The position numbers were made by a program, and so were the translations under genes. From contig JBCNVM010000008.1 in assembly GCA_039630085.1 (NCBI GenBank), positions 7,179-71,178 on the forward strand: a stretch of DNA of 64,000 nt. The letters are read 5' to 3'. The DNA is from Candidatus Caldarchaeales archaeon (lineage in GTDB: Archaea > Thermoproteota > Nitrososphaeria_A > Caldarchaeales > Calditenuaceae). The notes beneath the pieces were generated by a model. That model was not told where the DNA came from. It ran no database searches and saw only the letters and a program-made list of their open reading frames with translations. Below, piece after piece: positions 1-64,000 of this stretch (positions are counted from its first letter, which is position 1; the number at the start of each line of letters is the position of its first letter).

Positions 1-307
1 GGCTCAGGACGAACCTCGCCTCGCTCGCGGTGTAGGTCACGGTGGCCAGCGTCTTCCCGGACCTGCTCCTGACGGTCCTCAGGGTCGGCCTCTCCTCCGC
101 CTCGGGCGCCGGCTGCTGCTCCGCGGCCCTCCTCGCTACCAGCATGTCGGCCCTCTTGAAGCTCGACTTCGCGAGGGCCTCGTCGACGAACCTCACCATC
201 GCCTTCAGCCTCTCGAGCTCCGACTGGAGCTCCGATATCCTCCTCTCGAGCCAGGCCTTCAGCTCGGCGAGCTCCTGGGCCCTCTCTCCCTCCTCTGAGT
301 AATCCAT
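1..307 (-). CDS. Hypothetical coiled-coil protein, 5' part only (runs off the window); last visible gene of the Ub-E2-E1 operon
   Basis: My own reverse-complement translation from the ATG at 305-307 gives MDYSEEGERAQELAELKAWLERRISELQSELERLKAMVRFVDEALAKSS..., with no stop in 102 codons. It starts 7 nt after the E1 stop, and GAGG lies in that spacer. The track's + strand ORF 42-302 is its shadow. Confidence 0.5.
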   Translation of the reverse strand, partial: MDYSEEGERAQELAELKAWLERRISELQSELERLKAMVRFVDEALAKSSFKRADMLVARRAAEQQPAPEAEERPTLRTVRSRSGKTLATVTYTASEARFVLS

Positions 308-314
308 AGGCCTC

Positions 315-1526
315 TCACTCGGGCCCGTTGCCCGCCGGGGGATATGGGTCTTTCGACCCGACCCGCTCGGCGGCGATCAGCTTGAGCGGGAGCGGCGAGT
401 AGCGCCTGGAGGTCACGACGTAGACGATGGCCGAGCCCCTCTCGCCGAGGACCTCCGAGAGCCGCTCCTCGTCCTGGAGGACCCTGGTCCCGAAGAGGAC
501 CTCGACGTCGGGGAAGCCGAACCTCTCCGCTATCTCCTCGCGGAGCCTCGAGACGGTGCCGTCGGGCTCGACCTCCATCACCGGCGGCGACTCGCTATCG
601 CCGCAGACGATGCAGCCCTCGACCCTGCGGAGCGGGACGACCGTGAACCTGCAGGACCTTGCGTCGTATACCAAAAGGCCCCTCCTCGGCCTCCCGACCT
701 TCCCTCTGTGGACCAGCTTGAGGACCTCGGTCGAAGCTACCCCCGCGACGACCGCTGAGACGCTCTGGAGGGCTGGGAGCTTCGGCCTGAGCCTCTCCCT
801 CAGCGAGACGATCACCGAACCGACGACGGGATCTGCGAAGTCGGCGGGGTTGGAGTACTTGATGTCGTAGACGGTCTTGACGTTGTGGGCGAAGAGCCTC
901 CGGGCTGTCTCGAGGGGGAGCCGTATCCCCTGATCCTCCAGCTCCCTCATCAGCTCCTCCGGGGTCCTCTTCCTGAGCGTGCACTCGGCGAGCCTCTCCT
1001 CCCGGGGTATCAGGGTCATGCTGTGGCACTCGAGGCACGCGGTCCTGAACGGCAGGACGACCTGGACGTTGCCGACCATCCCCTCCATAGCGCCGTCGAC
1101 CAGGGGCTTCGAGAGCGAGACCGCGACCGAGTTCAGCCACCTCCTTATCCCCCAGCTGTCGAGGCAGGAGCAGATGACGTCGGCCTCCGCGAAGACCTCC
1201 TCCCTCAGGTCCCTGAGGTCCGAGTGGTAGGCTTCGACCCGCACGTGCGGGTTCAGGGCCCTGAGCCTCTCCGCGGCCACGATCGCCTTAGGCTTTCCGA
1301 CGTCCTCCTCGAGGAAGAGCATCTGCCTGTTGAGGTTGCTCAGCTCCACGACGTCCCTGTCCACCAGTATCAGCCTCCCGACGCCTGCTAGGGCCAGGTT
1401 CTTCGCGACCTCGCAGCCTAGGGCCCCGACGCCGGCGATGAGGACCGTCGAGCGCATCACGAGCTCCTGGTCCCAGCCCTCGATCCTCATCTGCCTGTCG
1501 TAGCGCTCCAGGTCCGGAGTTCGCAT
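315..1526 (-). CDS. Ubiquitin-activating E1-like enzyme (ThiF/MoeB/UBA family) with a C-terminal ubiquitin-fold-like extension
   Basis: LIAGVGALGCEVAKNLALAGVGRLILVDRDVVELSNLNRQ is the Rossmann/adenylation motif of E1/MoeB enzymes. There are two CxxC pairs (CLEC, CIVC). The roughly 90-aa C-terminal tail looks beta-grasp-like. Only a 3-nt gap separates it from the E2 gene, and an AGGGG SD-like element lies upstream. Confidence 0.85.
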   Translation of the reverse strand: MRTPDLERYDRQMRIEGWDQELVMRSTVLIAGVGALGCEVAKNLALAGVGRLILVDRDVVELSNLNRQMLFLEEDVGKPKAIVAAERLRALNPHVRVEAYHSDLRDLREEVFAEADVICSCLDSWGIRRWLNSVAVSLSKPLVDGAMEGMVGNVQVVLPFRTACLECHSMTLIPREERLAECTLRKRTPEELMRELEDQGIRLPLETARRLFAHNVKTVYDIKYSNPADFADPVVGSVIVSLRERLRPKLPALQSVSAVVAGVASTEVLKLVHRGKVGRPRRGLLVYDARSCRFTVVPLRRVEGCIVCGDSESPPVMEVEPDGTVSRLREEIAERFGFPDVEVLFGTRVLQDEERLSEVLGERGSAIVYVVTSRRYSPLPLKLIAAERVGSKDPYPPAGNGPE

Positions 1527-1529
1527 GAA

Positions 1530-2021
1530 TCAGCCCCTGAGGACCTTCTCGGGGGTCGCGTAGAGCTCGATGTACTGCCGGACCCTCGCCTCGAACGTGT
1601 GGAAGGAGTTCTTCATCTCGTAGGCGGCCCAGGCGTTGAGGGGGTCGTCGGGGTTCGGGTTCGAGAGGAGGTTCTTCAGGGCCTCGATCACCGCGACCAG
1701 GTGTATGTTCGGGTACCAGTCCTTCGTGAGGATCGACTCGCAGATCCTCGCGGGGACCTCGTCGGTGAAGTTCGGGTGCCAGATCCTGGTGAGCCAGAGG
1801 ACCCTAGGGGGAGTGTAGGGGAAGGTCCTGTCGAGGAAGACCTCGACGAGGAACATCCCGCCCTCGTAGAGCCCGGTCCCGACTATCACGCCCCTGTAGT
1901 GGGTGAGGTCCCCCCTCACCGTGTCGAAGGTCGGCTCGTAGTTCCTCACCAGCTGGTACTCCTGGGCCAGCCTCCTGTACCAGAGGTGCTCGGGGAGGAG
2001 GCCGACCTCTTCGCTGTACAA
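1530..2021 (-). CDS. Ubiquitin-conjugating enzyme E2 (UBC fold)
   Basis: YEGGMFLVEVFLDRTFPYTPPRVLWLTRIWHPNF...ARICESIL...LLSNPNPDDPLN contains the canonical UBC core, the HPN motif and a catalytic Cys about 8 residues downstream. It has a TTG start 4 nt after the Ub stop, with GAGAGG just upstream. Confidence 0.85.
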   Translation of the reverse strand: MYSEEVGLLPEHLWYRRLAQEYQLVRNYEPTFDTVRGDLTHYRGVIVGTGLYEGGMFLVEVFLDRTFPYTPPRVLWLTRIWHPNFTDEVPARICESILTKDWYPNIHLVAVIEALKNLLSNPNPDDPLNAWAAYEMKNSFHTFEARVRQYIELYATPEKVLRG

Positions 2022-2025
2022 CCTC

Positions 2026-2262
2026 TCACCCGCCGACCGTCCTCGTGACCAGGACTAGCTTGTCCCCCTCCGCGACGCCCGCCGACTCCAGCGTCTCCGT
2101 GTCCCCGAGCGCCCTGCCCTTGTAGGTGAGCTTCGCGTCGTCGGGCCTGAGCTTCTTCATCGCGCAGACCCTGAGCTTTATCGCGCCCACGGTCGTGTTC
2201 GGCGGGACGTCGATCTCGAGGGGTGGTCCTCCTCCCACGGCGGGGACTATCCTCACCCTCAT
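2026..2262 (-). CDS. Ubiquitin-like protein, 78 aa, ending in GG directly before the stop codon
   Basis: MRVRIVPAVGGGPPLEIDVPPNTTVGAIKLRVCAMKKLRPDDAKLTYKGRALGDTETLESAGVAEGDKLVLVTRTVGG aligns by eye with eukaryotic ubiquitin (LEV.P.DT...VK..I, L.F.GK.L.D..TL, L.LV.R..GG). I chose the start at Met58 of track ORF 2026-2433, because the upstream extension runs into the tRNA gene and a TATA-like box lies 26-33 nt upstream of this ATG. Confidence 0.75.
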   Translation of the reverse strand: MRVRIVPAVGGGPPLEIDVPPNTTVGAIKLRVCAMKKLRPDDAKLTYKGRALGDTETLESAGVAEGDKLVLVTRTVGG

Positions 2263-2287
2263 CGCTACCCCTAGCGCCTTTCCTCGG

Positions 2288-2295
2288 CTAAATAA
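2288..2295 (-). promoter_or_regulatory. TATA-like box (TTATTTAG on the minus strand) for the Ub-E2-E1 operon
   Basis: An A/T octamer in an otherwise GC-rich spacer, 26-33 nt upstream of the ATG at 2262. The same spacing recurs at many first genes in this window. Confidence 0.4.
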
Positions 2296-2389
2296 GGTCA
2301 TCTTGCGTCGGCTGTTCGGCTGGTGGAGATCGTCCTCGTACGTCCTCTGCGTCCGGTCGAGCATCGCGGTACGCTCGGCAATACGAAGC

Positions 2390-2476
2390 CGCCGGGGGCG
2401 GGATTCGAACCCGCGCGGCTCACGGGGAGCCACAGGCTCTCAAGGCCTGCCCCTTGGTCCACTCGGGCACCCCGGC
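2390..2476 (-). tRNA. tRNA-Ser (anticodon UGA), class II with a long variable arm; no intron, CCA not encoded
   Basis: Minus-strand read: GCCGGGG-TG-CCCGAGTGGACCAAGGGG-CAGGC-CTTGAGA-GCCTG-TGGCTCCCCGTGAGCCGC-GCGGG-TTCGAAT-CCCGC-CCCCGGC-G. There is a 7-bp acceptor stem, a GGTTCGAATCC T-arm and the anticodon loop CU-UGA-GA. A TATA-like CTAAAAT lies 23-30 nt upstream (2499-2506). Confidence 0.9.
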
Positions 2477-2610
2477 CGACGGATCTCCGAGGAGGCCGGA
2501 TTTTAGGGTCCCCCGGAACGCGACCCCGTCAGACGCGACGTATTCCCTGCACTTACGGCCGGGAGTCTCCGGGGACAACGTTTTACGTGGGCTGGCACCC
2601 CGTGGGCCGG

Positions 2611-3090
2611 ATGGAGGAGCTCGCGAGGATGAGGGTGAGGCTGACGTCGGACCTGCCAAGGCTTGAGGTCGCCGGCAGGGTCTACGAGGGCCTGAAGACG
2701 GGAGCGGTGATCGAGGTCCCGGTCTGGGCCGCGGACGCGATGGTCAAGGCGAGGGTCGCCGAGGTGGTCGACGAGCTGGGCGTCCAGCAGCTCCGCCAGA
2801 TCTCGCTCAGGGAGACGAGGGGACAGGTCGAGCCGGTCCCGCTCAGGGAGGACTTCTACGGGAGGGCGAGGCACGCGCTGAGGAGGGCGAGGGAGTTCTC
2901 GGGAGAGGAGGCGAGGAGGTTCGAGGAGGCCCTGAGGGACGTGATCGCCGCGAGGGTCCACAAGGTCTGCGTCGCGGCCACGAAGGGCGCCGAGCCTCCG
3001 TGGCTGGGGAACCTGACGCCGGAGGAGAGGAGGCTCTACCTGAGGGCGAGGGAGCTGGTAGAGGAGTTCGTCTCGGAGGCGCTGAGGTAG
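2611..3090 (+). CDS. gins23: GINS subunit, Gins23-like (B-domain followed by A-domain)
   Basis: 159 aa from the ATG at 2611; the track ORF begins at 2323 but overlaps the tRNA. It has VPVWAADAMVKARVAEVV (GINS B-domain-like) followed by a helical Arg-rich domain. Its TAG stop directly abuts the MCM TTG start, matching the gins23-mcm operon known in Sulfolobus. Confidence 0.5.
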   Translation: MEELARMRVRLTSDLPRLEVAGRVYEGLKTGAVIEVPVWAADAMVKARVAEVVDELGVQQLRQISLRETRGQVEPVPLREDFYGRARHALRRAREFSGEEARRFEEALRDVIAARVHKVCVAATKGAEPPWLGNLTPEERRLYLRARELVEEFVSEALR

Positions 3091-5097
3091 TTGGGGTCGG
3101 ACGGGCGGCCGGTGGAGGAGAGGCTCGTCGAGCTCTTCAAGCGGGAGAAGTACAGGGACCTGATAGCGAGGGCCGTCCTCTCCAACAGGCGGTCGGTCCC
3201 GGTGGACTTCCCGGACCTCGCGGTCTTCGACCCGGAGTTCGCCCCGGCCCTCCTCGAGCACCCCGACAGGTACCTCCCGGTGCTGGACGCGGCGCTCACC
3301 GAGCAGGTCAGGATCGAGTTCCCCGAGCAGTTCGGGAGGAGGTTCAGGGCGAGGGTCAGGGGGCTCCCGGAGGCGCTCAGCGTCAGGGCGATCAGGTCCG
3401 CGCACCTCGGGAAGCTCGTCATGGTCGACGGGATCGTCGTGAGGGCGACGACGGTCAGACCGGTCGTGGTCAGGGCCTTCTACAGGTGCAGGAACTGCGG
3501 GAGGGAGTACGAGGTCGAGGGCTGGAGGGGGGTCCCGAGGTGTTCGAACCCCCGGTGCGCCGAGAGGAAACCCGCGATGGAGAGGCTCGAAGAGAAGACC
3601 GAGTACACCGACTCCCAGCTGCTCGGCCTCCAGGAGAAGCCCGAGGAGCTCCCGCCGGGCCAGCTTCCCAGGACGATCGAGGTCTCGCTGACCGAGGACA
3701 TCGTCGACACGGCCGCGCCGGGCGACAGGGTGACGGTCTGCGGCGTGGTTAGGGCGGTCGCGGAGAGCAGGGGAGGCGCGCCCACAGGGCAGCTGAAGAT
3801 GAGGATCGAGGCGGTCTCGCTGGAGACGAGGGGCAAGGAGCTCGAGTCGCTCGCGATCTCCCCCGAGGACGAGAAGGAGTTCAGGAGGATGGCCTCCGAA
3901 CCCGGGATCTACGAGAGGCTGGTGGCCTCGATAGCGCCCTCGATCTACGGACACGAGGCGATCAAGGAGGCGATACTGCTGGCGCTGGTCGGCGCGAGGC
4001 AGAAGGTCTTCCCCGACGGCGTGAGGGTGAGGGGGGACGTCCACCTGCTCCTCGTGGGAGACCCGGGGACCGCGAAGTCGACGCTGCTGCTCCACGCAGC
4101 GCAGATCGCCCCGAGGGGCGTGTACACGACCGGAAGGGGCTCGACGGCCGCCGGCCTCACGGCAGCGGTGATCAGGGAGCAGGGAGGGGGGATGGTCCTG
4201 GAGGCGGGCGCGACGGTCCTCGCGGACATGGGGGTCTGCGTCGTCGACGAGATCGACAAGATGAGGCCGGAGGACAGGGTCGCGATGCACGAGGTGATGG
4301 CCAACCAGACCGTCAGCATCGCGAAGGGAGGAATAGTCGCGACCCTCAACGCCAGGTGCAGCATACTCGCCGCGGCGAACCCTGAGCTCGGGAGGTACGA
4401 CCCCTACAGGCCATTCAACGAGAACGTGAACCTGCCAGTGACGCTGCTGAGCAGGTTCGACCTGATCTTCGTCCTGAGGGACGAGCCGAACCCCGAGGTC
4501 GACAGGAGGATCTCGTCCCACATGATCTCCCTCCACCTGAACAGGGCCCCTGCAGAGGCCGCCCCGGTCCCTCCGGAGACTCTGAAGAGGTACATCGCGT
4601 TCGCGAAGAAGTTCAACCCGGTCCTGACGGAGGAGGCCGCGAAGGAGATCCAGCAGTTCTACCTCCAGATGAGGTCGGTCTACGAGAGGACATCGACGGT
4701 CGCGATAACCGCGAGGCAGCTCGAGTCGCTGGTGAGGCTGGCCGAGGCCAGGGCGAGGGCCCTCCTGAGGGAGGCTGTGACGAAGGAGGACGCGCAGGTC
4801 GCGATACGGCTGATGAAGAGGAGCCTCTCGGAGGTGGGGATAGACGTGGAGACCGGGAAGCCTGACATCGACGTGATCATGTCGGGGAAGCCGCTGAGCG
4901 TGAGGGAGAAGCTGACGCTGGTATTGGACGCGATCAAGAGGCTCCAGCAGCAGCACGGCTACGCCGACGACAACGCGCTCAGGCAGGAGCTGGCGGAGAA
5001 AGGGCTGAGCAAGTCCGAAATCGACAGGATACTGAGCAGGATGATCTCCGACGGCAGGATCTACTCTCCGAAGCCCGGGACCTACAGGGTAACCTGA
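3091..5097 (+). CDS. mcm: MCM replicative helicase
   Basis: Zn finger CRNCG...CSNPRC, Walker A GDPGTAKS, Walker B CVVDEIDKM, arginine finger SRFDLIF, and a C-terminal winged helix. 668 aa, no intein. Confidence 0.95.
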   Translation: MGSDGRPVEERLVELFKREKYRDLIARAVLSNRRSVPVDFPDLAVFDPEFAPALLEHPDRYLPVLDAALTEQVRIEFPEQFGRRFRARVRGLPEALSVRAIRSAHLGKLVMVDGIVVRATTVRPVVVRAFYRCRNCGREYEVEGWRGVPRCSNPRCAERKPAMERLEEKTEYTDSQLLGLQEKPEELPPGQLPRTIEVSLTEDIVDTAAPGDRVTVCGVVRAVAESRGGAPTGQLKMRIEAVSLETRGKELESLAISPEDEKEFRRMASEPGIYERLVASIAPSIYGHEAIKEAILLALVGARQKVFPDGVRVRGDVHLLLVGDPGTAKSTLLLHAAQIAPRGVYTTGRGSTAAGLTAAVIREQGGGMVLEAGATVLADMGVCVVDEIDKMRPEDRVAMHEVMANQTVSIAKGGIVATLNARCSILAAANPELGRYDPYRPFNENVNLPVTLLSRFDLIFVLRDEPNPEVDRRISSHMISLHLNRAPAEAAPVPPETLKRYIAFAKKFNPVLTEEAAKEIQQFYLQMRSVYERTSTVAITARQLESLVRLAEARARALLREAVTKEDAQVAIRLMKRSLSEVGIDVETGKPDIDVIMSGKPLSVREKLTLVLDAIKRLQQQHGYADDNALRQELAEKGLSKSEIDRILSRMISDGRIYSPKPGTYRVT

Positions 5098-5110
5098 CGG
5101 TGGACAGCGC

Positions 5111-7246
5111 TTGGAGGTCGAGGCCCTTCCAGTCTCCGAGGGGATGAAGAGGGCGCTGAGGTCGGAGGGCGTCGAGCGGCTCTACCCGCACCAGGTCAGC
5201 GCGATCGAGCGGGGGCTGATGGAGGGCAGGAGCATGGTCGTCTCCGCGCCCACCGCCTCCGGGAAGACGCTCCTCGCGGTCCTCGCGGCCTACAGGCACC
5301 TCTCGGAGGGGAGGAAGGTCCTCTACCTGACGCCCCTCAGGGCCCTGACGACCGAGAAGGTCACCGAGTTCGCGCGCCTCTTCGGCGAGGCGGGGATGAG
5401 GGTTAAGGTCAGGGCGGCCTCCGGCGACTACGACGACAGGGGCGACTGGCTCTCCGACAGCGACCTGGTCGTCGCGACCTACGAGAAGGCCGACAGCCTG
5501 GTCAGGCACGGGGCCTCTTGGCTCGGGAGGGTCAGGCTGATCGTGGTTGACGAGGTCCACATGATCGGCGACAGGGAGAGGGGGCCGACGCTGGAGATGA
5601 CGGTCGCGAAGCTCCTCGAGGTCCTCGGGGGGCCGCAGGTCCTCTGCCTCAGCGCGACGATCCGGAACGCCGAGGAGATAGCCCGGTGGCTCGACGCCGA
5701 GCTCGTCAGGTCCGACTTCAGGCCCGTCCCGCTGAAGGAGGGCGTCCTGGTCGAGAGCGAGAACATGGTCCTCTTCTCCGACGGCACCTCGAGGCGGCTC
5801 GAGGAGATGGGGGACGGACTGCTGGCCGCGGTGAGGGACGGGCTCCGGAACGACGGCCAAGTCCTCGTCTTCGCGATGACTAGGAGGAAGGCCGAGGCCT
5901 ATGCGAAGAGGATCGCCGGGTCCTTGGTCGAGCTTGGCGACGGAGAGGAGCTCAGCCGGTACGTCGCGAGGGCCCTCGAGGACCGGGACTCCCCCTCCAG
6001 CGAGCAGCTGGCCGAGCTCATCTCAAGGGGCGTCGCCTTCCACCACGCGGGCCTGAGCTTCCACCACAGGTCCCTGGTCGAGGAGGCCTTCAGGTCGAGG
6101 GCCCTGAAGGTGCTCTGCGCGACCACGACGTTGGCGGCCGGCGTGAACCTTCCGGCGAGGACCGTGGTGATTCCGGAGTACCGGAAGTACGCGGGGAGCA
6201 GGGGGTACGAGGAGCTGAGCGTGATGGAGTACAAGCAGCTCTGCGGGAGGGCCGGGAGGCCGAAGTACGACAGGGCGGGGTACGCGGTCCTGATCGCGAG
6301 GACGCCCAGGGCGGCCCGGGAGCTGATGAACGCGTACGTCCTCGGCGAGCCCGAGAAGGTCTGGTCGTTCCTGGCCAGCGAGAGGCACCTCAGGTCGCAC
6401 GTCCTCTCCCTGGTGGCTACCGAGATCGCGACCGACGAGCCCTCGCTCCACAGCATCCTCGGGAGGACCTTCTTCGCGCACCAGTACGGGCAGGGCGTCC
6501 TCCGGAACAAAGTAGGTCCGGTCCTCGAGTTCCTCGAGGAGAACGGCATGATAAGGAGGGGCAAGGGGATCGAAGCGACCCCGCTGGGCAGGAGGGTCTC
6601 GGAGCTCTACATCGACCCGATGACCGCTGTGAAGATGCTGGAGCTGACCTCCGGCGACTTCGTCCCCGAGGAGCTGGCCATGCTCGCGGTCGTCTCGATC
6701 GTCCCGGACATGCAGGACGTCCCGGTGCCCGGCGTCCCCAAGTCGGTCCTCTCGAGGGTCGCGGAGGAGAACCGACGAATCCTGCCCCGGCTCCCCGACC
6801 CCGACGACTCGCCCGACGAGTACGAGCTCTACCTCGAGGGCCTCGCGATCGCCCTGACGCTCGAGGAGTGGATCGGGGAGGTCAGGGAGAAGGAGATCTA
6901 CGAGAGGATGAGGATCGAGCCCGGAGACTTCGCGGTCCTCAGGGAGAGGGCCGAGTGGGTCGCGTACTCCGCGGGCCAGGTGCTGAGGGTCGTGGGGAGG
7001 AGGGGAATCGCCTTGAGGTTCGCGGAGCTGGCGGAGCGGATCAGGCACGGCGTCAGGCCCGACATACTGGAGCTCGTCTCGATCCCCGAGGTCGGAAGGG
7101 TGAGGGGGAGGGAGCTCTGGAGGAACGGCTTCAGGTCGCTCAGGGAGATCGCCGAGGCCCCGGTCGAGAGGCTCGCGAAGGTCCCGGGAATAGGCCAGAG
7201 GCTCGCGGAGAGGATCAAGGCCTACGCCGTCGCCGCTGCCCGGTGA
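5111..7246 (+). CDS. hel308: Hel308/Hjm Ski2-like DNA helicase
   Basis: LYPHQ, SAPTASGKT (motif I), VVDEVH (motif II), SAT, HHAGL, QLCGRAGR, and a C-terminal HhH-like domain. 711 aa. Confidence 0.9.
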   Translation: MEVEALPVSEGMKRALRSEGVERLYPHQVSAIERGLMEGRSMVVSAPTASGKTLLAVLAAYRHLSEGRKVLYLTPLRALTTEKVTEFARLFGEAGMRVKVRAASGDYDDRGDWLSDSDLVVATYEKADSLVRHGASWLGRVRLIVVDEVHMIGDRERGPTLEMTVAKLLEVLGGPQVLCLSATIRNAEEIARWLDAELVRSDFRPVPLKEGVLVESENMVLFSDGTSRRLEEMGDGLLAAVRDGLRNDGQVLVFAMTRRKAEAYAKRIAGSLVELGDGEELSRYVARALEDRDSPSSEQLAELISRGVAFHHAGLSFHHRSLVEEAFRSRALKVLCATTTLAAGVNLPARTVVIPEYRKYAGSRGYEELSVMEYKQLCGRAGRPKYDRAGYAVLIARTPRAARELMNAYVLGEPEKVWSFLASERHLRSHVLSLVATEIATDEPSLHSILGRTFFAHQYGQGVLRNKVGPVLEFLEENGMIRRGKGIEATPLGRRVSELYIDPMTAVKMLELTSGDFVPEELAMLAVVSIVPDMQDVPVPGVPKSVLSRVAEENRRILPRLPDPDDSPDEYELYLEGLAIALTLEEWIGEVREKEIYERMRIEPGDFAVLRERAEWVAYSAGQVLRVVGRRGIALRFAELAERIRHGVRPDILELVSIPEVGRVRGRELWRNGFRSLREIAEAPVERLAKVPGIGQRLAERIKAYAVAAAR

Positions 7247-7787
7247 ATCCCTCGCCGCCGAGGACCGCGATCGCTTCGTCGAGGCCCCTTATCCTCTTGA
7301 CCTTGGAGTCGTCGGGCACGTTCCTGTTCCAGGGCTGGTCCCTGAGCAGCAGCACCCCCTTCCTCCCGATCAGGTCCTCCGCGAGCCTCGGCGAGTCGTC
7401 GATGTAGACGTCGTAGCCGAGCTCCGCCTTCCTCGCCACCCCTATCACCAGCGCCCTGTAATCGACCGAGTGGAGATCCAGCCAAGACCTAATGTGCCGC
7501 TCGTCCTCCCTCGGCCTCCCCGTGACCACGTCGACCGTCCCGAGCTCCGAAAGCGCCCTCACCTTCTCGGCCAGCCGGTCCTCGGCCGGAGGCACATCGG
7601 GCCATTTGCTCCACGCCCTAGAGAATATCGCCCCGAACTCGGCCTCCGTTATCCCGAGCCTCCTCCAGAAGTCCCACTCGTCGACCGACTCGTACGCGAG
7701 CCTGGGGAACCTCTCCGCGTTCCAGATCTCCAGCCAGACCTTCATCGTGTTGGCCAGCACGCCGTCGAGGTCTAGGGCTATCCTCAT
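7215..7787 (-). CDS. HAD-superfamily phosphatase, 5'(3')-deoxyribonucleotidase-like
   Basis: N-terminal IALDLDGVLANT (HAD motif I) and IDDSP near the C-terminus. The 3' end overlaps the Hel308 3' end by 32 nt (convergent). Confidence 0.6.
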   Translation of the reverse strand: MRIALDLDGVLANTMKVWLEIWNAERFPRLAYESVDEWDFWRRLGITEAEFGAIFSRAWSKWPDVPPAEDRLAEKVRALSELGTVDVVTGRPREDERHIRSWLDLHSVDYRALVIGVARKAELGYDVYIDDSPRLAEDLIGRKGVLLLRDQPWNRNVPDDSKVKRIRGLDEAIAVLGGEGFTGQRRRRRP

Positions 7788-7903
7788 CCGACGCGAGTCG
7801 CCGCGCCGATCTTATCCGCCTTTCGCCGAGATCCGCCGGAGCTGCTCCGCGGACGCTCTCCGATGTAAACTATATCACGGAGCGTTAGCGATCGGATCGT
7901 GAT

Positions 7904-8329
7904 ATGGTCCGGCAGGTAGACTTCAAGTCGGCGCCGATCGACCCGGACTTCAAGAGCAAGCTCACCAAGACGGGGACGCACCACAACCACGACGTCTGGG
8001 GCGAAGGCGTCCAGAGGTTGGACGCGGAGGGCAAGCCCTACCCGACAAAACTGGGGGTACACGGATCGGTCGTCGCAGTGGACTGGGACTCCTGCGTCGC
8101 CGACGGAGCGTGCATGGACGTCTGCCCCGTAAACGTCTTCGAGTGGTTCCTCAACCCCGGCCAGTCGGGCTCAGGCAAGGACAGGGTGATCGACCCGAAC
8201 AACGACAGGGAGCTCTGGGAGAAGTACAGGACCGACAAGTCCGACCCTGTGAGGGAGTCCGACTGCATCTTCTGCATGGCCTGCGAGTCCGCCTGCCCGG
8301 TGCTCGCGATAAAGATCTACCCGCCGTAA
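7904..8329 (+). CDS. zfx: Zinc-containing ferredoxin (Sulfolobus-type, two Fe-S clusters)
   Basis: A His-rich N-terminal extension (THHNHD...VHG) precedes DWDSCVADGACMDVCPVNVFEW and CIFCMACESACPVLAIKIYPP. A TATA-like AACTATATC lies about 30 nt upstream. Confidence 0.85.
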   Translation: MVRQVDFKSAPIDPDFKSKLTKTGTHHNHDVWGEGVQRLDAEGKPYPTKLGVHGSVVAVDWDSCVADGACMDVCPVNVFEWFLNPGQSGSGKDRVIDPNNDRELWEKYRTDKSDPVRESDCIFCMACESACPVLAIKIYPP

Positions 8330-8355
8330 CCGGGCTGAGCCTTCGCCGGGGACCG

Positions 8356-8360
8356 TTTTT
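8356..8360 (+). terminator. Oligo-T tract after the ferredoxin gene (possible archaeal terminator)
   Basis: A TTTTT run 27 nt after the stop codon, in a GC-rich spacer. Confidence 0.3.
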
Positions 8361-8471
8361 CGCCTCACTGAAGAACCCCGAGTGATTTCCGCGGCTGCGT
8401 GCCCGCCATTTAACTGCGGATAACCGTGACGGGTTCGGTTTAAATCTCTGCGAAGCGAGGGTCCGGAAGCG

Positions 8472-10634
8472 ATGTGGATAGACCCGATGGTCCTCACGAC
8501 GGCCCTCGGAGCCCTCGGAGCGCTGACGGCGGTCGCGTTCGTGATGCTGGTCGAGAGGTACCAGAAGGGCCCCGAGTCCTTCGTCTCGGTCTGGGCCGCG
8601 ATCAGGGAGGGCTCGGCGGCTTACCTGAAGAGGCAGTACAAGACGATCTACGTCATCGCGGCCTTCATCTTCCTCCTGATCGTCGGGAGCTTCGGGGCCT
8701 TCCCCGCGATGGGAGGCCTCTGGTACGGCCTCTCGATCGGCGGCAGCTTCCTGCTCGGCGTGACCTTCTCCCTGATAGCCGCGAGCATCGCGATGGACTC
8801 CGCGACCAGGGCCAACGTCAGGACCGCCTACGCCGCCTCCAGGGACTCGGTCTCCTCGCTCAGGGTCGCGACGCTGGGGGGCGCGGCGCTGGGGCTCGCG
8901 GTCATCGCGATGAGCCTGCTGGGCCTCTCGATCCTCTACTGGGTCTTCAGGGACCCGGGCATCCTCGCGGGCTTCGGGTTCGGGGCGAGCCTCGCGGCCC
9001 TCTTCGCGCAGCTCGGCGGCGGGATCTACACGAAGAGCGCCGACATCGGCGCGGACCTCGTCGGCAAGGTCGAGGTCGGGATACCTGAGGACGACCCGAG
9101 GAACCCGGCGGTGATCGCTGACCAGGTGGGCGACAACGTCGGCGACGAGGCGGGGAGGGGAGCAGACCTCTTCGAGTCCGTGACCGCGGAGAACCTCGGA
9201 GGGATGATCATCGCGCTGATGGTCTCGATAGTCCTCTTCCAGAAGATCAACGAGAGCTACGTCGTGATGCCGCTCCTGGTTCGGGCCGTCGGGGTAGTCG
9301 CGACGCTGGCCGGAGTCGGGTGGGCCGTCTTCCAGAGGGGCTTCAGGGACGCGATCGAGCCCCTCAGGAACGGGCTGATCGTCACCTCTGTCGTCGCGGC
9401 GGCGCTGATGTACGTGACCTCCGCGACCGTATTCGGGCAGCACTTCCTCCCGCTCTACGTCTCGATGATCGTGGGGCTGATCGCCGGGATCCTCATCATG
9501 TTCTACAGCGAGATCTACACCAGCCTGAAGTCCAGGTACGTGGGCGCGATCGCCAGCAACAGCGAGTCCGGGCCCGCCCTCACGGTGGTCTCGGGCCTCG
9601 CGGTCGGGATGATATCCACGGCGCTCCCCGTGATAACGGTCGTGATCGCGATCATCGTCTCATACCTGCTCGGCGTCGAGTGGGCCAGGACGGCAGGCCT
9701 CCCTGACCTCTTCCTCGGGGGAGTCTTCGGGACCACGATGGCCACGATGGGGATGCTCTCGACCGCGGGTTTCGTCCTGACGATGGACGGGGTCGGGCCG
9801 ATCGTCGACAACGCGGGAGGGATAGCCGAGATGGCGAACGCCCCGAAGGAGATAAGGGACAGGCTAGAGCCGCTGGACGCGCTGGGCAACACGACGAAGG
9901 CCCTCACGAAGTCCTACGCGATGGGTTCGGCGGCCCTCGCGGCCCTCCTGCTCTTCCAGGCGTTCCTGCTCGAGGTCGGGAGGTACCTCGCGGGGATAAT
10001 CGAGCTCAGCCACCTGACGCCGGCCCAGTCCCGTAACCTCCTCGTCCAGATCGAGCAGCTCTCGAACCAGCTCCAGCTCAACTCCCCGACCGTCCTGATA
10101 GGCCTCTTCATCGGCGCGATGATCCCGTTCCTCTTCTCCGGGTACGCGGTCAACGCGGTCGCGACCGGGGCCTTCCAGATGGTCGAGGAGGTCAGGAGGC
10201 AGTTCAGGACCATTCCTGGTCTCCTCAACGGCGCCGCGAGGCCCGAGTACGGCAGGTGCGTCGACATCTCCACCAAGACCGCGCTCAAGCTGATGGTCAC
10301 CCCGACGCTCGTCGTGACGCTGGCTCCGATTCTGGTCGGCGTGCTGCTCGGGTGGAGGGCCGTGGGAGCCCTGGTGATCGGCGCGACGGTCTCCGCGATA
10401 CCGCTCGCGATCGTCGGGTTCTACGGGGGCGCAGCGATGGACAACGCGAAGAAGTACCTCGAGATCGCGGGGAGGAAGGGTTCGGACGCCCACAAGGCCG
10501 CGGTCGTCGGCGACACGGTCGGGGACCCGATGAAGGACACGTATGCACCATCGCTCCACATCCTCATCAAGCTGCTGAACACGCTGTCCTTGGTGTTCAT
10601 TCCGCTGTTCATCTACGCTATAATGACGCTCTGA
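8472..10634 (+). CDS. hppA: Membrane-bound H+-translocating pyrophosphatase, K+-independent type
   Basis: 720 aa and polytopic. Contains GGGIYTKSADIGADLVGK, DNVGDNVGD-like ADQVGDNVGDEAG, GNTTKA (a Lys where K+-dependent enzymes have Ala) and VGDTVGDPMKDT. Confidence 0.95.
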   Translation: MWIDPMVLTTALGALGALTAVAFVMLVERYQKGPESFVSVWAAIREGSAAYLKRQYKTIYVIAAFIFLLIVGSFGAFPAMGGLWYGLSIGGSFLLGVTFSLIAASIAMDSATRANVRTAYAASRDSVSSLRVATLGGAALGLAVIAMSLLGLSILYWVFRDPGILAGFGFGASLAALFAQLGGGIYTKSADIGADLVGKVEVGIPEDDPRNPAVIADQVGDNVGDEAGRGADLFESVTAENLGGMIIALMVSIVLFQKINESYVVMPLLVRAVGVVATLAGVGWAVFQRGFRDAIEPLRNGLIVTSVVAAALMYVTSATVFGQHFLPLYVSMIVGLIAGILIMFYSEIYTSLKSRYVGAIASNSESGPALTVVSGLAVGMISTALPVITVVIAIIVSYLLGVEWARTAGLPDLFLGGVFGTTMATMGMLSTAGFVLTMDGVGPIVDNAGGIAEMANAPKEIRDRLEPLDALGNTTKALTKSYAMGSAALAALLLFQAFLLEVGRYLAGIIELSHLTPAQSRNLLVQIEQLSNQLQLNSPTVLIGLFIGAMIPFLFSGYAVNAVATGAFQMVEEVRRQFRTIPGLLNGAARPEYGRCVDISTKTALKLMVTPTLVVTLAPILVGVLLGWRAVGALVIGATVSAIPLAIVGFYGGAAMDNAKKYLEIAGRKGSDAHKAAVVGDTVGDPMKDTYAPSLHILIKLLNTLSLVFIPLFIYAIMTL

Positions 10635-10662
10635 TAACAGAAGACGAGCTCCTCCCGTTTCG

Positions 10663-12051
10663 TCAGATCCTCCTGAGCCTTGGGTTCACGAGCGGCTCGA
10701 GTCCGAGGGCCAGCGAAGCGAACGCGATGCCGGTCACCACGAGCAGGAGGCCAGGAGGTATGACCCACCACCAGTAACCCGTGAAGACGGCTCCGGTCCT
10801 GAACCCGAGCTCGAGGATCTGGCCCCAGGTCGGTATCGTCGGGTCCCCGAGCCCAAGGAAGCTGAGCCCCGCTTCTGCGAGGATCGCGGAGGGCACGAAG
10901 AAGACCATTTGGGCGGCGACGTAAGGCGCGATCTGGGGGAGGACGTGGAGGAGGATCACCCTCGAGTCGCTCGCGCCGCCGGCCTTCGCGGCCTCGATGA
11001 AGGGCATCTCCACCACTTGGAGGACCATCGACCGCACTACGATCGCTAGCCCGGGCCAGGAGAAGGCCACAAGGATGGCCATGATCGCGAGGATGTTCGG
11101 CCTGAGGAGGAAGGAGAGGAAGACCAGTATCGGGAGGAGGGGCACGTTCGCGATCACGTCCGCTACCCTCTGGATCGCCTCCTCGAGGAGGCCCCTGTAG
11201 TATCCGCTGAGGAGGCCGAGGAGCGTCCCGATCGACGTCACCAGCACCGAGGCGAAGGCTCCTATTCCGAGGGCCACGGGGAAGCCGTAGAGGAGCCCGA
11301 GGAAGAGGTCCCTACCCACCGCGTCTGTCCCGACGAGCCCATAGTGCGAGCCTCCCAGCACCACCGAGACCGAGTCGATCCCGTCGCCCGGCGACCCGAA
11401 GAGCCTCGCGACGAAGACGTACTCCCCCTTCAGCGGGGCGTGGCCATCCGGCGCGGGGACCGCGAAGGCGAGCCTCGAGGATGCAGCGAACAGATCTGCA
11501 CCGTAGGACGTCGCGAACCAGTCCCTCAGCGCGGCGACGAAGTCCTGTGAGCCCTCAGGGGAGACCCTCAGCGGCTGGTCCGACCACCTGACGTAGGGCG
11601 GGGACTCGAGCGGAGAGGGCCGCGGGACCGAGACCCTCGCGAGCGGCAGCCGGAGGCCGTCGGGCCTATAGACGTCGACCGCGAGCGAGGGCGGGTCGCC
11701 GGAGAACTTCAGGCCCCGCACGACGACGACCGCGTGGGAGGGGAGCGCGCCCCGGTCGTACCTGAACCTCGCGGCGTAGGTGACCAACCCGGCCTCCTCC
11801 GAGACCCTCGCGAGCCTGACCTCGGTCTGGGGGAAATAGGGGGAACCCGTGATCACCGCGTGCCACTCCGGCGGGACGGCCCTCGGCAGCTCGACCCAGT
11901 GGGCGGGGTCGTTCCAGTAGCGGGTCCCGAAGTCGAGGGGCATCAGGAGCAGGACCAGCGCGGACACCGCGACCATCGCGACCAGCAAAGAGACCCCGAC
12001 CCTCCCGGACCAAGTCGAGGTCAGGAGCCTCCAGGGGCTGTCAGGGGTCAA
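10663..12051 (-). CDS. dppC: Peptide/nickel ABC transporter permease (DppC/OppC-like) with a long N-terminal extracytoplasmic segment
   Basis: The C-terminal half carries the binding-protein-dependent transport permease fold (EAAKAGGASDSRVILLHVLP = EAA loop). Its start abuts the dppB-like stop (12051/12052). Confidence 0.85.
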   Translation of the reverse strand: MTPDSPWRLLTSTWSGRVGVSLLVAMVAVSALVLLLMPLDFGTRYWNDPAHWVELPRAVPPEWHAVITGSPYFPQTEVRLARVSEEAGLVTYAARFRYDRGALPSHAVVVVRGLKFSGDPPSLAVDVYRPDGLRLPLARVSVPRPSPLESPPYVRWSDQPLRVSPEGSQDFVAALRDWFATSYGADLFAASSRLAFAVPAPDGHAPLKGEYVFVARLFGSPGDGIDSVSVVLGGSHYGLVGTDAVGRDLFLGLLYGFPVALGIGAFASVLVTSIGTLLGLLSGYYRGLLEEAIQRVADVIANVPLLPILVFLSFLLRPNILAIMAILVAFSWPGLAIVVRSMVLQVVEMPFIEAAKAGGASDSRVILLHVLPQIAPYVAAQMVFFVPSAILAEAGLSFLGLGDPTIPTWGQILELGFRTGAVFTGYWWWVIPPGLLLVVTGIAFASLALGLEPLVNPRLRRI

Positions 12052-13092
12052 CTAGGCCCTCACCCTCGGATCGAGGACCTGATAGAGGACCTCGAGGACG
12101 AACCTGGCGGCGACGTACATCAGCGTGAAGAGGTAGGTGAGGGCGACGATTAGGACCTCGTCCCCCATGACCACCGCGTTGTAGTATAGCCTCCCCATCC
12201 CCGGCCAGTTGAAGACGGTCTCCGTGAGGATCGCGCCGCCTAGCGACGCCGGGAGCGAGAGGGCGAGGCCGGTGACGATTGGAGGCGAGGCAGGCCTGAG
12301 GACGTACCTGACCGAAACCACTCTCTCTGGGAGGCCCTTGGACCTCGCGACCGAGACGAAGTCCTCCTGGGCGACGTTGAGGAGGAGGGTCCTGCTGGCG
12401 TAGATCGAAGGCCCGATCGAGATCAGCACCAGCGTCATGACCGGGAGGACCGAGTGCCAGAGGACATCTAGGGCCCTCTCGAGGGCGCCCTCGGGCGGAG
12501 GGCTGCTCAGCATCCCGGACCCGGGGAAGAGCCTGAGCTGGTACGCGAAGACGATCAGCAGCAATATCCCCGTCCACCAGCTGGGGAGGCTGTTCGAGAC
12601 CGCGGAGAGGTAGGTGACCAGCCTCTCGAGCCTGCTCCCGACCCTCTTCGCGAGCGAGGCGCCGACATAGAGGCCCAGCAGCGCCGAGATCAGGAGCGAT
12701 GTCGTCACCAGGACCACGGTGTTCGGGATCCTCTCCGAGAGGATGTCGACGACCTTCGTGCTCCCCGAGGAGCTCCTTGCGGTCCTCGCGTCCCCGAGGT
12801 CGAGCGTCATCACCCTCAGGACGGTCTCGGGAATCCTGGCGTACCAGGGCCTGTCGAGCCCGTAGGCCCTCTCCATCTCGGACTTCAGCTCCGCGAGCGC
12901 CCTCTCCAGCTCCTCCGGGTCCCTGATCCTCTGGGCCAGCCCCTCCCTCATCGACCTGAGCTGCTCCCCGATGATCGACTGGATGATCCTGTCCGAGTAG
13001 CCTGTGGCCCCGAGGACCACTGTCAGCAGGACGAGGACTACGATGAGGACCCCGGTGAGCGTTACGGCGCGTGCGAGGAGCCTCCTGATCAT
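12052..13092 (-). CDS. dppB: Peptide/nickel ABC transporter permease (DppB/OppB-like)
   Basis: 346 aa with six TM segments. The EAA-like loop is VSVARSKGLPERVVSVRYVLRPA. Confidence 0.85.
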   Translation of the reverse strand: MIRRLLARAVTLTGVLIVVLVLLTVVLGATGYSDRIIQSIIGEQLRSMREGLAQRIRDPEELERALAELKSEMERAYGLDRPWYARIPETVLRVMTLDLGDARTARSSSGSTKVVDILSERIPNTVVLVTTSLLISALLGLYVGASLAKRVGSRLERLVTYLSAVSNSLPSWWTGILLLIVFAYQLRLFPGSGMLSSPPPEGALERALDVLWHSVLPVMTLVLISIGPSIYASRTLLLNVAQEDFVSVARSKGLPERVVSVRYVLRPASPPIVTGLALSLPASLGGAILTETVFNWPGMGRLYYNAVVMGDEVLIVALTYLFTLMYVAARFVLEVLYQVLDPRVRA

Positions 13093-13099
13093 CCGCCCG

Positions 13100-15640
13100 C
13101 TAGCCCTTCCTCCTCCTCATCACGACGACCACCAGGGCCGCAGTGACCGCTGCGACCGCGACCGCGGCCACGATCGCGACTAGTGTCAGCGGGGGCTGTT
13201 GGGGCTGCTGGGCCGCAGGGGACGTCGGCGTCTGAGCCGGCTGGGGAGGCTGGGCTCCCGCGGGCAGGGCCTCGGTGGTGAACCTGAGGGTCCTCACGAC
13301 TCCGAGCGTCTCGGGGTTGTAGAGGCTCACGTCCACCACGACCAGCCCCCTCCTGAGCTGGGACGTCGCCGCCGCCGGGAGCGAGACCCGTAGCCTCCCG
13401 TCGACGACGGACAGGTCGGCGGACCTGAAGACGACCTTCCCGGTCCCGGCCTCGTAGACCCTGACGCTCGCCTTGGTCCCCGGCTCTCCAGTCACCCTGA
13501 AGGCCAGCGCGGCCTCGCCGCCGATCGTGATCTCGAGCCTCCCCTCTGGCGAAGCGGTCGGAAGCCTCGCCTCCTTCGCGAAGCCGAGGAAGCTCCCCCT
13601 CGAGAACGGGTAAGTGGCGTCCCTGAAGGCCGAGATCTCCGCGGTCTGGGCGGCGCCGTCGAACCTCTCGAGGTAGAAGGGGCCGTTGCTGATCACAAGG
13701 TGCCTCCTCGCGCCGAACCAGGAGACCGCGGCCTCGTACCTGCGGAGGGTCTCCTCGGGGGACACAAGGCTCCTGCCCTCGAGCGCGAAGACGTTTCCGG
13801 GGACGTACCTCTTCTCCGCGAAGGACCTTAGCACTTCCACCAGCATCCGGCCGTGGAGCTCCTTCACCAAGTTGATCCAGACCACGTTGAACCTGAACGC
13901 CGCCGTGTCGCTGTACGCCGCCCTCCTCCTGTTGAAGACCAGCTCGTCCATCGCCGCGAGGACCTCCCACGGCATCGACGGGAACCCTATGGCCGCGTAC
14001 TCCGCGATCTTGTCGGTCTCGAAGTCCCAGTAGTCAACGTAGACCTCGAGGTATCTGTCACCCACGATCCTTATCCCCTTCACCGTCTCGAGGTAGGGCC
14101 TGCTGGTCACCGCGATCGCAGTCTCTATTCTGTTCTTGTTGGGGTTGTATGATATGTCGAAGGCCTGATAGATGGAATAGAGGACATCGGCCCACGTTAT
14201 GGGCTGGCCGTGATGCCATTTGGCTCCGATGTACTTGGACATGTCGAACGTCACCTTGCTCCTCGCGGTCGTCCCCGGCGTCACCCTCCTCCACTCTCCA
14301 GCGTCAGAGTTCCAGCTGAAGGCGTCTGGAGGAACGACGAGGGTCCCCGTGGGGCCTGCGGTCTCCACCCTGAACTCCGACCTGAAGGGCACGGTCCTCC
14401 CCGAGACCGGGTCCCTGACCAGCGGCGGGTCGACCAGGTACCTCCAGATGTCAACGCTGTAGACGTCCCCGAAGCCACCGACCGGGTTCCAGGTTGTCCT
14501 CTCCGTGTCGACCCAGAGGTGCCCGACCCTGATGACGTTCCTGCCCTCGACGTAGGCCTCCCTGAGGCTGAAGGCCGACCTGACGCCGGCGACCAGGTCC
14601 GTGATCAGGTTCCTGACGCCGGGCGCGACCGGATAGGAGTTGATCACCGTCACCACCCAGACCCTCACTGACTCCTCCAGGCAGAGGTCGGTCGCGGCCC
14701 TGTAGAGCTCGTTCCTCTCCCCGAAGTCCCTGAACTCGCCCCTGAAGATCCTCTGGCCGAGCTCGTCGAGCCTCGGGCTCTCGTACTGCCAGAAGCCCAC
14801 CTCCCTCCAGCCGGGCATGTTGCCCAGCCACGGAGCGCAGAACTGGTTGATCCCCGCGGAGTCGTACCTCCCCACCGCGCCCCTGCCCCACCCCTCGGTG
14901 TAGGCGTGCCACGCGAAGGTCCTCGGGTCGGTCGAGTAGACCCTCTGGATCGCAGGCCCGAACTCGAGCAGGATCTCCTCGACGTTGAACCCGAGCCTCC
15001 TCAGCTCCGCCGCGAAGGCTAGGCCTATCTCCCTCCTCTCGTCCTCCGGTCGAACGATCACCCTCACCGTCACGGGCCTCCCCCCGTAGTGCCAGACGCC
15101 GTCCCTGAGCTCCGCCCCGGCCCTCCTCATCGCCTCGCCGACGACCTGCCTCGCGTATTCGGGGTCGTACCTGATTCCGCGTCTCGCGACCACGTCCTCG
15201 ACCGTGAGGTGGTCCAGGTCCACCGGGGAGACGTGCGAGTACATCGGGACCGCCATGCCGCCGTAGAACCTCGAGGAGATGGTCTCCCTGTCGACGACGA
15301 ACTGCATCGCGTACCTCACCTCCCTGATCGAGAACGGGTTGAGCTCGCCCGGAGGAGCGGGCGCGGGGTTCAGGACGATCGAGACCGTCGAGGACGGGAC
15401 CTCCACCAGCCTGATGTCCCCCCTCGCCCTGAGCGCCCTCGCGGCCTCGGTCTTCAGGTTGTAGAAGAAGAGGTCGATGTTCCCGGCCCTGATCTCGAGC
15501 TCCGCGATGTCCTGCGACCCGAGGCCCCTGAAGATCACCTTCTCGACCGCGGGGCCCTTCACCTCCTGGGCGAGCGCCAACTGCGGCGACGCGAGGACCG
15601 CGACTAGGGCGACGGCCAGCGCGACGACGAGGCACCTCAC
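13100..15640 (-). CDS. ABC transporter substrate-binding protein (family 5, Dpp/Opp type), membrane-anchored by a C-terminal TM helix
   Basis: 846 aa. It has an N-terminal signal peptide, an SBP_bac_5-like core, a P/Q/T-rich linker (PAGAQPPQPAQTPTSPAAQQPQQPP) and the C-terminal anchor LVAIVAAVAVAAVTAALVVVVMRRRKG. Confidence 0.85.
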   Translation of the reverse strand: MRCLVVALAVALVAVLASPQLALAQEVKGPAVEKVIFRGLGSQDIAELEIRAGNIDLFFYNLKTEAARALRARGDIRLVEVPSSTVSIVLNPAPAPPGELNPFSIREVRYAMQFVVDRETISSRFYGGMAVPMYSHVSPVDLDHLTVEDVVARRGIRYDPEYARQVVGEAMRRAGAELRDGVWHYGGRPVTVRVIVRPEDERREIGLAFAAELRRLGFNVEEILLEFGPAIQRVYSTDPRTFAWHAYTEGWGRGAVGRYDSAGINQFCAPWLGNMPGWREVGFWQYESPRLDELGQRIFRGEFRDFGERNELYRAATDLCLEESVRVWVVTVINSYPVAPGVRNLITDLVAGVRSAFSLREAYVEGRNVIRVGHLWVDTERTTWNPVGGFGDVYSVDIWRYLVDPPLVRDPVSGRTVPFRSEFRVETAGPTGTLVVPPDAFSWNSDAGEWRRVTPGTTARSKVTFDMSKYIGAKWHHGQPITWADVLYSIYQAFDISYNPNKNRIETAIAVTSRPYLETVKGIRIVGDRYLEVYVDYWDFETDKIAEYAAIGFPSMPWEVLAAMDELVFNRRRAAYSDTAAFRFNVVWINLVKELHGRMLVEVLRSFAEKRYVPGNVFALEGRSLVSPEETLRRYEAAVSWFGARRHLVISNGPFYLERFDGAAQTAEISAFRDATYPFSRGSFLGFAKEARLPTASPEGRLEITIGGEAALAFRVTGEPGTKASVRVYEAGTGKVVFRSADLSVVDGRLRVSLPAAATSQLRRGLVVVDVSLYNPETLGVVRTLRFTTEALPAGAQPPQPAQTPTSPAAQQPQQPPLTLVAIVAAVAVAAVTAALVVVVMRRRKG

Positions 15641-15646
15641 TTCAGG

Positions 15647-17926
15647 TCACCTCCTCCGGGACCTTGCCAGGAGCGCCACCAGCAGGGCCGTGTTGACGGC
15701 CGCGACCACCGAGACCACGACGAGGACCGGCACCAACCAATCGATCCCCGGGCCGCCTGACCTCAGCTCGCTCGGGTTCGAGAGCGTCTTGTTGAGGAGC
15801 TTTAGGGAGTCGGAGACCTGTCCGGTGAGGGCCCTGAGGGACTCGAAGCCCTTCCAGAGCGTGTCGACGCCCACCTGAGTGTAGAAGGAGGCCGAGGCGA
15901 AGTTCCCCGTCTGGTCGTAGACGACCACCGTCTGGGTGCCCTCGGTTGTGACGGGCATGAAGAGCCTGACCGTGAAGCTCCCGTCGGGCCCGGACTTCGT
16001 GGTCGCGATCACCGACCCTGAGACCTCGATGTAGATGTTGGAGTCGGGCTGGAAGTTGGTCCCCCTGACCGTGACGCTCTGGCCGCTCGCCCCGACAGGC
16101 GGTGAGATAAAGACGCTCGGAGCCCTCATCGGCCTCACCCTCGCGAACCCTATCTTCTGGTTGAGGCCCACGAACTCGCCGAGCCTGCAGTCGGCCCAGA
16201 CCGCGTAGACGTCGTTCTCGGTCGCCTTGATCGCGAAGTAGTCGCCTAGGAAGGCGCCCCGCGGGAAGCAGAAGTTCGGGTTGGAGTGGGCGTCGGTGAC
16301 CCTGGTGTTGGCTACCCTCTGGCCTATCTCCCTGATCAGGAAGCCCCAGGTCCTGCCTCCGTCCTCGCTCCTCGTGTAGTAGATGTGGTACCGGGTCTCG
16401 CTGGGATCGTCCCTGAAGTCTCCCCAGATCACGTGTATCGCGCCCTTCGGGTCCGTCGCGATCGCCGGGAAGAACTGGAGCCTGTTGGTCCCGTCGTCGT
16501 TCAGCCTCACGGGCCTCGACCAGGTCGCGCCCCCGTCGGCGCTCGAGACGAAGTAGACGTCGCCGTCGTCGAGGGGTCTGTCTCCGGGCCTGCCGACGAA
16601 GACGATGTAGATCTCGCCCCGGGGACCGAGGGCCATCTGCGGGAACGCGGAGCCCCAGTACCTGAAGTTGGCGTTCCTGGGCGTGAAAGGAATCTCGTTG
16701 AAGACCGCGGCCGTCACGGGCCTGCTCCAGGTCCTGCCGCCGTCGGTACTCCTGACGACCTTGATCTCCGCCAAGCCCTCCATCTCGCCGTCGTCGAGGG
16801 AGTCGAGGTACGCGACGTAGACTGTGCCGTCCGGAGCCACGGCGACGTTGGAGCCCTGCAGGACCCTCTTAGGACCTCCCGGACCGAACCACCTGATCAC
16901 GGTCGGGCTGACGCTGACCGGCGCGCTCCAGGTCCTGCCCTCGTTCGTCCCCTTGACCAGCCTGATCGTGGTCTCGAGGACCGGGTTGGCCAGGAACACG
17001 AGCTCTCCCACGTAGAACAGGTCGTAGACGACCGCGAACTCGGTGTAGGTGACGTAGACCGCGTCCCGCCGGGGGTCGTCCCTGTCAGGCCCCACGGCCA
17101 TCCAGGGCTTGTCGATGAACCCGAAAACCAGCTGGCCCCTGAGCCTTCCGAGCTCGTCGACGCGCTCGTTACGGAGGAAGATCCTGCTCCTCGCCGATGA
17201 GACTGGCTCCGACCAGGAGAGACCTCCGTCGGCGCTGACCGCGACGGCCGCGCTGGAAACAACCTCCTCGATGACGAAGGGGCCTATCCTGACGTCCTCG
17301 ATCCCCAGCGAGAGCATCACGTAGTAGGCCACGCCGTTCCTGTCGAAGCCGACGACCGGGTCTCCTCCGGTCGCCAGGTCCTTGCCCAGGTACTTGACGA
17401 TCTTAGGGCCCTCCCAGGTCTCGCCGCCGTCGATCGAGACGTAGGCCGAGACGCTGGGGAAGTTGTAGTCTATCACGCCCACCAGGATGTGGTCGGGGTT
17501 CCTCGGGTTGACCGCGATGTGGGGCTCCGTCTGGTAAGGGTAGGGGCTGAAGTCCCTGGTCAGGAGGACGTTCCTAGAGAACGCGGGCGCAGGGCTCCTG
17601 AAGGGTATTAGGACTCCGGCAGCTCCGGGGGCCTGAAGCGCGGGCGTCGGCGTGAGCCTCGGCCCCTCGGGCCCTCCGCCCTCAGGGGCCTTCTTCTCCC
17701 GCTCGGCCTCGCCGGTGGGAAGACTGGTGACAGGGTCTATGCCCTCTGCGATCAGCGGCGACCTCCCCGTGAGCATCGGAGCTATCAGCCTGAACGCGTT
17801 GAACCTGTGCGGCACAGGCGGCGGCATGGGGTTCGTGGCCTCGACCTCGCCGGAGAGGGTCGGCGGAAGCAGGGAGATCAGGAAGGCTACGGCGAGGAAG
17901 CTGGCAAGGAGGCCGAAATACCTCAC
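15647..17926 (-). CDS. Secreted BNR/Asp-box repeat (sialidase-fold beta-propeller) protein with an IPT-like domain and a C-terminal TM anchor
   Basis: Five SxDxGxTW Asp-boxes (SIDGGETW, SADGGLSW, STDGGRTW, SADGGATW, SEDGGRTW). Signal peptide MRYFGLLASFLAVAFLISLL; C-terminal VPVLVVVSVVAAVNTALLVALLARSRRR. Confidence 0.7.
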   Translation of the reverse strand: MRYFGLLASFLAVAFLISLLPPTLSGEVEATNPMPPPVPHRFNAFRLIAPMLTGRSPLIAEGIDPVTSLPTGEAEREKKAPEGGGPEGPRLTPTPALQAPGAAGVLIPFRSPAPAFSRNVLLTRDFSPYPYQTEPHIAVNPRNPDHILVGVIDYNFPSVSAYVSIDGGETWEGPKIVKYLGKDLATGGDPVVGFDRNGVAYYVMLSLGIEDVRIGPFVIEEVVSSAAVAVSADGGLSWSEPVSSARSRIFLRNERVDELGRLRGQLVFGFIDKPWMAVGPDRDDPRRDAVYVTYTEFAVVYDLFYVGELVFLANPVLETTIRLVKGTNEGRTWSAPVSVSPTVIRWFGPGGPKRVLQGSNVAVAPDGTVYVAYLDSLDDGEMEGLAEIKVVRSTDGGRTWSRPVTAAVFNEIPFTPRNANFRYWGSAFPQMALGPRGEIYIVFVGRPGDRPLDDGDVYFVSSADGGATWSRPVRLNDDGTNRLQFFPAIATDPKGAIHVIWGDFRDDPSETRYHIYYTRSEDGGRTWGFLIREIGQRVANTRVTDAHSNPNFCFPRGAFLGDYFAIKATENDVYAVWADCRLGEFVGLNQKIGFARVRPMRAPSVFISPPVGASGQSVTVRGTNFQPDSNIYIEVSGSVIATTKSGPDGSFTVRLFMPVTTEGTQTVVVYDQTGNFASASFYTQVGVDTLWKGFESLRALTGQVSDSLKLLNKTLSNPSELRSGGPGIDWLVPVLVVVSVVAAVNTALLVALLARSRRR

Positions 17927-17966
17927 GGGACTATGCCCTTATTCCCAGCTAATAAGCAGATTCAGG

Positions 17967-18629
17967 CTAAACCGGTCGGGCGGGCGCCTCCGGGGCCTTT
18001 CTCCTCTCCAAGACCCTCTTGATGTGCTTGAGCTTCACGAAGTAGTCCCTGTCGGACTCCTCGAGGGACATCGCGATCTCCTTTATCGCGCTCCTGTACC
18101 TCGGCATGATGACGTACTCGAGGGCGTTCAGGAGCCTCTGGGTCCTCTTCAGCTCCTCCGCGATCCTGAAGATCGCGTTCTCGATGGCCGCGGCCCTGCA
18201 GACGTCGCCTATGACCGACCTCAGCTTCCTGGAGGCCTCGTCGAGGTGCACAGAGGTCTCGAGGAACCCGTAGGGCAGCGGGAAGGAGGCCTGCTCCAGC
18301 TCGACCGTAGGGACCTGGATCCCCATCATCGTGTAGGACCCGACCTTGACCTTCACAGTCTCGGGGAGCGTGGAGGTGATCGTCTGGATCGCGCCCGGCC
18401 CGGACTTCAGATAAGCGGCGATCAGCTCCTGGTAGGCCTCGGAGAGCTTCGCGGAGAGCGCCTCCCTCAGCTCCTGGGCCTCGTCGATGAGCTCGTTGAT
18501 CCTCCTCACCAGCACGTCCCTCTTGTCCTCGAGGATCCTGTAGACCCTCTCAGCGGTCCTGAGGGACCTCCGCAGCCTCAGCAGCTCGAGCCTCGTCCTC
18601 AGGTAGCCTCCTCCGAAGGCGACCGACAT
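17967..18629 (-). CDS. atpD: A-type (V-type) ATP synthase subunit D
   Basis: 220 aa, coiled-coil. RLELLRLRRSLRTAERVYRILEDKRDVLV at the N-terminus and RRINALEYVIMP-like LLNALEYVIMPRY near the C-terminus are typical of NtpD/AtpD. It has its own TATA-like box about 25 nt upstream. Confidence 0.85.
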   Translation of the reverse strand: MSVAFGGGYLRTRLELLRLRRSLRTAERVYRILEDKRDVLVRRINELIDEAQELREALSAKLSEAYQELIAAYLKSGPGAIQTITSTLPETVKVKVGSYTMMGIQVPTVELEQASFPLPYGFLETSVHLDEASRKLRSVIGDVCRAAAIENAIFRIAEELKRTQRLLNALEYVIMPRYRSAIKEIAMSLEESDRDYFVKLKHIKRVLERRKAPEAPARPV

Positions 18630-18674
18630 CCGGACTCACCGCCGTCGGGCATCATAAGAAAGTTAGCGGGGAGA

Positions 18675-19841
18675 TCAGGCCTTCCTCAGCAGGACCGCGC
18701 TCTCCCTCGTCTCGCCGATCCTCTTCACCCTCTCGTAGGTCGCGACCCTCTTCGCCAGCGCCATCACCCGCTCCACCTCGAACCCGAGCCTCCTCGCGAT
18801 CCTCGCGAGGACTAGGTCCACCTCGACGACGAGCCCCGGGTAGACGCCGCCGGAGACGACGTAGGCCGCCCTCCCTCCCCTCCTCAGCACCCTCAGGGCC
18901 TCGGAGAGGGACTGCTCGAGGTCGGCGAAGTACGCGACCGCCGATCCGGGGAGGCCCTCGGCCTCTGGAGGGACCCTGCCGGGCCTGGGAGAGAGCCCGA
19001 TGTAGGACCTGATCAGGTCCGGCCTCCGGCCCCCGAGGAACAGCTCCATCTCGATCTCGTAGACTCTGGTGTACTCGATCTTGTTCAGGTAGGGCGGCGA
19101 GGTGATGACCGCGTCCACCGACCCCTCTCCGAGGAAATTCAGCTCCCTCGCGTCCCCGAGGTAGATCTCCGCGGGCCCCGACTTCAGGGCGATCCTCTCC
19201 ACGTCTTCGATCATCTTCCTGACCTTGGACCTGAAGGCCTTCGGGAGATCCGGGACCGGCCGCCTCTCGATTTTAATGACCGAACCTTCCTTGACCGCGT
19301 AGGAGCACCTCATCGCCGCGGACATGAGGGCCAGCGTGAAGAACGCCTTGACGTCGCGGTCTCCGATGCCCGCGACCTCCTCCCTCAGCGAGAGGAGCTG
19401 GCGGAGGGTCTCGGACCTGAAGGCCCTCCTCACGAGCGGGCTGAGCCCCGAGAGGTCGTGCGTCCTGAACCTGACCGAGGCCAGACGCTCCGCCTCCGCC
19501 CTCAGCCTCTCCGGGTCGTACCTCCTGGTCTTCGCGAAGCTGATCAGGACCATGAGCGGCGAGGCGTCCACGCCGACGGCCCCCAGCCCCAGCTCCATGC
19601 AGGTGAGCGGCGTCGTCCCCGACCCCACGAACGGGTCCAGCACCACCTCGCCCTCGCGCAGGCCCATCCTCTTGATCAGCAGCTCGACGAGGTCCCTCGA
19701 GAATCCCTCCTTGAAGTGGAACCACCTGTGGACCGGATATGCGAGGTTCGGCTCGAAGGTCGGGAGCCTCCAGAGGTCGTAGCGGAGCTCGAAGGCGAAC
19801 TCGTCGGCCCCCTGGCCCTGGACGCCGTCGGAGAGCGTCAC
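18675..19841 (-). CDS. SAM-dependent N6-adenine/N4-cytosine DNA methyltransferase, alpha-class motif order (orphan)
   Basis: VLDPFVGSGTT (motif I) comes about 170 aa before ITSPPYLN (motif IV). I chose a GTG start at 19839-19841 that overlaps the upstream TGA (GTGA). The track ORF extends to 20117 as Arg/Pro-rich sequence overlapping the previous gene. Confidence 0.7.
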   Translation of the reverse strand: MTLSDGVQGQGADEFAFELRYDLWRLPTFEPNLAYPVHRWFHFKEGFSRDLVELLIKRMGLREGEVVLDPFVGSGTTPLTCMELGLGAVGVDASPLMVLISFAKTRRYDPERLRAEAERLASVRFRTHDLSGLSPLVRRAFRSETLRQLLSLREEVAGIGDRDVKAFFTLALMSAAMRCSYAVKEGSVIKIERRPVPDLPKAFRSKVRKMIEDVERIALKSGPAEIYLGDARELNFLGEGSVDAVITSPPYLNKIEYTRVYEIEMELFLGGRRPDLIRSYIGLSPRPGRVPPEAEGLPGSAVAYFADLEQSLSEALRVLRRGGRAAYVVSGGVYPGLVVEVDLVLARIARRLGFEVERVMALAKRVATYERVKRIGETRESAVLLRKA

Positions 19842-20698
19842 GCCTGCTTCTGGGACGTGAGCTTCTTGTACAGGTAGAGGATCGCGTACTCCCTCGGGAC
19901 CTGCTCGTCCTGGACGACCCTCGCGATCGCGTGCTGGAGCTTGGACTCGTCGAGGGGCTTCGACTCCTTGAGCCTCTTCAGATACTCGGGAGCGAGGTCG
20001 GCGTAGGTCGTCAGCTTGTAGATCAGGTTCGGGAGGTTCCTGAGGAGCTCCAGCTTCTGGAGGAGTTCTCCCCTCGCGGACATGATCCGTGCTATCTCGT
20101 CCCTGATCCTGCTGCACTCGGCCTCGAGCTCGGCTATCGAGAGTTGGCTCTCAGACCTGCCCCCGGCCCTCGCCTCGTAGAGATACTCGAGGTCGACGGA
20201 CTTGTCGAAGAGCACCTGCTCGAGCTCCGAGATCACCGAGTCCATCTCGTTGACGGCCTGCTGGATCACCGCCTCGACATCGCCGGCGCTCGCGAGGACC
20301 CTGCTCCTCTCCGCCTCGAGCTCGCTCAGCTTCCTCTTCACCACGGCCAGGTTAGGCGTCGGGTACTTCTCGACGAAGACCCGCTGGATCGACTTGTCGA
20401 GCGTCTTGATCTCCTCCATCCTCGCAAGGAGCTCCTCGAACCTCGCCTTCGCCCTCCTCGCGCCCTCCTCGGCCCTCCTGACCAGCTCCTCGGTCTCGGG
20501 GCTCACAGTCGCCTGACGGGGCTGCTCGGGGACCGGCTGGACCTGCGGGAGCTCCTCGACGGGCTGCCTCTCCTGAACACCAGCCGGAGGGGCCTGGGCG
20601 ACGGGAGGCTGGGCAAATGGGTCCTGCTGCTGGGGCTGGTCGAGGGGACGCCTCCTGATGATGATCCTGCGGCGCTGGTCGAACGTCACTGCCTCCAC
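19838..20698 (-). CDS. Hypothetical protein: P/Q-rich N-terminus followed by a long coiled-coil
   Basis: 286 aa. QPQQQDPFAQPPVAQAPPAGVQERQPVEELPQVQPVPEQPRQ is followed by heptad-like helical sequence. It overlaps the JAMM gene by 13 nt and the MTase gene by 4 nt. I recognise no family. Confidence 0.6.
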   Translation of the reverse strand: MEAVTFDQRRRIIIRRRPLDQPQQQDPFAQPPVAQAPPAGVQERQPVEELPQVQPVPEQPRQATVSPETEELVRRAEEGARRAKARFEELLARMEEIKTLDKSIQRVFVEKYPTPNLAVVKRKLSELEAERSRVLASAGDVEAVIQQAVNEMDSVISELEQVLFDKSVDLEYLYEARAGGRSESQLSIAELEAECSRIRDEIARIMSARGELLQKLELLRNLPNLIYKLTTYADLAPEYLKRLKESKPLDESKLQHAIARVVQDEQVPREYAILYLYKKLTSQKQA

Positions 20699-21324
20699 CA
20701 GGCTATCCTGCTGATGAGCTCGTTTAAGTAATAGAGCAGCCCCCTGCCCTCGCTTCCCCCCGGATCAACGAAGGAAGGCGCGGAGTCGTCGGGGTACGGC
20801 GTCGCGGGCAACTCCCGGCGGACGAGGAAAGGCGGCACCCTCACCTCGCCCTCGACGAGCGTCGGCACCTCGACGACCAGGCCGCTGTCCTCCATAACCC
20901 TGAAGAACTTGAAGCACGAAGGCGAGAGGCCGCCGGACTTCGCGAACTCCCAGGGGTCCACGACCAGGGCCACGGCCTTCGGGTAGAGCCTCTGGTAGTT
21001 CAGCTGGGTCGCGTAGTCGACCGCGGAGAGGAAGACACCCATTCCGGGGTGGGTGTGGTACCATCCGACGACGTAGAGGTTCCCCCTCTGTCCCTCCAGC
21101 AGTTCGGAGAGCGCGGCCATCAGCGAGTCGTCGAGGGAGACGTGACCCGCGGAGCCCCTCTGCCTGCCGGTCACCGCGTCAGTCACCAAGAGCTCCTCCT
21201 TCCTCTCCCTCCCGATCAGGAGCCCCGCGACCTCCCTCCTGGGGTGGCTGAGCCCGTGCCTCATCACCTTCGCGAGGGCCTCGCCCGAGACCCTGATCAC
21301 GACCTTTCCGGGCTTGCTGGCCAC
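20686..21324 (-). CDS. JAMM/MPN+ metalloprotease (Rpn11/CSN5-like putative deubiquitinase)
   Basis: REVAGLLIG (conserved Glu) plus GWYHTHPGMGVFLSAVD give a complete E...HxHx7Sx2D JAMM motif. 212 aa with a roughly 80-aa C-terminal extension. Confidence 0.85.
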   Translation of the reverse strand: MASKPGKVVIRVSGEALAKVMRHGLSHPRREVAGLLIGRERKEELLVTDAVTGRQRGSAGHVSLDDSLMAALSELLEGQRGNLYVVGWYHTHPGMGVFLSAVDYATQLNYQRLYPKAVALVVDPWEFAKSGGLSPSCFKFFRVMEDSGLVVEVPTLVEGEVRVPPFLVRRELPATPYPDDSAPSFVDPGGSEGRGLLYYLNELISRIAWWRQ

Positions 21325-21477
21325 CGGAGGTATTTATGCGGATTCCCCGTGAGGTCCGCGTCCGTATTTCGTGCCGAATCATGCGGGATGACCCCGGATG
21401 GGCCCGAGTAGGCCAGACCCCGAAGCCTCCGGGGACAGGTCACGGCTTAATACGGATGAGGCAGACGCGGCCTCCGG

Positions 21478-22476
21478 ATGGAAGGGGAGCCGGTGAGGGT
21501 CGCGGTCGTCGGCGCGGGGTTCTGGGGGAGGAACCACGTCAGGGTGCTGACCGAGCTCCGAGGGTGCGAGGTGACCGCGGTCTGCGACGTCGACTTGGCG
21601 AGGGCGAAGGAGGTCGCGAGGAGGTTCAGGGTCGAGAGGTACTTCACGGACTACAGGGAGCTCCTGAGGGACGACGAGGTCGACGCGGTCACGGTCTGCA
21701 CGCCCTCGACGACCCACGCGAGGATCGCCGTCGACTTCCTGACCTCGGGGAAGCACGTCTTGGTCGAGAAGCCGATGGCCTCGAGCGTCGGGGAGGCCAT
21801 GGAGGTCGTCGAGGCCCAGAGGTCTTCGGGGATGAAGGTGATGGTGGGACACATCGAGCGCTTCAACCCCGCGGTCGTAAGGGCAATGGACGAGATCGGG
21901 TCGGGGACGATCGGCGAGCCGCTCCTGATCTACGGGAGGAGGATCGGGCCGTGGCCGGAGAGGATTGGCGACGTGGGCGTCGTCCACGACACCACGATCC
22001 ACGACATCGACCTGGCCTACTGCGTGTTCGGCTCGCCACCGTCGGGCGTCTTCGCGGTCGGAGGGTCGCTGATCCACGCGAAGGAGGACCACGTCCAGGT
22101 CACGCTGAGGTTCGACTCGGGGAGGTCGGCGGTCCTCGAGTCGAACTGGCTCACGCCGAGGAAGAAGAGGGAGATGTACATCACCGGGACGCAGGGCGTG
22201 ATCAGACTCGAGTTCCTCACGAGGGAGGTCGTGATAGAGAAGAGCGAGGGCTCCTACTCGCCGATGGTCGGACAGATCGAGCCGCTCAGGGCCGAGCTCG
22301 AGGCGTTCGTGAGTTCGGTCGCGGAGGGGAAGGAGCCTGTCCCGAACCACATCGACGGCCTGATCTCGGTGGCGGTCGCCGACGCGGTCCTCCTCTCAAT
22401 CAGGACCGGGAAGGTCGTCGGGCTCGAGGAGTTCATCGGCGAGCACGGCGTCAGTCTGAGGTCCCTGAGGCCCTGA
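21478..22476 (+). CDS. Gfo/Idh/MocA-family NAD(P)-dependent oxidoreductase
   Basis: VAVVGAGFWGRNHVRVL Rossmann N-terminus and an EKP motif (VLVEKPMA). 332 aa. A TATA-like CTTAATAC lies about 27 nt upstream. Confidence 0.85.
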   Translation: MEGEPVRVAVVGAGFWGRNHVRVLTELRGCEVTAVCDVDLARAKEVARRFRVERYFTDYRELLRDDEVDAVTVCTPSTTHARIAVDFLTSGKHVLVEKPMASSVGEAMEVVEAQRSSGMKVMVGHIERFNPAVVRAMDEIGSGTIGEPLLIYGRRIGPWPERIGDVGVVHDTTIHDIDLAYCVFGSPPSGVFAVGGSLIHAKEDHVQVTLRFDSGRSAVLESNWLTPRKKREMYITGTQGVIRLEFLTREVVIEKSEGSYSPMVGQIEPLRAELEAFVSSVAEGKEPVPNHIDGLISVAVADAVLLSIRTGKVVGLEEFIGEHGVSLRSLRP

Positions 22477-22571
22477 CCGGCCCTTCGCGGTCCACCTGAT
22501 CGAGGGCCCGCTCGAGCTCCGCGACGAGGTCTCCTGTAACGCTGATATCGCAGCGACGTCGAAGGGCCGCC

Positions 22572-23612
22572 GTGAGGGAGCAGAGGACGCTCTACTGGAA
22601 GGGCTCGAAACTGTACATCTTGGACCAGAGGGCCCTCCCTCACAGGGTGAGGTACGTCGTTGCGAGCGACTACAAGCAGGTCGCGAGGGCGATCAGGGAC
22701 ATGACTGTGAGGGGAGCTCCGGCGATCGGCGTAGCTGCGGCGTACGGGCTCGCGCTGGCGGCGCTCAGGACTAAGAGGCTCAGCCCCCAGAGGGCCCTCG
22801 AGAGGCTCCAGAGGGCCGCGGAGGTCCTCAGGTCGACGAGGCCGACCGCGGTCAACCTCTTCTGGGCGATCGACAGGGTGATGGGGAGGGCGGAGAGGGC
22901 CGCGGCGAACGACGAGTCGGTAGCGGACGCGGTGCTGGACGAGGCCCACAGGATGGCCGAGGAGGACGTCGAGGTGAACAGGGCGATCGGGAGGAACGGA
23001 GCCCAGCTCGTGCGGGACGGAGCCCGGGTGATGACCTACTGCAACGCCGGGACCCTCGCGACCGTGGGTTACGGCACGGCCCTCGGCGTGATTAGAGCCG
23101 CGGTCGAGCAGGGGAAGAGGGTCTTCGTCTACGTCCCCGAGACCAGGCCGAAGCTGCAGGGCGCGAGGCTCACCTCCTTCGAGCTGAAGGCCGCGGGGAT
23201 CGAGCACAGGGTGATCTCCGACAACGCGGCGCCGTTCCTGATGAGCAGGGGAGAAGTGGACATCGTGGTGGTGGGGGCCGACAGGATCCTCGCGACGTCC
23301 GGCCACGTGATCAACAAGATCGGGACGCTATCACTCGCGTTGGCAGCCAACCACTTCGGCGTTCCCTTCTACGCCGCGGCACCGGTCAGCACGATCGACT
23401 TCGTCAGGAGCCTCCCGCAGGTGAAGATCGAGGAGAGGGACGAGAGGGAGGTCCTCGAGTTCGCGGGGAGGAGGGTCGCTCCGAGAGGGGTCAGGGCCGT
23501 CAACTACGCCTTCGACGTTACTCCCCCGGAGCTCGTGAGGGGGATCATCACCGAGAGGGGAGTCTTCAGGCCCGACGAGCTGATGGCCCTCAGGGAGCGC
23601 GCCGGGGTCTGA
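22572..23612 (+). CDS. mtnA: eIF-2B alpha/beta/delta-family isomerase (methylthioribose-1-phosphate or ribose-1,5-bisphosphate isomerase)
   Basis: LYILDQRALP, VRGAPAIGVAAAYG, TRPTAVNLFWA, CNAGTLAT, ETRPKLQGARLT, VVGADRI. GTG start. Confidence 0.85.
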   Translation: MREQRTLYWKGSKLYILDQRALPHRVRYVVASDYKQVARAIRDMTVRGAPAIGVAAAYGLALAALRTKRLSPQRALERLQRAAEVLRSTRPTAVNLFWAIDRVMGRAERAAANDESVADAVLDEAHRMAEEDVEVNRAIGRNGAQLVRDGARVMTYCNAGTLATVGYGTALGVIRAAVEQGKRVFVYVPETRPKLQGARLTSFELKAAGIEHRVISDNAAPFLMSRGEVDIVVVGADRILATSGHVINKIGTLSLALAANHFGVPFYAAAPVSTIDFVRSLPQVKIEERDEREVLEFAGRRVAPRGVRAVNYAFDVTPPELVRGIITERGVFRPDELMALRERAGV

Positions 23613-23622
23613 GGGGGAGGAG

Positions 23623-25023
23623 TTGGGCTACGACCTCGCGGTGATAGGCGCGGGACCAGCGGGATACGTGGCCGCGATCAGGGCCGCTCAGCTCGGATTG
23701 AAGGCCGCGGTCGTCGAGAGGGAGTCCGTCGGAGGAGAGTGCCTGAACTGGGGCTGCATACCCTCGAAGGCGATCATCGGCGTCGCGGAGGCTGTCCACA
23801 GGGCCGGATGGCTGAAGGAGGTCGGGGTCGAGTTCGGCCGGCCGAGGGTCGACATGGCGAGGCTGATCGGGTGGAAGGACTCGGTCGTGAGGAGGCTCGT
23901 CAGCGGGATCGAGTCGCTCTTCAGGGGTCACGGGATCGAGCTCGTGAGGGGAGAGGGCAGAGTCGTCTCGAGGGGCACCGTCAAGGTGCAGACCGGCTCA
24001 GGGACCCAGACGCTGGAGGCGAGGAGCGTGCTGATCGCGACAGGGTCGGCGCCGGTCGAGCTCCCCCAGATCCCCTTCGACGGCGAGAGGGTCCTTAGCT
24101 TCAGGCACGTCTTCTCGCTCCGGGAGCTCCCACAGAGGCTGCTCGTGGTCGGAGGGGGAGCGGTGGGCCTGGAGATGGCTACCGCGTTCAGGAAGCTCGG
24201 CTCGGAGGTGACCGTGGTCGAGTTGATGGACAGGGTCCTCCCCGCGATGGACAGGTCCCTCTCGGCCGCGGTGCAGAGGAGGCTCTCGGAGCTCGGCGTG
24301 AGGGTGATGCTCAGCTCGACGGTCGTGGGGCACGAGAAGCTCAACGGCTCGGTCAGGGTGAAGGTTAAGGGGCCTGCGGGCGAGGAAGTCGTCGAGGCCG
24401 ACAGGGTGCTCGTCTCGGTCGGGAAGAAGGGGACAGGGGCGCCGGTCGCTGAGGGCCTCGGCGTGAAGGTCGACCCGAGGGGGTTCGTCGTGGTGGACGA
24501 GGAGTGCAGGACAGGAGCCGGATGGATATGGGCCGCAGGCGACGCGACCGGGCCACCCTTCCTCGCACACAGGGCCTACAGACAGGGCACGATCGCTGCG
24601 GAGTCGGTCGCAGGCCGCGTCACCACCTGGAGGCCGAGGCACTACCCGGTCACCGTCTTCACGGACCCGGAGGTCGCTTCGGTTGGGATGACCGAGGACG
24701 AGGCGACCTCCTCCGGCAGGAGGTTCAGGTCGGTCACGTTCCCGCATGCCGCGCTCGGCAGGGCGATCGCCCACGGCGACCCGATCGGATTCGTGAAGGT
24801 CATGGTCGAGGAGGAGAGCGCGGAGGTCCTCGGGGTCCACGTCGCGGGCCCTCACTCATCAGAGCTGGTCTCGGAGCTCTCGGTCGCGATGGAGAACTAC
24901 ATGACGCTCGAAGACCTGCTCAGGGGAGTCCACCCGCACCCGACCTTCTCGGAGGCGATCGCCGAGGCCTTTGAGGCCGCTCTCGGGAGGCCGCTGCACG
25001 TACTTCGTGCTCACCGCATGTGA
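23623..25023 (+). CDS. lpdA: Dihydrolipoyl dehydrogenase (pyridine nucleotide-disulfide oxidoreductase class I)
   Basis: VIGAGPAGYVAAIRAAQLG (FAD binding), GGECLNWGCIPSK (redox disulfide), VVGGGAVGLEMA (NAD binding), and C-terminal HPHPTFSE. Confidence 0.9.
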   Translation: MGYDLAVIGAGPAGYVAAIRAAQLGLKAAVVERESVGGECLNWGCIPSKAIIGVAEAVHRAGWLKEVGVEFGRPRVDMARLIGWKDSVVRRLVSGIESLFRGHGIELVRGEGRVVSRGTVKVQTGSGTQTLEARSVLIATGSAPVELPQIPFDGERVLSFRHVFSLRELPQRLLVVGGGAVGLEMATAFRKLGSEVTVVELMDRVLPAMDRSLSAAVQRRLSELGVRVMLSSTVVGHEKLNGSVRVKVKGPAGEEVVEADRVLVSVGKKGTGAPVAEGLGVKVDPRGFVVVDEECRTGAGWIWAAGDATGPPFLAHRAYRQGTIAAESVAGRVTTWRPRHYPVTVFTDPEVASVGMTEDEATSSGRRFRSVTFPHAALGRAIAHGDPIGFVKVMVEEESAEVLGVHVAGPHSSELVSELSVAMENYMTLEDLLRGVHPHPTFSEAIAEAFEAALGRPLHVLRAHRM

Positions 25024-25192
25024 GCTTCCCTCCAAACCATCGTCCAGTGGCCAGAACCGTCTTACCGCGCCCTTGAACGGAGGAACTTTCCATTTAGCCA
25101 AAGTGAAAGCTGATTCGCTTGACAATTTTTCAGAAAGAATTAATGGGTGTCGTGAAGTAACCGTGAAATGCGCCTTATCATCTTAACGAGAG

Positions 25193-25205
25193 ATTATACA
25201 TAAAT
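25193..25205 (+). promoter_or_regulatory. A/T-rich TATA-like element (ATTATACATAAAT) upstream of the secreted-protein operon
   Basis: The strongest A/T block in the 182-nt spacer after lpd. It lies 25-37 nt upstream of the second in-frame ATG (25230, MNRLRNAAL...), which argues for a leaderless start there rather than at 25206. Confidence 0.4.
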
Positions 25206-25661
25206 ATGAACAGTAATCATGAACTATTGATGAACAGGTTGAGGAATGCGGCTTTAGTAATTGCGCTGGCCCTGATAGCGGCGATAACGGCGCTGGCGAG
25301 CTACGCGGTCGTGATCGGCCTGCAGAGCAGCGATGTGGCCCAGCTCGGAGGGACGTACTTAGTCGACGTCACGTGTCCGGAGGCCAACTGCCAGATCAAC
25401 AGGGTCTACTGGACTCTGAGCACCACGCCCCCGTTCAGAGTGACCCACGCCAACGTCGTCTGGGACACCGCGAAGACCGCTGGCGTGACTTACACCGTGT
25501 ACGTGGTCCTCTACGACAGCACCGGCACTAACGTCATCGGCAGCGGGTCCGCAACGCAGTCAGCTTCCTCGTCGACGGTCACCACGCAGGTCCCCGTCTC
25601 TCCAAACCCGCGACCGAGGGATGTCTACTACGTCGAAGTGGTAATCGTTGAGAACCCCTAG
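25206..25661 (+). CDS. Small secreted beta-rich protein P1 (putative fibre/pilin-like subunit, SipW-type signal peptide)
   Basis: A basic N-terminus plus hydrophobic helix ending in ASYAVVI, then QLGGT, then a Thr/Val/Ser-rich beta-strand sequence (VTYTVYVVLYDSTGTNVIGSGS). Two Cys. The likely true start is 25230. First gene of a tight five-gene operon with a signal peptidase. Confidence 0.6.
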   Translation: MNSNHELLMNRLRNAALVIALALIAAITALASYAVVIGLQSSDVAQLGGTYLVDVTCPEANCQINRVYWTLSTTPPFRVTHANVVWDTAKTAGVTYTVYVVLYDSTGTNVIGSGSATQSASSSTVTTQVPVSPNPRPRDVYYVEVVIVENP

Positions 25662-26103
25662 ACCCCTAACATTATTTCTGGTCGTTTTTTCGGTAGCCAT
25701 CTCAGCCTTCTCGGTAGCCATATCAGTCCAGCAAGTAGACAGATTGCCGGTAAAAAACGAGGTGATTTACGAACTGGGTTACACGAGCGTGAGGAACTTG
25801 CGTATATTCCAAGTTATCCTCCTTCCTACTACTGGTACCTCAATCAATCAAGTTCAGTTATTCCTTGCGAGAGACGCAGGTCTCGTCATCATGGCGGTCC
25901 TTCAAGTTGGTTTGTACGATGAAAACGGAAACTTGCTCAGTACTGGTAGGACGTGCGTCAACCTTCCCGCGTCGGCTGGGACAAGCTCCCCAACGTTGTC
26001 GTTAACCCCCTCAACCGTGCCCCTGTATAACATCGCTTTGGTTAGGACCTGCGTGGTTGCTACGATCTTACCATGTCCCGCACCGACGGTGAACTGCTTA
26101 TGA
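25648..26103 (+). CDS. Small secreted beta-rich protein P2 (paralog of P1; Cys-rich C-terminus)
   Basis: TTG start overlapping the P1 stop by 14 nt. Signal-like LTLFLVVFSVAISAFSVAISV. LQVGLYDENGNLLSTGRT parallels VVLYDSTGTNVIGSGS of P1. Five Cys in the last 50 aa. Lowest GC in the window. Confidence 0.55.
   Translation: MRTPRPLTLFLVVFSVAISAFSVAISVQQVDRLPVKNEVIYELGYTSVRNLRIFQVILLPTTGTSINQVQLFLARDAGLVIMAVLQVGLYDENGNLLSTGRTCVNLPASAGTSSPTLSLTPSTVPLYNIALVRTCVVATILPCPAPTVNCL
25690..25731 (+). repeat. Imperfect 21-bp tandem duplication inside the P2 signal-peptide coding region
   Basis: tcggtagccatctcagccttc / tcggtagccatatcagtccag, with 15 of the first 17 positions identical. It encodes SVAISAF/SVAISVQ. 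Confidence 0.7.
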
Positions 26104-26477
26104 GGGGCAGATTTCTCCTGCTGCTGTTGCTGCTCTCCTTGACCTCCATGATGACGTATGCAGTGGCGATTAACGTAACAACGGTAAACCAGCTCGGTGG
26201 CACGGGTCAAGAGACCGTCCCGAAATTCGACTTCGCAGTCAGGAGTGTGACCGTACCATCTGGTCCAACCATATCCTCTGTCACTGCTAGCGTCCAAGTC
26301 ACACAACCCGGAACTTACTTAGTTCAGGCGAGAGTAACAGTGGGTGCCTGTACTCTTTCCGGCTCGACGACTGCGTTACTAGGCACGACGCCCACGACCG
26401 TGACGATTAACTTCCCGGGGTCATGCACGCGAAACGCACCAACCATCGTCCAAGTCACGGTGCTTCAGGCTCCGTGA
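26073..26477 (+). CDS. Small secreted beta-rich protein P3 (paralog of P1)
   Basis: Signal peptide RGRFLLLLLLLSLTSMMTYAVAI followed by QLGGT, as in P1. The mature part is Thr/Val-rich with two Cys. The likely start is the ATG at 26100, which forms an ATGA overlap with the P2 stop. Confidence 0.6.
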   Translation: MSRTDGELLMRGRFLLLLLLLSLTSMMTYAVAINVTTVNQLGGTGQETVPKFDFAVRSVTVPSGPTISSVTASVQVTQPGTYLVQARVTVGACTLSGSTTALLGTTPTTVTINFPGSCTRNAPTIVQVTVLQAP

Positions 26478-26483
26478 TCTGAC

Positions 26484-27161
26484 ATGAGGGGGGTGACCAT
26501 CCTCGCGTTCTCGGGCCTCGCACTCATCACCTACGCCGTCGCGACAGGTCAGCTGGGGATATACTACGTAGTTACCGAGAGCATGGAGCCGAGCGCGCCG
26601 AGGGGCTCCCTGATTATCTCGGTCCCCGACAGGTTCGTGGAGGCCGGCGATATGGTCCTCTACGACCTTCAGGGCTTCACGGTCGTCCACAGGGCCTCCG
26701 AGCTGAGGCCGGAGGGGGTTCGGGTGGTCGCGGACGCGTACCCCTGGTATTCGGAGCTGGTCTCCTGGGAGAGGGTGAAGGGCAGAGCGGTCCTCGTGAT
26801 ACCGTTCCTCGGGTACGTCGCGCTCGGGCTCTCCGCAGTGCCCGTGGTCTTGTTGGGTCTCCTGGTCGTCCTGCTGCTCCCCAGGAAGCCTCAGGAGGGC
26901 CAGTCCGGGAGCCCGCTCCTCTTCGCGTTTTCAGGCGGAGCCCTAGTCCTGGTAGCGGCCATCGGCGACACGGGACTCGTGACGATCGGCAAAGTCCCCG
27001 CGCTCGTCCTGCTCGCCTCTTCGCTGGCGGCAATCAGGTATCTGGAGGCGAGGGGATCGGACGCGCCGGGTTGGTTGATCGACGCGTCCTACGTCATCTT
27101 TTTAGTCGCGTGCCTCGCTTCGATATCAAGGAAGGCCTTCTTGGGGGTGTTGGGGCTCTGA
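26484..27161 (+). CDS. sipW: Type I signal peptidase, S26 family, ER/archaeal SipW-like (Ser-His type)
   Basis: An N-terminal TM helix, then VVTESMEPSAPRGSLII (catalytic Ser box, compare SGSMEP), then GDMVLYD...VVHRA (His box). Two or three additional C-terminal TM helices. It starts 6 nt after the P3 stop. Confidence 0.8.
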   Translation: MRGVTILAFSGLALITYAVATGQLGIYYVVTESMEPSAPRGSLIISVPDRFVEAGDMVLYDLQGFTVVHRASELRPEGVRVVADAYPWYSELVSWERVKGRAVLVIPFLGYVALGLSAVPVVLLGLLVVLLLPRKPQEGQSGSPLLFAFSGGALVLVAAIGDTGLVTIGKVPALVLLASSLAAIRYLEARGSDAPGWLIDASYVIFLVACLASISRKAFLGVLGL

Positions 27162-28513
27162 GGACCGCATCGCTCGCGGCGCTCTCGGTCCTGACCGTCG
27201 TCCTGATGGTGACCTCCGCGGCCCACGCCTCGTCGGGCGTGGTGATCCACAACAGGTACGGCCTGCCGATCACCGTTGACGGCCAGCTGGTCGATAGGTT
27301 CCCGGCGAGCGTCAGGCCCGGGTCCTACGTCTGCGTAGTCCACCAGGTCTTCTACCTCACCTCCGAGAGGAGGCTCGTCTTCAGGGGTTGGTCCAGCGGC
27401 GAGACCTCGCCCTGCCTCACCGCGACGTCAGGGACGCTCGAGGCCCTCTACGAGGAACAGGTCCTGGCCGTGGTCGACTCCAACTACGAGCCGGTCAGGA
27501 GGAGCATGTGGGTCAAGAGGGGCGAGAGGGTGGTCCTTGAGGTGGAGAGGGTCTACGTCGACCGCGGCTACCGGTACGTCTTCTCGAGGTGGAGCAGGGG
27601 CGAGAACCCGTTCGAGCCGGCCAACGCGATAGTCGCGATGGACCCGATCTACGTCGATGTGAGGTTCGTGAAGGAGGTGAGGATCGACGTGATATCGCAC
27701 TTCGGGGTCCCGGTCAACGGCTCGGGCTGGTACCGCGAGGACGAACCGGTCGTCATCTCCGCGCCCGGAGAGATCATGCTCGGACCTGACGAGAAGCTGG
27801 TCTTCAGGGAATGGACGACGGTGGGGCTCTACCCCGCCGTGATATACTCGCCGGGCTCGAGGGTCACGACGCTCGAGGCCAGGGCTCCGCACGTTATCAG
27901 GGCCGAGTACGACAGGTACCTCCGGGTGAACGTCGAGGGGCCGCAGGGCGTCATCGTCGGAGGCTGGTTCAAGGAGGGCGAGAGGGTCCAAGTCAGCGCT
28001 CCCCCGGTGATCGAGGTGATACCGAACGCTGTCAGGCTGGTCTTCGTCGGGTGGGAGGGAGACATCGCCGCGTCCGTCCCGAACGTCGCGTTCACCGTCA
28101 CGAAACCGCTCTCCGCCAAGGCCAACTACAGGCTCGAGTACAGGGTCGAGGTCAGGTCACCGGTCGGAGCCGCGGGGACGGGCTGGTACCCTGCTAACAC
28201 CACGGCCACGATCAGGGTCCCGACCGAAATGCAGGCCTTCCTCTTCGCGAAGAGGGTCCTGAGCCACTTCACCGGCGACTGCGGCGAGGACTGCAGGGTC
28301 GGCGGCCTCCTGAGGCTCTACGTCGACTCCCCGAAGTACGTCGAGGCCGTCTACAGGATCGAGCCGGACATCCAGTCGATAATCGCCGCGGGCGCGGTCG
28401 TGGGGACGGTGGTCGTCGCCTACTTCGCCATCGAGAGGATCAGGAGAAGGAGGGAGGTCATCCGGATCGGCTTCGAGGACATGGAGGAGCCCAAAAAGGT
28501 CGAGAGCCCATAG
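27071..28513 (+). CDS. Surface protein with five divergent InlB-B-like beta repeats, an N-terminal signal peptide and a C-terminal TM anchor
   Basis: Recurrent repeat signature: LVFRGWSSGE, YVFSRWSRGE, GSGWY...LVFREWTT, GGWF...LVFVGWEGD, GTGWY...VLSHFTGD. Signal peptide ...LTVVLMVTSAAHA/SSG. C-terminal IIAAGAVVGTVVVAYFAIERIRRRRE. No alternative start exists between 27071 and the Met at 27206, so it overlaps sipW by 91 nt. Confidence 0.7.
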   Translation: MVDRRVLRHLFSRVPRFDIKEGLLGGVGALRTASLAALSVLTVVLMVTSAAHASSGVVIHNRYGLPITVDGQLVDRFPASVRPGSYVCVVHQVFYLTSERRLVFRGWSSGETSPCLTATSGTLEALYEEQVLAVVDSNYEPVRRSMWVKRGERVVLEVERVYVDRGYRYVFSRWSRGENPFEPANAIVAMDPIYVDVRFVKEVRIDVISHFGVPVNGSGWYREDEPVVISAPGEIMLGPDEKLVFREWTTVGLYPAVIYSPGSRVTTLEARAPHVIRAEYDRYLRVNVEGPQGVIVGGWFKEGERVQVSAPPVIEVIPNAVRLVFVGWEGDIAASVPNVAFTVTKPLSAKANYRLEYRVEVRSPVGAAGTGWYPANTTATIRVPTEMQAFLFAKRVLSHFTGDCGEDCRVGGLLRLYVDSPKYVEAVYRIEPDIQSIIAAGAVVGTVVVAYFAIERIRRRREVIRIGFEDMEEPKKVESP

Positions 28514-28589
28514 CGCAACCCGCCGACCGACGGGTCCCGCTCTCATCAGGAACCCGCGCCCTTGGTCCGCTCTCACGTCGTCGCTAGCG

Positions 28590-28597
28590 TTTTTTAG
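28590..28597 (+). promoter_or_regulatory. TATA-like TTTTTTAG upstream of aIF2-gamma (it may also act as an oligo-T terminator for the preceding operon)
   Basis: 24-31 nt upstream of the ATG at 28621, and the only A/T block in the spacer. Confidence 0.4.
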
Positions 28598-28620
28598 TGC
28601 GGGAGGGGTCGGTGCGGCGG

Positions 28621-29865
28621 ATGAGCGCAGTAATGCCGAGGCAGCCGGAGGTCAACATCGGGACGCTGGGGCACGTCGACAACGGCAAGACGACCCTCGT
28701 CCAGGCGATAACAGGAGTCTGGACCGCGAGGCACTCGGAGGAGCTGAAGAGGGGGATAACGATCAGGATAGGTTACGCAGACGCGGCGGTCTACAGGTGC
28801 CCCCTCTGCGAGGAGCCCTTCAACTACAAGACAAGCGTCATCTGCCCTGCACACGGCGTCCAGACCGAGCTTGCGAGGGTCGTCTCGTTCATCGACTGCC
28901 CCGGCCACCACTCCCTGATGATAACTATGCTCAGCGGCGCGCCCCTCTTCGACGGAGCGGTCTTCGTAGTCGACGCGAGGGTGAAGTTCCCCCAGCCCCA
29001 GGACAGGGAGCACCTCGAGGCGATGCTGGTGATGGGGATGAGGAACATCGTCTTCGCGCAGAACAAGGTCGACGTCGTGACGCCGGAGAGGGCGAGGGAG
29101 AACTACGACGAGATAGTGAGCTACGCGACCTCGAGGGGCCTTGAGGAGCCGGTCGTCGTCCCGGTCTCGGCACAGCAGGGAGCAGGTGTCGAGGCGCTCC
29201 TTTACGCGATGGAGATGTGCATACCGACCCCGAAGAGGGACCCCGCGAAGCCCTTCCTGATGCCGGTCCTGAGGTCCTTCGACGTCAACATGCCCGGCAC
29301 TGTCGCGACGGAGATCAAGGGGGGCGTGATAGGAGGCTCGATAGTGCAGGGGACCGTGAGAATCGGCGACGAGATCGAGATCGTCCCGGGGCTCCCCGCG
29401 AGGCCCGACCAGCCCGGGTCGCCCTACGAGCCGGTCCACACGGTCGCTAGGAACATCAAGGCCGGAGGGAGGGGCGTGAGGGAGGCAAGCTGCGGAGGGC
29501 TCGTGGGGATCGAGACCGACCTTGACCCGTCCTTCACGAAGTCGGACGGCATGAGCGGGAACATGGCCGGGAGGCCCGGGACGCTGCCGCCTGTATGGGG
29601 CGAGCTCGACCTGGAGTACGCCCTCTTCGAGAGGGTCGTCGGGGTCGACGGCGACCTGAAGGTCGGCAGGATCGCGCCGAGGGAAGCCCTGGTCCTCAAC
29701 GCGTACTCCGCGGTCACAAGCGGCGTCGTCACCTCCGTGTCCGGCGAGAGGCTGTCGGTGAAGCTCACCCGGCCGATAGCCGCGTCCCCCGGCGACAGGG
29801 TCACGATCAGCAGGAAGGTCGGGACCGGCTGGAGGCTGATCGGGTACGGCAGGATAGTCGGGTGA
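28621..29865 (+). CDS. eif2g: Translation initiation factor aIF2 gamma subunit
   Basis: NIGTLGHVDNGKTTL (G1), DCPGH (G3), NKVD (G4) and a zinc knuckle CPLCEE...CPAHG. I chose the ATG at 28621 over the track GTG at 28597 because of the TATA spacing. Confidence 0.95.
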   Translation: MSAVMPRQPEVNIGTLGHVDNGKTTLVQAITGVWTARHSEELKRGITIRIGYADAAVYRCPLCEEPFNYKTSVICPAHGVQTELARVVSFIDCPGHHSLMITMLSGAPLFDGAVFVVDARVKFPQPQDREHLEAMLVMGMRNIVFAQNKVDVVTPERARENYDEIVSYATSRGLEEPVVVPVSAQQGAGVEALLYAMEMCIPTPKRDPAKPFLMPVLRSFDVNMPGTVATEIKGGVIGGSIVQGTVRIGDEIEIVPGLPARPDQPGSPYEPVHTVARNIKAGGRGVREASCGGLVGIETDLDPSFTKSDGMSGNMAGRPGTLPPVWGELDLEYALFERVVGVDGDLKVGRIAPREALVLNAYSAVTSGVVTSVSGERLSVKLTRPIAASPGDRVTISRKVGTGWRLIGYGRIVG

Positions 29866-29868
29866 GGG

Positions 29869-30249
29869 TTGAGGGCGATCGTCGACGCGAGCTTCCTGAT
29901 GAGGTCCGTCGAGCTGGGTAGGGACCTGATCGAGGCGGTCTCCGAGAGGCTCGGCGAGCCCGTCGTCCCCTACACGGTGCCCCAGGTCCTCGAGGAGCTC
30001 AGGAGGCTCTCCTCGGGGAGAGGAGTGAAGGCCATCAGGGTGAGGGCCGCGCTGAAGGTCGCGAGAGGCATCGAGGTGGTCGAGGTGGGCGAGAGGGACG
30101 CGCCCGCGGACCGGGTGCTGGTAGAGCTCTCGAGGCAGAGGGGCGACATCGTCCTGACGTCGGACCTCGGAGTGATGAGGGCGGTCCTGAGGAGAGGAGG
30201 GAGGGCCGCGCTGGTCACGGAGGAGGGAGAGGTGAAGCTGGTCCTCTGA
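29869..30249 (+). CDS. PIN-domain protein (small, housekeeping-context type, downstream of aIF2-gamma)
   Basis: 126 aa. The acidic residues are in PIN positions (IVDASFL, VLEEL, LTSDLGV). TTG start 3 nt after the aIF2-gamma stop. Confidence 0.6.
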   Translation: MRAIVDASFLMRSVELGRDLIEAVSERLGEPVVPYTVPQVLEELRRLSSGRGVKAIRVRAALKVARGIEVVEVGERDAPADRVLVELSRQRGDIVLTSDLGVMRAVLRRGGRAALVTEEGEVKLVL

Positions 30250-30295
30250 GCCCCGGTCGCCGAGGTTTATCACCACCCGGGAACGGTCCGTCACC

Positions 30296-31387
30296 GTGGA
30301 CGTCGAGCGGCGGATCGAGCTGATAACGCGGCCTCCGACCGAGGAGGTGATCACGCTCGAGGAGCTGAGGGAACTCCTCGAGACCCTCGAGAGGCCGGTC
30401 GCCTACGACGGGTTCGAGCCGAGCGGGCTAGCTCACCTCCCCTTCGGGCTCCTAAGGCCGATCAAGCTGAGGGATATGATCGAGGCGGGGTGCAGGTTCA
30501 AGCTCCTCCTCGCGGACTGGCACGCGATGATCAACAACAAGATGGGAGGGGACCTCGAGGCGATCAGGAGGGTCGGGGAGTACTTCGTCGAGGTCTGGAG
30601 GGCCGCGGGGGTAGACACGGGCTCGGTCGAGATCGTCTGGGCGAGCGACAACGCCAGCGACCCCGAGTACTGGAGGCTGGTCGTCAGGGTCGCGAGGTCC
30701 GTGACGCTCAGGCGGGTGATGAGGGCCCTCCCGATCATGGGCAGGGTCGAGGGCGAGCTCCAGGAGGCCGCGCAGGTGATCTACCCGGCGATGCAGGTCG
30801 CGGACATCTTCTACATGGGCTGCCACATCTGCCAGCTCGGGCTCGACCAGAGGAGGGCCAACATGCTCGCGAGGGAGATAGGCCCCAAGCTCGGTTACTG
30901 GAAGCCGGTGGCCGTGCACCACCATATGCTGATGGGCCTCCAGGGCCCCGTGGGTCCCAGGGGGATGGACGACGACCCGAGGATAGACGTCCAGATCAGC
31001 TCGAAGATGAGCAAGAGCCTCCCGGAGACCAGCATCCTCGTCCACGACCCGCCCGAGGTGATCGAGCGGAAGGTGATGGGGGCCTACTGCCCTCCCAGGA
31101 CCGAGGAGGGCAACCCGATACTGGACTACGCGAAGCACATCGTCTTCAGGGCGAAGGACCGGCTGACCGTCGAGAGGGAGCGGAGGTACGGCGGCGACGT
31201 CACCTACGCGAGCTACGAGGAGCTCAGGGACGACTACTTGGCCGGGAGGCTCCACCCGCTGGACCTGAAGAGGACCGTGGCCAGGGCCCTCGACGAGCTG
31301 ATAGCGCCGATCAGGAGGCACTTCGAGACCAACGCAAGGGCCAGGGAGCTCTACGAGTTCGTCAGGAGCGCCGAGGTAACGAGGTGA
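30296..31387 (+). CDS. tyrS: Tyrosyl-tRNA synthetase (archaeal type)
   Basis: YDGFEPSGLAHL (HIGH-region equivalent), IYPAMQVADIFY, an exact KMSKS, and AYCPPRTEEGNPILDY...YGGDVTYASYEEL...LHPLDLK. It closely parallels M. jannaschii TyrRS as I remember that sequence. Confidence 0.9.
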   Translation: MDVERRIELITRPPTEEVITLEELRELLETLERPVAYDGFEPSGLAHLPFGLLRPIKLRDMIEAGCRFKLLLADWHAMINNKMGGDLEAIRRVGEYFVEVWRAAGVDTGSVEIVWASDNASDPEYWRLVVRVARSVTLRRVMRALPIMGRVEGELQEAAQVIYPAMQVADIFYMGCHICQLGLDQRRANMLAREIGPKLGYWKPVAVHHHMLMGLQGPVGPRGMDDDPRIDVQISSKMSKSLPETSILVHDPPEVIERKVMGAYCPPRTEEGNPILDYAKHIVFRAKDRLTVERERRYGGDVTYASYEELRDDYLAGRLHPLDLKRTVARALDELIAPIRRHFETNARARELYEFVRSAEVTR

Positions 31388-31487
31388 ATGTGGTCCGCCT
31401 GACCCGCGCCCGCTTCACCGACCGGGCGGATCGCCCTGCTCCGGGGCGCCAAGGCTGCGGACCGGTCAGATGGCCTGCGCTCCCCTC

Positions 31488-31928
31488 TTAAGACTTGCCC
31501 CGGAGCCCCCGGTTCCCCCTGCCGAGGAAGTGCTCCTCGAGGAAGGCCCTGGTCGACTCGGTCATCTCGAGCCCCTCGACCTCGTCCGGCCCGAACCACC
31601 TGGCCTCCAGCGCGTCGCTCCCCGCCGCCAGTGATCCGCCCACGACGTCGCACAGGAAGTCCACGATCACGAAGTGCTCGACCACGGACCCGTCCTCGGC
31701 CCTCCAGAAGACGTCCACCACGTCCACCACCCTGATGACCTCGACCTCCAGCCCCGTCTCCTCCCTCACCTCCCTCACGACCGCCGAGGCGGCCCTCTCG
31801 CCGAACCTCAGCCTCCCGCCGGGCAGCGACCACTTATTCCTCCCCGGAGGGTTGGACCTCCTCACCAGCAGGACCTTCCCGTCCCTCACCACGAACGCTC
31901 CGACCGCAGGAGTCGGCCTCCTCTCCAA
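31488..31928 (-). CDS. NUDIX hydrolase
   Basis: Nudix box GGRLRFGERAASAVVREVREETGLEV. 146 aa. Confidence 0.85.
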   Translation of the reverse strand: MERRPTPAVGAFVVRDGKVLLVRRSNPPGRNKWSLPGGRLRFGERAASAVVREVREETGLEVEVIRVVDVVDVFWRAEDGSVVEHFVIVDFLCDVVGGSLAAGSDALEARWFGPDEVEGLEMTESTRAFLEEHFLGRGNRGLRGKS

Positions 31929-31982
31929 GCCGGGACTGAAAGAGAGCGGATTTGCTTTTAGCGTTGATCCCGGGAGAGGGAC

Positions 31983-32579
31983 TCAGAGGTTCCTCGTCCC
32001 CTCTGCCCCGGAGACCTTAAGGCCCTCCGGGACGTCCGGGAAAGCGGTCTTCATCCTCTGCGCGGCGATCTCCGACGCCTCTTGGAGAATCTTCTGGGCC
32101 TCCGGGTCCGCGATCGAGACGCTCACCACCGTCCCCGAGACGCTGCCAGCCTCCGCTATCAGTCCCTCGAGCACCTCGTCGACGTACCTCAGGTTCTGGG
32201 CGACCTCCGGGACTATGCCTGCGAGGTCGGACTGGACCTGCTTGACGATCGCGGTCGCCGGGCCGAGGACGTGCATGACGTCCCCGAACTCCTTCACCGT
32301 CTCGAGCCTCAGGATCACCTTCTCGAGCGAGAGCTGGCTCCTCACGACGACCCTCGACATCTTCCTCAGCTGCGCGATCTCGTTCGCGTAGATCGTGGCC
32401 CTGCTGACGTCGCCCTCCTGCTGCGCCCTCACGCACTGCTCGAAGAGCTCCTTGGCCCTCGCGGAGAGCCTCGAGACCGTGCGGTTCAGCTTGTCCGACT
32501 GGATCCTCAGCGCCATCAGCACCTCGGTGAACCTGGCGTCGCTCGTCGTTATCGACTCCTTCACGAAGGGTATCCTCAT
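31983..32579 (-). CDS. cdvB: ESCRT-III (Snf7/CdvB family) protein
   Basis: 198 aa and all-helical, with a basic N-terminal half and an acidic C-terminal half. The layout LRKMSRVVVRSQLSLEKVILRLETVKEFGDVM...IVPEV...EVLEGL is typical of CdvB paralogs. A TATA-like CTTTTAG lies about 30 nt upstream. Confidence 0.75.
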   Translation of the reverse strand: MRIPFVKESITTSDARFTEVLMALRIQSDKLNRTVSRLSARAKELFEQCVRAQQEGDVSRATIYANEIAQLRKMSRVVVRSQLSLEKVILRLETVKEFGDVMHVLGPATAIVKQVQSDLAGIVPEVAQNLRYVDEVLEGLIAEAGSVSGTVVSVSIADPEAQKILQEASEIAAQRMKTAFPDVPEGLKVSGAEGTRNL

Positions 32580-32752
32580 CTCGGGCGTGATGGAGGACGA
32601 TCGGACTAAAAGTTGACCAGGCTCGCGGTCGAGGGGAATCGGTGAGGAATCCGCGGGAATTACCGCGCAGAGCGGTGGGCCCGCAGGTCGTGCGTTCCGG
32701 CGGCGCGGGAGCCGTTTTATCCTCGGAGGGAGGCACAGATGAAGGACGGGGC

Positions 32753-33742
32753 GTGAAGGCTCTCGGGAACGTCGGATCCAGGACCCTCGAGCAGGTCGTG
32801 GAGGCTGTGAGGGCCGCGGGCACGGAATGCGAGCTCCTGAAGGACCCGTCGGAGCTGAGGGACCCGGAGGAGGTGCTGATGCTGATCGGCGACGACCGGT
32901 GGGTCCTGAGGAAGGTCCATGAGCTCTCCTGCCCCGAGCAGCCCCTCCTGATCGTCGGCACCGAGGAGACCAGGTCCTTCCTGACGTCCGTCGGGCTCTG
33001 GGAGCTGAGGGAGGCCGCGGAGCTGTTCTCGTCGGGGGAGTTCGCGGTCGAGGAGGTCACGCTGCTGGACGTCCTCGCCGACGGCAGGAGGGTCGACTTC
33101 GCGGTGAACGAGGGAGCTGTCTTCCCGGTGAGGCAGGCGATGCTGATGGAGCACTCGCTCTACGTCGACGGCGAGCTCCTCTGGAGGGACAGGTCCGACG
33201 GCGTCCTGGTCTCGACGCCGATCGGCTCGAGCGCCTACTCCCTCTCAGCCGGAGGGGCGCTCGTCCACCACTCCGCGAGGGTCTTCCAAGTGGTCTCGAT
33301 CAACTCGATCGACCTCACGAGGAGGCCGCTGATCGTGCCATCGAGCTCAGAGGTCGAGGTCGCGGAGATGGACTGCGAGAGCGACGTCGAGCTGATCGTC
33401 GACGGGTTCCTGAGGGCCCCGGTGAGGGAGTCGGTGACCCTTCGCGCCTTCGGGAGGCCTCTGAGGCTCGTGAAGATCAGGGGCAGGGAGCCCGTGAGCA
33501 GGAAGATGGAGAAGAAGGTGATGATAGCGGAGGAGCTGCTCTCGCTACCGCCCTCCGCGAAGCTCGTGAAGAAGGTCCTCGAGTACGAGGGACCACTGAC
33601 CTTCGAGGAGCTCCTGGTCAGGACGGCCCTCCCGGAGAGGACGCTGAGGTACGCCCTGACCGCCCTGACGGCCCGCGGCGCGATCAGGAGGCTAAGGGAC
33701 CACAACGACGCCCGGAAGAGGATCTACGCCCTCAGGACCTGA
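32753..33742 (+). CDS. NAD kinase-like protein with a degenerate GGDG motif and a C-terminal winged-helix domain
   Basis: DGVLVSTPIGSSAYSLSAGGALV and NEGAV...VDGE match the NADK core. GGDG is replaced by GDDR (LMLIGDDRWVL). The last 75 aa or so (LVKKVLEYEGPLTFEELLVRTALPERTLRYALTALTARGAIRR) look like a MarR-type wHTH. I chose the GTG start at 32753, 33-38 nt downstream of TTTTAT; the track ORF begins at 32642. Confidence 0.7.
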   Translation: MKALGNVGSRTLEQVVEAVRAAGTECELLKDPSELRDPEEVLMLIGDDRWVLRKVHELSCPEQPLLIVGTEETRSFLTSVGLWELREAAELFSSGEFAVEEVTLLDVLADGRRVDFAVNEGAVFPVRQAMLMEHSLYVDGELLWRDRSDGVLVSTPIGSSAYSLSAGGALVHHSARVFQVVSINSIDLTRRPLIVPSSSEVEVAEMDCESDVELIVDGFLRAPVRESVTLRAFGRPLRLVKIRGREPVSRKMEKKVMIAEELLSLPPSAKLVKKVLEYEGPLTFEELLVRTALPERTLRYALTALTARGAIRRLRDHNDARKRIYALRT

Positions 33743-33822
33743 GATGGGGGCAAGGCGCTCGGAGGGCACGCGGTGTTGCCTGCGATCCAAGGTATAGGCG
33801 AACGCCCTGAAGGCGTAGGACC

Positions 33823-35031
33823 GTGAGGAGGGCGGTCGTAGCGGCCGTCGTATTGGCGCTCGTCGCGGCTGCGGTTCTGGCGGCCCTCAGCGCGGTCCAG
33901 AGGGCCGCTCCCGCCGAGCCGATCAGGATAGGCTTCTTGGGGCCGCTGACGGGCCCCTTCGCTGCGTGGGGGCTCAACCACAGGGACGGGATGGCCTTCG
34001 CGGTAGAGGAGCTGAACGCGAGGGGAGGGGTGCTGGGGAGGAGGCTGGAGCTGGTCGTGAGGGACGACAGGAACAGCCCTTCGGAGGCGATCGCGGCCTT
34101 CAGGGAGCTGGTCGAGGTCCAGAGGGCGGTGGCGGTCGCGGGCCCGGTCTCCAGCGACGTCGGGCTCGCGCTCTCGAGGGAGGCCGAGAGGTACAGGGTA
34201 CCGCTCTTCCTCCACGCCGCGGGCTCCGACAGGGTGCTGAGCCGCTCCGGCAGGTTCACCTTCAGGACCTGCCTCCCCTCGGCCTCGATGCACGAGGAGC
34301 TCTTCGGGGAGTTCATCGCCTCCCACGGGATCAGGAGGGTCGCGAACCTGATCGCCGACTACGAGTGGGGCCACTCGATCAGGGAGGCCGTCGAGAGGGT
34401 CGCGAGGAGGCTGGGGGTCGAGCTTGTCACGGAGGTGGCTCCGCTCGCCGAGAGGGACTTCACCCCCTACCTGAGGAGGCTGAAGGAATTCGACCCGGAG
34501 CTGATCGTGGCCACCGGTCACCCGCCCGGACTCGCGACGATCGTCAAGCAGGGCGCCGAGCTCGGACTGAGGGCTAGGTGGGTCACAGGGTCGATACCGC
34601 CCGCGGCGCCCCTCGTCAGCTCGCTGGGCGACTTGGCCTTCGAGAGGGTCCTCCTGACCAACTGCGCCAACTACGGGAGCGGGGAGTACGTCAGGCTCGC
34701 GGAGAGGTTCAGGGCCAGGTTCGGGACGCTCATGGAGCAGTTCGCGGTGACAGGGTACGTGACGGTGATGCTGGTCGCAGACGCGATCGCGAGGACCGGG
34801 TCGGCTGACCCCGTTAAGGTCGCGGAGGCCGTGAGGACCGGGAGGTTCGTCACGGAGCTCCTCAACTGGCCCCTCTCTTACACCGAGTGGGGGGAGCTGA
34901 GGGAGGCGAGGATGAGCTTCGCGGTGATAAGGAGGGGAGACCCGCCGGGGGGCGTGAACCCGGGAGCAGGATGGCACCTCGAGACCCTTTTCGTCACGTC
35001 GAGGCCAGTGAGGCCCTATGAGCCGCCGTGA
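33823..35031 (+). CDS. livK: Branched-chain amino acid-type ABC transporter substrate-binding protein (LivK/Peripla_BP_6)
   Basis: Signal/anchor AAVVLALVAAAVLAAL, then IRIGFLGPLTGPFAAWG...NARGGVLGRRLELVVRDD, which is typical of the family. Confidence 0.85.
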   Translation: MRRAVVAAVVLALVAAAVLAALSAVQRAAPAEPIRIGFLGPLTGPFAAWGLNHRDGMAFAVEELNARGGVLGRRLELVVRDDRNSPSEAIAAFRELVEVQRAVAVAGPVSSDVGLALSREAERYRVPLFLHAAGSDRVLSRSGRFTFRTCLPSASMHEELFGEFIASHGIRRVANLIADYEWGHSIREAVERVARRLGVELVTEVAPLAERDFTPYLRRLKEFDPELIVATGHPPGLATIVKQGAELGLRARWVTGSIPPAAPLVSSLGDLAFERVLLTNCANYGSGEYVRLAERFRARFGTLMEQFAVTGYVTVMLVADAIARTGSADPVKVAEAVRTGRFVTELLNWPLSYTEWGELREARMSFAVIRRGDPPGGVNPGAGWHLETLFVTSRPVRPYEPP

Positions 35032-35734
35032 GGCGGTGCTGAGGGCGGTGGGCGTCGCGAAGTCGCTCGGAGGGAGCCCGGTCCTGAGGGGCGCGAGCCT
35101 CGAGGTCGCGGAGGGCGAGGTCCTCGGGCTCATCGGCCCCAACGGCTCCGGGAAGACGACGCTCGTCAACGTGATCACCGGACTCTGGAGGCCCGACTCG
35201 GGCAGGGTGACGGTCGACGGGTTGGACGTGACCCACATGCCGCCCGAGGGGATCGCGAGGCTCGGCGTGAGGAGGACCTTCCAGGTCCCCAGGCTCTTCG
35301 GGAGGCTCACCGCCCTCCAGAACGCCGAGCTCCCGCTGATCGCGGAGGGCGCCCCCGACGCCTACGAGAGGGCGAAGGAGGTCCTCGAGGCGCTCGGGTT
35401 CAGGGATTTCGACGCGAGGCCCGAGGAGCTGGACCTTCCCAGGAGGAGGCTGGTCGAGGTCGCGAGGGCGGTCGCGGCGAGGCCGAGGCTCCTGGTGATC
35501 GACGAGCTCCTCGCCGGCCTCTCGGACGACGAGTGCGAGGCCTACGTCTCCTCCCTGATGGAGCTGAGGCGCGAGCTGGGCTTCTCGGTCCTCTGGGTCG
35601 AGCACGTGGTCAGGTGGCTCTTCAGGGCCGCCGACAGGGTCGCGGTGATGAACGAGGGCTCCGTGGTCGCGGAGGGCAGCCCGGAGGAGGTCATGGCCTC
35701 TCCCGAGGTGAGCAGGATCTACTTCGGTGCCTGA
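35018..35734 (+). CDS. livG: ABC transporter ATP-binding protein LivG-like
   Basis: GPNGSGKTT Walker A, a degenerate signature around PRRRLVEVARAV, and LLVIDELLAGL Walker B. Confidence 0.9.
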   Translation: MSRREAVLRAVGVAKSLGGSPVLRGASLEVAEGEVLGLIGPNGSGKTTLVNVITGLWRPDSGRVTVDGLDVTHMPPEGIARLGVRRTFQVPRLFGRLTALQNAELPLIAEGAPDAYERAKEVLEALGFRDFDARPEELDLPRRRLVEVARAVAARPRLLVIDELLAGLSDDECEAYVSSLMELRRELGFSVLWVEHVVRWLFRAADRVAVMNEGSVVAEGSPEEVMASPEVSRIYFGA

Positions 35735-35736
35735 GC

Positions 35737-36450
35737 ATGCTCGAGGTCAGGGACGCGAGGGCGGTCATCGACGGCCACGAGGTCCTGAGGGGCGTGACGG
35801 TGAGGGTCGGGGACGGGGAGTCTGTCGCGCTGGTAGGGCCCAACGGCTCCGGGAAGACGACGCTCCTCAGGGCCGTCGCGGGGCTCGTCCGCCTCTCCTC
35901 TGGCAGGGTCCTGATAGACGGCTCCGACGTCACCTCGACCCCGGTCAAGGTCAGGGCCTCGATGGGCGTGGCGCTTGTCCCGAACGAGGGCGAGGTCTTC
36001 CCCGACCTCACGGTCCTCGAGAACCTGATCGTCGCGGGCTCGGCGCTTAGGGACGCGTCTGAGCTGGCGCGTAACGTCGAGCGGGCCTTCTCGGCCTTCG
36101 GGAGGCTGAGGGAGAGGTCAAGGGTGAAGGCGTCGGCGCTCAGCGGCGGCGAGAGGAGGATGCTGGCTATCGCGATGGGCCTGGTGAGGTCGCCGAGGGT
36201 CCTGCTCCTCGACGAGCCGAGCAGCGGCCTCTCTCCCGCAGCCCTGAGGGACGTGGCCTCGGTCCTGAGGTCCTTCAGGGGCCCGAGGACTTCGGTGCTG
36301 GTCGCGGAGCAGAACCTCGACGCGGCCCTGGCCCTTGCAGAGAGGGTCTACGTGGTGAAGGGCGGCGCGGTGGTGGCCGAGGCGCTGAGCTCGGAGAGGG
36401 AGGCGCTCGCGAGGGCCTTCGCGTCGTCCCACTGGGTGACCAGATCTTGA
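35737..36450 (+). CDS. livF: ABC transporter ATP-binding protein LivF-like
   Basis: ATG at 35737, 2 nt after the livG stop. GPNGSGKTT, LSGGERRMLAIAMGL, LLLDEPSSGL. Confidence 0.9.
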   Translation: MLEVRDARAVIDGHEVLRGVTVRVGDGESVALVGPNGSGKTTLLRAVAGLVRLSSGRVLIDGSDVTSTPVKVRASMGVALVPNEGEVFPDLTVLENLIVAGSALRDASELARNVERAFSAFGRLRERSRVKASALSGGERRMLAIAMGLVRSPRVLLLDEPSSGLSPAALRDVASVLRSFRGPRTSVLVAEQNLDAALALAERVYVVKGGAVVAEALSSEREALARAFASSHWVTRS

Positions 36451-37286
36451 TCGACGTCCTGGTCGACGGAGTCTCGTTCGGGCTCCAGCTCGCGATGCTC
36501 GGCGTAGGCCTCACGGTCGTCTATGGGATCGCGGGCGTCCTGAACCTCTCCCACGGCGAATGGGTCGTCGCCGCGACGGTCTCCGCCTCGCTGCTGACCG
36601 CCTCCGGACTCCACCCTGCCCTCGCGGCCCCCGCGGCCCTGCTTCCGGCCGTCCTCCTCTCAATCCTGACCTGGTCCCTGCTGAGGCCCCTCCAGAGGCT
36701 CGGGGAGGAGGAGAGGTCGGCCATCGGGCTCGTGGTGACCCTGGCCCTCGCCCTCGCGCTCCACGGAGTCTTCACGTCCCAGTTCGCGACGGCCCACTAC
36801 TCCTTCCAGGTCCCGGTGGGGCCCATCACGGTCGCGGGGTTCGACCTCAGGCCCTCCTCGCTGATCTCCTCGGCGACGGCCGCGCTCGTCCTCGCCTCCC
36901 TCCACCTCTTCGTCACCAGGACGAGGACCGGGATCTCCCTCCGGGCAACCTTCCAGAACCCGCGGCTCGCGGAGCTCCAAGGTATCGACGTCGGGAGGAT
37001 GAGGTCTGCCGCTTTCGTCCTCTCGGCGCTCCTCGCCGGGGGAGCTGGCCTGCTCCTGGGCACGACGGCCTCGGTGGACCCCGCCAGCGGACTCGAGCTG
37101 ACCCTCCTCTCGCTGATCGTCTGCATCCTCGGGGGAGTGAGGAGCGTGAGGGGCGTGGTCTCGGCCGGCGTGGCGCTGGGCGTGACCGACTCGGTGCTCT
37201 CCTACCTGATCGGCGCCTACCTCTCCCAGTTCCTCCTCCTGATGGTCGCGTCGGCGGTCCTCGCGTCCAAGGTGAGGCTCGGTTGA
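36447..37286 (+). CDS. livH: Branched-chain amino acid ABC permease LivH-like
   Basis: 279 aa, polytopic, BPD_transp_2-like. TTG start overlapping the livF stop. Confidence 0.85.
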   Translation: MIDVLVDGVSFGLQLAMLGVGLTVVYGIAGVLNLSHGEWVVAATVSASLLTASGLHPALAAPAALLPAVLLSILTWSLLRPLQRLGEEERSAIGLVVTLALALALHGVFTSQFATAHYSFQVPVGPITVAGFDLRPSSLISSATAALVLASLHLFVTRTRTGISLRATFQNPRLAELQGIDVGRMRSAAFVLSALLAGGAGLLLGTTASVDPASGLELTLLSLIVCILGGVRSVRGVVSAGVALGVTDSVLSYLIGAYLSQFLLLMVASAVLASKVRLG

Positions 37287-38257
37287 GGCCGGGGACGCTC
37301 GTCGGGGCCGCCTCCGCGGTTCTGACCTCCGCGATCGTCGTGGCCTCGCTCTCCTCCGAGAGCCTCTACGCCCTCCGGGTCGTGAGCAGCGTCGCGTTCT
37401 ACGTCGCCGTCTCCCAGGCCGTGGGGCTGGTCTTCGCGGCCACAGGCCAGGTCTTCCTCGCGTTCGGTGCGCTCGCCGGGACCTCCGCTTACGTCGCCTC
37501 GCTCCTCGCGATCCACCTCGACGTCCACCGCTCGGTCGCCTCGGCAGCTGGGATCTCGGCCTCGGTGCTCCTCGGGACCGCGGCCTCGGCGGCCGCAGCG
37601 TCTAGGGGCGTCTCGGGGATGCACTTCGGCGTCCTGACGCTCCTCGTGGCCCTCTCCTTCGAGGTGCTGGTCCTGGGGATGAGGGAGGTGACGTTCGGCG
37701 AGGCGGGCTTCAGGGTCCCCGACCCGCTGGCCTGGATGGGGGAGCTGGCCTCCGCGAGGGCCTACGCCCTGATGGGCGCGGCGCTGCTCTCGGCCTCGAC
37801 GGCCATCAACCTGCTCCTCCTACGCTCGAGGGTCGGCGTCCTGATGAGGGCGGTCGGGGAGGACGCGGAGCTCGTGAGGTTCTCCGGCGTTAACCCGGTG
37901 AGGTACAAGGCCCTCGCCACGGCTATCGGCTCGCTCTACGCCTCGGCCGCGGGACAGCTCTACGCCCACTCGAACGGCTTCGCCGCTCCCTCGATGTTCT
38001 CGCTGGCCGAGGTCGACGCGCTCGCTTACCTCGTCTGCATCGTCGGAGGCCTCGGGAGCGCGACAGGGGTTTTGATCGCGGGCACCGGAGTCACGCTCCT
38101 GAAGGAGGCCACGAGGGGCCTTGGGGAGCTCCAGCTCGCGGTCTTCGGGCTCAGCCTCCTCGCGTCGGTGACGGCGTGGAAGTCGGGAGCCCTGAGCAGG
38201 TCGCTCCGGCTCACGGCCTCTGGGCGACGAAGACCGAGTAGGTCGACTCCGGGGTGA
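37283..38257 (+). CDS. livM: Branched-chain amino acid ABC permease LivM-like
   Basis: TTG at 37283 overlaps the livH TGA (TTGA). The hydrophobic polytopic sequence starts there. The track ORF from 36560 is an Arg/Pro-rich out-of-frame overlap of livH. Confidence 0.8.
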   Translation: MRPGTLVGAASAVLTSAIVVASLSSESLYALRVVSSVAFYVAVSQAVGLVFAATGQVFLAFGALAGTSAYVASLLAIHLDVHRSVASAAGISASVLLGTAASAAAASRGVSGMHFGVLTLLVALSFEVLVLGMREVTFGEAGFRVPDPLAWMGELASARAYALMGAALLSASTAINLLLLRSRVGVLMRAVGEDAELVRFSGVNPVRYKALATAIGSLYASAAGQLYAHSNGFAAPSMFSLAEVDALAYLVCIVGGLGSATGVLIAGTGVTLLKEATRGLGELQLAVFGLSLLASVTAWKSGALSRSLRLTASGRRRPSRSTPG

Positions 38258-39518
38258 CGGACTTCACGCGGACCCTGATCGCCGAGAGGCCCGAGAACCT
38301 GAGGACCTGGGACTCCCCCTCCTTCGCGGCGACCGACTCCGCCCTGAACCAGACGTCCTTGAAGCCGACGTCCACGTAGGGGCTGAAAGTGCCGTAAACG
38401 GTGAGCTCGACCTCTCCTTTGTGCACGAGCAGGTTCAGGGCGACCTCGTCCCACTCCATCACGTTCAACGGCGGGTCGAGGAACTCGCCCTCGGGCCTCG
38501 CATAGTCTCTGAAGGCGAGCGCCCAGTAGAGGCTCGACCTCGGGAGCTCCTCTAACTCCAGCACCGTCGAGGAGTAACGGCCGTTCCAGTCCACGAGCCC
38601 CAGCCTGCCTCTCAGGGTCCAGAAGACGTGGGTCGTCTCGTGAAGCCCGATCGACGTCGGCCTGTAAATCTCCCTGCTCTCCCACCGGCGATGCGGATCC
38701 TCCAGCGCGATAAAGGGCCTCATCCAGCCCCAGACCGGCCTACAGTCCTCGTCCACCGCGACCACCCCGCCTCCCGCCTCCATTCCGATCACGGTCACGT
38801 TCCCCCCGAGCTCCGCGAGCCCGAGCCTCAGCGCCGAGTGCGGCTTCATCGGCCAGAAGACGTTCCTCTTGGAAACAGGGGGACAAGACCATTTCACGAA
38901 CCCGTTGTCCTCCCTGACCTCGTAGACGCCCTCTGTGCTCCTGTTCACAGCAACCAGCAGGTCGCCGCCGAAGTCGTTCCTGTGGATCTCGCTGGGCGTG
39001 CGGCCCTCGACCCTCGAGAGCTTCGCGACCCCCGGCCCCAAGTCGAGGTTCCAGACCGTCTTCCCGTCGAAGTCGATCCTCCTGACGAACCCCGCGGAGT
39101 AGTCGGTGATGATCAGGCCCTTCAGGTCCGATGTCGGGAGGCAGTCGTGGGACCACTTCGCGTCGTCCGGCCTCGCGACCTTCTTGACGTTCCTCCCCCT
39201 CCTCGAGACTAGGACGTAGTTGTTGTCGAGGTCCGCGCAGAGCACGTCCCCGGGCTGGGCTCCGATTCCGGGGATCTCCTCGGTGACCATCCTGACGATG
39301 TGAGGGTTCGCGGTGCGCGCGGTGCGGGCGCCCCCCTCTACCCTGTGCTCCCAGACCACCTCGCCGGACTCGAGGCTGTAGATCTCCACCGACCTCCTGA
39401 TGTGGGGGTCGGCCATCACGAGCACCTCCTCGCCGGTCACCGGGTCGATGAGGTTCTCGGCGAAGTGCGGCGCGTACCCGTGCTTGGAGAAGAGGACCCT
39501 TGCCTTCAGGCCCAGCAT
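38211..39518 (-). CDS. Hypothetical cytoplasmic beta-rich (propeller-like) protein
   Basis: 435 aa from the ATG at 39516-39518; the track ORF extends to 40139 as Pro/Arg-rich sequence antisense to ksgA. It has repeated W/G/D beta-strand patterns and no signal peptide. I cannot assign a family. Confidence 0.5.
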   Translation of the reverse strand: MLGLKARVLFSKHGYAPHFAENLIDPVTGEEVLVMADPHIRRSVEIYSLESGEVVWEHRVEGGARTARTANPHIVRMVTEEIPGIGAQPGDVLCADLDNNYVLVSRRGRNVKKVARPDDAKWSHDCLPTSDLKGLIITDYSAGFVRRIDFDGKTVWNLDLGPGVAKLSRVEGRTPSEIHRNDFGGDLLVAVNRSTEGVYEVREDNGFVKWSCPPVSKRNVFWPMKPHSALRLGLAELGGNVTVIGMEAGGGVVAVDEDCRPVWGWMRPFIALEDPHRRWESREIYRPTSIGLHETTHVFWTLRGRLGLVDWNGRYSSTVLELEELPRSSLYWALAFRDYARPEGEFLDPPLNVMEWDEVALNLLVHKGEVELTVYGTFSPYVDVGFKDVWFRAESVAAKEGESQVLRFSGLSAIRVRVKSVTPESTYSVFVAQRP

Positions 39519-39602
39519 CGGCTGTCGAAGAGGGCCCCGGATATTCGGCTTTCCCGCGGGGCCAAAGGTTAATGGGGGCTGAAGGGGAGTCCGGCTTAGC
39601 GG

Positions 39603-40346
39603 ATGGCGAGGCTCGGCCAGCACTTCCTCAGGGACAGGAGCGTGGCCGGGAGGATGGTGGAGCTCGCGGAGATACGGAGGGACGACGTGGTCCTCGAGGT
39701 CGGGACCGGGACCGGCGAGCTGACCGAGGCCATAGCCCGGACCGGGTGCAGGGTCGTGACCGTCGAGATCGACCCGAGACTCGCGGAGGTCGCGAGGAGG
39801 AGGTTGAGGTCCTACGGGAACGTCGAGGTGATCAACGGCGACGCCCTGAGGGTCGAGCTCCCGGAGTTCAACAAGGTCCTCTCTTCCCCTCCCTACTACA
39901 TCTCCACGAGGCTCCTTAGGTGGCTGGCCACGAGGGCGCTCCCGGAGAGGGCGGTCCTTCTCCTCCAGAGGGAGTTCGCGGAGAAGCTGGTCGCGGAGCC
40001 GGGGACGAGGAAGTACGTCCTGACGAGCCTGCTGGTGAGGAGCGCCTTCGACGTCCGGATCGCCTTCGACGTCGGCAGGAGGGCTTTCAGCCCGCCCCCC
40101 AAAGTCACTTCCTCCGTGGTGACGCTCTCGAGGAGGCAAGGAGAGGTCTACCCGGACTGGTTCGTCGAGGTGCTCGCAGGGGCCTTCACGACTAGGCGCA
40201 GGCTCCTCAGGGGGGTTCTGGCCCGGATGTCGGTCCCTTGCCCTCCGGAGCTCTCGGGACTCAGGGTCTGCGAGCTCGACCCGGACCTAGCCAGCAGGCT
40301 CCTCGAAGCCCTCCGGGAGGGCCGTCGGCCGCACCAGCTCGCGTAG
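39603..40346 (+). CDS. ksgA: 16S/18S rRNA (adenine-N6,N6)-dimethyltransferase KsgA/Dim1
   Basis: LGQHFLRD at the N-terminus, VLEVGTGTGELT (SAM motif I), and SSPPYYIST. Confidence 0.9.
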   Translation: MARLGQHFLRDRSVAGRMVELAEIRRDDVVLEVGTGTGELTEAIARTGCRVVTVEIDPRLAEVARRRLRSYGNVEVINGDALRVELPEFNKVLSSPPYYISTRLLRWLATRALPERAVLLLQREFAEKLVAEPGTRKYVLTSLLVRSAFDVRIAFDVGRRAFSPPPKVTSSVVTLSRRQGEVYPDWFVEVLAGAFTTRRRLLRGVLARMSVPCPPELSGLRVCELDPDLASRLLEALREGRRPHQLA

Positions 40347-40349
40347 ATA

Positions 40350-41579
40350 TTGAGGGGAGGGAGACTATATGACGTGAGGAGCAGGTGGGTCTACCCCGCC
40401 GTGGGCATGGCGGCCAATCTGGTCCTCGGGACGATCTACAGCTGGAGCGTCTTCCGCAGGCCCCTCGAGGACTTCTGCGGTTGGTCGGAGTTCGAGTCCT
40501 CGCTGCCGTTCTCGGTCTTCCTCTTCTCCTTCGCAGCGACGATGCCCTTCGGGGGCCGGATGATCGCGAGGCGCGGGCCGCAGCTCACCGCGGCCGTCGG
40601 CGCGGTCCTCGTCTGGGCGGGATGGGTCCTCTCGAGCCTCGTCTTCCCAATGAGGGACTCGCTGCTCCTGACGCTATTCTTCTACGGCGTCGTCGCGGGC
40701 GTCGGCGTCGGGCTCTACTACGGCGTCCCGATCGCGGTCTCGAGCAGGTGGTTCCCCGAGAGGAGGGGGCTGGCGGTGGGGCTGACGGTCCTCGGGTTCG
40801 GGCTCTCGCCGCTGATCACGGCGCCCCTCGCGGCCCACTCGATCCTCCAGCTCGGCGTGACCGGCGCGTTCGCGGTGCTCGGGACGGCGTTCGGGGTCCT
40901 GCTCGCGGCCCTCTCCAAGCTCCTCAGGTTTCCCGAGGCCGGGGAAGTTCAGACGAGGACAGCGGAGGTGAGCAGGTCCTCCGAGAGGGACATCGCGCCT
41001 GACCGGATGGTGAGGACGGGCCTCTTCAGGGCCCTCTGGCTCTGCTACCTCTCGGGAACCTTCGGCGGCTTCATCGCGATCTCCCTCTCCGCGAAGTACT
41101 GCGTCGACGTGATCGGCATGACACCACAGGCCGCTGCGGCCATGACGGGGCTCTTCGCGGTCTTCAACGGCGCAGGCAGGCCCTTCTTCGGGTACCTGAC
41201 AGACAGGCTCTCCGCTAGGGCCGCGGCCCTGCTCAGCTTCGTGATCCTCCTGATCGCGTCCTCGACGATGGCGCTCTCGGGCTCGGTGGCCGCCTTCGTC
41301 GCCTCCTTCTCCGCGCTCTGGTTCGTCTTCGGGGGCTGGCTGGCGATCGCGCCCAGCCTGACATCGAAGTTCTTCGGGCTGAGGCACCTCTCGACCAACT
41401 ACGGGATCGTCTTCACCGCCTACGGGGCCTCGGCGCTGCTCGCGCCCCCCATCGCCGCGTTCCTCCGCGAGTCCTTCGGGACCTACGCCGTGCCCTTCGC
41501 GACCACCGCTGCCCTCTCGGTGATCGGGATGGCCCTCGCGGCCCTATGGCTGAGACCCGAGCGGGAGGGGAAGTCCTGA
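40350..41579 (+). CDS. MFS transporter, oxalate/formate antiporter (OFA)-like
   Basis: 409 aa with about 12 TM segments. The N-terminal GTIYSWSVF motif is typical of the OFA family. The start codon is uncertain (TTG 40350 or GTG 40374). Confidence 0.8.
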   Translation: MRGGRLYDVRSRWVYPAVGMAANLVLGTIYSWSVFRRPLEDFCGWSEFESSLPFSVFLFSFAATMPFGGRMIARRGPQLTAAVGAVLVWAGWVLSSLVFPMRDSLLLTLFFYGVVAGVGVGLYYGVPIAVSSRWFPERRGLAVGLTVLGFGLSPLITAPLAAHSILQLGVTGAFAVLGTAFGVLLAALSKLLRFPEAGEVQTRTAEVSRSSERDIAPDRMVRTGLFRALWLCYLSGTFGGFIAISLSAKYCVDVIGMTPQAAAAMTGLFAVFNGAGRPFFGYLTDRLSARAAALLSFVILLIASSTMALSGSVAAFVASFSALWFVFGGWLAIAPSLTSKFFGLRHLSTNYGIVFTAYGASALLAPPIAAFLRESFGTYAVPFATTAALSVIGMALAALWLRPEREGKS

Positions 41580-41636
41580 AGCCGGTCGGCCGCGGGAATC
41601 TTTTTCGTCGACAGAGCGGGATTACACTGGGCTGGC

Positions 41637-42881
41637 GTGGACTTCGGCTCGGTCGCGGTCTCGAGGGTCGAGGCTGGGCTCGAGAGGAGTTACTGCGAGG
41701 TCTGCGGGAACGTCGCGAGGTTCTGCAGGCTGACGAGGTGCCCGTTCTACAGACACGTCGTCGAAGAACTGAGGGGCCTTATCTCGTCGTCGAGGGGCTC
41801 GGTCTTCGGTCCGACGCCCCCGGCGATGCTGGTGGGCGAGAGGGGCTACCCGAGGGTCGTCGCGGGGCCCGCGGTCAGCGTCGCTCCGGAGCTGCTCGTC
41901 GGACCGAACCCCAAGGAGTGGCTCAACAAGTCACTAGAGGAGCTCCTCGCCTCGAGGCTCTCTCTGGTGATGGGGAGGAAGAGGGTCGACGCCAGGAGGC
42001 CGCTCTCCGAGAGGACGGTCCGGGAGCTGTTCGAGGCGGAGCTCTCCGTCAGGCCCGTCGACGTCGAGCTCTCCTACGAGGGCCCCGTCGTCCACAGGCC
42101 CGGTTTCTTCGCGAGGTCGATGCCCCACGGCCCCTCCGTGAGGCTGAAGTCGGCCCGCGTCGCCGGGAACCCGAGGATCCCGAGGAAGGTCGAGGAGGTG
42201 ATCGAGGGGGAGATGAGGGCCGAGCAGGCGGTGATCGAGCTCGCGGAGAGCGGGCTGGACCAGCAGTACGTCACGAGGGCCCTCTCGATCGGCGCGCTCG
42301 GCTCCCCCGTGAGGCGGAGGCTCGTACCGACCGAGTGGAGCATAACTGCGGTCGACGAGATCCTCTCGAGGCCGCTGCTGAGGAGGGTGAGGAGATACCC
42401 GCTCCTTAACGAGGTGAGGCTCCACAGCTTCTCGGCCCTCCACAACTCGGCCCACGTCCTGCTCCTGCCGACCTCCTGGGCCTTCGAGCTCCTCGAGGGT
42501 TGGCCGAAGTTCCCGGAGGACTCGCCCTACGCGGACCACGAGCTCCACTTCGGGAGGACCGACTACGCCGAGAACACCGGAGGGGCCTACTACGCGGTCA
42601 GGCTCGCCGTCCTGAGGCACCTCGCGTCCGAGAGGAGGCAGGCGGGCGCTGTCGTCCTCTTCGAGGTCGGGAGGGGCTGGATACCGCTCGGCGTCTGGAG
42701 GTTCAGGGAGGTGACCGCGGCCGCGCTCGGGAGTCCGCCGGAGAGGTTCCAGAGCCTCGAGGAGGCCCTGGAGCGGATCAGGCCGAGGCTCGAGCTCCCG
42801 CTGGAGAGGTACCTCGCCAAGAGCGCGGTCATCAGGTTGCTGGTCGCGCAGAGGACCCTCACGGGCTCGAGGGCGCTCTGA
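41637..42881 (+). CDS. nreA: Archaeal Nre-family protein (NreA-like DNA repair factor, DUF650/DUF651)
   Basis: An N-terminal Cys cluster CEVCGN...CRLTRCPFY followed by FGPTPPAMLVGERGYPRVVAGP. About 410 aa, as I recall for Nre proteins. Assigned from memory of the family, not from a search. Confidence 0.6.
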   Translation: MDFGSVAVSRVEAGLERSYCEVCGNVARFCRLTRCPFYRHVVEELRGLISSSRGSVFGPTPPAMLVGERGYPRVVAGPAVSVAPELLVGPNPKEWLNKSLEELLASRLSLVMGRKRVDARRPLSERTVRELFEAELSVRPVDVELSYEGPVVHRPGFFARSMPHGPSVRLKSARVAGNPRIPRKVEEVIEGEMRAEQAVIELAESGLDQQYVTRALSIGALGSPVRRRLVPTEWSITAVDEILSRPLLRRVRRYPLLNEVRLHSFSALHNSAHVLLLPTSWAFELLEGWPKFPEDSPYADHELHFGRTDYAENTGGAYYAVRLAVLRHLASERRQAGAVVLFEVGRGWIPLGVWRFREVTAAALGSPPERFQSLEEALERIRPRLELPLERYLAKSAVIRLLVAQRTLTGSRAL

Positions 42882-42904
42882 CGGCCGTCGGACGGGAGAG
42901 CTGG

Positions 42905-43585
42905 TCAGAGGATCAGGACGGAGAGGGACGCGGCCAGCATGACCGAGAGGAGGAGCAGGTCTGTAGCCCTCGCGTCTAGGGGCGCGAGCGGCCTCCAAGC
43001 GTACGGATCGAAGCCCCTCGCCTCGAGCGCCGTCGAGAGCCTCTCCGCTCTCTCGGCCAGCCCTTGGAGCACGGCCCTCATCAGGTGACCGGCCCCAGTG
43101 AGGTAGCCCATCGGGTGCGTCAGCAGCCCCTTGCTCCTCAGGGCCAGGACGACCTCGTCGAGGGAGTCGAGCGTCCTGACGACGACCGTGTGGGAGACGG
43201 CTATCGCCGCGGACATCCACCTCGGGAACCTGAGGTGCGAGGAGAGCGACCACGCGAGCTCCCATGGGTCCGTGCCGTACGCGAAGAGCAGCGCCGAGGA
43301 GGTCAGCGTCCAGACCCTCAGGGGGAGGAGGGCGAGAAGGGAGGGGTCGCGGTCGGGGGAGTTGAGGAACGCGAACGCCCCGAGCCCCAGCCCCATCGGG
43401 AGCAGCCTGAGGCACCACTTCGCCACCTGGGATGGACTCCGGGTGACGGCGGAGGCCGCGGCCGTGACGACCGCCGCGATCGGGAGGAGGTGGACCGGGT
43501 CTCGCTCCAGCGTCGCCGCGCTCGCCACGGCTAGCAGGCCCAGAAGGGAGACGGTCGGGTGAACCGCGCTCCTCCTACGGATCAA
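42905..43585 (-). CDS. ykoC: ECF transporter transmembrane (T) component, CbiQ/YkoC-like
   Basis: 226 aa with 5-6 TM segments and an ALEARGF motif (the conserved Ala-Arg-Gly coupling helix). Confidence 0.75.
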   Translation of the reverse strand: MIRRRSAVHPTVSLLGLLAVASAATLERDPVHLLPIAAVVTAAASAVTRSPSQVAKWCLRLLPMGLGLGAFAFLNSPDRDPSLLALLPLRVWTLTSSALLFAYGTDPWELAWSLSSHLRFPRWMSAAIAVSHTVVVRTLDSLDEVVLALRSKGLLTHPMGYLTGAGHLMRAVLQGLAERAERLSTALEARGFDPYAWRPLAPLDARATDLLLLSVMLAASLSVLIL

Positions 43586-44858
43586 CCCTCCTCACCGACC
43601 CCTCCTGGAGGACGTGGACCTCGTCGGCGACCGACCTGACGAAGTGCCTGTCGTGGGACGCGACCAACACGATCGAACCCGTCCCGGCAGCTGACCTGAT
43701 CACTTCGGCCATCAGCCGCTTGTTAGCGGGGTCGAGGCCTGCAGCCGGCTCGTCGAGCGCGATGAGCGCCGGCCTCCTCAGGACCGCGGAGAGGACCGCG
43801 ACGGCGCGCCTCGCTCCCAAGCTGAGGCCGTGTACGGGCTCCTGGAGGAGCCTCCTCGGGCCGACCTCGAACTTCATGGTAGTCCGGGACCTCGAGGCCA
43901 GCTCGATCTCCTCGGCGGCGGTCCTCTCGGTCAGGTACGCGCTCGGGTTCTGCGGGCAGTACGCGGCCCTCGGCGGAGAAGGAGGCGAGCCGTCGAGGGT
44001 CACCCTGCCCAGCCACGGCTTCAGGGCGCCGGTGAGAAGCTTCAGCGCGGTCGACTTGCCGGACCCGTTCGGGCCGGTCAGAGCTACGACCGTCCCGGAC
44101 CTCGCGGCCAACGAGAGCCCCCTGATCACCTCCCTGCCCATCCTGTACCCGAACCTGACGCCCTCCGCGACCAGCTCATGGGACCTCGACCCGTCAGGGT
44201 CCGCGGCCTGCAGCTTCACCGATAGCGCCTCGCGTTCGCAGTCGAGCTCGACCTCGACGTCCGGCTCGATCGGGAGGTCCGCTCGGTCGCTCACAGCCGC
44301 GACCACGAGTGTGCCCTCCGAGACCACCTCGCGCAGGACCTGGGCCACCTCCTGCCTCGCAGCCTCGTCGACGTGGGAGAGGGGGCCGTCGAGCAGAAGG
44401 AGCCTCGGCCTCGGCACGAGGGCAGCCGCGAGCGCGAGCCTCTGGACCTGCCCGCCCGAGAGCTCCCGGATCCTCTCGCCGGACATCTCGCTCAGCCCCA
44501 CGGACCTCAGGGCCCACTCGACGGAGTTGACAGCCTCCTCGGACCTCAAGCCCAAGCACTCGGCGGAGAAGAGCACTTCGTCTATTACCCGTTCCCTCAC
44601 CATAACTGAGTAGGGGTCGTCGGGGACGTAGGAGACGAGCCTCCTCAGCTCCCGCGGGCCGAAGTCCCTCAGCTCCCTGCCCATGAACCGTGCTGAGCCC
44701 TCGTAGGGGAGGAGGCCCGCGAGCGCGAGCATCAGCGAGCTCTTCCCGCACCCGTTCGGGCCGACGACCGATACCAGCGAGGGCCCCTCGACCTCGAGGT
44801 CGACCTCAGGCCCGAGCCAGCCGCCCCGCCCTGGCCTGAACCGCTCGAGCCTCAGCAA
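43575..44858 (-). CDS. ykoD: ECF transporter duplicated ATPase (fused EcfA-EcfA', YkoD-like)
   Basis: Two ABC cassettes. The first has GPNGCGKSS / LSGGQVQRLALAAAL / LLLDGPLSHVD. The second has GPNGSGKST / degenerate LSLGARRAVAVLSAV / IALDEPAAGLD. Confidence 0.85.
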   Translation of the reverse strand: MLRLERFRPGRGGWLGPEVDLEVEGPSLVSVVGPNGCGKSSLMLALAGLLPYEGSARFMGRELRDFGPRELRRLVSYVPDDPYSVMVRERVIDEVLFSAECLGLRSEEAVNSVEWALRSVGLSEMSGERIRELSGGQVQRLALAAALVPRPRLLLLDGPLSHVDEAARQEVAQVLREVVSEGTLVVAAVSDRADLPIEPDVEVELDCEREALSVKLQAADPDGSRSHELVAEGVRFGYRMGREVIRGLSLAARSGTVVALTGPNGSGKSTALKLLTGALKPWLGRVTLDGSPPSPPRAAYCPQNPSAYLTERTAAEEIELASRSRTTMKFEVGPRRLLQEPVHGLSLGARRAVAVLSAVLRRPALIALDEPAAGLDPANKRLMAEVIRSAAGTGSIVLVASHDRHFVRSVADEVHVLQEGSVRRVDP

Positions 44859-45423
44859 CCGGCCATCCCCTCAGGGAGCCGGCCTCGACGAGCCTGTCGA
44901 CGACTGCCTTGACCAGAACTCCTCCGAGCAGGACGCCGCTGACCAGCATCGCGCCCACGATCGACGCGTGGAGCCAGACCGGGTAGGTCCTGCAGGCCGG
45001 GTAGAAGGGCGAGACCAGACAGTCGAAGGGATAGGCCGCGATCACGGGCAGCGCTCCCGCGAGGGCCATCGTCCCCCACCCCCACCTCCTGTACCTCCCC
45101 AGCGCGAAGGCCAGCTCGCTCATGATCCCCTGGGCCGGGCCGTAGTAGTAGAGGAGGACCGAGTAGGGGCTGATCAGGAGCAGCTCGACGACCGCCGCGA
45201 TCGTCTCGCCCGCGAAGGCCGCTCCCCTTTTCCTTATCACGTAGGCCGGAAGCGTCCCTCCCACGAACCAGAGCCCGTAGATCGCCGCTATTCCCAGGTG
45301 CCCGAGGAGCGGGTAGACCACCAGCACCGCGATCTGGCTCCAGGCCGCGAAGACGACCCCCGCCAGCGCCGAGAAGGCCGCCAGCCCCACGACGTCCCTC
45401 GTCGTGAACCTCCCGCCGTTCAC
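44806..45423 (-). CDS. ykoE: ECF transporter substrate-specific (S) component, YkoE-like (HMP/thiamine precursor type)
   Basis: 205 aa with 6 TM segments. IYGLWFVGGTLPAYVIRKRGAAFAGETIAAVVELLL resembles the YkoE core as I remember it. Operon order is S, duplicated A, then T. Confidence 0.6.
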   Translation of the reverse strand: MNGGRFTTRDVVGLAAFSALAGVVFAAWSQIAVLVVYPLLGHLGIAAIYGLWFVGGTLPAYVIRKRGAAFAGETIAAVVELLLISPYSVLLYYYGPAQGIMSELAFALGRYRRWGWGTMALAGALPVIAAYPFDCLVSPFYPACRTYPVWLHASIVGAMLVSGVLLGGVLVKAVVDRLVEAGSLRGWPVAEARAVQARAGRLARA

Positions 45424-45516
45424 GGCCTGCCCGGTCGAAGGGCTTCCGCATAAATCATCATATCAACCGCTTATGGACTCGGGTTTTATAGGGGTTGGGG
45501 CCGAGGGGCTGGCGAC

Positions 45517-46251
45517 ATGAGGGCGGTGATCCTTTCGGGAGGCGAGGGGAGGAGGCTGAGGCCGCTGACGTACTACTTCCAGAAGTCGATGGTCCCGGTC
45601 GGGAGGAGGCAGATGCCCCTGCTCTACTACATCATGGCGAACCTCGCCAACCACGGCGTCAGGGACTTCCTGGTTCTGGTCGGTTACAAGTCCGAGCAGG
45701 TCGTCAACTTCTTCGGCGACGGGAGCAGGTTCGGGTGGAGGGTGAGCTACGTCGAGGACGCGGAGGGATACTCGGGGACCGGAGGCGCGATGCTGAACGC
45801 GATCGAGCGGGGAGCCCTCTCCGCGGACGAGGACGTGCTGGTCCATTACGGCGACATCCTCACCAACGTCAACGCTTCGAGGCTGATCGAGCTCCACAGG
45901 TCCACGTCGGCGGACGCGGTCCTCGCCCTCTCGAGGTCCTACGAGCTCCCGGTGGGGGTCGCGAGGGTCTCCGACGGGAGGGTCGTCGAGCTGCAGGAGA
46001 AGCCGAAGATCGACGTCCACGTCACGATCGGCGTCCTGACGCTATCCGGGAGGGCCCTCGGTCTCCTGAGGGGGCTGGGAAGTAGCTCGGACCTGATGAG
46101 GGACCTGATCCCCGCGATGATCGAAAGGGGGATGGCCGTCTATCCGTACCTGCTCGAGGACGAGCTCTGGTTCGACGTGGGGACGACGGAGAGGTACGAG
46201 AAGCTCAGCTCCGAGGACGTCGACTCGATGTTCTGGTTCCTGAGGGGCTGA
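45517..46251 (+). CDS. Sugar-phosphate nucleotidyltransferase (NTP_transferase family)
   Basis: MRAVILSGGEGRRLRPLT (the GxGxRLxPLT signature). 244 aa. A TATA-like TTTTATAG lies about 28 nt upstream. Confidence 0.85.
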   Translation: MRAVILSGGEGRRLRPLTYYFQKSMVPVGRRQMPLLYYIMANLANHGVRDFLVLVGYKSEQVVNFFGDGSRFGWRVSYVEDAEGYSGTGGAMLNAIERGALSADEDVLVHYGDILTNVNASRLIELHRSTSADAVLALSRSYELPVGVARVSDGRVVELQEKPKIDVHVTIGVLTLSGRALGLLRGLGSSSDLMRDLIPAMIERGMAVYPYLLEDELWFDVGTTERYEKLSSEDVDSMFWFLRG

Positions 46252-46307
46252 AGGCTCGGGTCAGAACTAATAAGACGGCGACTCGGGAGGGACCCGGTAG
46301 GTCGCGC

Positions 46308-46949
46308 ATGCAGGTCGAAGTCGTCGAGAGGGGAGGCGAGTCGCTGACGCTGGAGCTGAAGGGCGTCAACCTCTCCCTCGCGAACGCGCTCCGGAGGCAC
46401 GCGATCAACGAGGTCCCGGTCATGGCAGTCGAGGAGGTGCTGGTGATGGAGAACTCGTCGGTCGTCAGCAACGAGGTGCTGGTCCACAGGATATCCCTGA
46501 TACCGTTCGTGACCGACCTGGAGAACTACAGGCTCCCGGAGGAGTGCGACTGCAACAACAGGCTCGGATGCGAGAGGTGCGTCGTGAGGTTCTCGCTGAA
46601 GGCGGCTGCGGCCGAAGAGGCGGTCACGGTCTACTCCAGGGACGTGGTGAGGGAGAGCGGGACCGAGGTGGTGAGGCCCTACAGCGGGGACGTACCGATC
46701 GTCAAGCTCGCCCCCGGTCAGGCGATCGAGCTCGAGCTCTACGTGAGGCTCGGGAAGGGGTCGAGGCACGCGAAGTGGCAGCCGGGGATCGCGACCGTCT
46801 ACGAGGCCGGCCCCGGGAGCAGGAGGCTCTACGTCGAGTCCTTCGGGTTCCTCGCCCCGGAGAGGATCGTCGTCGAGGCCGCGAAGGCTATCGAGAGGGA
46901 GCTGGGAGAGCTTGAGGCCGCGATCGGGGAGGCGATGAAGGGTGGGTAA
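46308..46949 (+). CDS. rpoD: DNA-directed RNA polymerase subunit D (Rpo3), short form
   Basis: LANALRRHAINEVPVMAVEEV, NEVLVHRISLIP and a CDCNNRLGCERC cluster. Its position upstream of L18e-L13 fits. Confidence 0.85.
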   Translation: MQVEVVERGGESLTLELKGVNLSLANALRRHAINEVPVMAVEEVLVMENSSVVSNEVLVHRISLIPFVTDLENYRLPEECDCNNRLGCERCVVRFSLKAAAAEEAVTVYSRDVVRESGTEVVRPYSGDVPIVKLAPGQAIELELYVRLGKGSRHAKWQPGIATVYEAGPGSRRLYVESFGFLAPERIVVEAAKAIERELGELEAAIGEAMKGG

Positions 46950-47316
46950 GCTCTACAGGCCCGAGCCGACGAGGTACGGCCGGCTGGTCGCCGCGGTGGG
47001 CAGGCTGGCCGACGCCTCGACGGAGCGGAAGGGGTTCTGGGAGCGGGTCCTCAAGGAGCTGAAGAGGAGCAGGAGGTCCGGGCGCGCCGTCAACCTCCAC
47101 CGCCTCAACAGGCTCACATCCCCCAACGACAAGGTCCTCGTGCTGGGGAAGCTCCTCGGCGTAGGGAGGCTCGACCACCCGGTCAAGGTCGTCGCGTTCG
47201 ACTTCTCCGAAGCCGCCTACCGGAAGGTGAGGGAGTCGGGCGGGGAGGCGATCTACCTAGACCAGTTCATATCCCGGGGCGAGCCCGACGTCTCCGGGTT
47301 CAAGCTGATGGGGTGA
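46942..47316 (+). CDS. rpl18e: 50S ribosomal protein L18e
   Basis: AVNLHRLNRL...KVLVLGKLLGVGRLDHPVKVVAFDFSEAAYRKVRESGGEA. GTG start overlapping the rpoD end. Confidence 0.85.
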   Translation: MGKLYRPEPTRYGRLVAAVGRLADASTERKGFWERVLKELKRSRRSGRAVNLHRLNRLTSPNDKVLVLGKLLGVGRLDHPVKVVAFDFSEAAYRKVRESGGEAIYLDQFISRGEPDVSGFKLMG

Positions 47317-47322
47317 ACAGGT

Positions 47323-47808
47323 GTGGAGGAGCTGGTGGTGATCGACGGGTCCGGCCACAGGTTCGGGAGGCTGGCGTCCAAGGTCGCGAAGCTGCTGCTA
47401 GAGGGGAAGAGGGTCGTGGTCCTTAACGCGGAGAAGATCGTCGTCACAGGGGCCAAGTCAGCCGTAATGGAGAGGTACCTCGCGCTCCTCGACAGGAAGT
47501 GGCACTCCTCGATCGAGAGGGTCCAGATCTGGAACCCCAGGAGGCCCGACAGGATCTTCTGGTACGCGGTCAAGAGGATGCTCCCGAAGAAGAAGGCGAG
47601 CGGAGAGGAGGCGATCTCGAGGCTGAGGGTCTACATCGGCGTCCCGGAGGAGTTCGCGGCGCGCAAGGCCATGAGGGTCCCCGACGCGGAGCACAGTTCC
47701 GGCATCAGCAGGTCCGGCAGGCTGATCAAGTCCGTCACGCTCGGCGAGCTCTCGGAGCTGATAGGCGGTCGCGCCGCGAGACCGCAGAGGCCCGAACCCA
47801 GGAGATGA
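47323..47808 (+). CDS. rpl13: 50S ribosomal protein L13 (uL13)
   Basis: VVIDGSGHRFGRLASKVAKLLLEGKRVVVLNAEKIVVTG is the canonical uL13 N-terminus. Confidence 0.9.
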   Translation: MEELVVIDGSGHRFGRLASKVAKLLLEGKRVVVLNAEKIVVTGAKSAVMERYLALLDRKWHSSIERVQIWNPRRPDRIFWYAVKRMLPKKKASGEEAISRLRVYIGVPEEFAARKAMRVPDAEHSSGISRSGRLIKSVTLGELSELIGGRAARPQRPEPRR

Positions 47809-48212
47809 GCCGGAAGCCCAAGAACGCGGTAGTGGCCCTGCTCGCGAAGAGCAGGAGGTACCTGACCGACGACGACGTGATCGAGGTGCTCCACGTCCTC
47901 GCCCACCTGAAGAAGGAGCCGTTCTCCCTCAGGGACCTGAGGAGCATGCTTCCAGAGAGCGTCACGTCACGGCCGCACGTCGCGAGGAGCGTCACGAACC
48001 TGCTGAACACGCTGATCAACATCGGGTACCTGGAGAGATATAGCGAGCGGAGGTACAGGAAGCTCTACGACAACCTGTCGCTCTTCCTCATAGGCCAGGT
48101 GATGGAGCTCTCGGCGATCGAGAACGCCCCGCTGGCCCGGAAGGCGGAGGAGAGCGTCCTCAAGCAGCTGAGGCGGACCAAGGCCGAAGGGGCCAGAGAG
48201 GCCGGCGTCTGA
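47805..48212 (+). CDS. Hypothetical winged-helix-like protein, translationally coupled to L13
   Basis: ATG at 47805 overlaps the L13 TGA (ATGA). 135 aa. LRDLRSMLPESVTSRPHVARSVTNLLNTLINIGYLERYSERRY looks like an HTH plus wing. It occupies the position where S9 normally follows L13. Confidence 0.5.
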   Translation: MSRKPKNAVVALLAKSRRYLTDDDVIEVLHVLAHLKKEPFSLRDLRSMLPESVTSRPHVARSVTNLLNTLINIGYLERYSERRYRKLYDNLSLFLIGQVMELSAIENAPLARKAEESVLKQLRRTKAEGAREAGV

Positions 48213-49364
48213 TCACCCGGCGAATGCCTTCTCCACGACCCCGTCTACGTCGACCCTGTTGGTCCTGACCCCCAACTCCTCCAGGGAGGCCGAGAGAGCC
48301 CTCAGCGTCCTCCTCACCCTCTCTGGCGTCACCATCCCCATGTTCCCGATCCTGAAGATCAGGCCCTTCGTCCTGCCCATGCCTCCGGCGATGTGGACGC
48401 CGTGCCTCTCCCTCATCACCTTCGTGAGCTGGGCGTCCTGGACGCCGTCCGGGAGCCTGGCAGCGATCAGGGTCCTCGACCTGAACGGGTCCCTCGGGAA
48501 GACCCTCAACCCCATCCCCTCGAGGGCCTCGTAGAAGGCCGCGCTCCCCTGCCTGTGGGCCGAGTACCACCTCTCCAGCCCCCTTTCCAGCATATAGTCG
48601 AGTGAGGCGTCGAGGGCGTAGAAGAGGGAGATGGCGGGGGTGAAGGGCGTCTCCAGCCTCTTCATGAACTCCTCGTGGGTCAGGAGGTCGAAGTAGTGGG
48701 GCCTCTTGGGCTTCCTCTTGGCCTTCTCCCTCGCCTCGTCGGAGACGTAGACGATCGCGAGGCCCGGGGGAGCCGCGAGGCACTTCTGGGTGCCGCCCAC
48801 GAAGGACGCGAGGCCCCACCCGCTGACCTCGAGCGGGTAGCCGCCGATGGAGGTGACTCCGTCGACGATCAGCAGTATCCCGTTCCTCTTGCAGTACTCC
48901 GCGATCTCGGGGACGTAGGGATTGAACGCGCCGGCAGAGGTCTCGTTGTGGACCAGCAGCGCGACATCGACGCCGTTCCTCGACTCGACCTCGCTCCTGA
49001 ACTGCTCGGGCGTAACAGCGGTCCCGAGCTCGTTCTCGACCCTGACGACGCGGTCCGAGTAGTACTCCGCGGCCACGGTCATCCTCTCCGCGAAGAGGCC
49101 GTTCACGAACGCGATGACCCTGTCGTTCCTGTCGATGAGGTTCGAGACCGCGAACTCTATCCCTCCGGTCGAGGAACAGGTGAGCACGAAGACCTCGCCG
49201 GACGTCGCGCCCAGCACCTTCCTCAGCTTCTCGATCACCTCGCCGTGGAGCCTCCTGAACTCCTCGCCCCTGTGGTTGATCATCCGGCGGGCCATCGCTG
49301 CGAGCGCCTGCTCGGGGACGTCCGTCGGACCGGGGAGCATCAGGATGTGATCGTCGCTGTCCAC
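48213..49364 (-). CDS. Class V aminotransferase (AGXT/serine-pyruvate or archaeal phosphoserine aminotransferase type)
   Basis: LMLPGPT at the N-terminus, LLVHNETSAG, DGVTSIGG, and GTQKCL (PLP-binding Lys). 383 aa. Confidence 0.85.
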   Translation of the reverse strand: MDSDDHILMLPGPTDVPEQALAAMARRMINHRGEEFRRLHGEVIEKLRKVLGATSGEVFVLTCSSTGGIEFAVSNLIDRNDRVIAFVNGLFAERMTVAAEYYSDRVVRVENELGTAVTPEQFRSEVESRNGVDVALLVHNETSAGAFNPYVPEIAEYCKRNGILLIVDGVTSIGGYPLEVSGWGLASFVGGTQKCLAAPPGLAIVYVSDEAREKAKRKPKRPHYFDLLTHEEFMKRLETPFTPAISLFYALDASLDYMLERGLERWYSAHRQGSAAFYEALEGMGLRVFPRDPFRSRTLIAARLPDGVQDAQLTKVMRERHGVHIAGGMGRTKGLIFRIGNMGMVTPERVRRTLRALSASLEELGVRTNRVDVDGVVEKAFAG

Positions 49365-49400
49365 GTCCTAACTGGCTCGAGGCAATTAATCAACGGTCAG

Positions 49401-50297
49401 CTACGTAGCGCGCCTGCGGGCCGCGCGGCCGATCAGCTCCGCGACCTCGGGCGGGTAGGTAGGCTCACCGCGCCTTCCGTGGACCAGCACCCTGACCCGC
49501 TCCTCGTAGAACCTGTCGAGGTAGACCCCCGGGCCCAAGGAGACCGTCTCGGCAGACAGCAAGTAGCCGAGGAACCGCTCCCGGACCGAATCGTCCTCGG
49601 AGGTCATGACCTCGAGGGGCGCCAGCGCGTAGAGCGGCCTGTCCTGGACTAAGTGCCTCGTCGACTTCGGGGGGAACCTCATGCCCCTCTTGGCCCACTC
49701 GAAGACCTCCTCCTTCCTCAGCGTCGGGACCGCGTATCCGACCCTGTACCTGCCGGACCTGATGCCGGAGAGGACGTTCGACTCGGTGTCGTACCTTATC
49801 CCGAACCGCCTGAGGGCCTCGTCGGCCCTGGTGACCTCCCGCAGGGGGAAGGCGTCGCGGGGCGAGTCCGAGCGCAGGAGGTAGGCGGAGTTGGACCCGT
49901 GGGCCAGCACTAGGACCGAGCCCTCCCTCCTCTCCAGGGCCATGAGCCCCTCCTCGACCGCGACCGGCTCGGGGGCCGCGTCCAGCGACGCCCTCAACGC
50001 CTCGAGCACTTCCCCGATGCCCGGGTCACCGTCGATAGCCCTGTACCAGGCCCTCAGCTCCACCTCTTCCGAGAAGTAGTCCACCGAGTAGACCAGCACC
50101 GCCCTGGCTCCCGCTCTCTTCAGGGCCTCGAACCTGTGGGAGCCGTCGAGGATGACGCCGTGCGACGCCTCCGCGACTATGGGGTGGTAGAGCTTCCCGG
50201 CCGAGAGCAGTTCGCGGCCTATCGAGGCCACGAGCTCCTCCAAGATCTCCTCGTGGGGCCTGAGCCGGTCCACCTCGACGAAGGCCAGCCGGCCCAT
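49401..50297 (-). CDS. ParB/sulfiredoxin-fold domain protein, possible free-serine kinase (SerK-like)
   Basis: VEVDRLRPHEEI and VILDGSHRFEAL are ParB-N/Srx signature elements. 298 aa with no HTH or DNA-binding domain evident. The functional guess rests on the T. kodakarensis SerK precedent and the adjacent aminotransferase. Confidence 0.55.
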   Translation of the reverse strand: MGRLAFVEVDRLRPHEEILEELVASIGRELLSAGKLYHPIVAEASHGVILDGSHRFEALKRAGARAVLVYSVDYFSEEVELRAWYRAIDGDPGIGEVLEALRASLDAAPEPVAVEEGLMALERREGSVLVLAHGSNSAYLLRSDSPRDAFPLREVTRADEALRRFGIRYDTESNVLSGIRSGRYRVGYAVPTLRKEEVFEWAKRGMRFPPKSTRHLVQDRPLYALAPLEVMTSEDDSVRERFLGYLLSAETVSLGPGVYLDRFYEERVRVLVHGRRGEPTYPPEVAELIGRAARRRAT

Positions 50298-50386
50298 CTC
50301 ACCACGTCATTCACCTCGAGCACCTGCTATAAATGGGAGGGCTGGGCCTCAGCAGACCCGACCGAGGGGGACACCCGAAGGGCTCC

Positions 50387-51784
50387 TCAGCCGACGCTGC
50401 CGCTCATCTCGAGCTCTATCAGCCTGTTGAACTCGATCGCGTACTCCATCGGCAGGGTCTTCGTGAAACCCTCGAAGAACCCCAGGACGATCATGTTGAG
50501 GGCCTCCTGCTCCGGTATGCCCCTGCTCATGAGGTAGAAGAGCTGGTCCTCCCCGATCTTCCCGACCGTCGCCTCGTGGGTGATCGTCGCGTCGTCCTCC
50601 TGGATCTCGTTGTATGGGTACGTGTCGGTCCTGGACTTATCATCGAGGATCAGCGAGTCGCACCTGACGCTGGACTTGACCCTCCTCGCGCCCCTCGAGA
50701 CGTGCAGGAGCCCCCTGTAGGTCACCCTGCCGCCGTCCTTGCAGACCGACTTGGACGTTATCCTGCTGGTCGTGTCGGGAGCCAGGTGTATCACCTTCGC
50801 GCCCGTGTCCTGGTGCTGCCCGCGTCCCGCAAAGGCCACCGAGAGGATCTCAGCCCTCGCGCCCCTCCCGAGCAGGTAGACGCTCGGGTACTTCATGGTG
50901 ACCTTGCTGCCTATGTTGGCGTCGACCCACTCGACCGTGGCCTCCTCGTACGCGAAGGACCTCTTCGTGACCAGGTTGTAGACGTCGGTGCTCCAGTTCT
51001 GGAGGGTCGTGTACCTGACGTGGGCGCCCTTCATCGCGATCACCTCGACCACCGCGGCGTGGAGGCTCTCCGTGCTGTAGATCGGGGCCGTGCACCCCTC
51101 TATGTAGTGGACCTTGCTGTAGGGCTCAGCTATGATCAGCGTCCTCTCGAACTGGCCGATGTTGGAGGCGTTGATCCTGAAGTAGGCCTGAAGGGGGAAC
51201 TCGACGTGGACGCCCTCCGGGACGTAGACGAAGGAGCCGCCACTCCAGACCGCGGTGTTGAGGGCCGCGAACTTGTTGTCGTCCGGAGGGACGACGGTCC
51301 CGAAGTACCTCCTCACGATCTCCGGGTACTCCCTGACGGCCGTGTCCATGTCGCAGAAGATCACTCCGAGCTTCTCCAGCTCTTTCCTGACGTTGTGGTA
51401 GACGACCTCGGAGTCGTACTGCGCTCCAACCCCTGCCAGGAACTTCCTCTCGGCCTCAGGTATCCCGAGCCTCTCGAAGGTCCTCTTGATGTACTCGGGG
51501 ACCTCGTCCCAGCTCCTGTACTTCCCCTCGGTCGGCCGGACGTAGTACCTCATCCTCTGGAAGTCGAGCGCGCTCAGGTCGGCGCCCCACTTCGGCATCG
51601 GCTTCTCGAGGAAGATCCTGTAGGCCTGTAACCTCTTCCTCCTCATCCACTCCGGCTCGCCCTTGATCCTCGAGATCTCGTCGACCACCTCCTCGGAGAT
51701 TCCAGGTTTCGTCGTGTACACCGGCTGGACCTCGTCCTTGAAGTCGTACCTGCTGTAGTCGAATCGGATTTCCTGAGACACCAT
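50387..51784 (-). CDS. sufB: Fe-S cluster assembly protein SufB
   Basis: 465 aa. Contains [20 protein letters not shown], and [33 protein letters not shown] at the C-terminus. Confidence 0.9.
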
Positions 51785-51886
51785 TTGCTATAACGCCGTT
51801 ATGGCATTATTTAATTATAGAGCCGCGACTCGTGCTCGCAGTCCCGGGAATCAGGGTTATGAGATGCGCGGAGGCTCGTCGGGCGA

Positions 51887-52210
51887 ATGAGCACCTTCGT
51901 CTACGACGAGCTCCTGCTGCCCGAGGAGGCGGTAGAGGGGGCCGCGAGGACCGGAAAGGTCGCCCGGATCAACTACCTCAAGAGATACGGAGAGGAGCCG
52001 CCGGGATGGGTGATCGGCTACGGCAGGCTGGAGGGGAGGAGGTTCTACCTCGAGGGCGAGATCGTGGCGAGGCATCTGATCATCAACGCGAAGAGCTACG
52101 GGATGATCGCGTTTCAGGACGTGCCCGGTGGCGAGACGGTGGACAGGGGATGGATAATGGTCCCGTACAGGAGGATCGAGTTCGACGGCGAGCTCTGCGT
52201 GATCGAGTGA
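51887..52210 (+). CDS. Hypothetical protein (107 aa)
   Basis: Balanced amino-acid composition, unlike the overlapping Arg-rich ORF 51832-52230. No family recognised. Confidence 0.4.
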   Translation: MSTFVYDELLLPEEAVEGAARTGKVARINYLKRYGEEPPGWVIGYGRLEGRRFYLEGEIVARHLIINAKSYGMIAFQDVPGGETVDRGWIMVPYRRIEFDGELCVIE

Positions 52211-52213
52211 CCG

Positions 52214-53365
52214 TCAGAAGACCGGCCTGATCGGAGACTTCAACGGCTTTATCGACTTCCCGAAGAACCTGACGAAGGAACCCATGTCCTCGAGGGTGCT
52301 GGTCCCGGCGAGGACATCGACGTAGGGCATCGCGGTGAGCATCCCAACGGTCATCGGCCTGAAGTTCGGCTTGTCGGCGTGGGGGTTCAGCCACACGATC
52401 TTCCCCACCCTCACCCTCAGGCCCTCCATGCTCTCCCTCAGCACCTCCGGCTCCCCCGTGTCCCAGCCGTCGCTGACTATGATGGCGACCCAGGACCTGT
52501 CGACGAGCGTGCCGTACCGCTCGAGGAACGTCCTGAGGCAGCTGCCGATCCTAGTCCCGCTCCCCCAGAGGTCCACCCTCTCGGAGAGCCTCCTCCTGAT
52601 CTCCTCGAGGTTCGTCGTCTCCAGGAGCTCCGTGACCCGCATCAGCCTCGTGCTGAAGACGAAGACCTCGACCCTCCTCGCGAGGCGCCTGATGAGGTAC
52701 ATCGCCCTGACGATCCACTCGTTGTAGGTGTCCATGGACCCGCTGATGTCGAAGAACGCCACGACCCGCAGCCTCGAGAGTACCTTGCTCGACCTCTTCA
52801 GCTCCATCAGCTCCGCCGCGGTCCCGAGCGCAGACCTCATCGTCCTCGGGAAGTCCAGCTCCCCCTTCGCCGACCTCCTGTACCTCCTGCCCTCCAGGAC
52901 CGCGAGCCTCCTCCTCATCCTCCTTATCACGCGCTTCCCGGCCTTCACCCTCATCGGGTCGATGGGCTTCAGGACGCGCTTGTGGAGTGTCTCCATCGGG
53001 CTGTACATGAAGACGTCCACCGACTTGTCCTGCTGCTGGCCCCCGCTCTGGTCCTGAACCGCCCTGACCGCCGAAAGCCTCTGGGAGCTGCTCTCGCTCC
53101 CTTCGCCGGCCCTCTCGCCCTCCTCGCCCACCTCCTCTCCGGAGGTGGCCTGTGAGACCGCCTGCTGGAAGACCTCCTCCAAGAGGTGGAACTTCGAGGG
53201 GTCCTTGATCATCGTGACCCTGATGGCCGTCTTGAGCTCGGGGAGCCCGTAGGACCTGACGTGGTAGAGGGCCTCGCACGCGTCTAGGGACTCGGATACC
53301 CCCACCTTCAGCTGCCTCTCCCTGAGGAGGTTGGCGAGCTCCACGACGAACCTGTACGCGTCCAA
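52214..53365 (-). CDS. VWA-domain protein (CoxE-like), partner of the MoxR ATPase
   Basis: MIDAS motif VAFFDISGSMD. 383 aa. It starts 3 nt after the MoxR stop. Confidence 0.8.
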   Translation of the reverse strand: MDAYRFVVELANLLRERQLKVGVSESLDACEALYHVRSYGLPELKTAIRVTMIKDPSKFHLLEEVFQQAVSQATSGEEVGEEGERAGEGSESSSQRLSAVRAVQDQSGGQQQDKSVDVFMYSPMETLHKRVLKPIDPMRVKAGKRVIRRMRRRLAVLEGRRYRRSAKGELDFPRTMRSALGTAAELMELKRSSKVLSRLRVVAFFDISGSMDTYNEWIVRAMYLIRRLARRVEVFVFSTRLMRVTELLETTNLEEIRRRLSERVDLWGSGTRIGSCLRTFLERYGTLVDRSWVAIIVSDGWDTGEPEVLRESMEGLRVRVGKIVWLNPHADKPNFRPMTVGMLTAMPYVDVLAGTSTLEDMGSFVRFFGKSIKPLKSPIRPVF

Positions 53366-53368
53366 CCC

Positions 53369-54280
53369 TCAGCCCATTCTCGAGAGGGTCGAGAGGAGGG
53401 AGTCGACGTCCACCCGTATCAGGTCGTCTTGGGACTTGATGACGCAGATCAGGGTCGACCTCAGGACGTCCCTGTTCAGCTCCTTCGCGCCTATCCTCAT
53501 CATCGCGTTCGCCCAGTCGAGGGTCTCCGAGATCCCCGGCTTCTTCATTATGTCGGGCCTGGACCTCAGGACGTTGACGAGGTTCACAAGCTGCTCCGCG
53601 AGGCCTTCGTTGAGGCCCTTCACCTTCAGCCTCAGGATCCTCAGCTCCTTCTCCCTCGGCGGATAGGTGACGTAGTAGTAGAGGCACCTCCTCTTGAGGC
53701 CGTCGCCTATCTCACGGGTCCTGTTCGAGGTGAGTATCACTATGGGCTCGGTCTTCGCCTTCAGTGTCCCGATCTCTGGTATGGTGACCTGGTACTCCGC
53801 TAGGAACTCGAGGAGGAAACCCTCGAACTCCTCGTCGGCCCTGTCGATCTCGTCGATCAGCAGCACCGGCGGAACCGGGCCGTCGTGCATCACCGCCTTC
53901 AGCAGCGGCCTCTTCAACAGGAACCTCTCGCTGAAGATCTCGCTCTCGATCTCGTGGACGTCCTTCCGGCTCTCGAGCATCTTGATGTAGAGCAGCTGCC
54001 TCGGGTAGTCCCACTCGTAGATCGCGTCCGAGGCGTCGAGCCCCTCGTAGCACTGGAGCCTGATCAACGTGGTGCCCAGTACCTCCGCGAGGACCTTCGC
54101 GACCTCGGTCTTCCCGCACCCGGGCTCCCCCTCGATCAGCAGGGGCTTCCGCATCTGGATCGCGAGGAAGAGGGCGGTCGCGAGCTCCCTGTCTGCGACG
54201 TAAAGCCTCTCCTCGAGGGCCTTGATCAGGCCCTCGATCGTCAGGTCCTTGAGTGACGCGGGCCTGTTCTGAGCGGCCAC
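53369..54280 (-). CDS. MoxR-family AAA+ ATPase (CoxD-like)
   Basis: LLIEGEPGCGKTEVAKVLA (Walker A) and VLLIDEIDRADEEF (Walker B). I prefer the GTG start at 54280, because the track start at 54394 would run into the TATA box of the divergent gene. Confidence 0.85.
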   Translation of the reverse strand: MAAQNRPASLKDLTIEGLIKALEERLYVADRELATALFLAIQMRKPLLIEGEPGCGKTEVAKVLAEVLGTTLIRLQCYEGLDASDAIYEWDYPRQLLYIKMLESRKDVHEIESEIFSERFLLKRPLLKAVMHDGPVPPVLLIDEIDRADEEFEGFLLEFLAEYQVTIPEIGTLKAKTEPIVILTSNRTREIGDGLKRRCLYYYVTYPPREKELRILRLKVKGLNEGLAEQLVNLVNVLRSRPDIMKKPGISETLDWANAMMRIGAKELNRDVLRSTLICVIKSQDDLIRVDVDSLLSTLSRMG

Positions 54281-54423
54281 GAGCTCACCAGACTTCCGAT
54301 GCCGAGTTCCACCACTAAAAGATTTTCCCAGAGAAATCGCCCGATCGCGTCTCAGCGACTGAGGACCAGCGCGCGACCTCTCGCGGTTCAACAATTATAT
54401 CGCGGACCTCAGGAGTAGACGGG

Positions 54424-54606
54424 ATGGCCCAGATCAGGGTCAGCGACGAGACCTACGCGGAGATCGTCAGGGTCAAGGCGAGGCTCGAGGAGATCACGGG
54501 CAGGCACCTCACCTTCTGCGACACCCTGAAGTACCTCTGCGAGATGTTCCACGAGAGCTGCCGGGAGGGAAGGCCTCCGAGGGCCTACAGACTCCTCAGG
54601 CCCTGA
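54424..54606 (+). CDS. Small hypothetical protein, ribbon-helix-helix-like (60 aa)
   Basis: MAQIRVSDETYAEIVRVKARLEEITG has a beta-strand then helix pattern. A TATA-like AATTATAT lies 25-30 nt upstream. Confidence 0.4.
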   Translation: MAQIRVSDETYAEIVRVKARLEEITGRHLTFCDTLKYLCEMFHESCREGRPPRAYRLLRP

Positions 54607-54621
54607 AAGTCCTCGACCCGC

Positions 54622-55215
54622 TCACCAGCCGCCCTCACGCGTGTAGGGATAGCTCCAGAGCGCGACCGTCAGGACCACGGCCTTGAACCACGCGTTGTAC
54701 ATGCGCTCCACGTCCTCAGCGCTGCGGCCCTTCTTCGCGAGGAAGGGCTTGATCGTCGCGGTTATGGGGTATACGAACGCTATCAGGTATCTGAGGGGGA
54801 TGTGTGGGACGCTGTCGACGCCGTCCGTGACGTTCTTCTTCGTCCTGTGATGCCGCCTCCCGATCTCCAACTGGTAGTCGAGCCACGCGCCATCGAACCC
54901 CCTCTCGCAGAGGTCCAATATCCATCTCCCGAACCTCCTCCTCACGGCCTCGAGGTACTCGGGTATCGGCCTGCCGGTCCTCCTGTCGGCGAAGTAGTGG
55001 ACTAGGTGAGGGTTGGACCCGACCCATCGGTACCAGAGGTCGAGCACGTCCTCCACCTGATCCCTCAGGGCCTCGCCGGCCATCTTGAGGTACTTGACGT
55101 CCTCGTCGTCGATCATCACGGACTTCTTCAGAAGCTCGAACTCCTCCCGTGTGATGGGGAACTTCTCCAACCGAGGCGACCCGAGCTCGTATCCCGGTAT
55201 GCGTGCGCCGGTCAC
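54622..55215 (-). CDS. pgb: Protoglobin (single-domain archaeal haem globin)
   Basis: 197 aa. IPGYELG, LLKKSVMIDDEDVKYLKMAGEAL, LDLWYRWVGSNPHLVHYF, GRPIPEYLEAVRRRFG, IGRRHHRTKKN, YPITATIKPFLAKKG and ALWSYPY closely track the M. acetivorans and A. pernix protoglobins as I remember those sequences. Confidence 0.85.
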   Translation of the reverse strand: MTGARIPGYELGSPRLEKFPITREEFELLKKSVMIDDEDVKYLKMAGEALRDQVEDVLDLWYRWVGSNPHLVHYFADRRTGRPIPEYLEAVRRRFGRWILDLCERGFDGAWLDYQLEIGRRHHRTKKNVTDGVDSVPHIPLRYLIAFVYPITATIKPFLAKKGRSAEDVERMYNAWFKAVVLTVALWSYPYTREGGW

Positions 55216-55283
55216 ATCCGGCCGGGCGCGCGTCCGAGCTTAAGCCTGCGTCGACGCTGTCGACGGAGTCCACGCGAACCCCT

Positions 55284-56267
55284 CTACTTGCCCTCTCGCT
55301 GGACGTCGCTGACGTCAGGCAGGACGATGTCGGGCTCGTGGATGACGAAGCCCTGCGCTATCCTCCTGATCTTGGGGAGGAGCCTGAAGAGCTCGTTCTT
55401 AGCGAGGACCGTGTTCACCGCGTACCAGCCGGGGGTCGAGAGCCTGCTGACCGTTGGGGCCTTGAGGGCCGGGAGCGAGCTCAGCAGCTCCTCGAGGTTC
55501 TCCTCCCTGACGTTCAGGAACAAATGGACCCTCTTCCTCGACTCTATCACGCCCCTGAACATCGTGAGGATGTCCAGGATCTTCTCCCTCTTCCACGGGT
55601 CCCTCATCGCGTCCCTGTTCGCGATCAGCGCCGCCGAGCTGACCATGATCTGCTCGATGACCCTGAGGTTGTTCTGCTCCAGCGTCCTCCCGGTCTCGGT
55701 GTTGTCGACTATCGCGTCCGCCTCCTCCGGCGGCTTCGCCTCGGTCGCGCCGAAGGAGAGGTACACGCCGATCCTGTCGTTCTCGCCGGTCCTGAACCAG
55801 GGCGTCACGATGGTCGGCGAGGCGTCGCCGAAGTGCGTCCTGTAGACCGGGTTGCTCGCCACGAACCGGGACGTGAGCCTGAGGTACTCCGTCGAGATCC
55901 TCACGGGCTTTCCCTCCCTTATCCTCCTCTCGAGGAATTCCCCGAGGTCCCTGGAGTCGTCCCACGCGGGGACCGCCATTACGAGCCTCACCCTGCCGTA
56001 CTCGAGGTCCTGGAGCACCTCGACGTCCGCGCCCGTCTCCGCGACCCAGTCGAAGCCCGTTATCCCCAAGTCGTGGAACCCCTCCTGGACGTAGACCGGG
56101 ATCTCCTGAGGTCTTAGGATCTTCAGCTGTATCTCCTCGTCGCTAATCGAGGGCCTGTAGGACCTGTCGGCGCCTCGTACCTCGTAGTAGGCCTCCTGGA
56201 GGAGCCTGAGCGTCTCCTGCTCCAGCGAGCCCTTCGGTATCGCGAACCTCAGCCTCTTGGCCTGCAA
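55284..56267 (-). CDS. hisG: ATP phosphoribosyltransferase, long form (HisG with a C-terminal regulatory domain)
   Basis: LRFAIPKGSLEQETLRLL, ILRPQEIPVYVQEG, DAIVDNTETGRTL. 327 aa. No other his genes are adjacent. Confidence 0.85.
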   Translation of the reverse strand: MQAKRLRFAIPKGSLEQETLRLLQEAYYEVRGADRSYRPSISDEEIQLKILRPQEIPVYVQEGFHDLGITGFDWVAETGADVEVLQDLEYGRVRLVMAVPAWDDSRDLGEFLERRIREGKPVRISTEYLRLTSRFVASNPVYRTHFGDASPTIVTPWFRTGENDRIGVYLSFGATEAKPPEEADAIVDNTETGRTLEQNNLRVIEQIMVSSAALIANRDAMRDPWKREKILDILTMFRGVIESRKRVHLFLNVREENLEELLSSLPALKAPTVSRLSTPGWYAVNTVLAKNELFRLLPKIRRIAQGFVIHEPDIVLPDVSDVQREGK

Positions 56268-56306
56268 CCTGCCCGACGCGGACCCACCTCCTATATCTGC
56301 CTCAAC

Positions 56307-57713
56307 TCAGACGGGGAAGAGGGGCCGCTTGACGATCGAGTTCAGCCTCGCGGCGTAGGCCTCCAGGAGCGGCTCCAGGGCCCTCCAGACCGCGTCCCTG
56401 AGCTCTCCCGGTTCAACGACCTCGTCCACCACGCCGGCCCCCAGCAGCCTCTCGCCCCCGGCGAACCCGGACTTCAGCTCCGCCGCGAAGGAACCGAGTA
56501 GCTCCTCCCTCCTCTCCGGCGGCGCGGCCTCCAGCTCCCTCCTCCTGACGATCTCCGCGGCGAGCCTCGGCTCCTGGACCATCACCTCGCTCTCGGGGAG
56601 CGCGACGACGTGGTCTGCTCCGAGCCCCTTGCTGCACATCGAGACGAACCCTCCGGCGTAGGCCCTCCTCAGGAGCACGGTCACTTTGGGGACGCTGGAG
56701 GTCGAGTAGGCGTGCAGCAGCTTCGCGCCGTGCCTCGGCAGGTTCGAGTGCTCCTGGTCAGGCCCGGGCTCGAAGCCGACCGTGTCCACGAACGTGATCA
56801 CCGGGAGGTTGTTCTTGTCGCAGACCGAGACGAACCTCGCCATCTTCAGGGCCGCTCCGACGTCGATCGCGCCCATCTTCACCGAGGGCTGGTTCGCGAC
56901 CACGCCCACCGGCCTGCCCCTGACCCTCGCGAGCCCCACGACCGCGTTCTCGCAGCAACCCTCGCCGAACTCCAGGAAGCTTCCCCCGTCCACGACCGAC
57001 CTGATCAAGGCCCTGACGTCGTACCCCGCGTCGGAGTCCGGCAGTCGGTCCGGGGCCTCTCCCTCCGCGTCCCTCGCCTCGGCGATCGGCGGCATCTCGG
57101 TCGTGTTCTGGGGCAGGTACCCGAGGACCTCTCTAACGGCCGCGACCGCCCCGGCCTCGTCGGGCCTAACAAGGTCGAACGCCCCCTTCCGCCAGAGGAC
57201 CTCGACCCCTCCGAGCTCCCTCACTCCCACTGTCAGGCCCCTGAACCTCCTCGCCGATGCCGGCCCCGAGACGAAGAGGTAGCCGGCCGCCGCGTTCCCT
57301 ATCACGACGTCCGAGGAGGCCACCATGAACGCGCTTCCCCCTACGCTCGCCCCCACGACCGCCGAGACCATCGGGACCTTCGAGGAGGCCCTCGCCATCG
57401 AACTGTAGGCCCTGGCGACGCCGTTCAGCGAGAGCGCGCCCTCCTGGAGCTTTGCTCCGGCGGAGTCCGCGAGGTAGACCACCGGGACGCCTTCCTTCGC
57501 TGCCCTCTCGTAGAGCTCCGAGACCTTCTCCATTCCCTCAGCGGACAGGGAACCCGCGGAGACCTCCGGGTCGTTCGTCCACAGGGCGACCCTCCTGCCC
57601 CCGACGGACCCGAGGCCGGCGACCGCGTCCCTCCCGAACCCCGGACGGAGCTCCTCGAAGCCGGACCCGACGTCGAGCAGCGCCCCGATCCTCCTCCTGA
57701 CCGCGGACGACAT
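56307..57713 (-). CDS. Acyl-CoA carboxylase carboxyltransferase (beta) subunit / methylmalonyl-CoA decarboxylase alpha-like
   Basis: Two crotonase-like CT halves (VYLADSAGAKLQEG..., PVITFVDTVGFEPG..., VTVLLRRAYAGGF). I chose the ATG at 57713 because TTAAAT lies 27-32 nt upstream; the track start at 57755 lies upstream of that box. Confidence 0.85.
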   Translation of the reverse strand: MSSAVRRRIGALLDVGSGFEELRPGFGRDAVAGLGSVGGRRVALWTNDPEVSAGSLSAEGMEKVSELYERAAKEGVPVVYLADSAGAKLQEGALSLNGVARAYSSMARASSKVPMVSAVVGASVGGSAFMVASSDVVIGNAAAGYLFVSGPASARRFRGLTVGVRELGGVEVLWRKGAFDLVRPDEAGAVAAVREVLGYLPQNTTEMPPIAEARDAEGEAPDRLPDSDAGYDVRALIRSVVDGGSFLEFGEGCCENAVVGLARVRGRPVGVVANQPSVKMGAIDVGAALKMARFVSVCDKNNLPVITFVDTVGFEPGPDQEHSNLPRHGAKLLHAYSTSSVPKVTVLLRRAYAGGFVSMCSKGLGADHVVALPESEVMVQEPRLAAEIVRRRELEAAPPERREELLGSFAAELKSGFAGGERLLGAGVVDEVVEPGELRDAVWRALEPLLEAYAARLNSIVKRPLFPV

Positions 57714-57818
57714 CCGTCCCACGACCGGTTCGCGTCGATTTAACTGCTGGAGCAACGCGATTCGCGAGCGCCGTTCACGAATCTTTTAATACCGAAGTCG
57801 GACCTCAAGTGGCGAATT

Positions 57819-58526
57819 ATGGTCCTCGTGGTCGGCCGGCTGAAGAAGTCGTTCGGCGGCGTGAGGGCGGTCGACGGGGTCTCGCTGGAGGTGAGGGACG
57901 GAGAGATCGTGGGGATAATAGGTCCGAACGGCTCCGGGAAGACCACACTCATCAACCTGATCACGGGCTACTACGAGCCCGACGAGGGCCTGATCGAGGT
58001 CTCGGGTAAGAGGATCGACGGCATGAAGCCCTACGAGATCGCGGCACTGGGCGTCGCTCGCACGTTCCAGGTACCCCGTGTCTTCAAGCGGCTCTCGGTC
58101 TTGGACAACCTCGCCGCGGCCCTCGCCTTCAACAGGAGGGCCCGTGATGGAGCGGAGGAGAGGGCGCAGGAACTCCTGAAGGCGTTCGACCTCTGGGACA
58201 AGAGGCACGAGCCCGCGGGCAACCTCTCAGGAGGTCAGCAGCGGATCCTCGAGATCGTCCGCGCCTTGATGACGGGGCCCCGCCTCCTGCTCCTCGATGA
58301 GCCCACAGCTGGTCTGAACCCCCTCTTCATAGCGAAACTGAAGGACATCCTGCAGAACATAAAGGGCCAAGGGATGTCGACGCTGATAGTCGAGCACAAC
58401 ATGCGGGTCGTGGTGGACTTCTGCGACAGGGTCGTGGCCATGAGCGAGGGTCAGATCATCGCCGAGGGCGTTCCCGCCGAAGTCCTGATATCGCCGGCCG
58501 TGATCGACTCCTACTTGGGAAGGTGA
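57819..58526 (+). CDS. livG: ABC transporter ATP-binding protein LivG-like (second Liv-type system)
   Basis: GPNGSGKTT, LSGGQQRILEIVRAL, LLLLDEPTAGL. Confidence 0.9.
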   Translation: MVLVVGRLKKSFGGVRAVDGVSLEVRDGEIVGIIGPNGSGKTTLINLITGYYEPDEGLIEVSGKRIDGMKPYEIAALGVARTFQVPRVFKRLSVLDNLAAALAFNRRARDGAEERAQELLKAFDLWDKRHEPAGNLSGGQQRILEIVRALMTGPRLLLLDEPTAGLNPLFIAKLKDILQNIKGQGMSTLIVEHNMRVVVDFCDRVVAMSEGQIIAEGVPAEVLISPAVIDSYLGR

Positions 58527-59248
58527 GCGACCTGACTGAGCTGGCGATCAGCAACCTGACCGCAGGTTACGAGGACGTCCCCATCGTCAAGTCGGTCGAC
58601 CTTCAGGTCGAAAGGGGAAGGGTGACGCTGATCATAGGGCCCAACGGCTCCGGGAAGTCGACGCTCCTGAACGCGGTCTTCGGCCTCGCCCGGGTCTTCG
58701 AGGGACAGGTCGTCCTGAACGGCCACGATGTTACCCGTCTCGACCCCAGCGACAGAGTGAGACTCGGACTTAGGTTCGTGATGCAGAGGCGGAACATCTT
58801 CCCTCATCTCACCGTGGAGGAGAACCTCAGGATGGGCGCGTGGACCGTGAGGAAGGACAGGGCCCGGATGGCGTCCGAACTGGCCAAGGTCTACGACCTC
58901 TTCCCGATACTGAAGGAACTGCGCGCCGTGAAGGCGAACCTCCTCAGCGGCGGTCAGGCTCGAATCCTCGAGCTGGCTCGAGGCGTGATGGGCGACGCGA
59001 GGGTTCTCCTTCTGGACGAGCCCACCACGGGCCTCTCCCCCAAGCTGGCCAAGCAGATCTACGACTACGTCCTGAAGTTGCGCCAGATGGGGTACGCCAT
59101 ACTGTTGGTCGAGCAGAACGTGAAGTCCGGTCTTACTGTGGCAGACGATGTCCTCGTTATGAGAATGGGGTCCCCTATGTATTACGGGAGCGCGAGTGAA
59201 ATCTCCGTCAAAATGACAGAGATAGTCTCGAGCTGGCTCAGATACTGA
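58523..59248 (+). CDS. livF: ABC transporter ATP-binding protein LivF-like (second system)
   Basis: GPNGSGKST, LSGGQARILELARG, LLLDEPTTGL. It overlaps the livG stop by 4 nt. Confidence 0.9.
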   Translation: MSDLTELAISNLTAGYEDVPIVKSVDLQVERGRVTLIIGPNGSGKSTLLNAVFGLARVFEGQVVLNGHDVTRLDPSDRVRLGLRFVMQRRNIFPHLTVEENLRMGAWTVRKDRARMASELAKVYDLFPILKELRAVKANLLSGGQARILELARGVMGDARVLLLDEPTTGLSPKLAKQIYDYVLKLRQMGYAILLVEQNVKSGLTVADDVLVMRMGSPMYYGSASEISVKMTEIVSSWLRY

Positions 59249-60182
59249 AAATCTTTAGTCCGGACCTCTTGTACAAGAAGTAAGAGACTCCGCGCGGCTC
59301 TATCAGCGTGATGATCACTAGCAGCGAGCCGTAGAAGGCAAGGGAGACCTCCCCGAATCCAGCCGTGACGTAGAAGTAGATCAGCGCGTTCACGAGCCCA
59401 CCGATTATCGAACCTAAGACGACGCCCTGTCCTCCCAGTATCGTGGTGAGGGCTGCGGTCAGGCTCAGCGAGACCGAGTTGAAGGCGTCCACGTGGACGT
59501 ACGACAGGTAGAGGGCGTGGACGGCGCCCGCGAGCCCGGTTATGTACGCGGATAAAACCATGGCCACGGACTTCACGAAGAGCGGGGGAACTGCCAGGCT
59601 GACCGCGCCCTCCTCGTCGTCCCTGATGGCGGCCATCGAGAGGCCGAGGTAGCTGTACTTGAGGAACCCGAAGGAGATGACGGCGGAGATCAGGATCGCC
59701 AGCGACAGCACGAGCGGGACCTCCCTCTCCAGCAACATGAGCTGCTGGATGAAGAAGCCTTGGCCTCCTCCGCTCACCTCCACCCAGTTCAACAACACTA
59801 TGTACACGATGATCGAGAGCGTCAGCGTCGAGAGCATGAAGAACGGCCCGCGCAGTCGCATCGCAGGCATCAGAACCGCGACTAAACCCACTGAGAACAG
59901 CGGAGCAGCGAGGAGGGCCGGGACTATCGAGCCGAACTGCCTGAAGAGGTGCGCGAAGGCGAACCCTCCAACCCCGAAGAACATCGCGTTCCCCAGCGAG
60001 AAGAGGCCGGTGAGGCCGCCGGGGATGTTCCAGGCGACGGAGTTGATGGAGTAGAGGAAGAACAGGTACGTCGCGGTCAGGAGAAAGGGCTCGACCCGGG
60101 AGAGCGGCAGGACCAGCAGGGTCCATCCGACCAGCACCGATGCGATTACCAGAAGGTAACGGACTGGCGGCCTCGGCCTCAT
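59238..60182 (-). CDS. livM: Branched-chain amino acid ABC permease LivM-like (second system)
   Basis: ATG at 60180-60182 overlaps the livH stop (ATGA). 314 aa, hydrophobic. The track ORF extends to 60461 as His/Arg-rich out-of-frame sequence. Confidence 0.8.
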   Translation of the reverse strand: MRPRPPVRYLLVIASVLVGWTLLVLPLSRVEPFLLTATYLFFLYSINSVAWNIPGGLTGLFSLGNAMFFGVGGFAFAHLFRQFGSIVPALLAAPLFSVGLVAVLMPAMRLRGPFFMLSTLTLSIIVYIVLLNWVEVSGGGQGFFIQQLMLLEREVPLVLSLAILISAVISFGFLKYSYLGLSMAAIRDDEEGAVSLAVPPLFVKSVAMVLSAYITGLAGAVHALYLSYVHVDAFNSVSLSLTAALTTILGGQGVVLGSIIGGLVNALIYFYVTAGFGEVSLAFYGSLLVIITLIEPRGVSYFLYKRSGLKIFSI

Positions 60183-61072
60183 ATCCTCACCCTCTCCCCT
60201 AAAATGCCCGTGGGCCTGAACAGAAGCACCACCATCATGAACGCCAGGGCTATTGCGATCGCGTAGGCGGGCCCGACGGTCAGGATGCTCAGCGTGTGGA
60301 GCCCGGAGTATATGACCGCGCCTATCAGAGCCCCGATGAAGTTCCCCATTCCTCCGATGATCGTGATGACGATCGAGATCGTTATGAACTCGATGCCCAT
60401 GGCCGGATGGATGGCGAGGGCGGCTGGCATGAGCGAGCCCGCAGTGGCCGATAAGCCGCACACGATACCGAAGACCACCGAGAAGACCCTAGAGACTCTT
60501 ATCCCGCAGGTCCTCGCGGCGTCTGCGTCCTGCGAGACGGCCCTTATCGCGCGCCCCATGTCGGTCTTGCTCAGCAGGAACCACAGGAGCGCTGTGATGA
60601 CCATGGCGTAGACGAAGATGAACAGCCTCGAGACCTGCAGCCTCACACCGAGTACCTCAACGGCACTCGTGACGTACGGCGTGGCGACGGCCCTGATGTT
60701 CCCAGTCCATATCAGGTACACCAAGCCCGTGATGGCTAGGAGGAGCCCGAAGAAGAGGAGCAGGGTGAACTCCATGACCTGTCCGCCACGGTATCCCCTC
60801 AGGGCCCTCCTCGCTATGCCCGACTGGACGAAGTACCCGTACGCGAAGAACAGAGGGAAAGCGACTAGGGGCGAGACCAGCGGGTCGACGCCGGAGTGGG
60901 AGTACAGCGCGTACGCCAGGTAGGCCCCGAGAGTTATGAGGGCGCCCTGCGACACGTCGACGATCTTCATCACGCCGTAGATCAGCGTCAGCCCGTAGGC
61001 CGCCAGCGCGTAGAGGCCTGCCAGAAGGAGGGAGCTGAGGAAGTTCGTCAGGGCGATCTCAAAAAGACTCAT
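60179..61072 (-). CDS. livH: Branched-chain amino acid ABC permease LivH-like (second system)
   Basis: 297 aa, polytopic. GALITLGAYLAY and IIGGMGNFIGALIGA are typical. Confidence 0.85.
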   Translation of the reverse strand: MSLFEIALTNFLSSLLLAGLYALAAYGLTLIYGVMKIVDVSQGALITLGAYLAYALYSHSGVDPLVSPLVAFPLFFAYGYFVQSGIARRALRGYRGGQVMEFTLLLFFGLLLAITGLVYLIWTGNIRAVATPYVTSAVEVLGVRLQVSRLFIFVYAMVITALLWFLLSKTDMGRAIRAVSQDADAARTCGIRVSRVFSVVFGIVCGLSATAGSLMPAALAIHPAMGIEFITISIVITIIGGMGNFIGALIGAVIYSGLHTLSILTVGPAYAIAIALAFMMVVLLFRPTGILGERVRI

Positions 61073-61089
61073 GGGTGGGTTACCTCAGG

Positions 61090-62391
61090 TCAGCACTTGT
61101 TGGCCCTGAAGGTGGAGGTCATGGACTCCCTAGGCCAGACGATCTGGGGCTTCCCGTCCTGCACCTGCACCACCACGAACTGGTTGGTTATCTGACCGCC
61201 CGCCTTCTCGTCGAAGTAGATGGACCCTCCGACGATTATCTGAGAGGGCAGCCCCTTCTCCGGCGAGTTCAGCTGAAGCAGCACCGAGTGGATCTTCTCC
61301 GGCTCAATCAAACCTGCCTTCTCTATCGCCCACACGAGCAGCCTGGCAGCCTCGTACGGCACCGCACCGAACCAGTCCGAAGGCAGATCCAGATTCTTGG
61401 CCTTCACCCAAGCGTCCCACTTCGCGTTGAACTCCCTCACGCCGGGCCTCGGGTCGGAGGGGTTCCACCACTGAACCCCGAAGACGTTCTCCGTCGCCTT
61501 TCCCAGCTCCTTGATCGCCGTCCCCTCGGGACCCCGCGGGCCGTAGCTCACGACGACGTGACAGAGCCCCATCGCGGTGTACTGCCGGTGCATCGTGATG
61601 TAATCAGGCAGCCTCATGTCGTTGAGCATCGCGTTCGCCCCCGACGCCTTGATCGCCGATAGGATCGCGGTGTAGTCCTTCTCGCCTATGGTGTGAAAAG
61701 CCTCGTAGACTATCTCGAAGTAACCGGGGTATTTCCTAGCCGCCTCCTTTAGCCCCGCGAGGTACTCCCTCCCGTGGTCCGTGTTCTCGTTCACGCTGGC
61801 TATCTTCAGGGGCTTCGGCAGGGTCCCCCTGTCGATCTCGACCTTGAGCATCTCCATGGTCGTCAGGGCCAGCTGCTTGATCGAGGCTATCATTCCGAAC
61901 ATGTAGTTGTACCGCCTCTTCCCGTCCTCCGTGAGGAAAATGGTGCTCGTCGCACCGCCCGGGTTGATGTAGGGCATCTTGTACCTCTCCGCCACCGGGG
62001 CCTGAGCAGCGACCAGCGGCGTGCTGTAGCCTCCCAGTATGAGGTGCACCTTCTCGACCGTGATCAGGCGCTCGAGAAGCGTCGCGCTCTTCGTCGGGTC
62101 AGATTCGTCGTCCAGCACTACGAGCTTCAGTGGAATTCTCTTGTCGAACTCCCTCACATAAACTCCTCCGGCTCTGTTGACCTCGTCGAAGTACAGTTCG
62201 AACCCGGTCTTGAAGTAGAGTCCTATCCTCCCGTGAGTCCCGCTCATGGGCAGGACAGCTCCGACGACGATCTCCTTGGGCGCCTCTCTCCGCGGCCCCG
62301 GTGTGATGACGCCCGGAAGCAGGACGAAGGCCGCGACGACGCCCACGACCACGACCAGCACCGCCGCTAAGAATACAGTCCTGCGCGGCAT
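61090..62391 (-). CDS. livK: Liv-type ABC substrate-binding protein (second system)
   Basis: TM/signal FLAAVLVVVVGVVAAFVLL, then IVVGAVLPMSGTHGRIG...NRAGGVYV, Peripla_BP_6-like. 433 aa. Confidence 0.85.
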   Translation of the reverse strand: MPRRTVFLAAVLVVVVGVVAAFVLLPGVITPGPRREAPKEIVVGAVLPMSGTHGRIGLYFKTGFELYFDEVNRAGGVYVREFDKRIPLKLVVLDDESDPTKSATLLERLITVEKVHLILGGYSTPLVAAQAPVAERYKMPYINPGGATSTIFLTEDGKRRYNYMFGMIASIKQLALTTMEMLKVEIDRGTLPKPLKIASVNENTDHGREYLAGLKEAARKYPGYFEIVYEAFHTIGEKDYTAILSAIKASGANAMLNDMRLPDYITMHRQYTAMGLCHVVVSYGPRGPEGTAIKELGKATENVFGVQWWNPSDPRPGVREFNAKWDAWVKAKNLDLPSDWFGAVPYEAARLLVWAIEKAGLIEPEKIHSVLLQLNSPEKGLPSQIIVGGSIYFDEKAGGQITNQFVVVQVQDGKPQIVWPRESMTSTFRANKC

Positions 62392-62474
62392 GCACGGGTA
62401 AAAATATCGACATATAAAAGGTTTTTCATCATCCTAATACTTTAAAAACATCATCCGCCGACACCCGACGCGCT

Positions 62475-63659
62475 ATGAACCGACCGTTAGAGGGCGTAAA
62501 GGTGTTGGACCTGACCCGCGTGATGGCGGGGCCCTTCTGCACGATGGTCCTCGCCGATCTGGGGGCCGATGTCGTCAAGGTGGAGCCACCGGAGGGGGAC
62601 GACTCGAGGAAGTTCACGCCGATCGTCGACGGCGAGAGCGCGTACTTCGCCAGCGTAAACAGGAGCAAGAGGAGCATCGTGGTTGACCTGAAAAAGCCCT
62701 CTGGGCAGGAGGTCGTTAAGAGGCTCGCGAGGGTCTCCGACGTCGTGATCGAGAACTTCAGGCCGGGCGTCGCGAAGAGGCTCGGCGTCTCCTACGAGGA
62801 CCTCAGCCCGCTGAACCCCTCGCTGATCTACTGCAGCATCAGCGGCTTCGGCCAGACCGGCGTCTACTCCCAGAAGCCCGGGTACGACCTGATCGCGCTG
62901 GCCATGAGCGGCATGATGGACCTCACAGGGGAGCCCGAGGGCGAGCCGGTGAAGTTCGCCGTCCCGATAGCCGACATAGCCGCGGGGACGTTCGCGGCCA
63001 TCTCGATACTCGCGGCCCTGATCGAGAGGTCCAAGACCGGAAGGGGCGCTTACATCGATGTCTCCATGCTGGACGTCATGCTCTACCTGCTCACGCACCA
63101 AGCCTCGGCCTTCCTACTCGCGGGCGAGGTTCCCAGGAGGATGGGTTCAGCCCACCCCTCGATCGTCCCGTATCAGGCCTTCAGGGCCTCGGACGGTTAC
63201 GTCATCGTGGCCGTCGCGAACGAACCCCAGTGGCAGAGGCTCTGCGCGGCGCTCGGGGTCCCGAAGCTCGCCGAGGACGAGAGGTTCCGCACCAACGGCG
63301 ACAGGGTCAGGAACAGGGCCCAGCTGTTGGACATCCTCGGCCCGATCTTCGAGAGAAGGACCGTCGCCGAGTGGGTAGCGGAGCTCGAGCGGGCCGACAT
63401 CCCGGTCGCGCCGGTCAGATCCGTCAGGGAAGCCCTCACTGACCCCTACGTCCTCGAAAGGGGGATGGTCGAGAGGATTAGGCACCCGACGCTCGGGGAG
63501 GTGGCGCTGCTGGCCTTTCCGGTCGTCGTCTCCGGCATCAGGCCGAGGCCGAGGAGCCCGCCGCCGGTTCTGGGCCAGCACACCGACGAGGTCCTGAGGT
63601 CGCTGGGCTACACTGAGGTCGAGATCGAGGCCCTCCGGAGGGAGGGGGCGGTCAAGTGA
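62475..63659 (+). CDS. Family III CoA-transferase (CaiB/BaiF/formyl-CoA transferase/racemase family)
   Basis: LEGVKVLDLTRVMAGPFCTMVLADLGADVVKVE is the signature N-terminus of the family. Also GYDLIALAMSGMM. 394 aa. Confidence 0.9.
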   Translation: MNRPLEGVKVLDLTRVMAGPFCTMVLADLGADVVKVEPPEGDDSRKFTPIVDGESAYFASVNRSKRSIVVDLKKPSGQEVVKRLARVSDVVIENFRPGVAKRLGVSYEDLSPLNPSLIYCSISGFGQTGVYSQKPGYDLIALAMSGMMDLTGEPEGEPVKFAVPIADIAAGTFAAISILAALIERSKTGRGAYIDVSMLDVMLYLLTHQASAFLLAGEVPRRMGSAHPSIVPYQAFRASDGYVIVAVANEPQWQRLCAALGVPKLAEDERFRTNGDRVRNRAQLLDILGPIFERRTVAEWVAELERADIPVAPVRSVREALTDPYVLERGMVERIRHPTLGEVALLAFPVVVSGIRPRPRSPPPVLGQHTDEVLRSLGYTEVEIEALRREGAVK

Positions 63660-63665
63660 GGAGCC

Positions 63666-64000
63666 TTGTCCGGTGACCGCCTGCTGGAGCTGGGAGCAGC
63701 GGAGCTGACAGAGAGGATAAGGACCTGCGAAGTCTCGCCGGTCGATCTGGTCGAGAGGCTCCTGGACCGCATACGGCGGCTCAACGGCCTGCTGAACGCG
63801 TTCATCACTGTGGCCTCGGAGTCAAGCTTGAGGGAGGCGGAGGTTCTGGAGCGCGAGGCGAGGGAGGGCAGGCTGAGGGGTCCTCTCCACGGCGTGCCTG
63901 TCGCGGTTAAGGACCTGATACACGTCAAGGGGATGAGGTTCACGGCAGGCTCGAGGATACTCTCCGACTCGCGCTCGGGGTTCGACGCGACCGTCGTCGA
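63666..64000 (+). CDS. Amidase-signature family enzyme (GatA-like amidase), 5' part only
   Basis: My own translation from the TTG at 63666 gives SGDRLLELGAAELTERIRTCEVSPVDLVERLLDRIRRLNGLLNAFITV...GPLHGVPVAVKDLIHVKGMRFTAGS, a classic amidase N-terminus. It runs off the window. Confidence 0.8.
   Translation, partial: MSGDRLLELGAAELTERIRTCEVSPVDLVERLLDRIRRLNGLLNAFITVASESSLREAEVLEREAREGRLRGPLHGVPVAVKDLIHVKGMRFTAGSRILSDSRSGFDATVV

Follow-up and report, generated by a model that had tools for sequence, protein, structure and literature searches.

A eukaryote-like ubiquitin conjugation operon in Calditenuaceae archaea with no RING ligase gene at its locus

Is a minimal eukaryote-type ubiquitin cascade workable without an E3 ligase, and which changes on the E2 surface accompany such a state? 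The locus described here raises both questions. Archaeal operons encoding ubiquitin, E1, E2 and a RING protein serve as models for the system ancestral to eukaryotic ubiquitylation; systems of this kind have been known since 2011 (PMC3082918) and were reconstituted in 2017–2018 (PMC5654768, PMC6043591). A clade in which ubiquitin, E1, E2 and Rpn11 are evidently conserved, yet with no ligase gene beside them, would be a ready-made test case. We analysed a 64-kb stretch of DNA (64,000 nucleotides, hereafter the window) from a hot-spring archaeon of the Calditenuaceae (Caldarchaeales, formerly Aigarchaeota). Table 1 lists the features under discussion.

Table 1. Features of the ubiquitin locus and of the Rpn11-like gene pair, in window coordinates
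Feature	Position	Strand	Remarks
Four-gene cluster (ubiquitin, E2, E1, fourth gene)	1-2262	minus	tightly packed open reading frames
Fourth gene, first 101 codons	1..305	minus	begins at 305, 7 nt downstream of E1; runs off the window
E1 activating enzyme, 403 aa	315..1526	minus	one ThiF/UBA adenylation domain; GVGALG at 32-37
E2 ubiquitin-conjugating enzyme, 163 aa	1530..2021	minus	UBC core; TTG start 4 nt past the ubiquitin stop
Ubiquitin, 78 aa	2026..2262	minus	ends ...TRTVGG (Gly77-Gly78), then TGA
TATA-like box TTATTTA	2289..2295	minus	about 27-33 nt upstream of the ubiquitin ATG; read from the sequence
JNBR, conserved gene for a coiled-coil partner of the JAMM protease, ~283-286 aa	19838..20698	minus	overlaps the stop of the JAMM gene by about 13 nt
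Rpn11-like JAMM/MPN+ metalloprotease, 212 aa	20686..21324	minus	motifs EVAGLL and HTHPGMGVFLSAVD

A first-pass annotation of this DNA had described four minus-strand genes separated by 3–7 nt behind a TATA-like box, and both observations hold. The spacers read from the sequence are 4 nt between ubiquitin and E2 (TGA-GAGG-TTG), 3 nt between E2 and E1 (TGA-TTC-ATG) and 7 nt between E1 and the fourth gene (TGA-GAGGCCT-ATG), and the box is kept, as CCTTATTTAGCC or CTTTTATTAG and at the same distance from the ubiquitin gene, in seven related species (the type C loci defined below). We take the box to be a putative promoter; since it lies so close to the ubiquitin start codon, the transcript would be leaderless or carry a very short leader. 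The neighbouring genes are housekeeping genes (exosome, GINS, MCM and Hel308).

Profile searches, which the annotation had proposed as a check, place the first three products far above the curated Pfam cut-offs: 47.4 bits against 25.4 for ubiquitin, 92.9 against 27 for UQ_con and 204.7 against 28.1 for ThiF. The closest solved structure to the first product is the ubiquitin of Caldiarchaeum subterraneum (CsUb, 6fj7; full-length alignment, E 7e-35), and eukaryotic ubiquitin aligns with its residues 12–78. The reported Gly-Gly end directly before the stop codon is present, and ubiquitin therefore needs no precursor cleavage, being translated in its mature form. In the E2, the HPN motif lies at residues 82–84 and Cys94 is the sole cysteine; both align with the HPN motif and catalytic cysteine of Plasmodium UBC13 (PfUBC13), E2s in the PDB being matched at E values of about 1e-20. 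An AlphaFold2 (AF2) model of the protein (pLDDT 91.8) superimposes by Foldseek on UbcH5A with TM scores of 0.82/0.88 and an rmsd of 1.8 Å. The assignment to the UBC fold and the placing of its motifs both stand. The third product, as had been proposed, is a single-chain E1 with two CxxC pairs of the zinc-binding type (CLEC 164–167, CIVC 305–308) and a ubiquitin-fold domain at its C-terminus (about residues 312–372), which hhalign relates to the ubiquitin family with a probability of 97.6% (E 4e-12). Its candidate catalytic residue, Cys182, aligns with the catalytic cysteine of human UBA1, which lies in PICTLKN. These data confirm that the locus is a genuine eukaryote-type cluster of ubiquitin, E2 and E1 genes. 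Judged by their sequences, the three products are relatives of the reconstituted C. subterraneum proteins (the E2s are 63% identical), and the kind of system is therefore already known.

The adenylation domain of the E1 is generically similar to ThiF, MoeB, UbaA and Cap2 models, and from this similarity alone one could read the locus as a sulfur-carrier or SAMP-type pair (MoaD/ThiS with a MoeB/UbaA E1) or as a bacterial defence operon (Bil or CBASS Cap2-like). However, the small protein has no ThiS or MoaD family match at E ≤ 1 in the Pfam profile search and matches ubiquitin instead, and a canonical UBC E2 is encoded separately. The E1 itself reaches none of the curated NCBIfam cut-offs for ThiF, MoeB and UbaA (142.7 against 275 for ThiF, 114.8 against 450 for UbaA); in the PDB it comes closest to eukaryotic UBA1 (E 9e-42) and UBA3, in both cases to the active adenylation domain, with ThiF and MoeB behind, and it carries the C-terminal ubiquitin-fold domain. 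Against the PADLOC models of anti-phage ubiquitin-like systems (CBASS Cap2/Cap3, Bil, 6A–6E) the ubiquitin, the E2 and the fourth-gene product have no match, similarity of the E1 to the Cap2 models is confined to their adenylation segment, and the neighbours are the housekeeping genes named above. The profile searches already refute the sulfur-carrier or defence reading, and we give it almost no credence.

We then grouped related loci according to the presence of RING genes. A profile of eight archaeal srfp RINGs detects small and large RINGs no more than 4 kb from E1 in 43 Caldarchaeales species (type A); the two ligase genes form a block after E1 and are accompanied by two uncharacterised genes, u103 and u279. 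At the 17 loci of types B (10 species, L080–L089) and C (seven loci), the window included, the same profile detects none within ±8 kb, and it detects none at E ≤ 0.01 in a six-frame translation of the 64-kb window, which extends 62 kb beyond the operon to one side. At these 17 loci u103 and u279 are missing too. A canonical RING regular expression applied to the window in all six frames also returned nothing; this pattern would have missed the srfp spacing as well, and it was therefore replaced by the archaeal profile. A RING scan of the genome collection, based on a two-sequence alignment and very narrow patterns, recovered only 7 loci even though 43 species have RINGs, and so says nothing on RING absence. 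The core of Gly-Gly-terminated ubiquitin, E2 and E1 is kept with its catalytic motifs in 17 species-level genomes of the clade. We considered whether a ubiquitin gene ending at Gly-Gly tracks the loss of the RING genes, and rejected this, as many RING-bearing loci also have it.

The annotation had stated that the operon holds neither a RING nor an Rpn11-like gene. Both are indeed absent there; it overlooked, however, an Rpn11-like JAMM protease gene in the same window, 18.4 kb from the ubiquitin operon. The product scores 67.8 bits against Pfam JAB and, among PDB entries, is closest to C. subterraneum Rpn11 (CsRpn11, 6fju; E 1.7e-38). Related JAB genes (49% identical in L007–L009) divergently adjoin ubiquitin-E2-E1 in the 10 species of type B and in most of those of type A, and the protease is probably the deubiquitinase of the system. 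Its overlapping partner gene, JNBR, belongs to no Pfam, NCBIfam or PADLOC family. In L009, L013 and L015, BLAST places homologues, 27–40% identical to the window protein, immediately after the JAB gene, and a JNBR family profile matches 34 related loci; in our locus table JNBR was detected only directly beside JAB. A second match to a JAMM regular expression, at 11027–11083, lies inside an unrelated open reading frame and is a chance hit.

The displaced protease gene bears on where a ligase might be. Its move away from the operon shows that components of this system do relocate, and the srfp/RING module may equally have been relocated in the genome, leaving a canonical three-enzyme cascade that works exactly as in C. 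subterraneum. This is in keeping with the requirement for srfp in substrate modification in vitro in that organism (PMC5654768), and the E2 of the window retains two elements used for RING docking, F-P-Y/F in loop 4 and the proline of loop 7. Against it, the scans of the window, over 62 kb to one side of the operon, and of ±8 kb at the 17 loci found no RING, and the four genes of the block are all absent together. In addition, position 105 of the E2, the counterpart in the alignment of Ala96 in the RING-binding SPA loop of UBE2D2, has changed to a larger polar residue: it is Asn in all 17 RING-less loci, compared with Ser, Thr, Gly or Pro (and one other residue) in the 43 RING-bearing loci. 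In the C. subterraneum E2, a Ser-to-Gln exchange at the corresponding position impaired ubiquitylation that depends on srfp (PMC5654768). The 17 RING-less loci, whose E2s are the closest to that of the window, look like one clade, and the correlation with Asn105 would therefore be a single evolutionary event. On balance we regard relocation of the ligase module as a serious possibility that falls somewhat short of an even chance.

The fourth gene was proposed in the annotation to encode a coiled-coil substrate, adaptor or E3 substitute. Extending the contig leftward, as had been suggested, recovered the whole gene, of 186 aa, from contig L001 (2479 of 2480 bases identical to the window). The product belongs to no Pfam, NCBIfam or PADLOC family, and searching its profile against PDB sequences returned coiled-coil noise only. 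An AF2 model, built on a 91%-identical homologue (P0001; pLDDT 81), predicts a long N-terminal helix, a linker and a C-terminal α/β domain (β-β-β-α-β-β-α). By Foldseek this model has no significant fold match in the PDB (best E 0.056, TM 0.22–0.28), and there is no RING or U-box among the 50 best PDB matches listed. The protein contains no cysteine and so no zinc-binding RING ligands. A likeness to type III secretion chaperones was set aside, the order of secondary structure elements being similar and the scores too weak; the u103/u105 proteins that follow srfp in other species are unrelated to it by BLAST; and a link to the adjoining exosome genes was rejected, as exosome genes are absent near homologues elsewhere.

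What favours a dedicated role in the cascade, in place of the RING protein, is the position of the gene: it sits just after E1, where srfp lies in other Caldarchaeales, and in seven Calditenuaceae species the spacer from E1 measures between −1 and 51 nt, with a TGATG overlap among the arrangements. The distribution of the family tells against such a role. Its 377 cluster representatives (E ≤ 0.001) range over Caldarchaeales, Bathyarchaeia, Hecatellales and Nitrosopumilaceae. The homologues in Bathyarchaeia and Nitrosopumilaceae have no ubiquitin, E2 or E1 gene nearby, those of the latter family showing that ammonia-oxidising archaea carry the gene apart from any ubiquitin genes; in RING-bearing Caldarchaeales they lie on contigs other than that of the ubiquitin operon; and the 10 type B species have neither a RING nor the fourth gene at the locus. 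Only in Calditenuaceae does the family adjoin ubiquitin-E2-E1. Among the other loci that hold both a homologue and an ATP-dependent DNA ligase gene, the distance from the end of the ligase gene to the start of the homologue is −4 to +50 nt in 19 of 21 (for this locus search a 42-sequence alignment was too diverse and a 10-sequence subset was used). The fourth gene is thus not a dedicated cascade component; it comes from a family normally coupled to DNA ligase that has moved behind E1 in Calditenuaceae. Since this family is broad, not specific to ubiquitin and ligase-coupled elsewhere, a role as E3 substitute is unlikely, and we consider the wider proposal of a dedicated E3 substitute, adaptor or preferred substrate improbable. 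Some functional tie to the cascade is possible given the tight coupling to E1 in seven species.

Taken together, we favour with good confidence the reading of the locus as a functional eukaryote-like ubiquitin conjugation operon of the Caldarchaeales type, in a locus architecture that has no RING ligase gene. The gene identities, motifs, folds and conserved synteny are observed, and every enzymatic step proposed here is predicted from the homologous C. subterraneum proteins that have been reconstituted, whose activities were reported in PMC5654768 and PMC6043591. In the Calditenuaceae clade one promoter, the TATA-like box about 30 nt upstream, would drive ubiquitin, E2, E1 and the fourth gene. 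Ubiquitin would be made ready for use with its Gly-Gly end, without cleavage of a precursor. E1 would adenylate Gly78 in an ATP-dependent reaction, hold ubiquitin on Cys182 as a thioester and recruit E2 through its C-terminal ubiquitin-fold domain; ubiquitin would then pass to Cys94 of E2, aided by the HPN motif. Conjugation to substrate lysines, which we likewise predict from the C. subterraneum proteins, would proceed without an operon-adjacent ligase, either by E2 directly or with a ligase encoded elsewhere in the genome. The Rpn11-like protease, probably together with its co-translated coiled-coil partner, may strip ubiquitin from the conjugates. A bolder version, which we think unlikely, is that the Calditenuaceae and their allies (at least 17 species) have no RING ligase at all, the Asn105 E2 acting directly or through a non-RING partner, and that in Calditenuaceae the fourth gene, recruited into the operon, ties the cascade to DNA replication or repair.

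What is new about the favoured operon is the absence from the locus of the RING block in 17 related species, the present one included, and the Rpn11-like gene lying at a distance with a conserved coiled-coil partner. Should these genomes carry a RING gene at some other site, the locus would simply be one more member of the known system. The comparison has also surfaced three conserved uncharacterised families, namely the coiled-coil partner of archaeal Rpn11, u103/u279 and the family of the fourth gene.

The closest known system is that of C. subterraneum, for which the operon and CsRpn11 have been described (PMC3082918, PMC5654768, PMC6043591). As in that organism, the order ubiquitin-E2-E1 runs on one strand, and the best solved-structure matches of both the ubiquitin and the JAMM protease are C. 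subterraneum proteins, in agreement with the comparison drawn in the annotation. Thr46 of ubiquitin, whose exchange in T46D impaired the C. subterraneum reaction, is kept; we take this residue to be the equivalent of the eukaryotic Ile44 patch. The window holds the Gly-Gly ubiquitin, the HPN/Cys E2, the E1 and the Rpn11-like JAMM protease of a Caldarchaeales ubiquitylation system; the searches of its six frames, and of ±8 kb at the 17 loci, gave no srfp RING in or next to the operon. Unlike C. subterraneum, the window locus is without the srfp RING after E1, the second, larger RING, u103 and u279, and a gene of an elsewhere ligase-coupled family follows E1. The C. subterraneum ubiquitin carries a 9-residue propeptide whereas that of the window ends at Gly-Gly, the Rpn11 gene is juxtaposed there and remote here, and in loop 7 of the E2 the window has Asn105 where RING-bearing relatives have Ser, Thr, Gly or Pro.

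Type B loci (for example on the 1.55-Mb contig JBEPYO010000001.1, and in Archaeon HR02) resemble the window in their 78-aa Gly-Gly ubiquitin, Asn105 E2 and E1, in having no RING within ±8 kb and in possessing the same pair of JAMM protease and coiled-coil partner; they differ in that this pair is divergently adjacent to ubiquitin and in that no fourth gene follows E1. The clusters of Asgard archaea (Heimdallarchaeota), of the eukaryote-like ubiquitin, E1, E2 and srfp type (PMC5654768), share a canonical UBC E2, 45–50% identical and more distant in sequence; with the queries used here, ubiquitin and E1 were not detected next to it. SAMP/UbaA systems and the bacterial Bil or CBASS Cap2 systems have in common with the window an adenylating E1 of the ThiF type together with a protease of the JAB type. 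However, they have no separate canonical HPN-containing UBC E2, or an E1 and E2 that are fused, and their modifiers are ThiS/MoaD-like or of the Bil type, whereas the ubiquitin, the E2 and the ubiquitin-fold domain of the E1 in the window are of the eukaryotic type.

All four co-oriented reading frames of the minus-strand ubiquitin operon described in the first-pass annotation were found as placed when positions 1-2262 of the window were read from sequence, and they are separated, in order, by TGA-GAGG-TTG, TGA-TTC-ATG and TGA-GAGGCCT-ATG. The table lists the coordinates. We take the ATG at 2262 as the Ub start since the homologues are 78 aa long; an alternative, longer first ORF (135 aa) would overlap a tRNA-Ser(TGA) gene. 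This tRNA gene, the only one in the 64-kb window, is on the same strand, immediately 5′ of the putative promoter of Ub. The TTATTTA element is kept at the same distance in seven related species.

Features of the window and of selected related loci (window positions unless a locus is named)
Feature	Position	Strand	Remarks
Fourth gene	start 305, continues beyond window edge	minus	ORF
E1, 403 aa	315-1526	minus	ORF
E2, 163 aa	1530-2021	minus	ORF, TTG start
Ub, 78 aa	2026-2262	minus	ORF, ends Gly77-Gly78 then stop
TTATTTA element	2289-2295	minus	~27-33 nt 5′ of first ATG
tRNA-Ser(TGA)	2390-2476	minus
Replication/repair cluster	2626-7246	plus	divergent from Ub operon
GINS subunit	within 2626-7246	plus	PDB 9moj_C, E 5e-6
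MCM	3091-5097	plus
Hel308-like helicase	5111-7246	plus
Membrane H+-pyrophosphatase	8472-10634	plus
V-type ATPase subunit D	17967-18629
DNA methylase ORF	18675-20117	minus	N6_N4_Mtase and other methyltransferase-domain matches
Coiled-coil partner, 286 aa	19838-20698	minus	ORF, start overlaps JAMM stop, 13 nt
Rpn11-like JAMM/MPN+ protein, 212 aa	20686-21324	minus	carries HTHPGMGVFLSAVD; Pfam JAB 67.8 bits
Snf7/ESCRT-III-like protein	31983-32579	minus	Pfam Snf7, 33.9 bits
Archaeal Nre protein	41637-42881	plus	Nre_N + Nre_C
AAA (MoxR-like) ATPase, then VWA CoxE-like gene	52214-54394	minus
RING-bearing block after small RING, locus L011	8697-10136		u103, convergent u279, ~230-aa RING
RING-bearing block after small RING, locus L015	8770-10983		u103, convergent u279, ~230-aa RING
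Ligase-coupled fourth-gene locus L031	~3200-5560
Ligase-coupled fourth-gene locus L054	~3250-5552

Profile and structure comparisons bear out the original assignments of Ub, E2 and E1, as well as the Gly-Gly terminus directly before the Ub stop. The Ub scores 47.4 bits against Pfam ubiquitin (cut-off 25.4) and matches neither ThiS nor MoaD in the same search; its residues 12-78 align with eukaryotic ubiquitin, and its best solved-structure match is C. subterraneum ubiquitin over the full length (6fj7, E 7e-35). The E2 (Pfam UQ_con, 92.9 bits) carries HPN at 82-84 and, as its only Cys, Cys94, both in register with Plasmodium UBC13, and its AlphaFold2 model (17 sequences, pLDDT 91.8) superposes on UbcH5A (TM 0.82/0.88, rmsd 1.8 Å), which together argue against a misaligned motif or a non-UBC fold. 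The E1 (Pfam ThiF, 204.7 bits) matches the active adenylation domains of UBA1 (E 9e-42) and UBA3 from eukaryotes better than ThiF/MoeB (~1e-33), and its Cys182 aligns with the Cys of the PICTLKN segment of human UBA1, the catalytic Cys632. The two CxxC pairs first noticed in it are present, at 164 and 305. Residues 317-372 reach a sub-threshold 21.4 bits against Pfam ubiquitin; profile-profile comparison matches the C-terminus to the cognate ubiquitin family (probability 97.6%, E 4e-12, 60 columns), and the proposed ubiquitin-fold tail is therefore real. For ThiF, MoeB and SAMP-activating UbaA alike, the E1 scored under all curated NCBIfam cut-offs, and neither Ub nor E2 had a defence-type match in PADLOC. 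On these Pfam, PADLOC and NCBIfam scores we rejected a SAMP, MoaD or bacterial defence-type system.

Neither a RING protein nor an Rpn11-like protease had been seen in the operon. Both are indeed absent from it, but an Rpn11-like JAMM gene in the same window had been overlooked; the window thus encodes a predicted deubiquitinase, 18.4 kb from the operon, plus a conserved partner. The best solved-structure match of the JAMM protein is CsRpn11, the C. subterraneum enzyme (6fju, E 1.7e-38), which takes Ub off conjugates in vitro (PMC5654768, PMC6043591). Deconjugation is the likely role here too, because the window Ub needs no processing. On sequence grounds the JAMM gene and the coiled-coil gene that follows it are translationally coupled. 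This partner belongs to no known family in Pfam, NCBIfam or PADLOC; its homologues lie directly 3′ of JAB, the Rpn11-like gene, in type B and many type A loci (architectures defined below; e.g. loci L009, L013 and L015), and a search with the family profile picked up 34 related loci. It may serve as a scaffold for the JAMM C-terminal helices, loosely like the eukaryotic Rpn8/Abraxas partners. Directly 3′ of the partner is a DNA methylase ORF, whose true start is probably internal since the longest ORF overlaps the partner gene by ~280 nt, followed by the gene for V-type ATPase subunit D.

We surveyed 80 species-level loci anchored on E2 by BLAST and with a RING profile made from eight archaeal proteins, and found three architectures. 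In type A (43 species: Caldarchaeum, Terraquivivens, Wolframiiraptor, Geocrenenecus, Pelearchaeum and others) JAB is divergent from Ub-E2-E1, and beyond E1 come a small RING, u103 (~103 aa, unknown family), convergent u279 (~279 aa, coiled-coil) and a ~230-aa RING protein with apparent hydrophobic N-terminal segments. This order agrees with the published operon beside a second E3 and Rpn11 (PMC6043591). The small RING of L015 had been overlooked by the gene caller. In type B (10 species) the divergent neighbours of Ub(GG-stop)-E2-E1 are a coiled-coil gene and JAB, and the surrounding ±8 kb contains neither RINGs nor u103 or u279. Type C, comprising the window and six further Calditenuaceae species, has Ub(GG-stop)-E2-E1-fourth gene with JAB not adjacent and no RING-profile match within ±8 kb; nor did the profile match at E <= 0.01 in a six-frame translation of the 64-kb window. 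The entire RING/u103/u279 block is missing from the 17 RING-less loci. We found no description of this RING-less architecture in the papers searched, among which those naming both Calditenuis and ubiquitin just cite the 2011 finding. A GG-terminated Ub was rejected as the mark of such loci, many type A loci having it too. The TTG start of the window E2 (2019-2021), with GAGG or GCGC before it, is kept across type C (loci L076-L079 and L006); the type B E2 that we looked at (L009) starts with ATG. Possible further variants are L090 (JANXDH010000004.1), with E2 and E1 and no detectable upstream Ub, and L140, where E1 and Ub are on the strand opposite E2.

E2 position 105 pairs in the alignment with UBE2D2 Ala96, in the S-P-A loop. 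Asn occupies it in 17/17 type B and C loci and Ala in 11 Heimdallarchaeota loci, whereas the 43 type A loci have Ser, Thr, Gly or Pro there, with one exception. Putting Gln in place of the corresponding Ser of the C. subterraneum E2 impaired the reaction dependent on srfp, the small RING-finger protein of that organism (PMC5654768). Asn105 fits a loss or change of RING docking in the RING-less E2s. If, as their E2 similarity suggests, the 17 loci are one clade, however, the pattern would amount to just one evolutionary event.

The fourth gene, truncated in the window, was recovered by extending the contig leftward: a Logan contig (L001) identical to the window at 2479/2480 positions gives a 186-aa protein with zero Cys, followed by convergent exosome genes (Rrp42, Rrp41, Rrp4). 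It belongs to no family in Pfam, NCBIfam or PADLOC. In an AlphaFold2 model of a homologue with 91% identity (pLDDT 81), residues 3-58 form one long N-terminal helix, which a disordered linker joins to a confidently modelled C-terminal domain of beta-beta-beta-alpha-beta-beta-alpha order. Foldseek gave this model no significant PDB match (best E 0.056), and profile comparison with PDB sequences returned coiled-coil noise only. Exhaustive HMM search found 377 cluster representatives at E <= 0.001 (256 at E <= 1e-10), and most of the best 150 of the 377 are 170-220 aa and aligned over nearly their full length. A genome scan placed the family in Caldarchaeales, Bathyarchaeia, Hecatellales and Nitrosopumilaceae.

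The suggestion that this protein substitutes for an E3 is not supported by its genomic setting. Copies lie beside Ub-E2-E1 in Calditenuaceae only; the ±5 kb around those outside holds neither exosome genes nor any of Ub, E2, E1 and JAB, and in C. subterraneum and Terraquivivens the copy and the Ub operon are on different contigs. At 19 of the 21 other loci holding an ATP-dependent DNA ligase gene, the homologue starts -4 to +50 nt past the ligase stop, usually with a convergent UPF0047 gene 3′ of it; these loci, among L030-L056, are mostly Caldarchaeales. This suggests an uncharacterised ligase-associated factor, present in ammonia-oxidising archaea too. Calditenuaceae copies, with a spacer of -1 to 51 nt after E1, are therefore likely to be co-transcribed with the Ub operon. 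We favour the reading that one archaeal family has captured behind E1 a member of a housekeeping family that is as a rule coupled to ligase, and that this is no E3 substitute; the protein could possibly be a substrate, or a link between the cascade and replication/repair.

The replication/repair cluster of the window adjoins the Ub operon only in its closest relatives (L002-L004), not in Calditenuis. Elsewhere in the window, the Snf7/ESCRT-III-like gene is flanked by Nudix and NAD kinase genes and does not adjoin other Cdv/ESCRT genes, the AAA ATPase and VWA genes form a common chaperone-like pair, and the Nre protein and H+-pyrophosphatase are ordinary housekeeping.

From the observed gene identities, motifs, folds and synteny, and taking all catalytic steps from the reconstituted C. 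subterraneum homologues, we infer that the E1 would adenylate mature Ub at Gly78, transfer it to its own Cys182 and hand it to Cys94 of an E2 recruited by the E1 ubiquitin-fold domain; lysines would then receive Ub, and the Rpn11-like protease would undo the modification. The ligase step would be performed either by the E2 with no RING or by a ligase whose gene lies elsewhere.

The window has ~66% G+C, and its closest loci are in MAGs labelled Calditenuaceae or Calditenuis, of the order Caldarchaeales (formerly Aigarchaeota). Ubiquitin operons of this kind are well known, since the C. subterraneum Ub, E1, E2, srfp and Rpn11 have been reconstituted and solved (PMC5654768, PMC6043591) and Hua et al. 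reported homologues of Ub, E1, E2, E3 and DUB from another six bins of Aigarchaeota (PMC6053391). The C. subterraneum E2 is 63% identical to that of the window. Although it differs from the eukaryote-type ubiquitylation system of Caldarchaeales in having no srfp RING at the locus, the window has four of its five sequence-testable features: a Ub with GG, a UBC E2, a UBA-type E1 with a ubiquitin-fold domain and an Rpn11-like protease.

Follow-up and report, generated by a model that had tools for sequence, protein, structure and literature searches.

Among prokaryotes, the ubiquitin system of Caldiarchaeum is the most thoroughly studied model of how eukaryotic ubiquitylation arose, and its reconstitution used five proteins. 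In the DNA analysed here (the window, 64,000 nucleotides of a Candidatus Caldarchaeales archaeon) a JAMM-type deubiquitinase gene is found apart from the genes of ubiquitin (Ub), E2 and E1, and it is followed by overlapping genes for a helical ("coiled-coil") protein and for a methyltransferase (MTase). This raises the question of whether these three genes work together, and which of the two neighbors, if any, belongs to the deubiquitinase. It is reasonably probable, if well short of certain, that the JAMM protein is an Rpn11 isopeptidase with a class-restricted helical partner, and that the MTase is an accidental neighbor.

Gene starts and overlaps

The list of open reading frames of the window, with their translations, contains the three overlapping frames of the preliminary description, all on the minus strand. 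The Rpn11-like JAMM/MPN+ deubiquitinase is encoded at 20686-21300 (minus strand, 204 aa). Its longest open reading frame reaches 21324, but the conserved GTG at 21300 is most likely the start, because in the sister species L003 and L004 the frame is closed by a TAG shortly before the equivalent GTG and because L002 has no start codon at the position equivalent to 21324. About 31-38 nt upstream of this start, at 21331-21338 (minus strand), there is a TATA-like box, CATAAATA, which is kept as CATAAATA or CATATATA in L002-L004 and is a candidate archaeal promoter of the unit.

The overlap of 13 nt described earlier for the JAMM and helical genes requires GTG 20698 as the start, giving a product of 286 aa. 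A start at GTG 20689, with a GTGA overlap of 4 nt with the JAMM stop codon and a product of 283 aa (19838-20689, minus strand), is more likely, because an ATG or GTG at -4 (ATGA or GTGA), followed by the conserved KK-IVI-KRR motif, recurs in the genera g2 and g4, in one g3 genome (L010) and in the deeper g1 species. In three other g3 genomes the candidate starts are at -8 and -20. The second GTGA overlap, between the helical-gene stop (19838-19840) and the GTG at 19841 of the MTase gene (18675-19841, minus strand, 388 aa), is present as described, and this GTG is the only start compatible with the N-termini of the orthologs. Stop/start overlaps are frequent in compact archaeal genomes. These overlaps make co-translation plausible, which is less than the implication drawn from them before, and by themselves they are weak evidence; the case for a coupling of the genes is made by conservation across genomes.

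Gene order across the class

The ubiquitin gene (2026-2262, 78 aa, ending GG-stop; Pfam ubiquitin E-value 1.6e-12), the E2 gene (1530-2021, UQ_con; Pfam E-value 1.8e-26) and the E1 gene (315-1526, ThiF plus a C-terminal ubiquitin-like domain; Pfam ThiF E-value 1.6e-60) are all on the minus strand. With JAMM at 20686-21300 and Ub at 2026-2262, the Caldiarchaeum-type juxtaposition, in which Rpn11 is divergent from Ub-E2-E1-RING, is absent here; the distance, 16-19 kb, agrees with the 18 kb noted previously. There is no RING gene after E1 in the window, and RING-like matches are found on other contigs. E2 is present in every sampled genome of the class, and ubiquitin ends GG-stop in the family of the window organism.

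The gene order was compared in 15 genera (g1-g15), sampled from four families of the class. In seven of these (g3-g8 and g11), C. subterraneum included, the helical gene and the JAMM gene are read in one direction and Ub, E2 and E1 in the other. The JAMM gene is head-to-head with Ub-E2-E1 in g3-g9 and g11; in g2 its head-to-head neighbor is the Ub gene only. In 11 of the 15 genera, drawn from all four families, the helical gene directly follows the JAMM gene, with a 4-nt overlap in g1, g2, g4 and one g3 genome and a gap of 1-35 nt in the other families. This adjacency is not obligatory, because the four genera g9, g13, g14 and g15, all of one family, have the helical gene alone while the JAMM gene is still with Ub. 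The rest of the gene order in the vicinity of the ubiquitin cluster shows little conservation.

The JAMM and helical genes have moved together away from Ub-E2-E1 in two separate rearrangements (g1 and g10). The 18-kb split is specific to the genus of the window, and in the one other genus with a parallel split the pair is likewise intact. The conservation by which the three-gene linkage was to be judged holds for the JAMM/helical pair and fails for the MTase, which adjoins the pair in the genus of the window only. Nor is the arrangement non-canonical, as had been thought, since C. subterraneum itself has its helical gene behind the JAMM gene. The one unusual point is the relocation of the pair away from Ub-E2-E1, and the window adds no more than a rearranged copy of a known system.

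The helical protein

In the AlphaFold2 model of the helical protein the mean pLDDT is 82.9, and it is above 90 across most of the helical body (19841-20500, minus strand). This body consists of three long helices (residues 64-108, 114-175 and 182-217) and a four-helix end domain of short helices, which carries the LPxxIxxLTT and VPREYAI motifs. Residues 1-58 have a pLDDT below 50, so that the Gln/Pro-rich N-terminus preceding a long coiled-coil, as described before, is seen as a disordered arm followed by long helices. The linker in this arm (20510-20647, minus strand; pLDDT below 50) is P/Q-rich here and E/K/P-rich in other genera, and it is unalignable between genera. The sole conserved element within the first 60 residues is a basic beta-strand-type motif (20648-20674, minus strand), RRRIIIRRR here and [KR][KR]-I-[IV]-[IVL]-[KR] class-wide, with a nearly invariant I9; in the monomer model its pLDDT is low. 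In the same ortholog alignment (A1) E157, L160, E189, T227 and Y268 are invariant.

The absence of a recognised family, also noted from the translation, was borne out by the similarity searches. Pfam has no match for the protein of the window, and a scan of all 26 members at E-values up to 1 finds only generic coiled-coil families; NCBIfam gives only a sub-threshold ATPase coiled-coil match. In a profile search of the PDB designed coiled coils, prefoldin and TSG101 were obtained at E-values of 0.0004-0.1, none of them credible, and the end domain alone gave no match to PDB sequences. With the model, the best E-value of Foldseek against the PDB is 0.065 and the best match of a wide VIA-align search is a designed protein (Z 12.5), no match standing out; searches of the ESM Atlas, whether by shape or by features, yielded no usable match. 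When folded alone, the end domain has a pLDDT of 73.6, and its best match is the AROD domain of archaeal RPA (Z 6.6; Foldseek E-value above 6). No ubiquitin-binding or other recognisable domain was found in the Pfam, PDB and fold searches.

A relationship to ESCRT-III/CdvB was considered and rejected, there being no Pfam Snf7 match and an hhalign probability of 0.4% for A1 against the CdvB alignment of the class (A3). The Z-scores for the Snf7 core (9.6), CHMP2A-CHMP3 (9.2) and CdvA (10.0) are within the noise band for helical models, which is below about 13. The suggestion that the protein substitutes for CdvA, which is said to be missing in C. subterraneum, had the helical match at Z 10 as its one basis and was also discarded.

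The helical protein is present in all 43 high-quality genomes of the class, with orthologs in 71 of 76 genomes overall, and in none of 256 other genomes of the phylum. There are just 14 clusters among 1.84 billion representatives, and a word-based search of 5.8 billion proteins, swamped by coiled-coil candidates, returned 10 close relatives only. The gene is absent from five genomes of other lineages with JAMM-Ub-E2-E1 clusters, and in an exhaustive HMMER search no fused forms were found at any length. The protein is therefore restricted to the class. The C. subterraneum gene (locus L013) is annotated merely as "hypothetical protein".

The ubiquitin system is universal in the class, as is the helical protein, so that their co-occurrence does not discriminate between explanations. 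It is possible, though rather unlikely, that the job of the helical protein is unrelated to ubiquitin, for example that of a structural or cell-biological coiled-coil, and that its position is inherited gene order. This would agree with the four genera in which the gene stands alone, beside a convergent HMG-CoA synthase/thiolase/DUF35 operon (a neighbor of the C. subterraneum copy as well), with the lack of a ubiquitin-binding or other domain, and with the activity of recombinant C. subterraneum Rpn11 (CsRpn11), which is active alone in vitro and for whose catalysis the C-terminal helices are dispensable (PMC6043591). However, a start/stop overlap or very short spacing has been maintained across four families, and the pair has stayed intact through two independent relocations, while other genes near the cluster keep their order poorly.

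The methyltransferase

The MTase translation has motif I (VLDPFVGSGTT) preceding motif IV (SPPY, in VITSPPYLNK), as in an amino-methyltransferase. The Pfam N6_N4_Mtase match (55 bits) is over the cut-off and covers profile positions 142-213 only; the matches in the PDB and NCBIfam are weak, with DNA MTases as well as tRNA m2G enzymes among them. Of 41 relatives, 39 have an ortholog with 43-59% identity, and outside the genus of the window its position is unrelated. Of the six other genomes of this genus, five have the JAMM-helical-MTase order and the sixth (66% complete) gave no match, whereas the MTase gene is elsewhere in 10 other genera.

A three-part machine of JAMM, helical protein and MTase, linking deubiquitination to methylation, would be in keeping with the GTGA overlap and with the identical order within the genus. 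Such a machine is highly improbable, and largely refuted by synteny: outside the genus the ortholog is distant (in the complete genome of C. subterraneum some 135 kb separate it from the helical gene), and it is absent from all the 8.7-kb loci of other genera. By its gene context, the MTase is a class-wide gene and a recent neighbor, whose linkage here is incidental.

The JAMM protein

The complete motif claimed for the JAMM protein, E ... HxHx7S ... D, is read in the translation as E(REVAG)...HTHPG...FLSAVD. The Pfam JAB match (E-value 9.6e-19; 67.8 bits against a cut-off of 22.5) is the only one on the contig, in agreement with its description as the sole JAMM protein of the window. The closest solved relative is CsRpn11 (PDB entries: 6FJU and 6FJV; E-value 1.7e-38), with about 50% identity across the catalytic domain, followed by yeast Rpn11 (E-value 3.7e-19), CSN5 (about 1e-15) and AMSH, and this order fits the proposed Rpn11-like deubiquitinase. 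In the alignment of orthologs the catalytic E, HxH, S and D are all kept, in register with the catalytic residues of CsRpn11. The C-terminus is variable: one family has a transmembrane-like tail there, and most others have a basic amphipathic helix that is MinD-like.

Judged by its sequence, the JAMM protein is an ortholog of CsRpn11, and this places it in the ubiquitin clade and not in the SAMP clade. A role outside the ubiquitin pathway, in SAMP/MoaD processing or in nucleotide metabolism, which the preliminary description had allowed for and which would explain the physical distance from Ub-E2-E1 in this genome, is extremely improbable, since CsRpn11 cleaves CsUb and not SAMP precursors (PMC6043591), the NCBIfam desampylase model scores 22.2 bits, far under its cut-off of 130, and for other roles the genome encodes two further JAB proteins, one of them a Prok-JAB protein. 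Isopeptidase and precursor-processing activities of CsRpn11 have been published (PMC6043591, PMC5654768), and isopeptidase activity on Ub conjugates is predicted for the JAMM protein from this ortholog.

A proposed partner of archaeal Rpn11

The reading favored here, an Rpn11 isopeptidase with a lineage-specific helical partner or adaptor, can be put in mechanistic terms. The JAMM protein would be the Rpn11-type zinc isopeptidase of this hot-spring archaeon, stripping archaeal ubiquitin off modified proteins. Deconjugation is its likely job, because the local ubiquitin already ends GG-stop and needs no trimming. The helical protein, presumably made from the same transcript, is most likely a non-catalytic scaffold, adaptor or regulator of the deubiquitinase. 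Its helical bundle may serve for docking, plausibly onto the variable C-terminal helix of the enzyme, and the basic beta-strand motif at the end of the flexible arm could pair with the edge of a beta-sheet of ubiquitin or of the substrate groove of the enzyme. The partner would be dispensable for basic activity, since recombinant CsRpn11 is active alone in vitro. The MTase would be a separately conserved housekeeping gene, co-transcribed probably by accident of genome compaction.

More doubtful is a stronger version, in which the helical protein is an unrecognized sixth component of the ubiquitin system, a lineage-specific receptor or adaptor with helices that dock Rpn11 and a motif that engages ubiquitin or the groove, possibly at the membrane. 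The membrane is suggested by the transmembrane-like or MinD-like C-termini of the JAMM proteins. In either case, an overlooked and never-studied sixth gene is universal in the class and, in most genera, overlaps the deubiquitinase gene or is separated from it by a very short spacer. Should its product bind or steer Rpn11, the reconstituted "minimal" system would be incomplete. The idea is directly testable, given thermostable proteins and existing assays.

Comparison with known systems

The closest known system is CsRpn11 (CSUB_C1473) with the C. subterraneum ubiquitin cluster (PMC3082918, Nunoura 2011; PMC5654768, Hennell James 2017; PMC6043591, Fuchs 2018; PDB entries: 6FJU, 6FJV, 6FNN and 6FNO). 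The enzyme family, the archaeal class and the catalytic motif are the same, and a homologous helical gene is also downstream of the JAMM gene. In C. subterraneum the pair is head-to-head with Ub-E2-E1, whereas in the window it has the MTase behind it and no adjacent RING gene. The window ubiquitin lacks the C-terminal propeptide of the C. subterraneum protein, and the JAMM tail has a Trp-rich helix where CsRpn11 has KLLESTL...KAKKLF.

In the eukaryotic proteasome lid, the JAMM subunit of the Rpn11-Rpn8 pair is of the same clade as the window protein, and its C-terminal helices dock onto non-catalytic partners via a helical bundle. Neither an MPN domain nor any detectable similarity to lid subunits is present in the helical protein, so that the helix docking is an analogy only. 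To our knowledge, there is no proteasome lid in these archaea. AMSH-STAM and BRCC36-Abraxas have no sequence or fold relationship to the window pair that could be found, and the window JAMM is without a MIT domain; as a working analogy only, they share with it the general logic in which a JAMM enzyme is paired with a helical adaptor bringing substrate or location. If the proposal is true, partner control of JAMM deubiquitinases, a eukaryotic hallmark, has an archaeal parallel, and the sixth component would be an archaeal counterpart, in stand-alone form, of the control that depends on partners in the JAMM deubiquitinases of eukaryotes.

Identity of the JAMM protein

The first of three minus-strand ORFs arranged head to tail at this locus (20686-21324, 212 aa in its longest form) carries a complete JAMM motif and is recognised by the JAB profile of Pfam (E 9.6e-19). 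No other JAB-domain gene is found on the contig, in line with the preliminary description, which listed it as the window's sole JAMM protein and gave its motif as complete; two more are found on other contigs of the same genome. Among proteins of solved structure, it scores best against the Rpn11-like protein of Caldiarchaeum subterraneum (CsRpn11; PDB entries: 6FJU and 6FJV; E 1.7e-38), followed by yeast and human Rpn11, CSN5, AMSH and BRCC36, and the score of the desampylase model is far under the cut-off. The fetched locus L013 is identified by its sequence as that of C. subterraneum, the anchor for the comparison, because the JAMM protein it encodes agrees residue for residue with the aligned part of the 6FJU/6FJV chain and because it encodes an 87-aa ubiquitin precursor bearing the published C-G-E... 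tail. CsRpn11 trims the ubiquitin precursor and cleaves isopeptide-linked conjugates, and it does not cleave SAMP precursors (PMC6043591, PMC5654768). Membership of a non-ubiquitin clade is contradicted by this orthology, and the earlier reading as a deubiquitinase-like enzyme stands. The JAMM protein would be a zinc isopeptidase releasing ubiquitin, a predicted role that is well grounded by orthology.

The C-terminus of ubiquitin varies by lineage (loci L007-L062): it is GG-stop in the genera g1 (the genus of the window), g3, g4, g8 and g15, is longer by a single residue in g2, and carries propeptides of 2-19 residues in g5, g6, g7, g9, g10 and g11, so that precursor processing by Rpn11 is not universally needed. 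In the window's family ubiquitin is encoded mature, ending GG-stop, and a propeptide is found in several other genera, including that of C. subterraneum; the likely role of the window's enzyme is therefore deconjugation.

A second ubiquitin-type module is present in the same genome (contig C23, L032:648-1971), consisting of a 272-aa protein, in which a ubiquitin-like domain at the N-terminus is joined to an E2-like UQ_con domain, and, 14 nt after it, a JAB protein of 163 aa; similar secondary E2 matches occur in two sister genomes. The sole matches to the small RING-finger E3 of C. subterraneum are inside larger ORFs of 289 and 338 aa on other contigs of the window's genome, C1 and C2 (L099, L100), so the E3 of this genome's ubiquitin system would be unlinked and of different size. 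In C. subterraneum, small coiled-coil ORFs (103 and 238 aa, L013:7711-8733) lie next to the ubiquitin cluster at its E1/RING end, and in the window a coiled-coil ORF at 2-307 (minus strand, truncated at the window edge, >102 aa) flanks the E1 end; none of these has a Pfam family.

Start codons and overlaps of the three reading frames

The JAMM protein is most likely 204 aa long, starting at GTG 21300, because at the position equivalent to 21324 two sister species (L003, L004) have an in-frame stop and a third (L002) has no start codon, and the GTG equivalent to 21300 is common to all three. A conserved CATAAATA/CATATATA box precedes this shared start. The second ORF, the helical gene, is 286 aa in its longest form (19838-20698, minus strand), and its GTG 20698 gives rise to the 13-nt overlap with the JAMM gene reported initially. 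GTG 20689 (283 aa, 4-nt overlap) fits better, because in g2, g4, one g3 genome and the deeper g1 species a start codon is present 4 bases before the JAMM stop (ATGA/GTGA), with a conserved basic-aliphatic motif directly after it. In three more g3 genomes the candidate starts are at -8 and -20.

The third ORF, the methyltransferase (MTase) gene, spans 18675-20117 (minus strand) in its longest form, and only its final 388 codons, beginning at GTG 19841, match orthologs. The GTGA overlap between the helical and MTase genes is seen at the junction as first described. A V-type ATPase subunit D gene (17967-18629) is next after the MTase gene, and a GFO/IDH/MocA oxidoreductase gene (from 21478) is divergent to the JAMM gene.

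Gene order across the class

The class comprises four families and 15 genera, with 76 species genomes in all. Regions surrounding the helical or the E2 gene were taken from every genus, and the JAMM, helical, MTase, Ub, E2 and E1 genes were placed by tblastn. In g3, g4, g5, g6, g7 (the genus of C. subterraneum), g8 and g11 JAMM and Ub are arranged head to head, in the order helical gene <- JAMM | Ub -> E2 -> E1; in g2 Ub also adjoins JAMM, with E2 11 kb off. In g1 and g10 the JAMM and helical genes are together, apart from Ub-E2-E1. The distance in g1 is 18.7 kb in the closest species and 68 kb in another, and in g10, which belongs to another family and was split independently, the two parts are on different contigs. 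In g9, g13, g14 and g15, all of one family, JAMM still adjoins Ub and the helical gene is alone, adjoining a convergent HMG-CoA synthase/thiolase/DUF35 operon that also flanks it in C. subterraneum. The head-to-head order is most simply read as ancestral. A tRNA-Ser(TGA) gene (2390-2476, minus strand) lies immediately upstream of Ub in the window, at the position that JAMM holds, head to head with Ub, in most related genera, and is a possible breakpoint marker for relocation of the pair.

The helical gene thus follows JAMM in 11 of the 15 genera (4-nt overlap in g1, g2, g4 and one g3 genome; gap of 1-35 nt in other families), which bears out one of the two proposed neighbours. The MTase gene, which had been counted as part of a three-gene unit, directly follows the helical gene in g1 only. 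Its orthologs (43-59% identity, 39 of 41 relatives) are at other positions, ~135 kb from the helical gene in C. subterraneum, and the proposed three-gene unit is thus not a conserved one; the MTase gene itself is kept across the class as one ortholog. Motif I precedes an SPPY motif IV, the Pfam N6_N4_Mtase match is partial, DNA amino-methyltransferases and tRNA m2G enzymes are both among its weak matches, and no restriction gene is adjacent at the locus. We treat it as a putative housekeeping amino-methyltransferase, these matches not distinguishing a DNA from a tRNA substrate, and its overlap with the helical gene as an apparent genus-specific consequence of rearrangement.

In five genomes from the phylum's other classes (L083-L087) a co-directional cluster has the order zinc-ribbon protein -> JAMM -> Ub -> E2 -> E1. 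The JAMM protein is 212 aa in L087 and 525-534 aa in L083 and L084, the long forms having uncharacterised C-terminal extensions; L085 and L086 have no JAMM match, and a 388-392-aa ORF is at the JAMM position.

The helical protein

A profile built from 26 orthologs finds the helical gene in 71 of the 76 genomes of the class, including all 43 high-quality ones, and its matches in 256 genomes of the phylum's other classes are short coiled-coil noise only. HMMER, run exhaustively against 1.84 billion cluster representatives, yields 14 clusters at E <1e-30, all 197-274 aa, then a 40-aa fragment and noise, with no fusion form; where the sources name the protein, it is "hypothetical protein". The N-terminal motif [KR][KR]-I-[IV]-[IVL]-[KR] (RRRIIIRRR in the window, PKKIVLRIKP in C. 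subterraneum) precedes an unconserved, low-complexity linker of ~45-50 residues, P/Q-rich in the window and E/K/P-rich elsewhere. Three long helices follow, in agreement with the Gln/Pro-rich N-terminus and long coiled-coil noted before, and the four-helix end domain holds the best-conserved motifs, LPxxIxxLTT and VPREYAI. In the AlphaFold model the helical part is confident (mean pLDDT 82.9, pTM 0.71) and the region before residue 60 is disordered. No family was found in any sequence library searched, in agreement with the original failure to recognise one, and structural searches with the whole model and with the end domain alone gave no match that stands out from the usual background of helical proteins. 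Kinship with ESCRT-III was examined by comparison with the CdvB proteins of the class itself, with a negative result. The single Snf7/CdvB gene of the genome (31983-32579, minus strand) lies in the window, ~11 kb from the JAMM and helical genes, and profile comparison shows no relationship between it and the helical protein.

Discussion

The architecture of the helical protein, a docking bundle with a flexible arm bearing a short linear motif, would be typical of adaptors. A conserved, putative translational coupling, two independent relocations with the pair intact and this architecture point, with chances about evenly balanced, to a non-catalytic partner of the JAMM enzyme. Against this reading, the helical gene is unlinked from JAMM in four genera, CsRpn11 on its own is active (PMC6043591), and five genomes of other lineages with Ub-E2-E1 clusters have no homolog of the helical protein.

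The C-terminal tail of the JAMM enzyme, dispensable for catalysis in CsRpn11 (PMC6043591), is a candidate docking site for such a partner. It has three forms across the class: a Trp-rich helix in the window's genus, a basic, amphipathic helix of the LFxKAKKLF type in most other genera and, in one family (f2; proteins of 260-266 aa at L023:4784-5584, L024:3152-3943 and L025:4803-5585), a strongly hydrophobic, transmembrane-like segment (mean hydrophobicity 0.94 over 19 residues). These forms hint at membrane association or helix-helix contact; the f2 tail, compared with the LFxKAKKLF helix elsewhere, suggests membrane association of an archaeal deubiquitinase.

In the three publications dealing with the C. 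subterraneum system (PMC3082918, PMC5654768, PMC6043591), Rpn11 is placed next to the operon, and the text searched makes no mention of the downstream helical gene; according to the genome paper, the unlabelled genes of its cluster figure are hypothetical proteins (PMC3082918). A full-text literature search with the presumed locus tag of this gene, inferred from gene numbering, found nothing. A real, conserved and uncharacterised helical partner gene is the worthwhile lead here, and the JAMM protein of the window is a known enzyme in a rearranged setting.

Follow-up and report, generated by a model that had tools for sequence, protein, structure and literature searches.

The locus lies on the forward strand of a 64-kb window (the whole stretch of DNA analyzed), where five co-directional genes, designated P1 to P5, occupy positions 25230-28513. 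A sequence-only reading of this DNA had described a tight five-gene operon, and all of its junctions were borne out when the ORFs were checked by position. P1 (25230..25661) and P2 (25648..26103, a 151-aa precursor supported by the ORF and family profiles) overlap by 14 nt (25648-25661). An ATGA is common to the P2 stop and the P3 start if P3 begins at 26100 (26100..26477), and 6 nt separate P3 from P4 (26484..27161, 225 aa). P4 is overlapped by P5 over 91 nt when the longest P5 ORF is taken (480 aa, from 27071) or over 52 nt when P5 is read from a GTG at 27110 (27110..28513), which is the start in a public gene call with an identical 467-aa protein. The true starts are likely later than those of the longest ORFs. 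P1, whose longest ORF begins at 25206, probably starts at 25230 (143 aa), in agreement with the called protein and its homologs, and P3, whose longest ORF begins at 26073, probably starts at 26100 (125 aa). An AT-rich, TATA-like box at 25194..25205, about 25-35 nt 5' of the probable P1 start, is a candidate operon promoter on the same strand; similar AT-rich boxes are found at like distances 5' of P1 in many orthologous loci. A T6 run at 28590..28595, also read on the plus strand, follows the P5 stop and precedes the eIF2-gamma gene, which begins at 28597; it is a possible archaeal oligo-T terminator.

Pairwise BLASTP comparison of P1, P2 and P3 gave no significant match, yet hhalign of the family profiles gave probabilities of 96.5% for P1-P2, 93.6% for P1-P3 and 82-86% for P2-P3, and the family HMMs cross-matched one another within the window. 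By profile comparison, the only means by which the relationship is detectable, the three proteins are distant paralogs, as had been claimed. Two motifs that had been picked out by eye, an LYDxxG..S.G block common to P1 and P2 and (S/T)YA↓V.I...QLGGT (arrow, cleavage site) common to P1 and P3, proved to be real and conserved in the families. Each protein is comprised of a Sec-type signal peptide and an Ig-like sandwich of about 100 aa. Cleavage is predicted at SYA↓VVIG in P1 (signal peptide residues 1-26, mature protein of 117 aa), AFS↓VAIS in P2 (residues 1-22, 129 aa, 4 Cys) and TYA↓VAIN in P3 (residues 1-21, 104 aa, 2 Cys), and the number of Cys residues is even in every mature protein. Searches of Pfam and NCBIfam with P1-P3 gave no family match, in keeping with the sequence-only reading, which could place them in none, and comparison with solved pilins gave none either, with neither TasA/AbpA nor DUF1102/TafE recovered. 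Both the conservation of P1-P3 and their homology to unrelated proteins were examined, and neither refuted the idea of a surface-fiber module. An exhaustive P1-profile search of 1.84 billion proteins found 94 representative proteins. The P1-P3 subunits are outside every described family.

We are confident that P1, as modeled, is an Ig-like sandwich. The AF2 monomer (pLDDT 79.8 overall, >90 in the domain) shows a mature part made of an N-terminal extension (V-x-I-x-L...QLGGT) followed by a seven-strand Ig-like sandwich, and an alignment of 37 P1 sequences revealed an invariant Cys pair (CPxxxC). Foldseek with this model returned generic Ig-like matches only (E of at least 0.01) and no solved pilin or fiber subunit other than a type IV pilin of Pyrobaculum, which was matched weakly (8fk7; E = 0.045, TM 0.32). 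A TasA/AbpA-type subunit was considered for P1 and rejected, since such subunits are jelly rolls of some 200 aa and the model is a small Ig-like sandwich.

The signal peptides of P1-P3 end in a common motif, A-[Y/F/L]-[A/S]↓V-x-I-x-L. Position -2 is Y, F or L in all 36 P1-P3 sequences, position -1 is A or S in 35/36, position +3 is I, L, V or M in 35/36 and position +5 is L, V or I in 30/36, and in all three paralog families hydrophobic residues alternate at +1, +3 and +5. In P5 orthologs the sites are of the ordinary AxA↓E type, and position -2 is never Y, F or L. In the 37-sequence alignment few segments of the family are as conserved as the P1 extension, with A26, V27, I29, G40 and T42 invariant and L31, S33 and G41 nearly so. 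Residues 27-43 (25308..25358, plus strand) form a candidate donor strand and Gly-rich hinge, judged from the family alignment and the model. Residues 21-50 have a mean pLDDT of 45-68, against >90 for the domain, and are poorly placed in the AF2 monomer; the donor strand of AbpA is likewise folded back into the subunit in its AlphaFold monomer (PMC9245690). The architecture, a helix at the N terminus and then an Ig-like domain, would, together with the weak match to 8fk7, also suit a type IV pilin-like or N-terminally anchored protein in which the hydrophobic N terminus is kept and not cleaved. We find this hardly credible. The h-region is not preceded by a conserved class III site of the form [K/R]-[G/A]↓hydrophobic; it is the least conserved part of P1-P3 and varies in length, and the A-Y-A↓V site that follows it is invariant in type. 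Moreover, the neighboring enzyme is an S26 signal peptidase and not an A24 prepilin peptidase, and PilB/PilC-like genes are absent nearby.

That enzyme, P4, is predicted to have five TM helices, one on the N-terminal side of a minimal catalytic domain of about 90 aa and four on its C-terminal side; within the family there are five TM helices in the long form and two in the short form. The catalytic domain holds Ser33 in SMEP (nt 26580-26582), His69-Arg70 (nt 26688-26693) and Asp84. Residues S33, M34, P36, G41, S42, G55, H69, R70 and D84, and with them the SMEP, GS, GD, HR and D motifs, are invariant in the family. The window P4 alone scored 29.3 bits against TIGR02228, below the equivalog cut-off of 51.85, and was also under the cut-off for Pfam S24 and S26. 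At the family level, TIGR02228 was matched by 11/11 members and the SipW model by 10/11, and the family profile aligned to human SEC11A/C (E ~2e-11) through the SMEP and HR motifs. The earlier assignment to the S26 Ser-His, SipW/Sec11-type enzymes was thereby upheld: judged by its sequence, P4 is a divergent signal peptidase I of the Sec11/SipW type (S26B, Ser-His).

P5 is a type-I membrane protein: a signal peptide (AHA↓SS) comes first, then five tandem beta-grasp/InlB-B-repeat-like domains, each of about 75 aa, then a C-terminal TM helix and a short basic cytoplasmic tail. The five repeats and the anchor thus agree with the sequence-only reading. Its label of InlB B-repeats held at the level of the family, of which 7 of 16 members matched PF18998 (best E = 6e-9), and at that of the fold, the AF2 model (pLDDT 86.5) being a tandem beta-grasp with matches to linear polyubiquitin, SHIRT and the InlB B-repeat. 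Taken by itself, the window protein gave a weak match (TIGR02543, E = 0.018). Unlike other surface proteins with InlB B-repeat/Flg_new_2 (PF18998) domains, P5 is archaeal, has a type-I membrane anchor and, in many orthologs, a cytoplasmic zinc ribbon, and is tied by obligate linkage to three small secreted proteins and their signal peptidase. It is not a DUF5305 protein, and the P5 family search recovered no DUF5305. P5 is often in translational overlap with P4, and in some loci it lies on the opposite strand.

In order to determine how tightly these genes are associated, related loci were compared. The 8 complete loci from Caldarchaeales have the order P1-P2-P3-P4(-P5), which recurs in a MAG of Aeropyrum sp. 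and in another lineage of Nitrososphaerota; all carriers are known from MAGs or metagenomes only. Among 41 metagenomic P4-family loci, P1, P2 and P3 were present in all 26 that had enough upstream DNA and P5 in all 23 that had enough downstream DNA. None of 33 loci of more distant signal peptidases had any of P1, P2, P3 or P5, which supports a specific link. P1, P2 and P3 occur in exactly one copy each and in fixed order in every locus, and every complete genome locus has P5, despite flanking genes that vary from locus to locus. The five genes are one conserved operon-like module, real and unannotated, which is obligately linked and inherited as a unit, with P4 specifically tied to P1-P3 and P5.

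This linkage bears on two other readings. In one, P4 is merely the general housekeeping Sec11-type signal peptidase of the genome and its neighborhood with P1-P3 is meaningless; in its favor, no second signal peptidase is encoded within the window. We regard this as very improbable, since P4-family genes never occurred without P1-P3 and P5, more distant signal peptidases never occurred with them, and the module changes genomic context as a unit. The window P4 is also under the equivalog cut-off, and its close homologs carry the name "hypothetical" at NCBI. Signal peptidase I is, to our knowledge, universal, whereas the P1 profile is matched by so few proteins, which suggests that lineages without the module must use another enzyme. 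Alternatively, P1-P3 may be soluble secreted proteins (binding, protective or matrix) that need a specialized peptidase because their cleavage site is unusual, with P5 unrelated and merely coinherited. The private motif, whose -2 residue is aromatic or Leu, and the loci with P5 on the opposite strand are in keeping with this, but the constancy of P5 amid changing flanks argues against it, as does the retention of three ancient paralogs together, which points to a joint function. We consider it improbable.

The sequence-only reading had likened the layout to that of tapA-sipW-tasA in Bacillus subtilis and to the bundling pili of Pyrobaculum. The first parallel stands for the SipW-type peptidase and the type of layout: the substrates share a locus with their own archaeal/ER-type (Ser-His) signal peptidase, and the cleavage site of TasA, too, has an aromatic residue at -2 (TWA↓AF). 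It does not extend to TasA/AbpA homology or fold. The TasA jelly-roll family, Pfam PF12389 (PMC9245690), is absent from the module, SipW-cognate signal-peptide models gave no match to P1-P3 at E ≤ 1, these Ig-like subunits are half as large as TasA, and there is no TapA-like protein. The second parallel was imprecise. The bundling pili of Pyrobaculum calidifontis (AbpA/AbpB) and the Sulfolobus threads (Saci_0406) also have thermophilic Thermoproteota as hosts and Sec-exported, beta-rich subunits processed by signal peptidase I, as P1-P3 presumably are; they polymerize by N-terminal strand donation with no known chaperone or usher, as P1-P3 may do. However, their folds and sizes differ, with no Foldseek or sequence match to P1-P3, no dedicated peptidase is reported for the threads, and the study of the ABP operon of Pyrobaculum identified no such gene in its vicinity (PMC9245690).

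Closer published analogues are the Tafi, taf-like and AbpX loci. Tafi (Tat-fimbriae) and the Sec-dependent taf-like loci of Halobacteria, Thermococcales and Archaeoglobales encode 2-3 small secreted paralogs, membrane proteins and a multi-TM signal peptidase I on which processing and fiber formation depend; TafD, a dedicated S26 enzyme of this kind, is required for TafA processing and fiber formation (PMC11821415; PMC12337348). The module resembles them in its small secreted beta-sandwich paralogs adjoining a dedicated S26 peptidase, in its membrane-anchored accessory protein, and in the assembly logic that we propose, whereby a strand exposed by cleavage would be donated to the next subunit. 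It differs in that P1-P3 match neither DUF1102 nor TafE by sequence, no solved Tafi subunit is among the fold matches listed for P1, the mature proteins have 104-129 aa against about 150-200 aa for DUF1102 proteins, P1-P3 lack a Tat motif, P4 lacks the C-terminal Ig-like domain of TafD, the five-B-repeat P5 takes the place of a DUF5305 (TafG) gene, and the hosts are TACK thermophiles. Genes for TasA, AbpA, TafE and AbpX often have one for signal peptidase I beside them, and genes for a peptidase accessory, tip, minor filament and anchor are frequent additions in AbpX loci (preprint 10.64898/2026.01.04.697558). In the AbpX loci of Pyrodictium abyssi and relatives, the fibril subunit gene likewise adjoins that of a dedicated signal peptidase I that has additional TM helices, but that enzyme is reported to have ten (preprint 10.64898/2026.01.04.697558), against 5 (long) or 2 (short) in P4, and AbpX belongs to the TasA/AbpA-like group, to which no similarity of P1-P3 was found.

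Taken together, these observations indicate that the module very probably serves a surface assembly dependent on its dedicated peptidase. By sequence, P1, P2 and P3 are Sec precursors with a basic n-region and a hydrophobic h-region, and membrane-embedded P4 would cut them after the A-[Y/F/L]-[A/S] motif. The cut would expose the N-terminal beta-strand V-x-I-x-L, followed by the Gly-rich hinge QLGGTG, and this extension may enter the Ig-like sandwich of the next subunit, giving a thin heteropolymer by donor-strand complementation. P1 may be the main subunit, because it is the most conserved and its gene comes first, and P2 and P3 may be single-copy adaptor, tip or terminator subunits. P5, a five-beta-grasp stalk on one TM helix, would anchor or nucleate the structure at the membrane and may also be a partner of P4.

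By analogy with the known loci, the product may be a thin donor-strand fiber at the cell surface, a proposal for which we consider the case evenly balanced. A serious rival, although in our judgment an unlikely one, is a nonpolymeric surface complex in which P4-matured P1, P2 and P3 form a defined hetero-oligomer (e.g., 1:1:1) docked on the P5 stalk, perhaps by beta-augmentation of their N-terminal strands, and serve as adhesin, receptor or S-layer-associated complex. The P1 model resembles a complete sandwich, in which the seven strands, on secondary structure alone, leave no evident open acceptor groove, and the strictly single-copy, fixed-order trio fits a 1:1:1 complex and a major/minor pilin set equally. 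P5 has no counterpart in known fiber loci; its constant presence, its overlap with P4 and its zinc ribbon suggest a transmembrane link. The conservation of the cleavage site could reflect peptidase recognition only. Nevertheless, published loci of the same logic, with small secreted paralogs and a private signal peptidase I, have so far been those of fibers, the alternating-hydrophobic N-terminal strand and Gly hinge look like donor strands, and the contact of P1-P3 with P5 is hypothetical. Our best reading is that the module is a new variant of the archaeal loci that combine pilins, a dedicated signal peptidase I and an anchor (Tafi, AbpX, TasA-SipW). It would provide thermophilic TACK archaea, among them Caldarchaeales/"Aigarchaeota," another Nitrososphaerota lineage and the Aeropyrum MAG, with a self-contained five-gene module for a cell-surface fiber or appendage.

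The five genes P1 to P5 are co-directional and are bounded by a dihydrolipoamide-dehydrogenase-type gene (23623-25023) on the preceding side and by the gene for eIF2-gamma (28597-29865) on the following side. The longest open reading frames of the three small secreted proteins span 25206-25661 (P1), 25648-26103 (P2), and 26073-26477 (P3); those of the signal peptidase (P4) and the membrane-anchored repeat protein (P5) span 26484-27161 and 27071-28513. The tight junctions described in the sequence-only reading were confirmed: P1 and P2 overlap by 14 nt, P3 and P4 are separated by 6 nt, P4 and P5 overlap by 91 nt, and P2 and P3 share an ATGA, provided that P3 starts at 26100. Comparison with homologs and public gene calls shifted three starts, most likely placing that of P1 at 25230 (143 aa), that of P3 at 26100 (125 aa), and that of P5 at a GTG at 27110 (467 aa, identical to the database protein P0047). 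An AT-rich, TATA-like box (25194-25205) lies ~25 to 35 nt upstream of the P1 start, with similar boxes at many orthologous loci, and a T6 run lies 3' of the P5 stop. The GC content of the module region (24001-28000) is 0.61 to 0.63 versus a whole-window mean of ~0.66, which could reflect amino acid composition or past transfer. The stretch just downstream of the module is an ordinary housekeeping neighborhood, in which a small PIN_9-domain gene (29869-30249) sits between the eIF2-gamma gene and a class I (Trp/Tyr-type) tRNA synthetase gene.

The five genes form a conserved, mobile unit. At the eight Caldarchaeales loci with enough sequence, which include Ca. Calditenuis fumarioli, Calditenuaceae, and Caldarchaeum metagenome-assembled genomes (MAGs), the order P1-P2-P3-P4 plus P5 is complete, and the full module is also found in an Aeropyrum sp. 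MAG and in another Nitrososphaerota lineage. A word-indexed homolog search with P4 returned at least three proteins, and a metagenome pattern scan seeded with the peptidase alignment was used in its place; it yielded 80 loci, 41 of which encode a P4-family enzyme (HMM E < 1e-26). These loci answered the question of co-occurrence raised in the sequence-only reading. P1, P2, and P3 were all present in each of the 26 P4-family loci with at least 1.4 kb of upstream sequence, and P5 was present in each of the 23 with at least 1.5 kb downstream (same strand in 18, convergent in 5). None of the four partners was found at 33 metagenome loci with more distant signal peptidases. This pattern of co-occurrence ties P4 specifically and obligately to P1 to P3 and P5. 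The flanking genes vary among loci, and no further gene belongs to the module. At one low-GC Nitrososphaerota locus (L012, 2559-5564), the gene directly upstream of the module encodes a VWA-domain protein, and an IS605-type element (resolvase plus TnpB/Cas12f1-like) lies just beyond it. Some of the more distant signal-peptidase loci of the metagenome scan (L064, 3335-6172; L068, 4893-7595; L069, 3235-4910) have a pair of signal peptidase I paralogs, adjacent or in close proximity, with neither P1 to P3 nor P5, and may represent other dedicated-peptidase systems.

Analysis of the P4 family revealed the catalytic boxes of a Ser-His signal peptidase. Residues S33-M34-E35-P36, invariant among 11 family members, align with the GSMEP box of human SEC11C, and the invariant H69-R70 pair aligns with its HR; G41-S42, G55, and D84 are also invariant. 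The predicted general base is thus the His of the H-R box and not Lys, as it is in bacterial LepB-type enzymes. The P4 of the window scores below curated cutoffs (TIGR02228, 29.3 bits against 51.85; Pfam S24, 19.7 against 23.3; S26, 12.1 against 22.9), and phmmer with P4 alone found no match among PDB sequences. The family profile was needed; it aligns to human SEC11A/C (E ~2e-11) via the boxes that hold the catalytic Ser and His. TIGR02228 is matched by 11 of 11 family members (best E = 6e-17) and the Bacillus SipW model by 10 of 11 at E <= 0.1. Since its relatives match both models and it falls short of the cutoffs, P4 is, judged by sequence, a divergent Sec11/SipW-type (S26B, Ser-His) signal peptidase I and not an equivalog. 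Close homologs carry the NCBI name "hypothetical." In P4, an N-terminal transmembrane (TM) helix precedes a minimal catalytic domain (~90 aa), after which four further TM helices are predicted. This long form (~220 to 230 aa, five TM helices) coexists with a short form of ~150 aa in other lineages, with an N-terminal and a single C-terminal TM helix (loci noted for the two forms are L011, 2283-2759; L012, 7227-7673; L019; L021; L039; and L043 to L045). The rarity of the module, set against the universal need for signal peptidase I, together with the divergence of P4, suggests that these genomes also encode a canonical general enzyme.

P1, P2, and P3 each have a basic n-region and one N-terminal hydrophobic stretch. 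The proposal that they are paralogs was borne out by profile methods and not by pairwise BLASTP, which gave nothing significant among the three. The family profiles aligned with hhalign probabilities of 96.5% (P1-P2), 93.6% (P1-P3), and 82 to 86% (P2-P3), and the HMM of each family recovered the other two within the window; because profiles relate them where BLASTP does not, we regard them as ancient paralogs. They also share one motif that runs from the last residues of the signal peptide into the mature protein. Among 36 sequences (the three families in 12 loci), position -3 is A in 25, -2 is Y/F/L in all 36, -1 is A/S in 35, +1 is V in 23, +3 is I/L/V/M in 35, and +5 is L/V/I in 30. QLGG(T)G comes next in P1 and P3, and a Pro-containing variant takes its place in P2. 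P5 orthologs have plain AxA↓E-type cleavage sites without Y/F/L at -2, which argues that the A-[Y/F/L]-[A/S] motif is specific to P1 to P3 rather than common to the organism's signal peptides in general. The case that P4 may cleave P1 to P3 is circumstantial: the conserved A-[YFL]-[AS] site occurs in genes neighboring its own. The predicted mature proteins are 117, 129, and 104 aa, with two, four, and two Cys residues, respectively.

In Pfam and NCBIfam searches, P1, P2, and P3 matched no family, and 35 of their relatives had no family in common at E <= 10 except for stray Ig-like matches. A profile search of PDB sequences recovered weak matches to Ig constant domains only. An exhaustive search with the P1 family profile covered 1.84 billion representative proteins and yielded 94 relatives, nearly all of 125 to 160 aa; the few long multidomain matches (FN3, Ig) are generic Ig-like ones. 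A Pfam scan of 61 of these relatives revealed no common known family, and all named members are called "hypothetical protein." The sources are Nitrososphaerota/Aigarchaeota MAGs, one Aeropyrum MAG, and one MAG labeled Dehalococcoidia. The protein from the last (P0130) is a distant superfamily member whose presence there could reflect misbinning or transfer into a bacterium.

P1 was modeled with AlphaFold2 from 37 homologs (mean pLDDT, 79.8); the model contains a seven-strand beta-sandwich with pLDDT above 90. Foldseek comparison of this model with the PDB returned only generic Ig-like folds (GH2 Ig domains, adhesin repeats, and DUF1425; E >= 0.01). The three exported paralogs are Ig-like proteins that share a private cleavage motif. 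The signal peptide and N-terminal extension were modeled with pLDDT values of 45 to 68. The 17 residues that follow the cleavage site are among the best conserved of P1, and the h-region upstream of the site varies in sequence and length. The extension is thus highly conserved yet poorly placed in the monomer model; similarly, in the AlphaFold monomer model of the archaeal fiber protein AbpA, the donor strand is turned back into its own subunit (PMC9245690). The hydrophobic residues of the P1 extension alternate, as would be expected of a donor strand. These features, with the published precedents (the Tafi, taf-like, TasA, AbpA, TafE, and AbpX loci), are the grounds for proposing strand donation. 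Cleavage would expose the V-x-I-x-L strand of P1 to P3, each exposed strand would be donated to the next subunit to build a fiber, and P5 would anchor or nucleate it. We put the chance that the module builds such a fiber at about even.

The same proteins might instead form a nonpolymeric surface complex, which we hold to be less likely than the fiber but a serious rival to it. A defined complex would account equally well for the strict 1:1:1 content of P1, P2, and P3 genes. In the model, the P1 sandwich seems complete, which also speaks against a fiber. Nor did P1 structurally match any pilin: TasA, AbpA, thread, Tafi, and chaperone-usher pilin structures were all absent from the 50 Foldseek PDB matches listed. 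Readings other than these two are less probable still. Archaeal type IV pilins were considered and rejected: P1 to P3 have no conserved class III site ([K/R]-[G/A] before a hydrophobic helix), the conserved site comes after an h-region that is itself variable, the neighboring enzyme is of the S26 type and not a prepilin peptidase, and the inspected loci have no pilus ATPase or platform genes.

P5, the putative anchor of the proposed fiber, begins with a signal peptide of its own and continues through five units of ~75 aa (motifs RLxFxGW and GxGWY) to a single C-terminal TM helix and a short basic tail. In its AlphaFold2 model (pLDDT, 86.5), five beta-rich repeating domains are strung in a row. 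The best Foldseek matches were linear tetra-ubiquitin chains (E = 1e-5 to 2e-4), followed by SHIRT repeats (1e-2) and the InlB B-repeat 7pv9 (0.24). As modeled, the repeats are tandem beta-grasp domains of ~70 to 80 aa. P5 is the membrane-anchored beta-grasp stalk of the unit, next to the private Sec11/SipW-type peptidase. The P5 of the window reached TIGR02543 only below the cutoff (E = 0.018) and did not match PF18998 (divergent InlB B-repeat) at E <= 1; the InlB-B-repeat label that P5 had been given holds at the level of family and fold, through PF18998 matches in 7 of 16 family members (best E = 6e-9) and the beta-grasp Foldseek matches. A C-terminal zinc ribbon is present in 6 of the 16 family members but not in the window protein. 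This cytoplasmic ribbon (PF13240; CxxxH...CPECG-like) ends many P5 orthologs (L001, 3163-4587 on the minus strand; L002; L009; L010) and the database relatives P0052, P0055, P0057, and P0063, whereas the window protein has the short basic tail only. P5 is convergent in one clade (L001, L002, L009, L010, and 5 of the 23 metagenome loci); elsewhere it lies on the same strand, with an overlap at the 3' end of the P4 gene wherever this was inspected (the window, L005, and L006). Coupled translation of P4 and P5 is therefore common but not obligatory.

The sequence-only reading had likened the module to tapA-sipW-tasA of Bacillus. The likeness holds for organization but not for membership of the subunits in the TasA family or fold. 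TasA models (Pfam PF12389 [PMC9245690]) and the SipW-cognate signal-peptide model gave no match to P1 to P3 at E <= 1, nor was either among the 25 families matched most often by the 35 family members (listed at E <= 10). TasA, camelysin, and AbpA are jelly rolls of ~200 aa; P1 is modeled as a seven-strand sandwich of ~100 aa. The module would work like tapA-sipW-tasA but more closely resembles the Tafi, taf-like, and AbpX loci. In Haloarcula, TafA processing and fiber formation depend on TafD, a multi-TM signal peptidase I (PMC11821415), strand-donation assembly of Tafi has been confirmed by cryo-electron microscopy (PMC12337348), and taf-like loci of Thermococcales and Archaeoglobus encode two or three small secreted paralogs with such a peptidase (PMC11821415). 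A signal peptidase I gene is reported to be often colocalized with TasA, AbpA, TafE, and AbpX genes, and genes for accessory, tip, minor, and anchor proteins are reported from AbpX loci as well (preprint 10.64898/2026.01.04.697558). The TafD type of peptidase is multi-TM with a C-terminal Ig-like domain; P4 is an S26-type, multi-TM enzyme (five predicted helices) but has no extracellular C-terminal domain. Tafi and taf-like loci carry a DUF5305 accessory gene (TafG) that the module lacks, and DUF5305 matched neither P5 nor its 16 relatives. DUF1102 was not matched by P1 to P3 and was not among the families listed for the 35 family members, and TafE was matched neither by profile against PDB sequences nor among the listed Foldseek matches. 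We do not count the module as a member of any of these groups, AbpX loci included; the searches for TasA, DUF1102, and DUF5305 were all negative. The comparison with the bundling pili of Pyrobaculum was not upheld: the ABP locus has no dedicated peptidase, according to its authors (PMC9245690). The organizational principle is thus familiar; the subunit family, anchor type, and host lineage are new.

Tentatively, and with somewhat less than even confidence, we propose that the module encodes archaeal strand-donation pili of a further class that is distinct in structure. Their subunits (Ig-like, 104 to 129 aa mature) would be the smallest known for this mode, and an invariant trio of paralogs with fixed roles would be matured by a private minimal Sec11/SipW-type peptidase. 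The five-beta-grasp stalk would root the fiber and, by way of its cytoplasmic zinc ribbon, couple it to the cell interior. The system would be old enough for Thermoproteota (Aeropyrum) and Nitrososphaerota (Caldarchaeales) to have it in common.

To our knowledge, nothing is known of the cell surface of Caldarchaeales ("Aigarchaeota"), whose habitat is filamentous hot-spring streamer communities. Donor-strand fibers with private signal peptidases (ABP, threads, Tafi, cannulae, and AbpX) are emerging as the main kind of archaeal biofilm scaffold. In Ca. Calditenuis aerorheumensis, a filamentous Aigarchaeote of a hot-spring streamer community, a three-gene "pilus system" (_01412 to _01414) is reported to be very highly transcribed, with RPKM values above 150,000 (PMC4681859), and this trio might be P1 to P3. 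If the module makes a fiber, it would add a new subunit fold and a new anchor type to the known donor-strand fibers and extend the principle to a further lineage. It would also be a source of Ig-like building blocks that are very small, thermostable, and disulfide bonded, and it would offer a clean natural pair of peptidase and cognate signal (A-[Y/F/L]-[A/S]↓V-x-I-x-L) for the study of signal peptidase I specificity. Even without a fiber, these five genes make up an obligately linked, unannotated surface system that deserves family definition.
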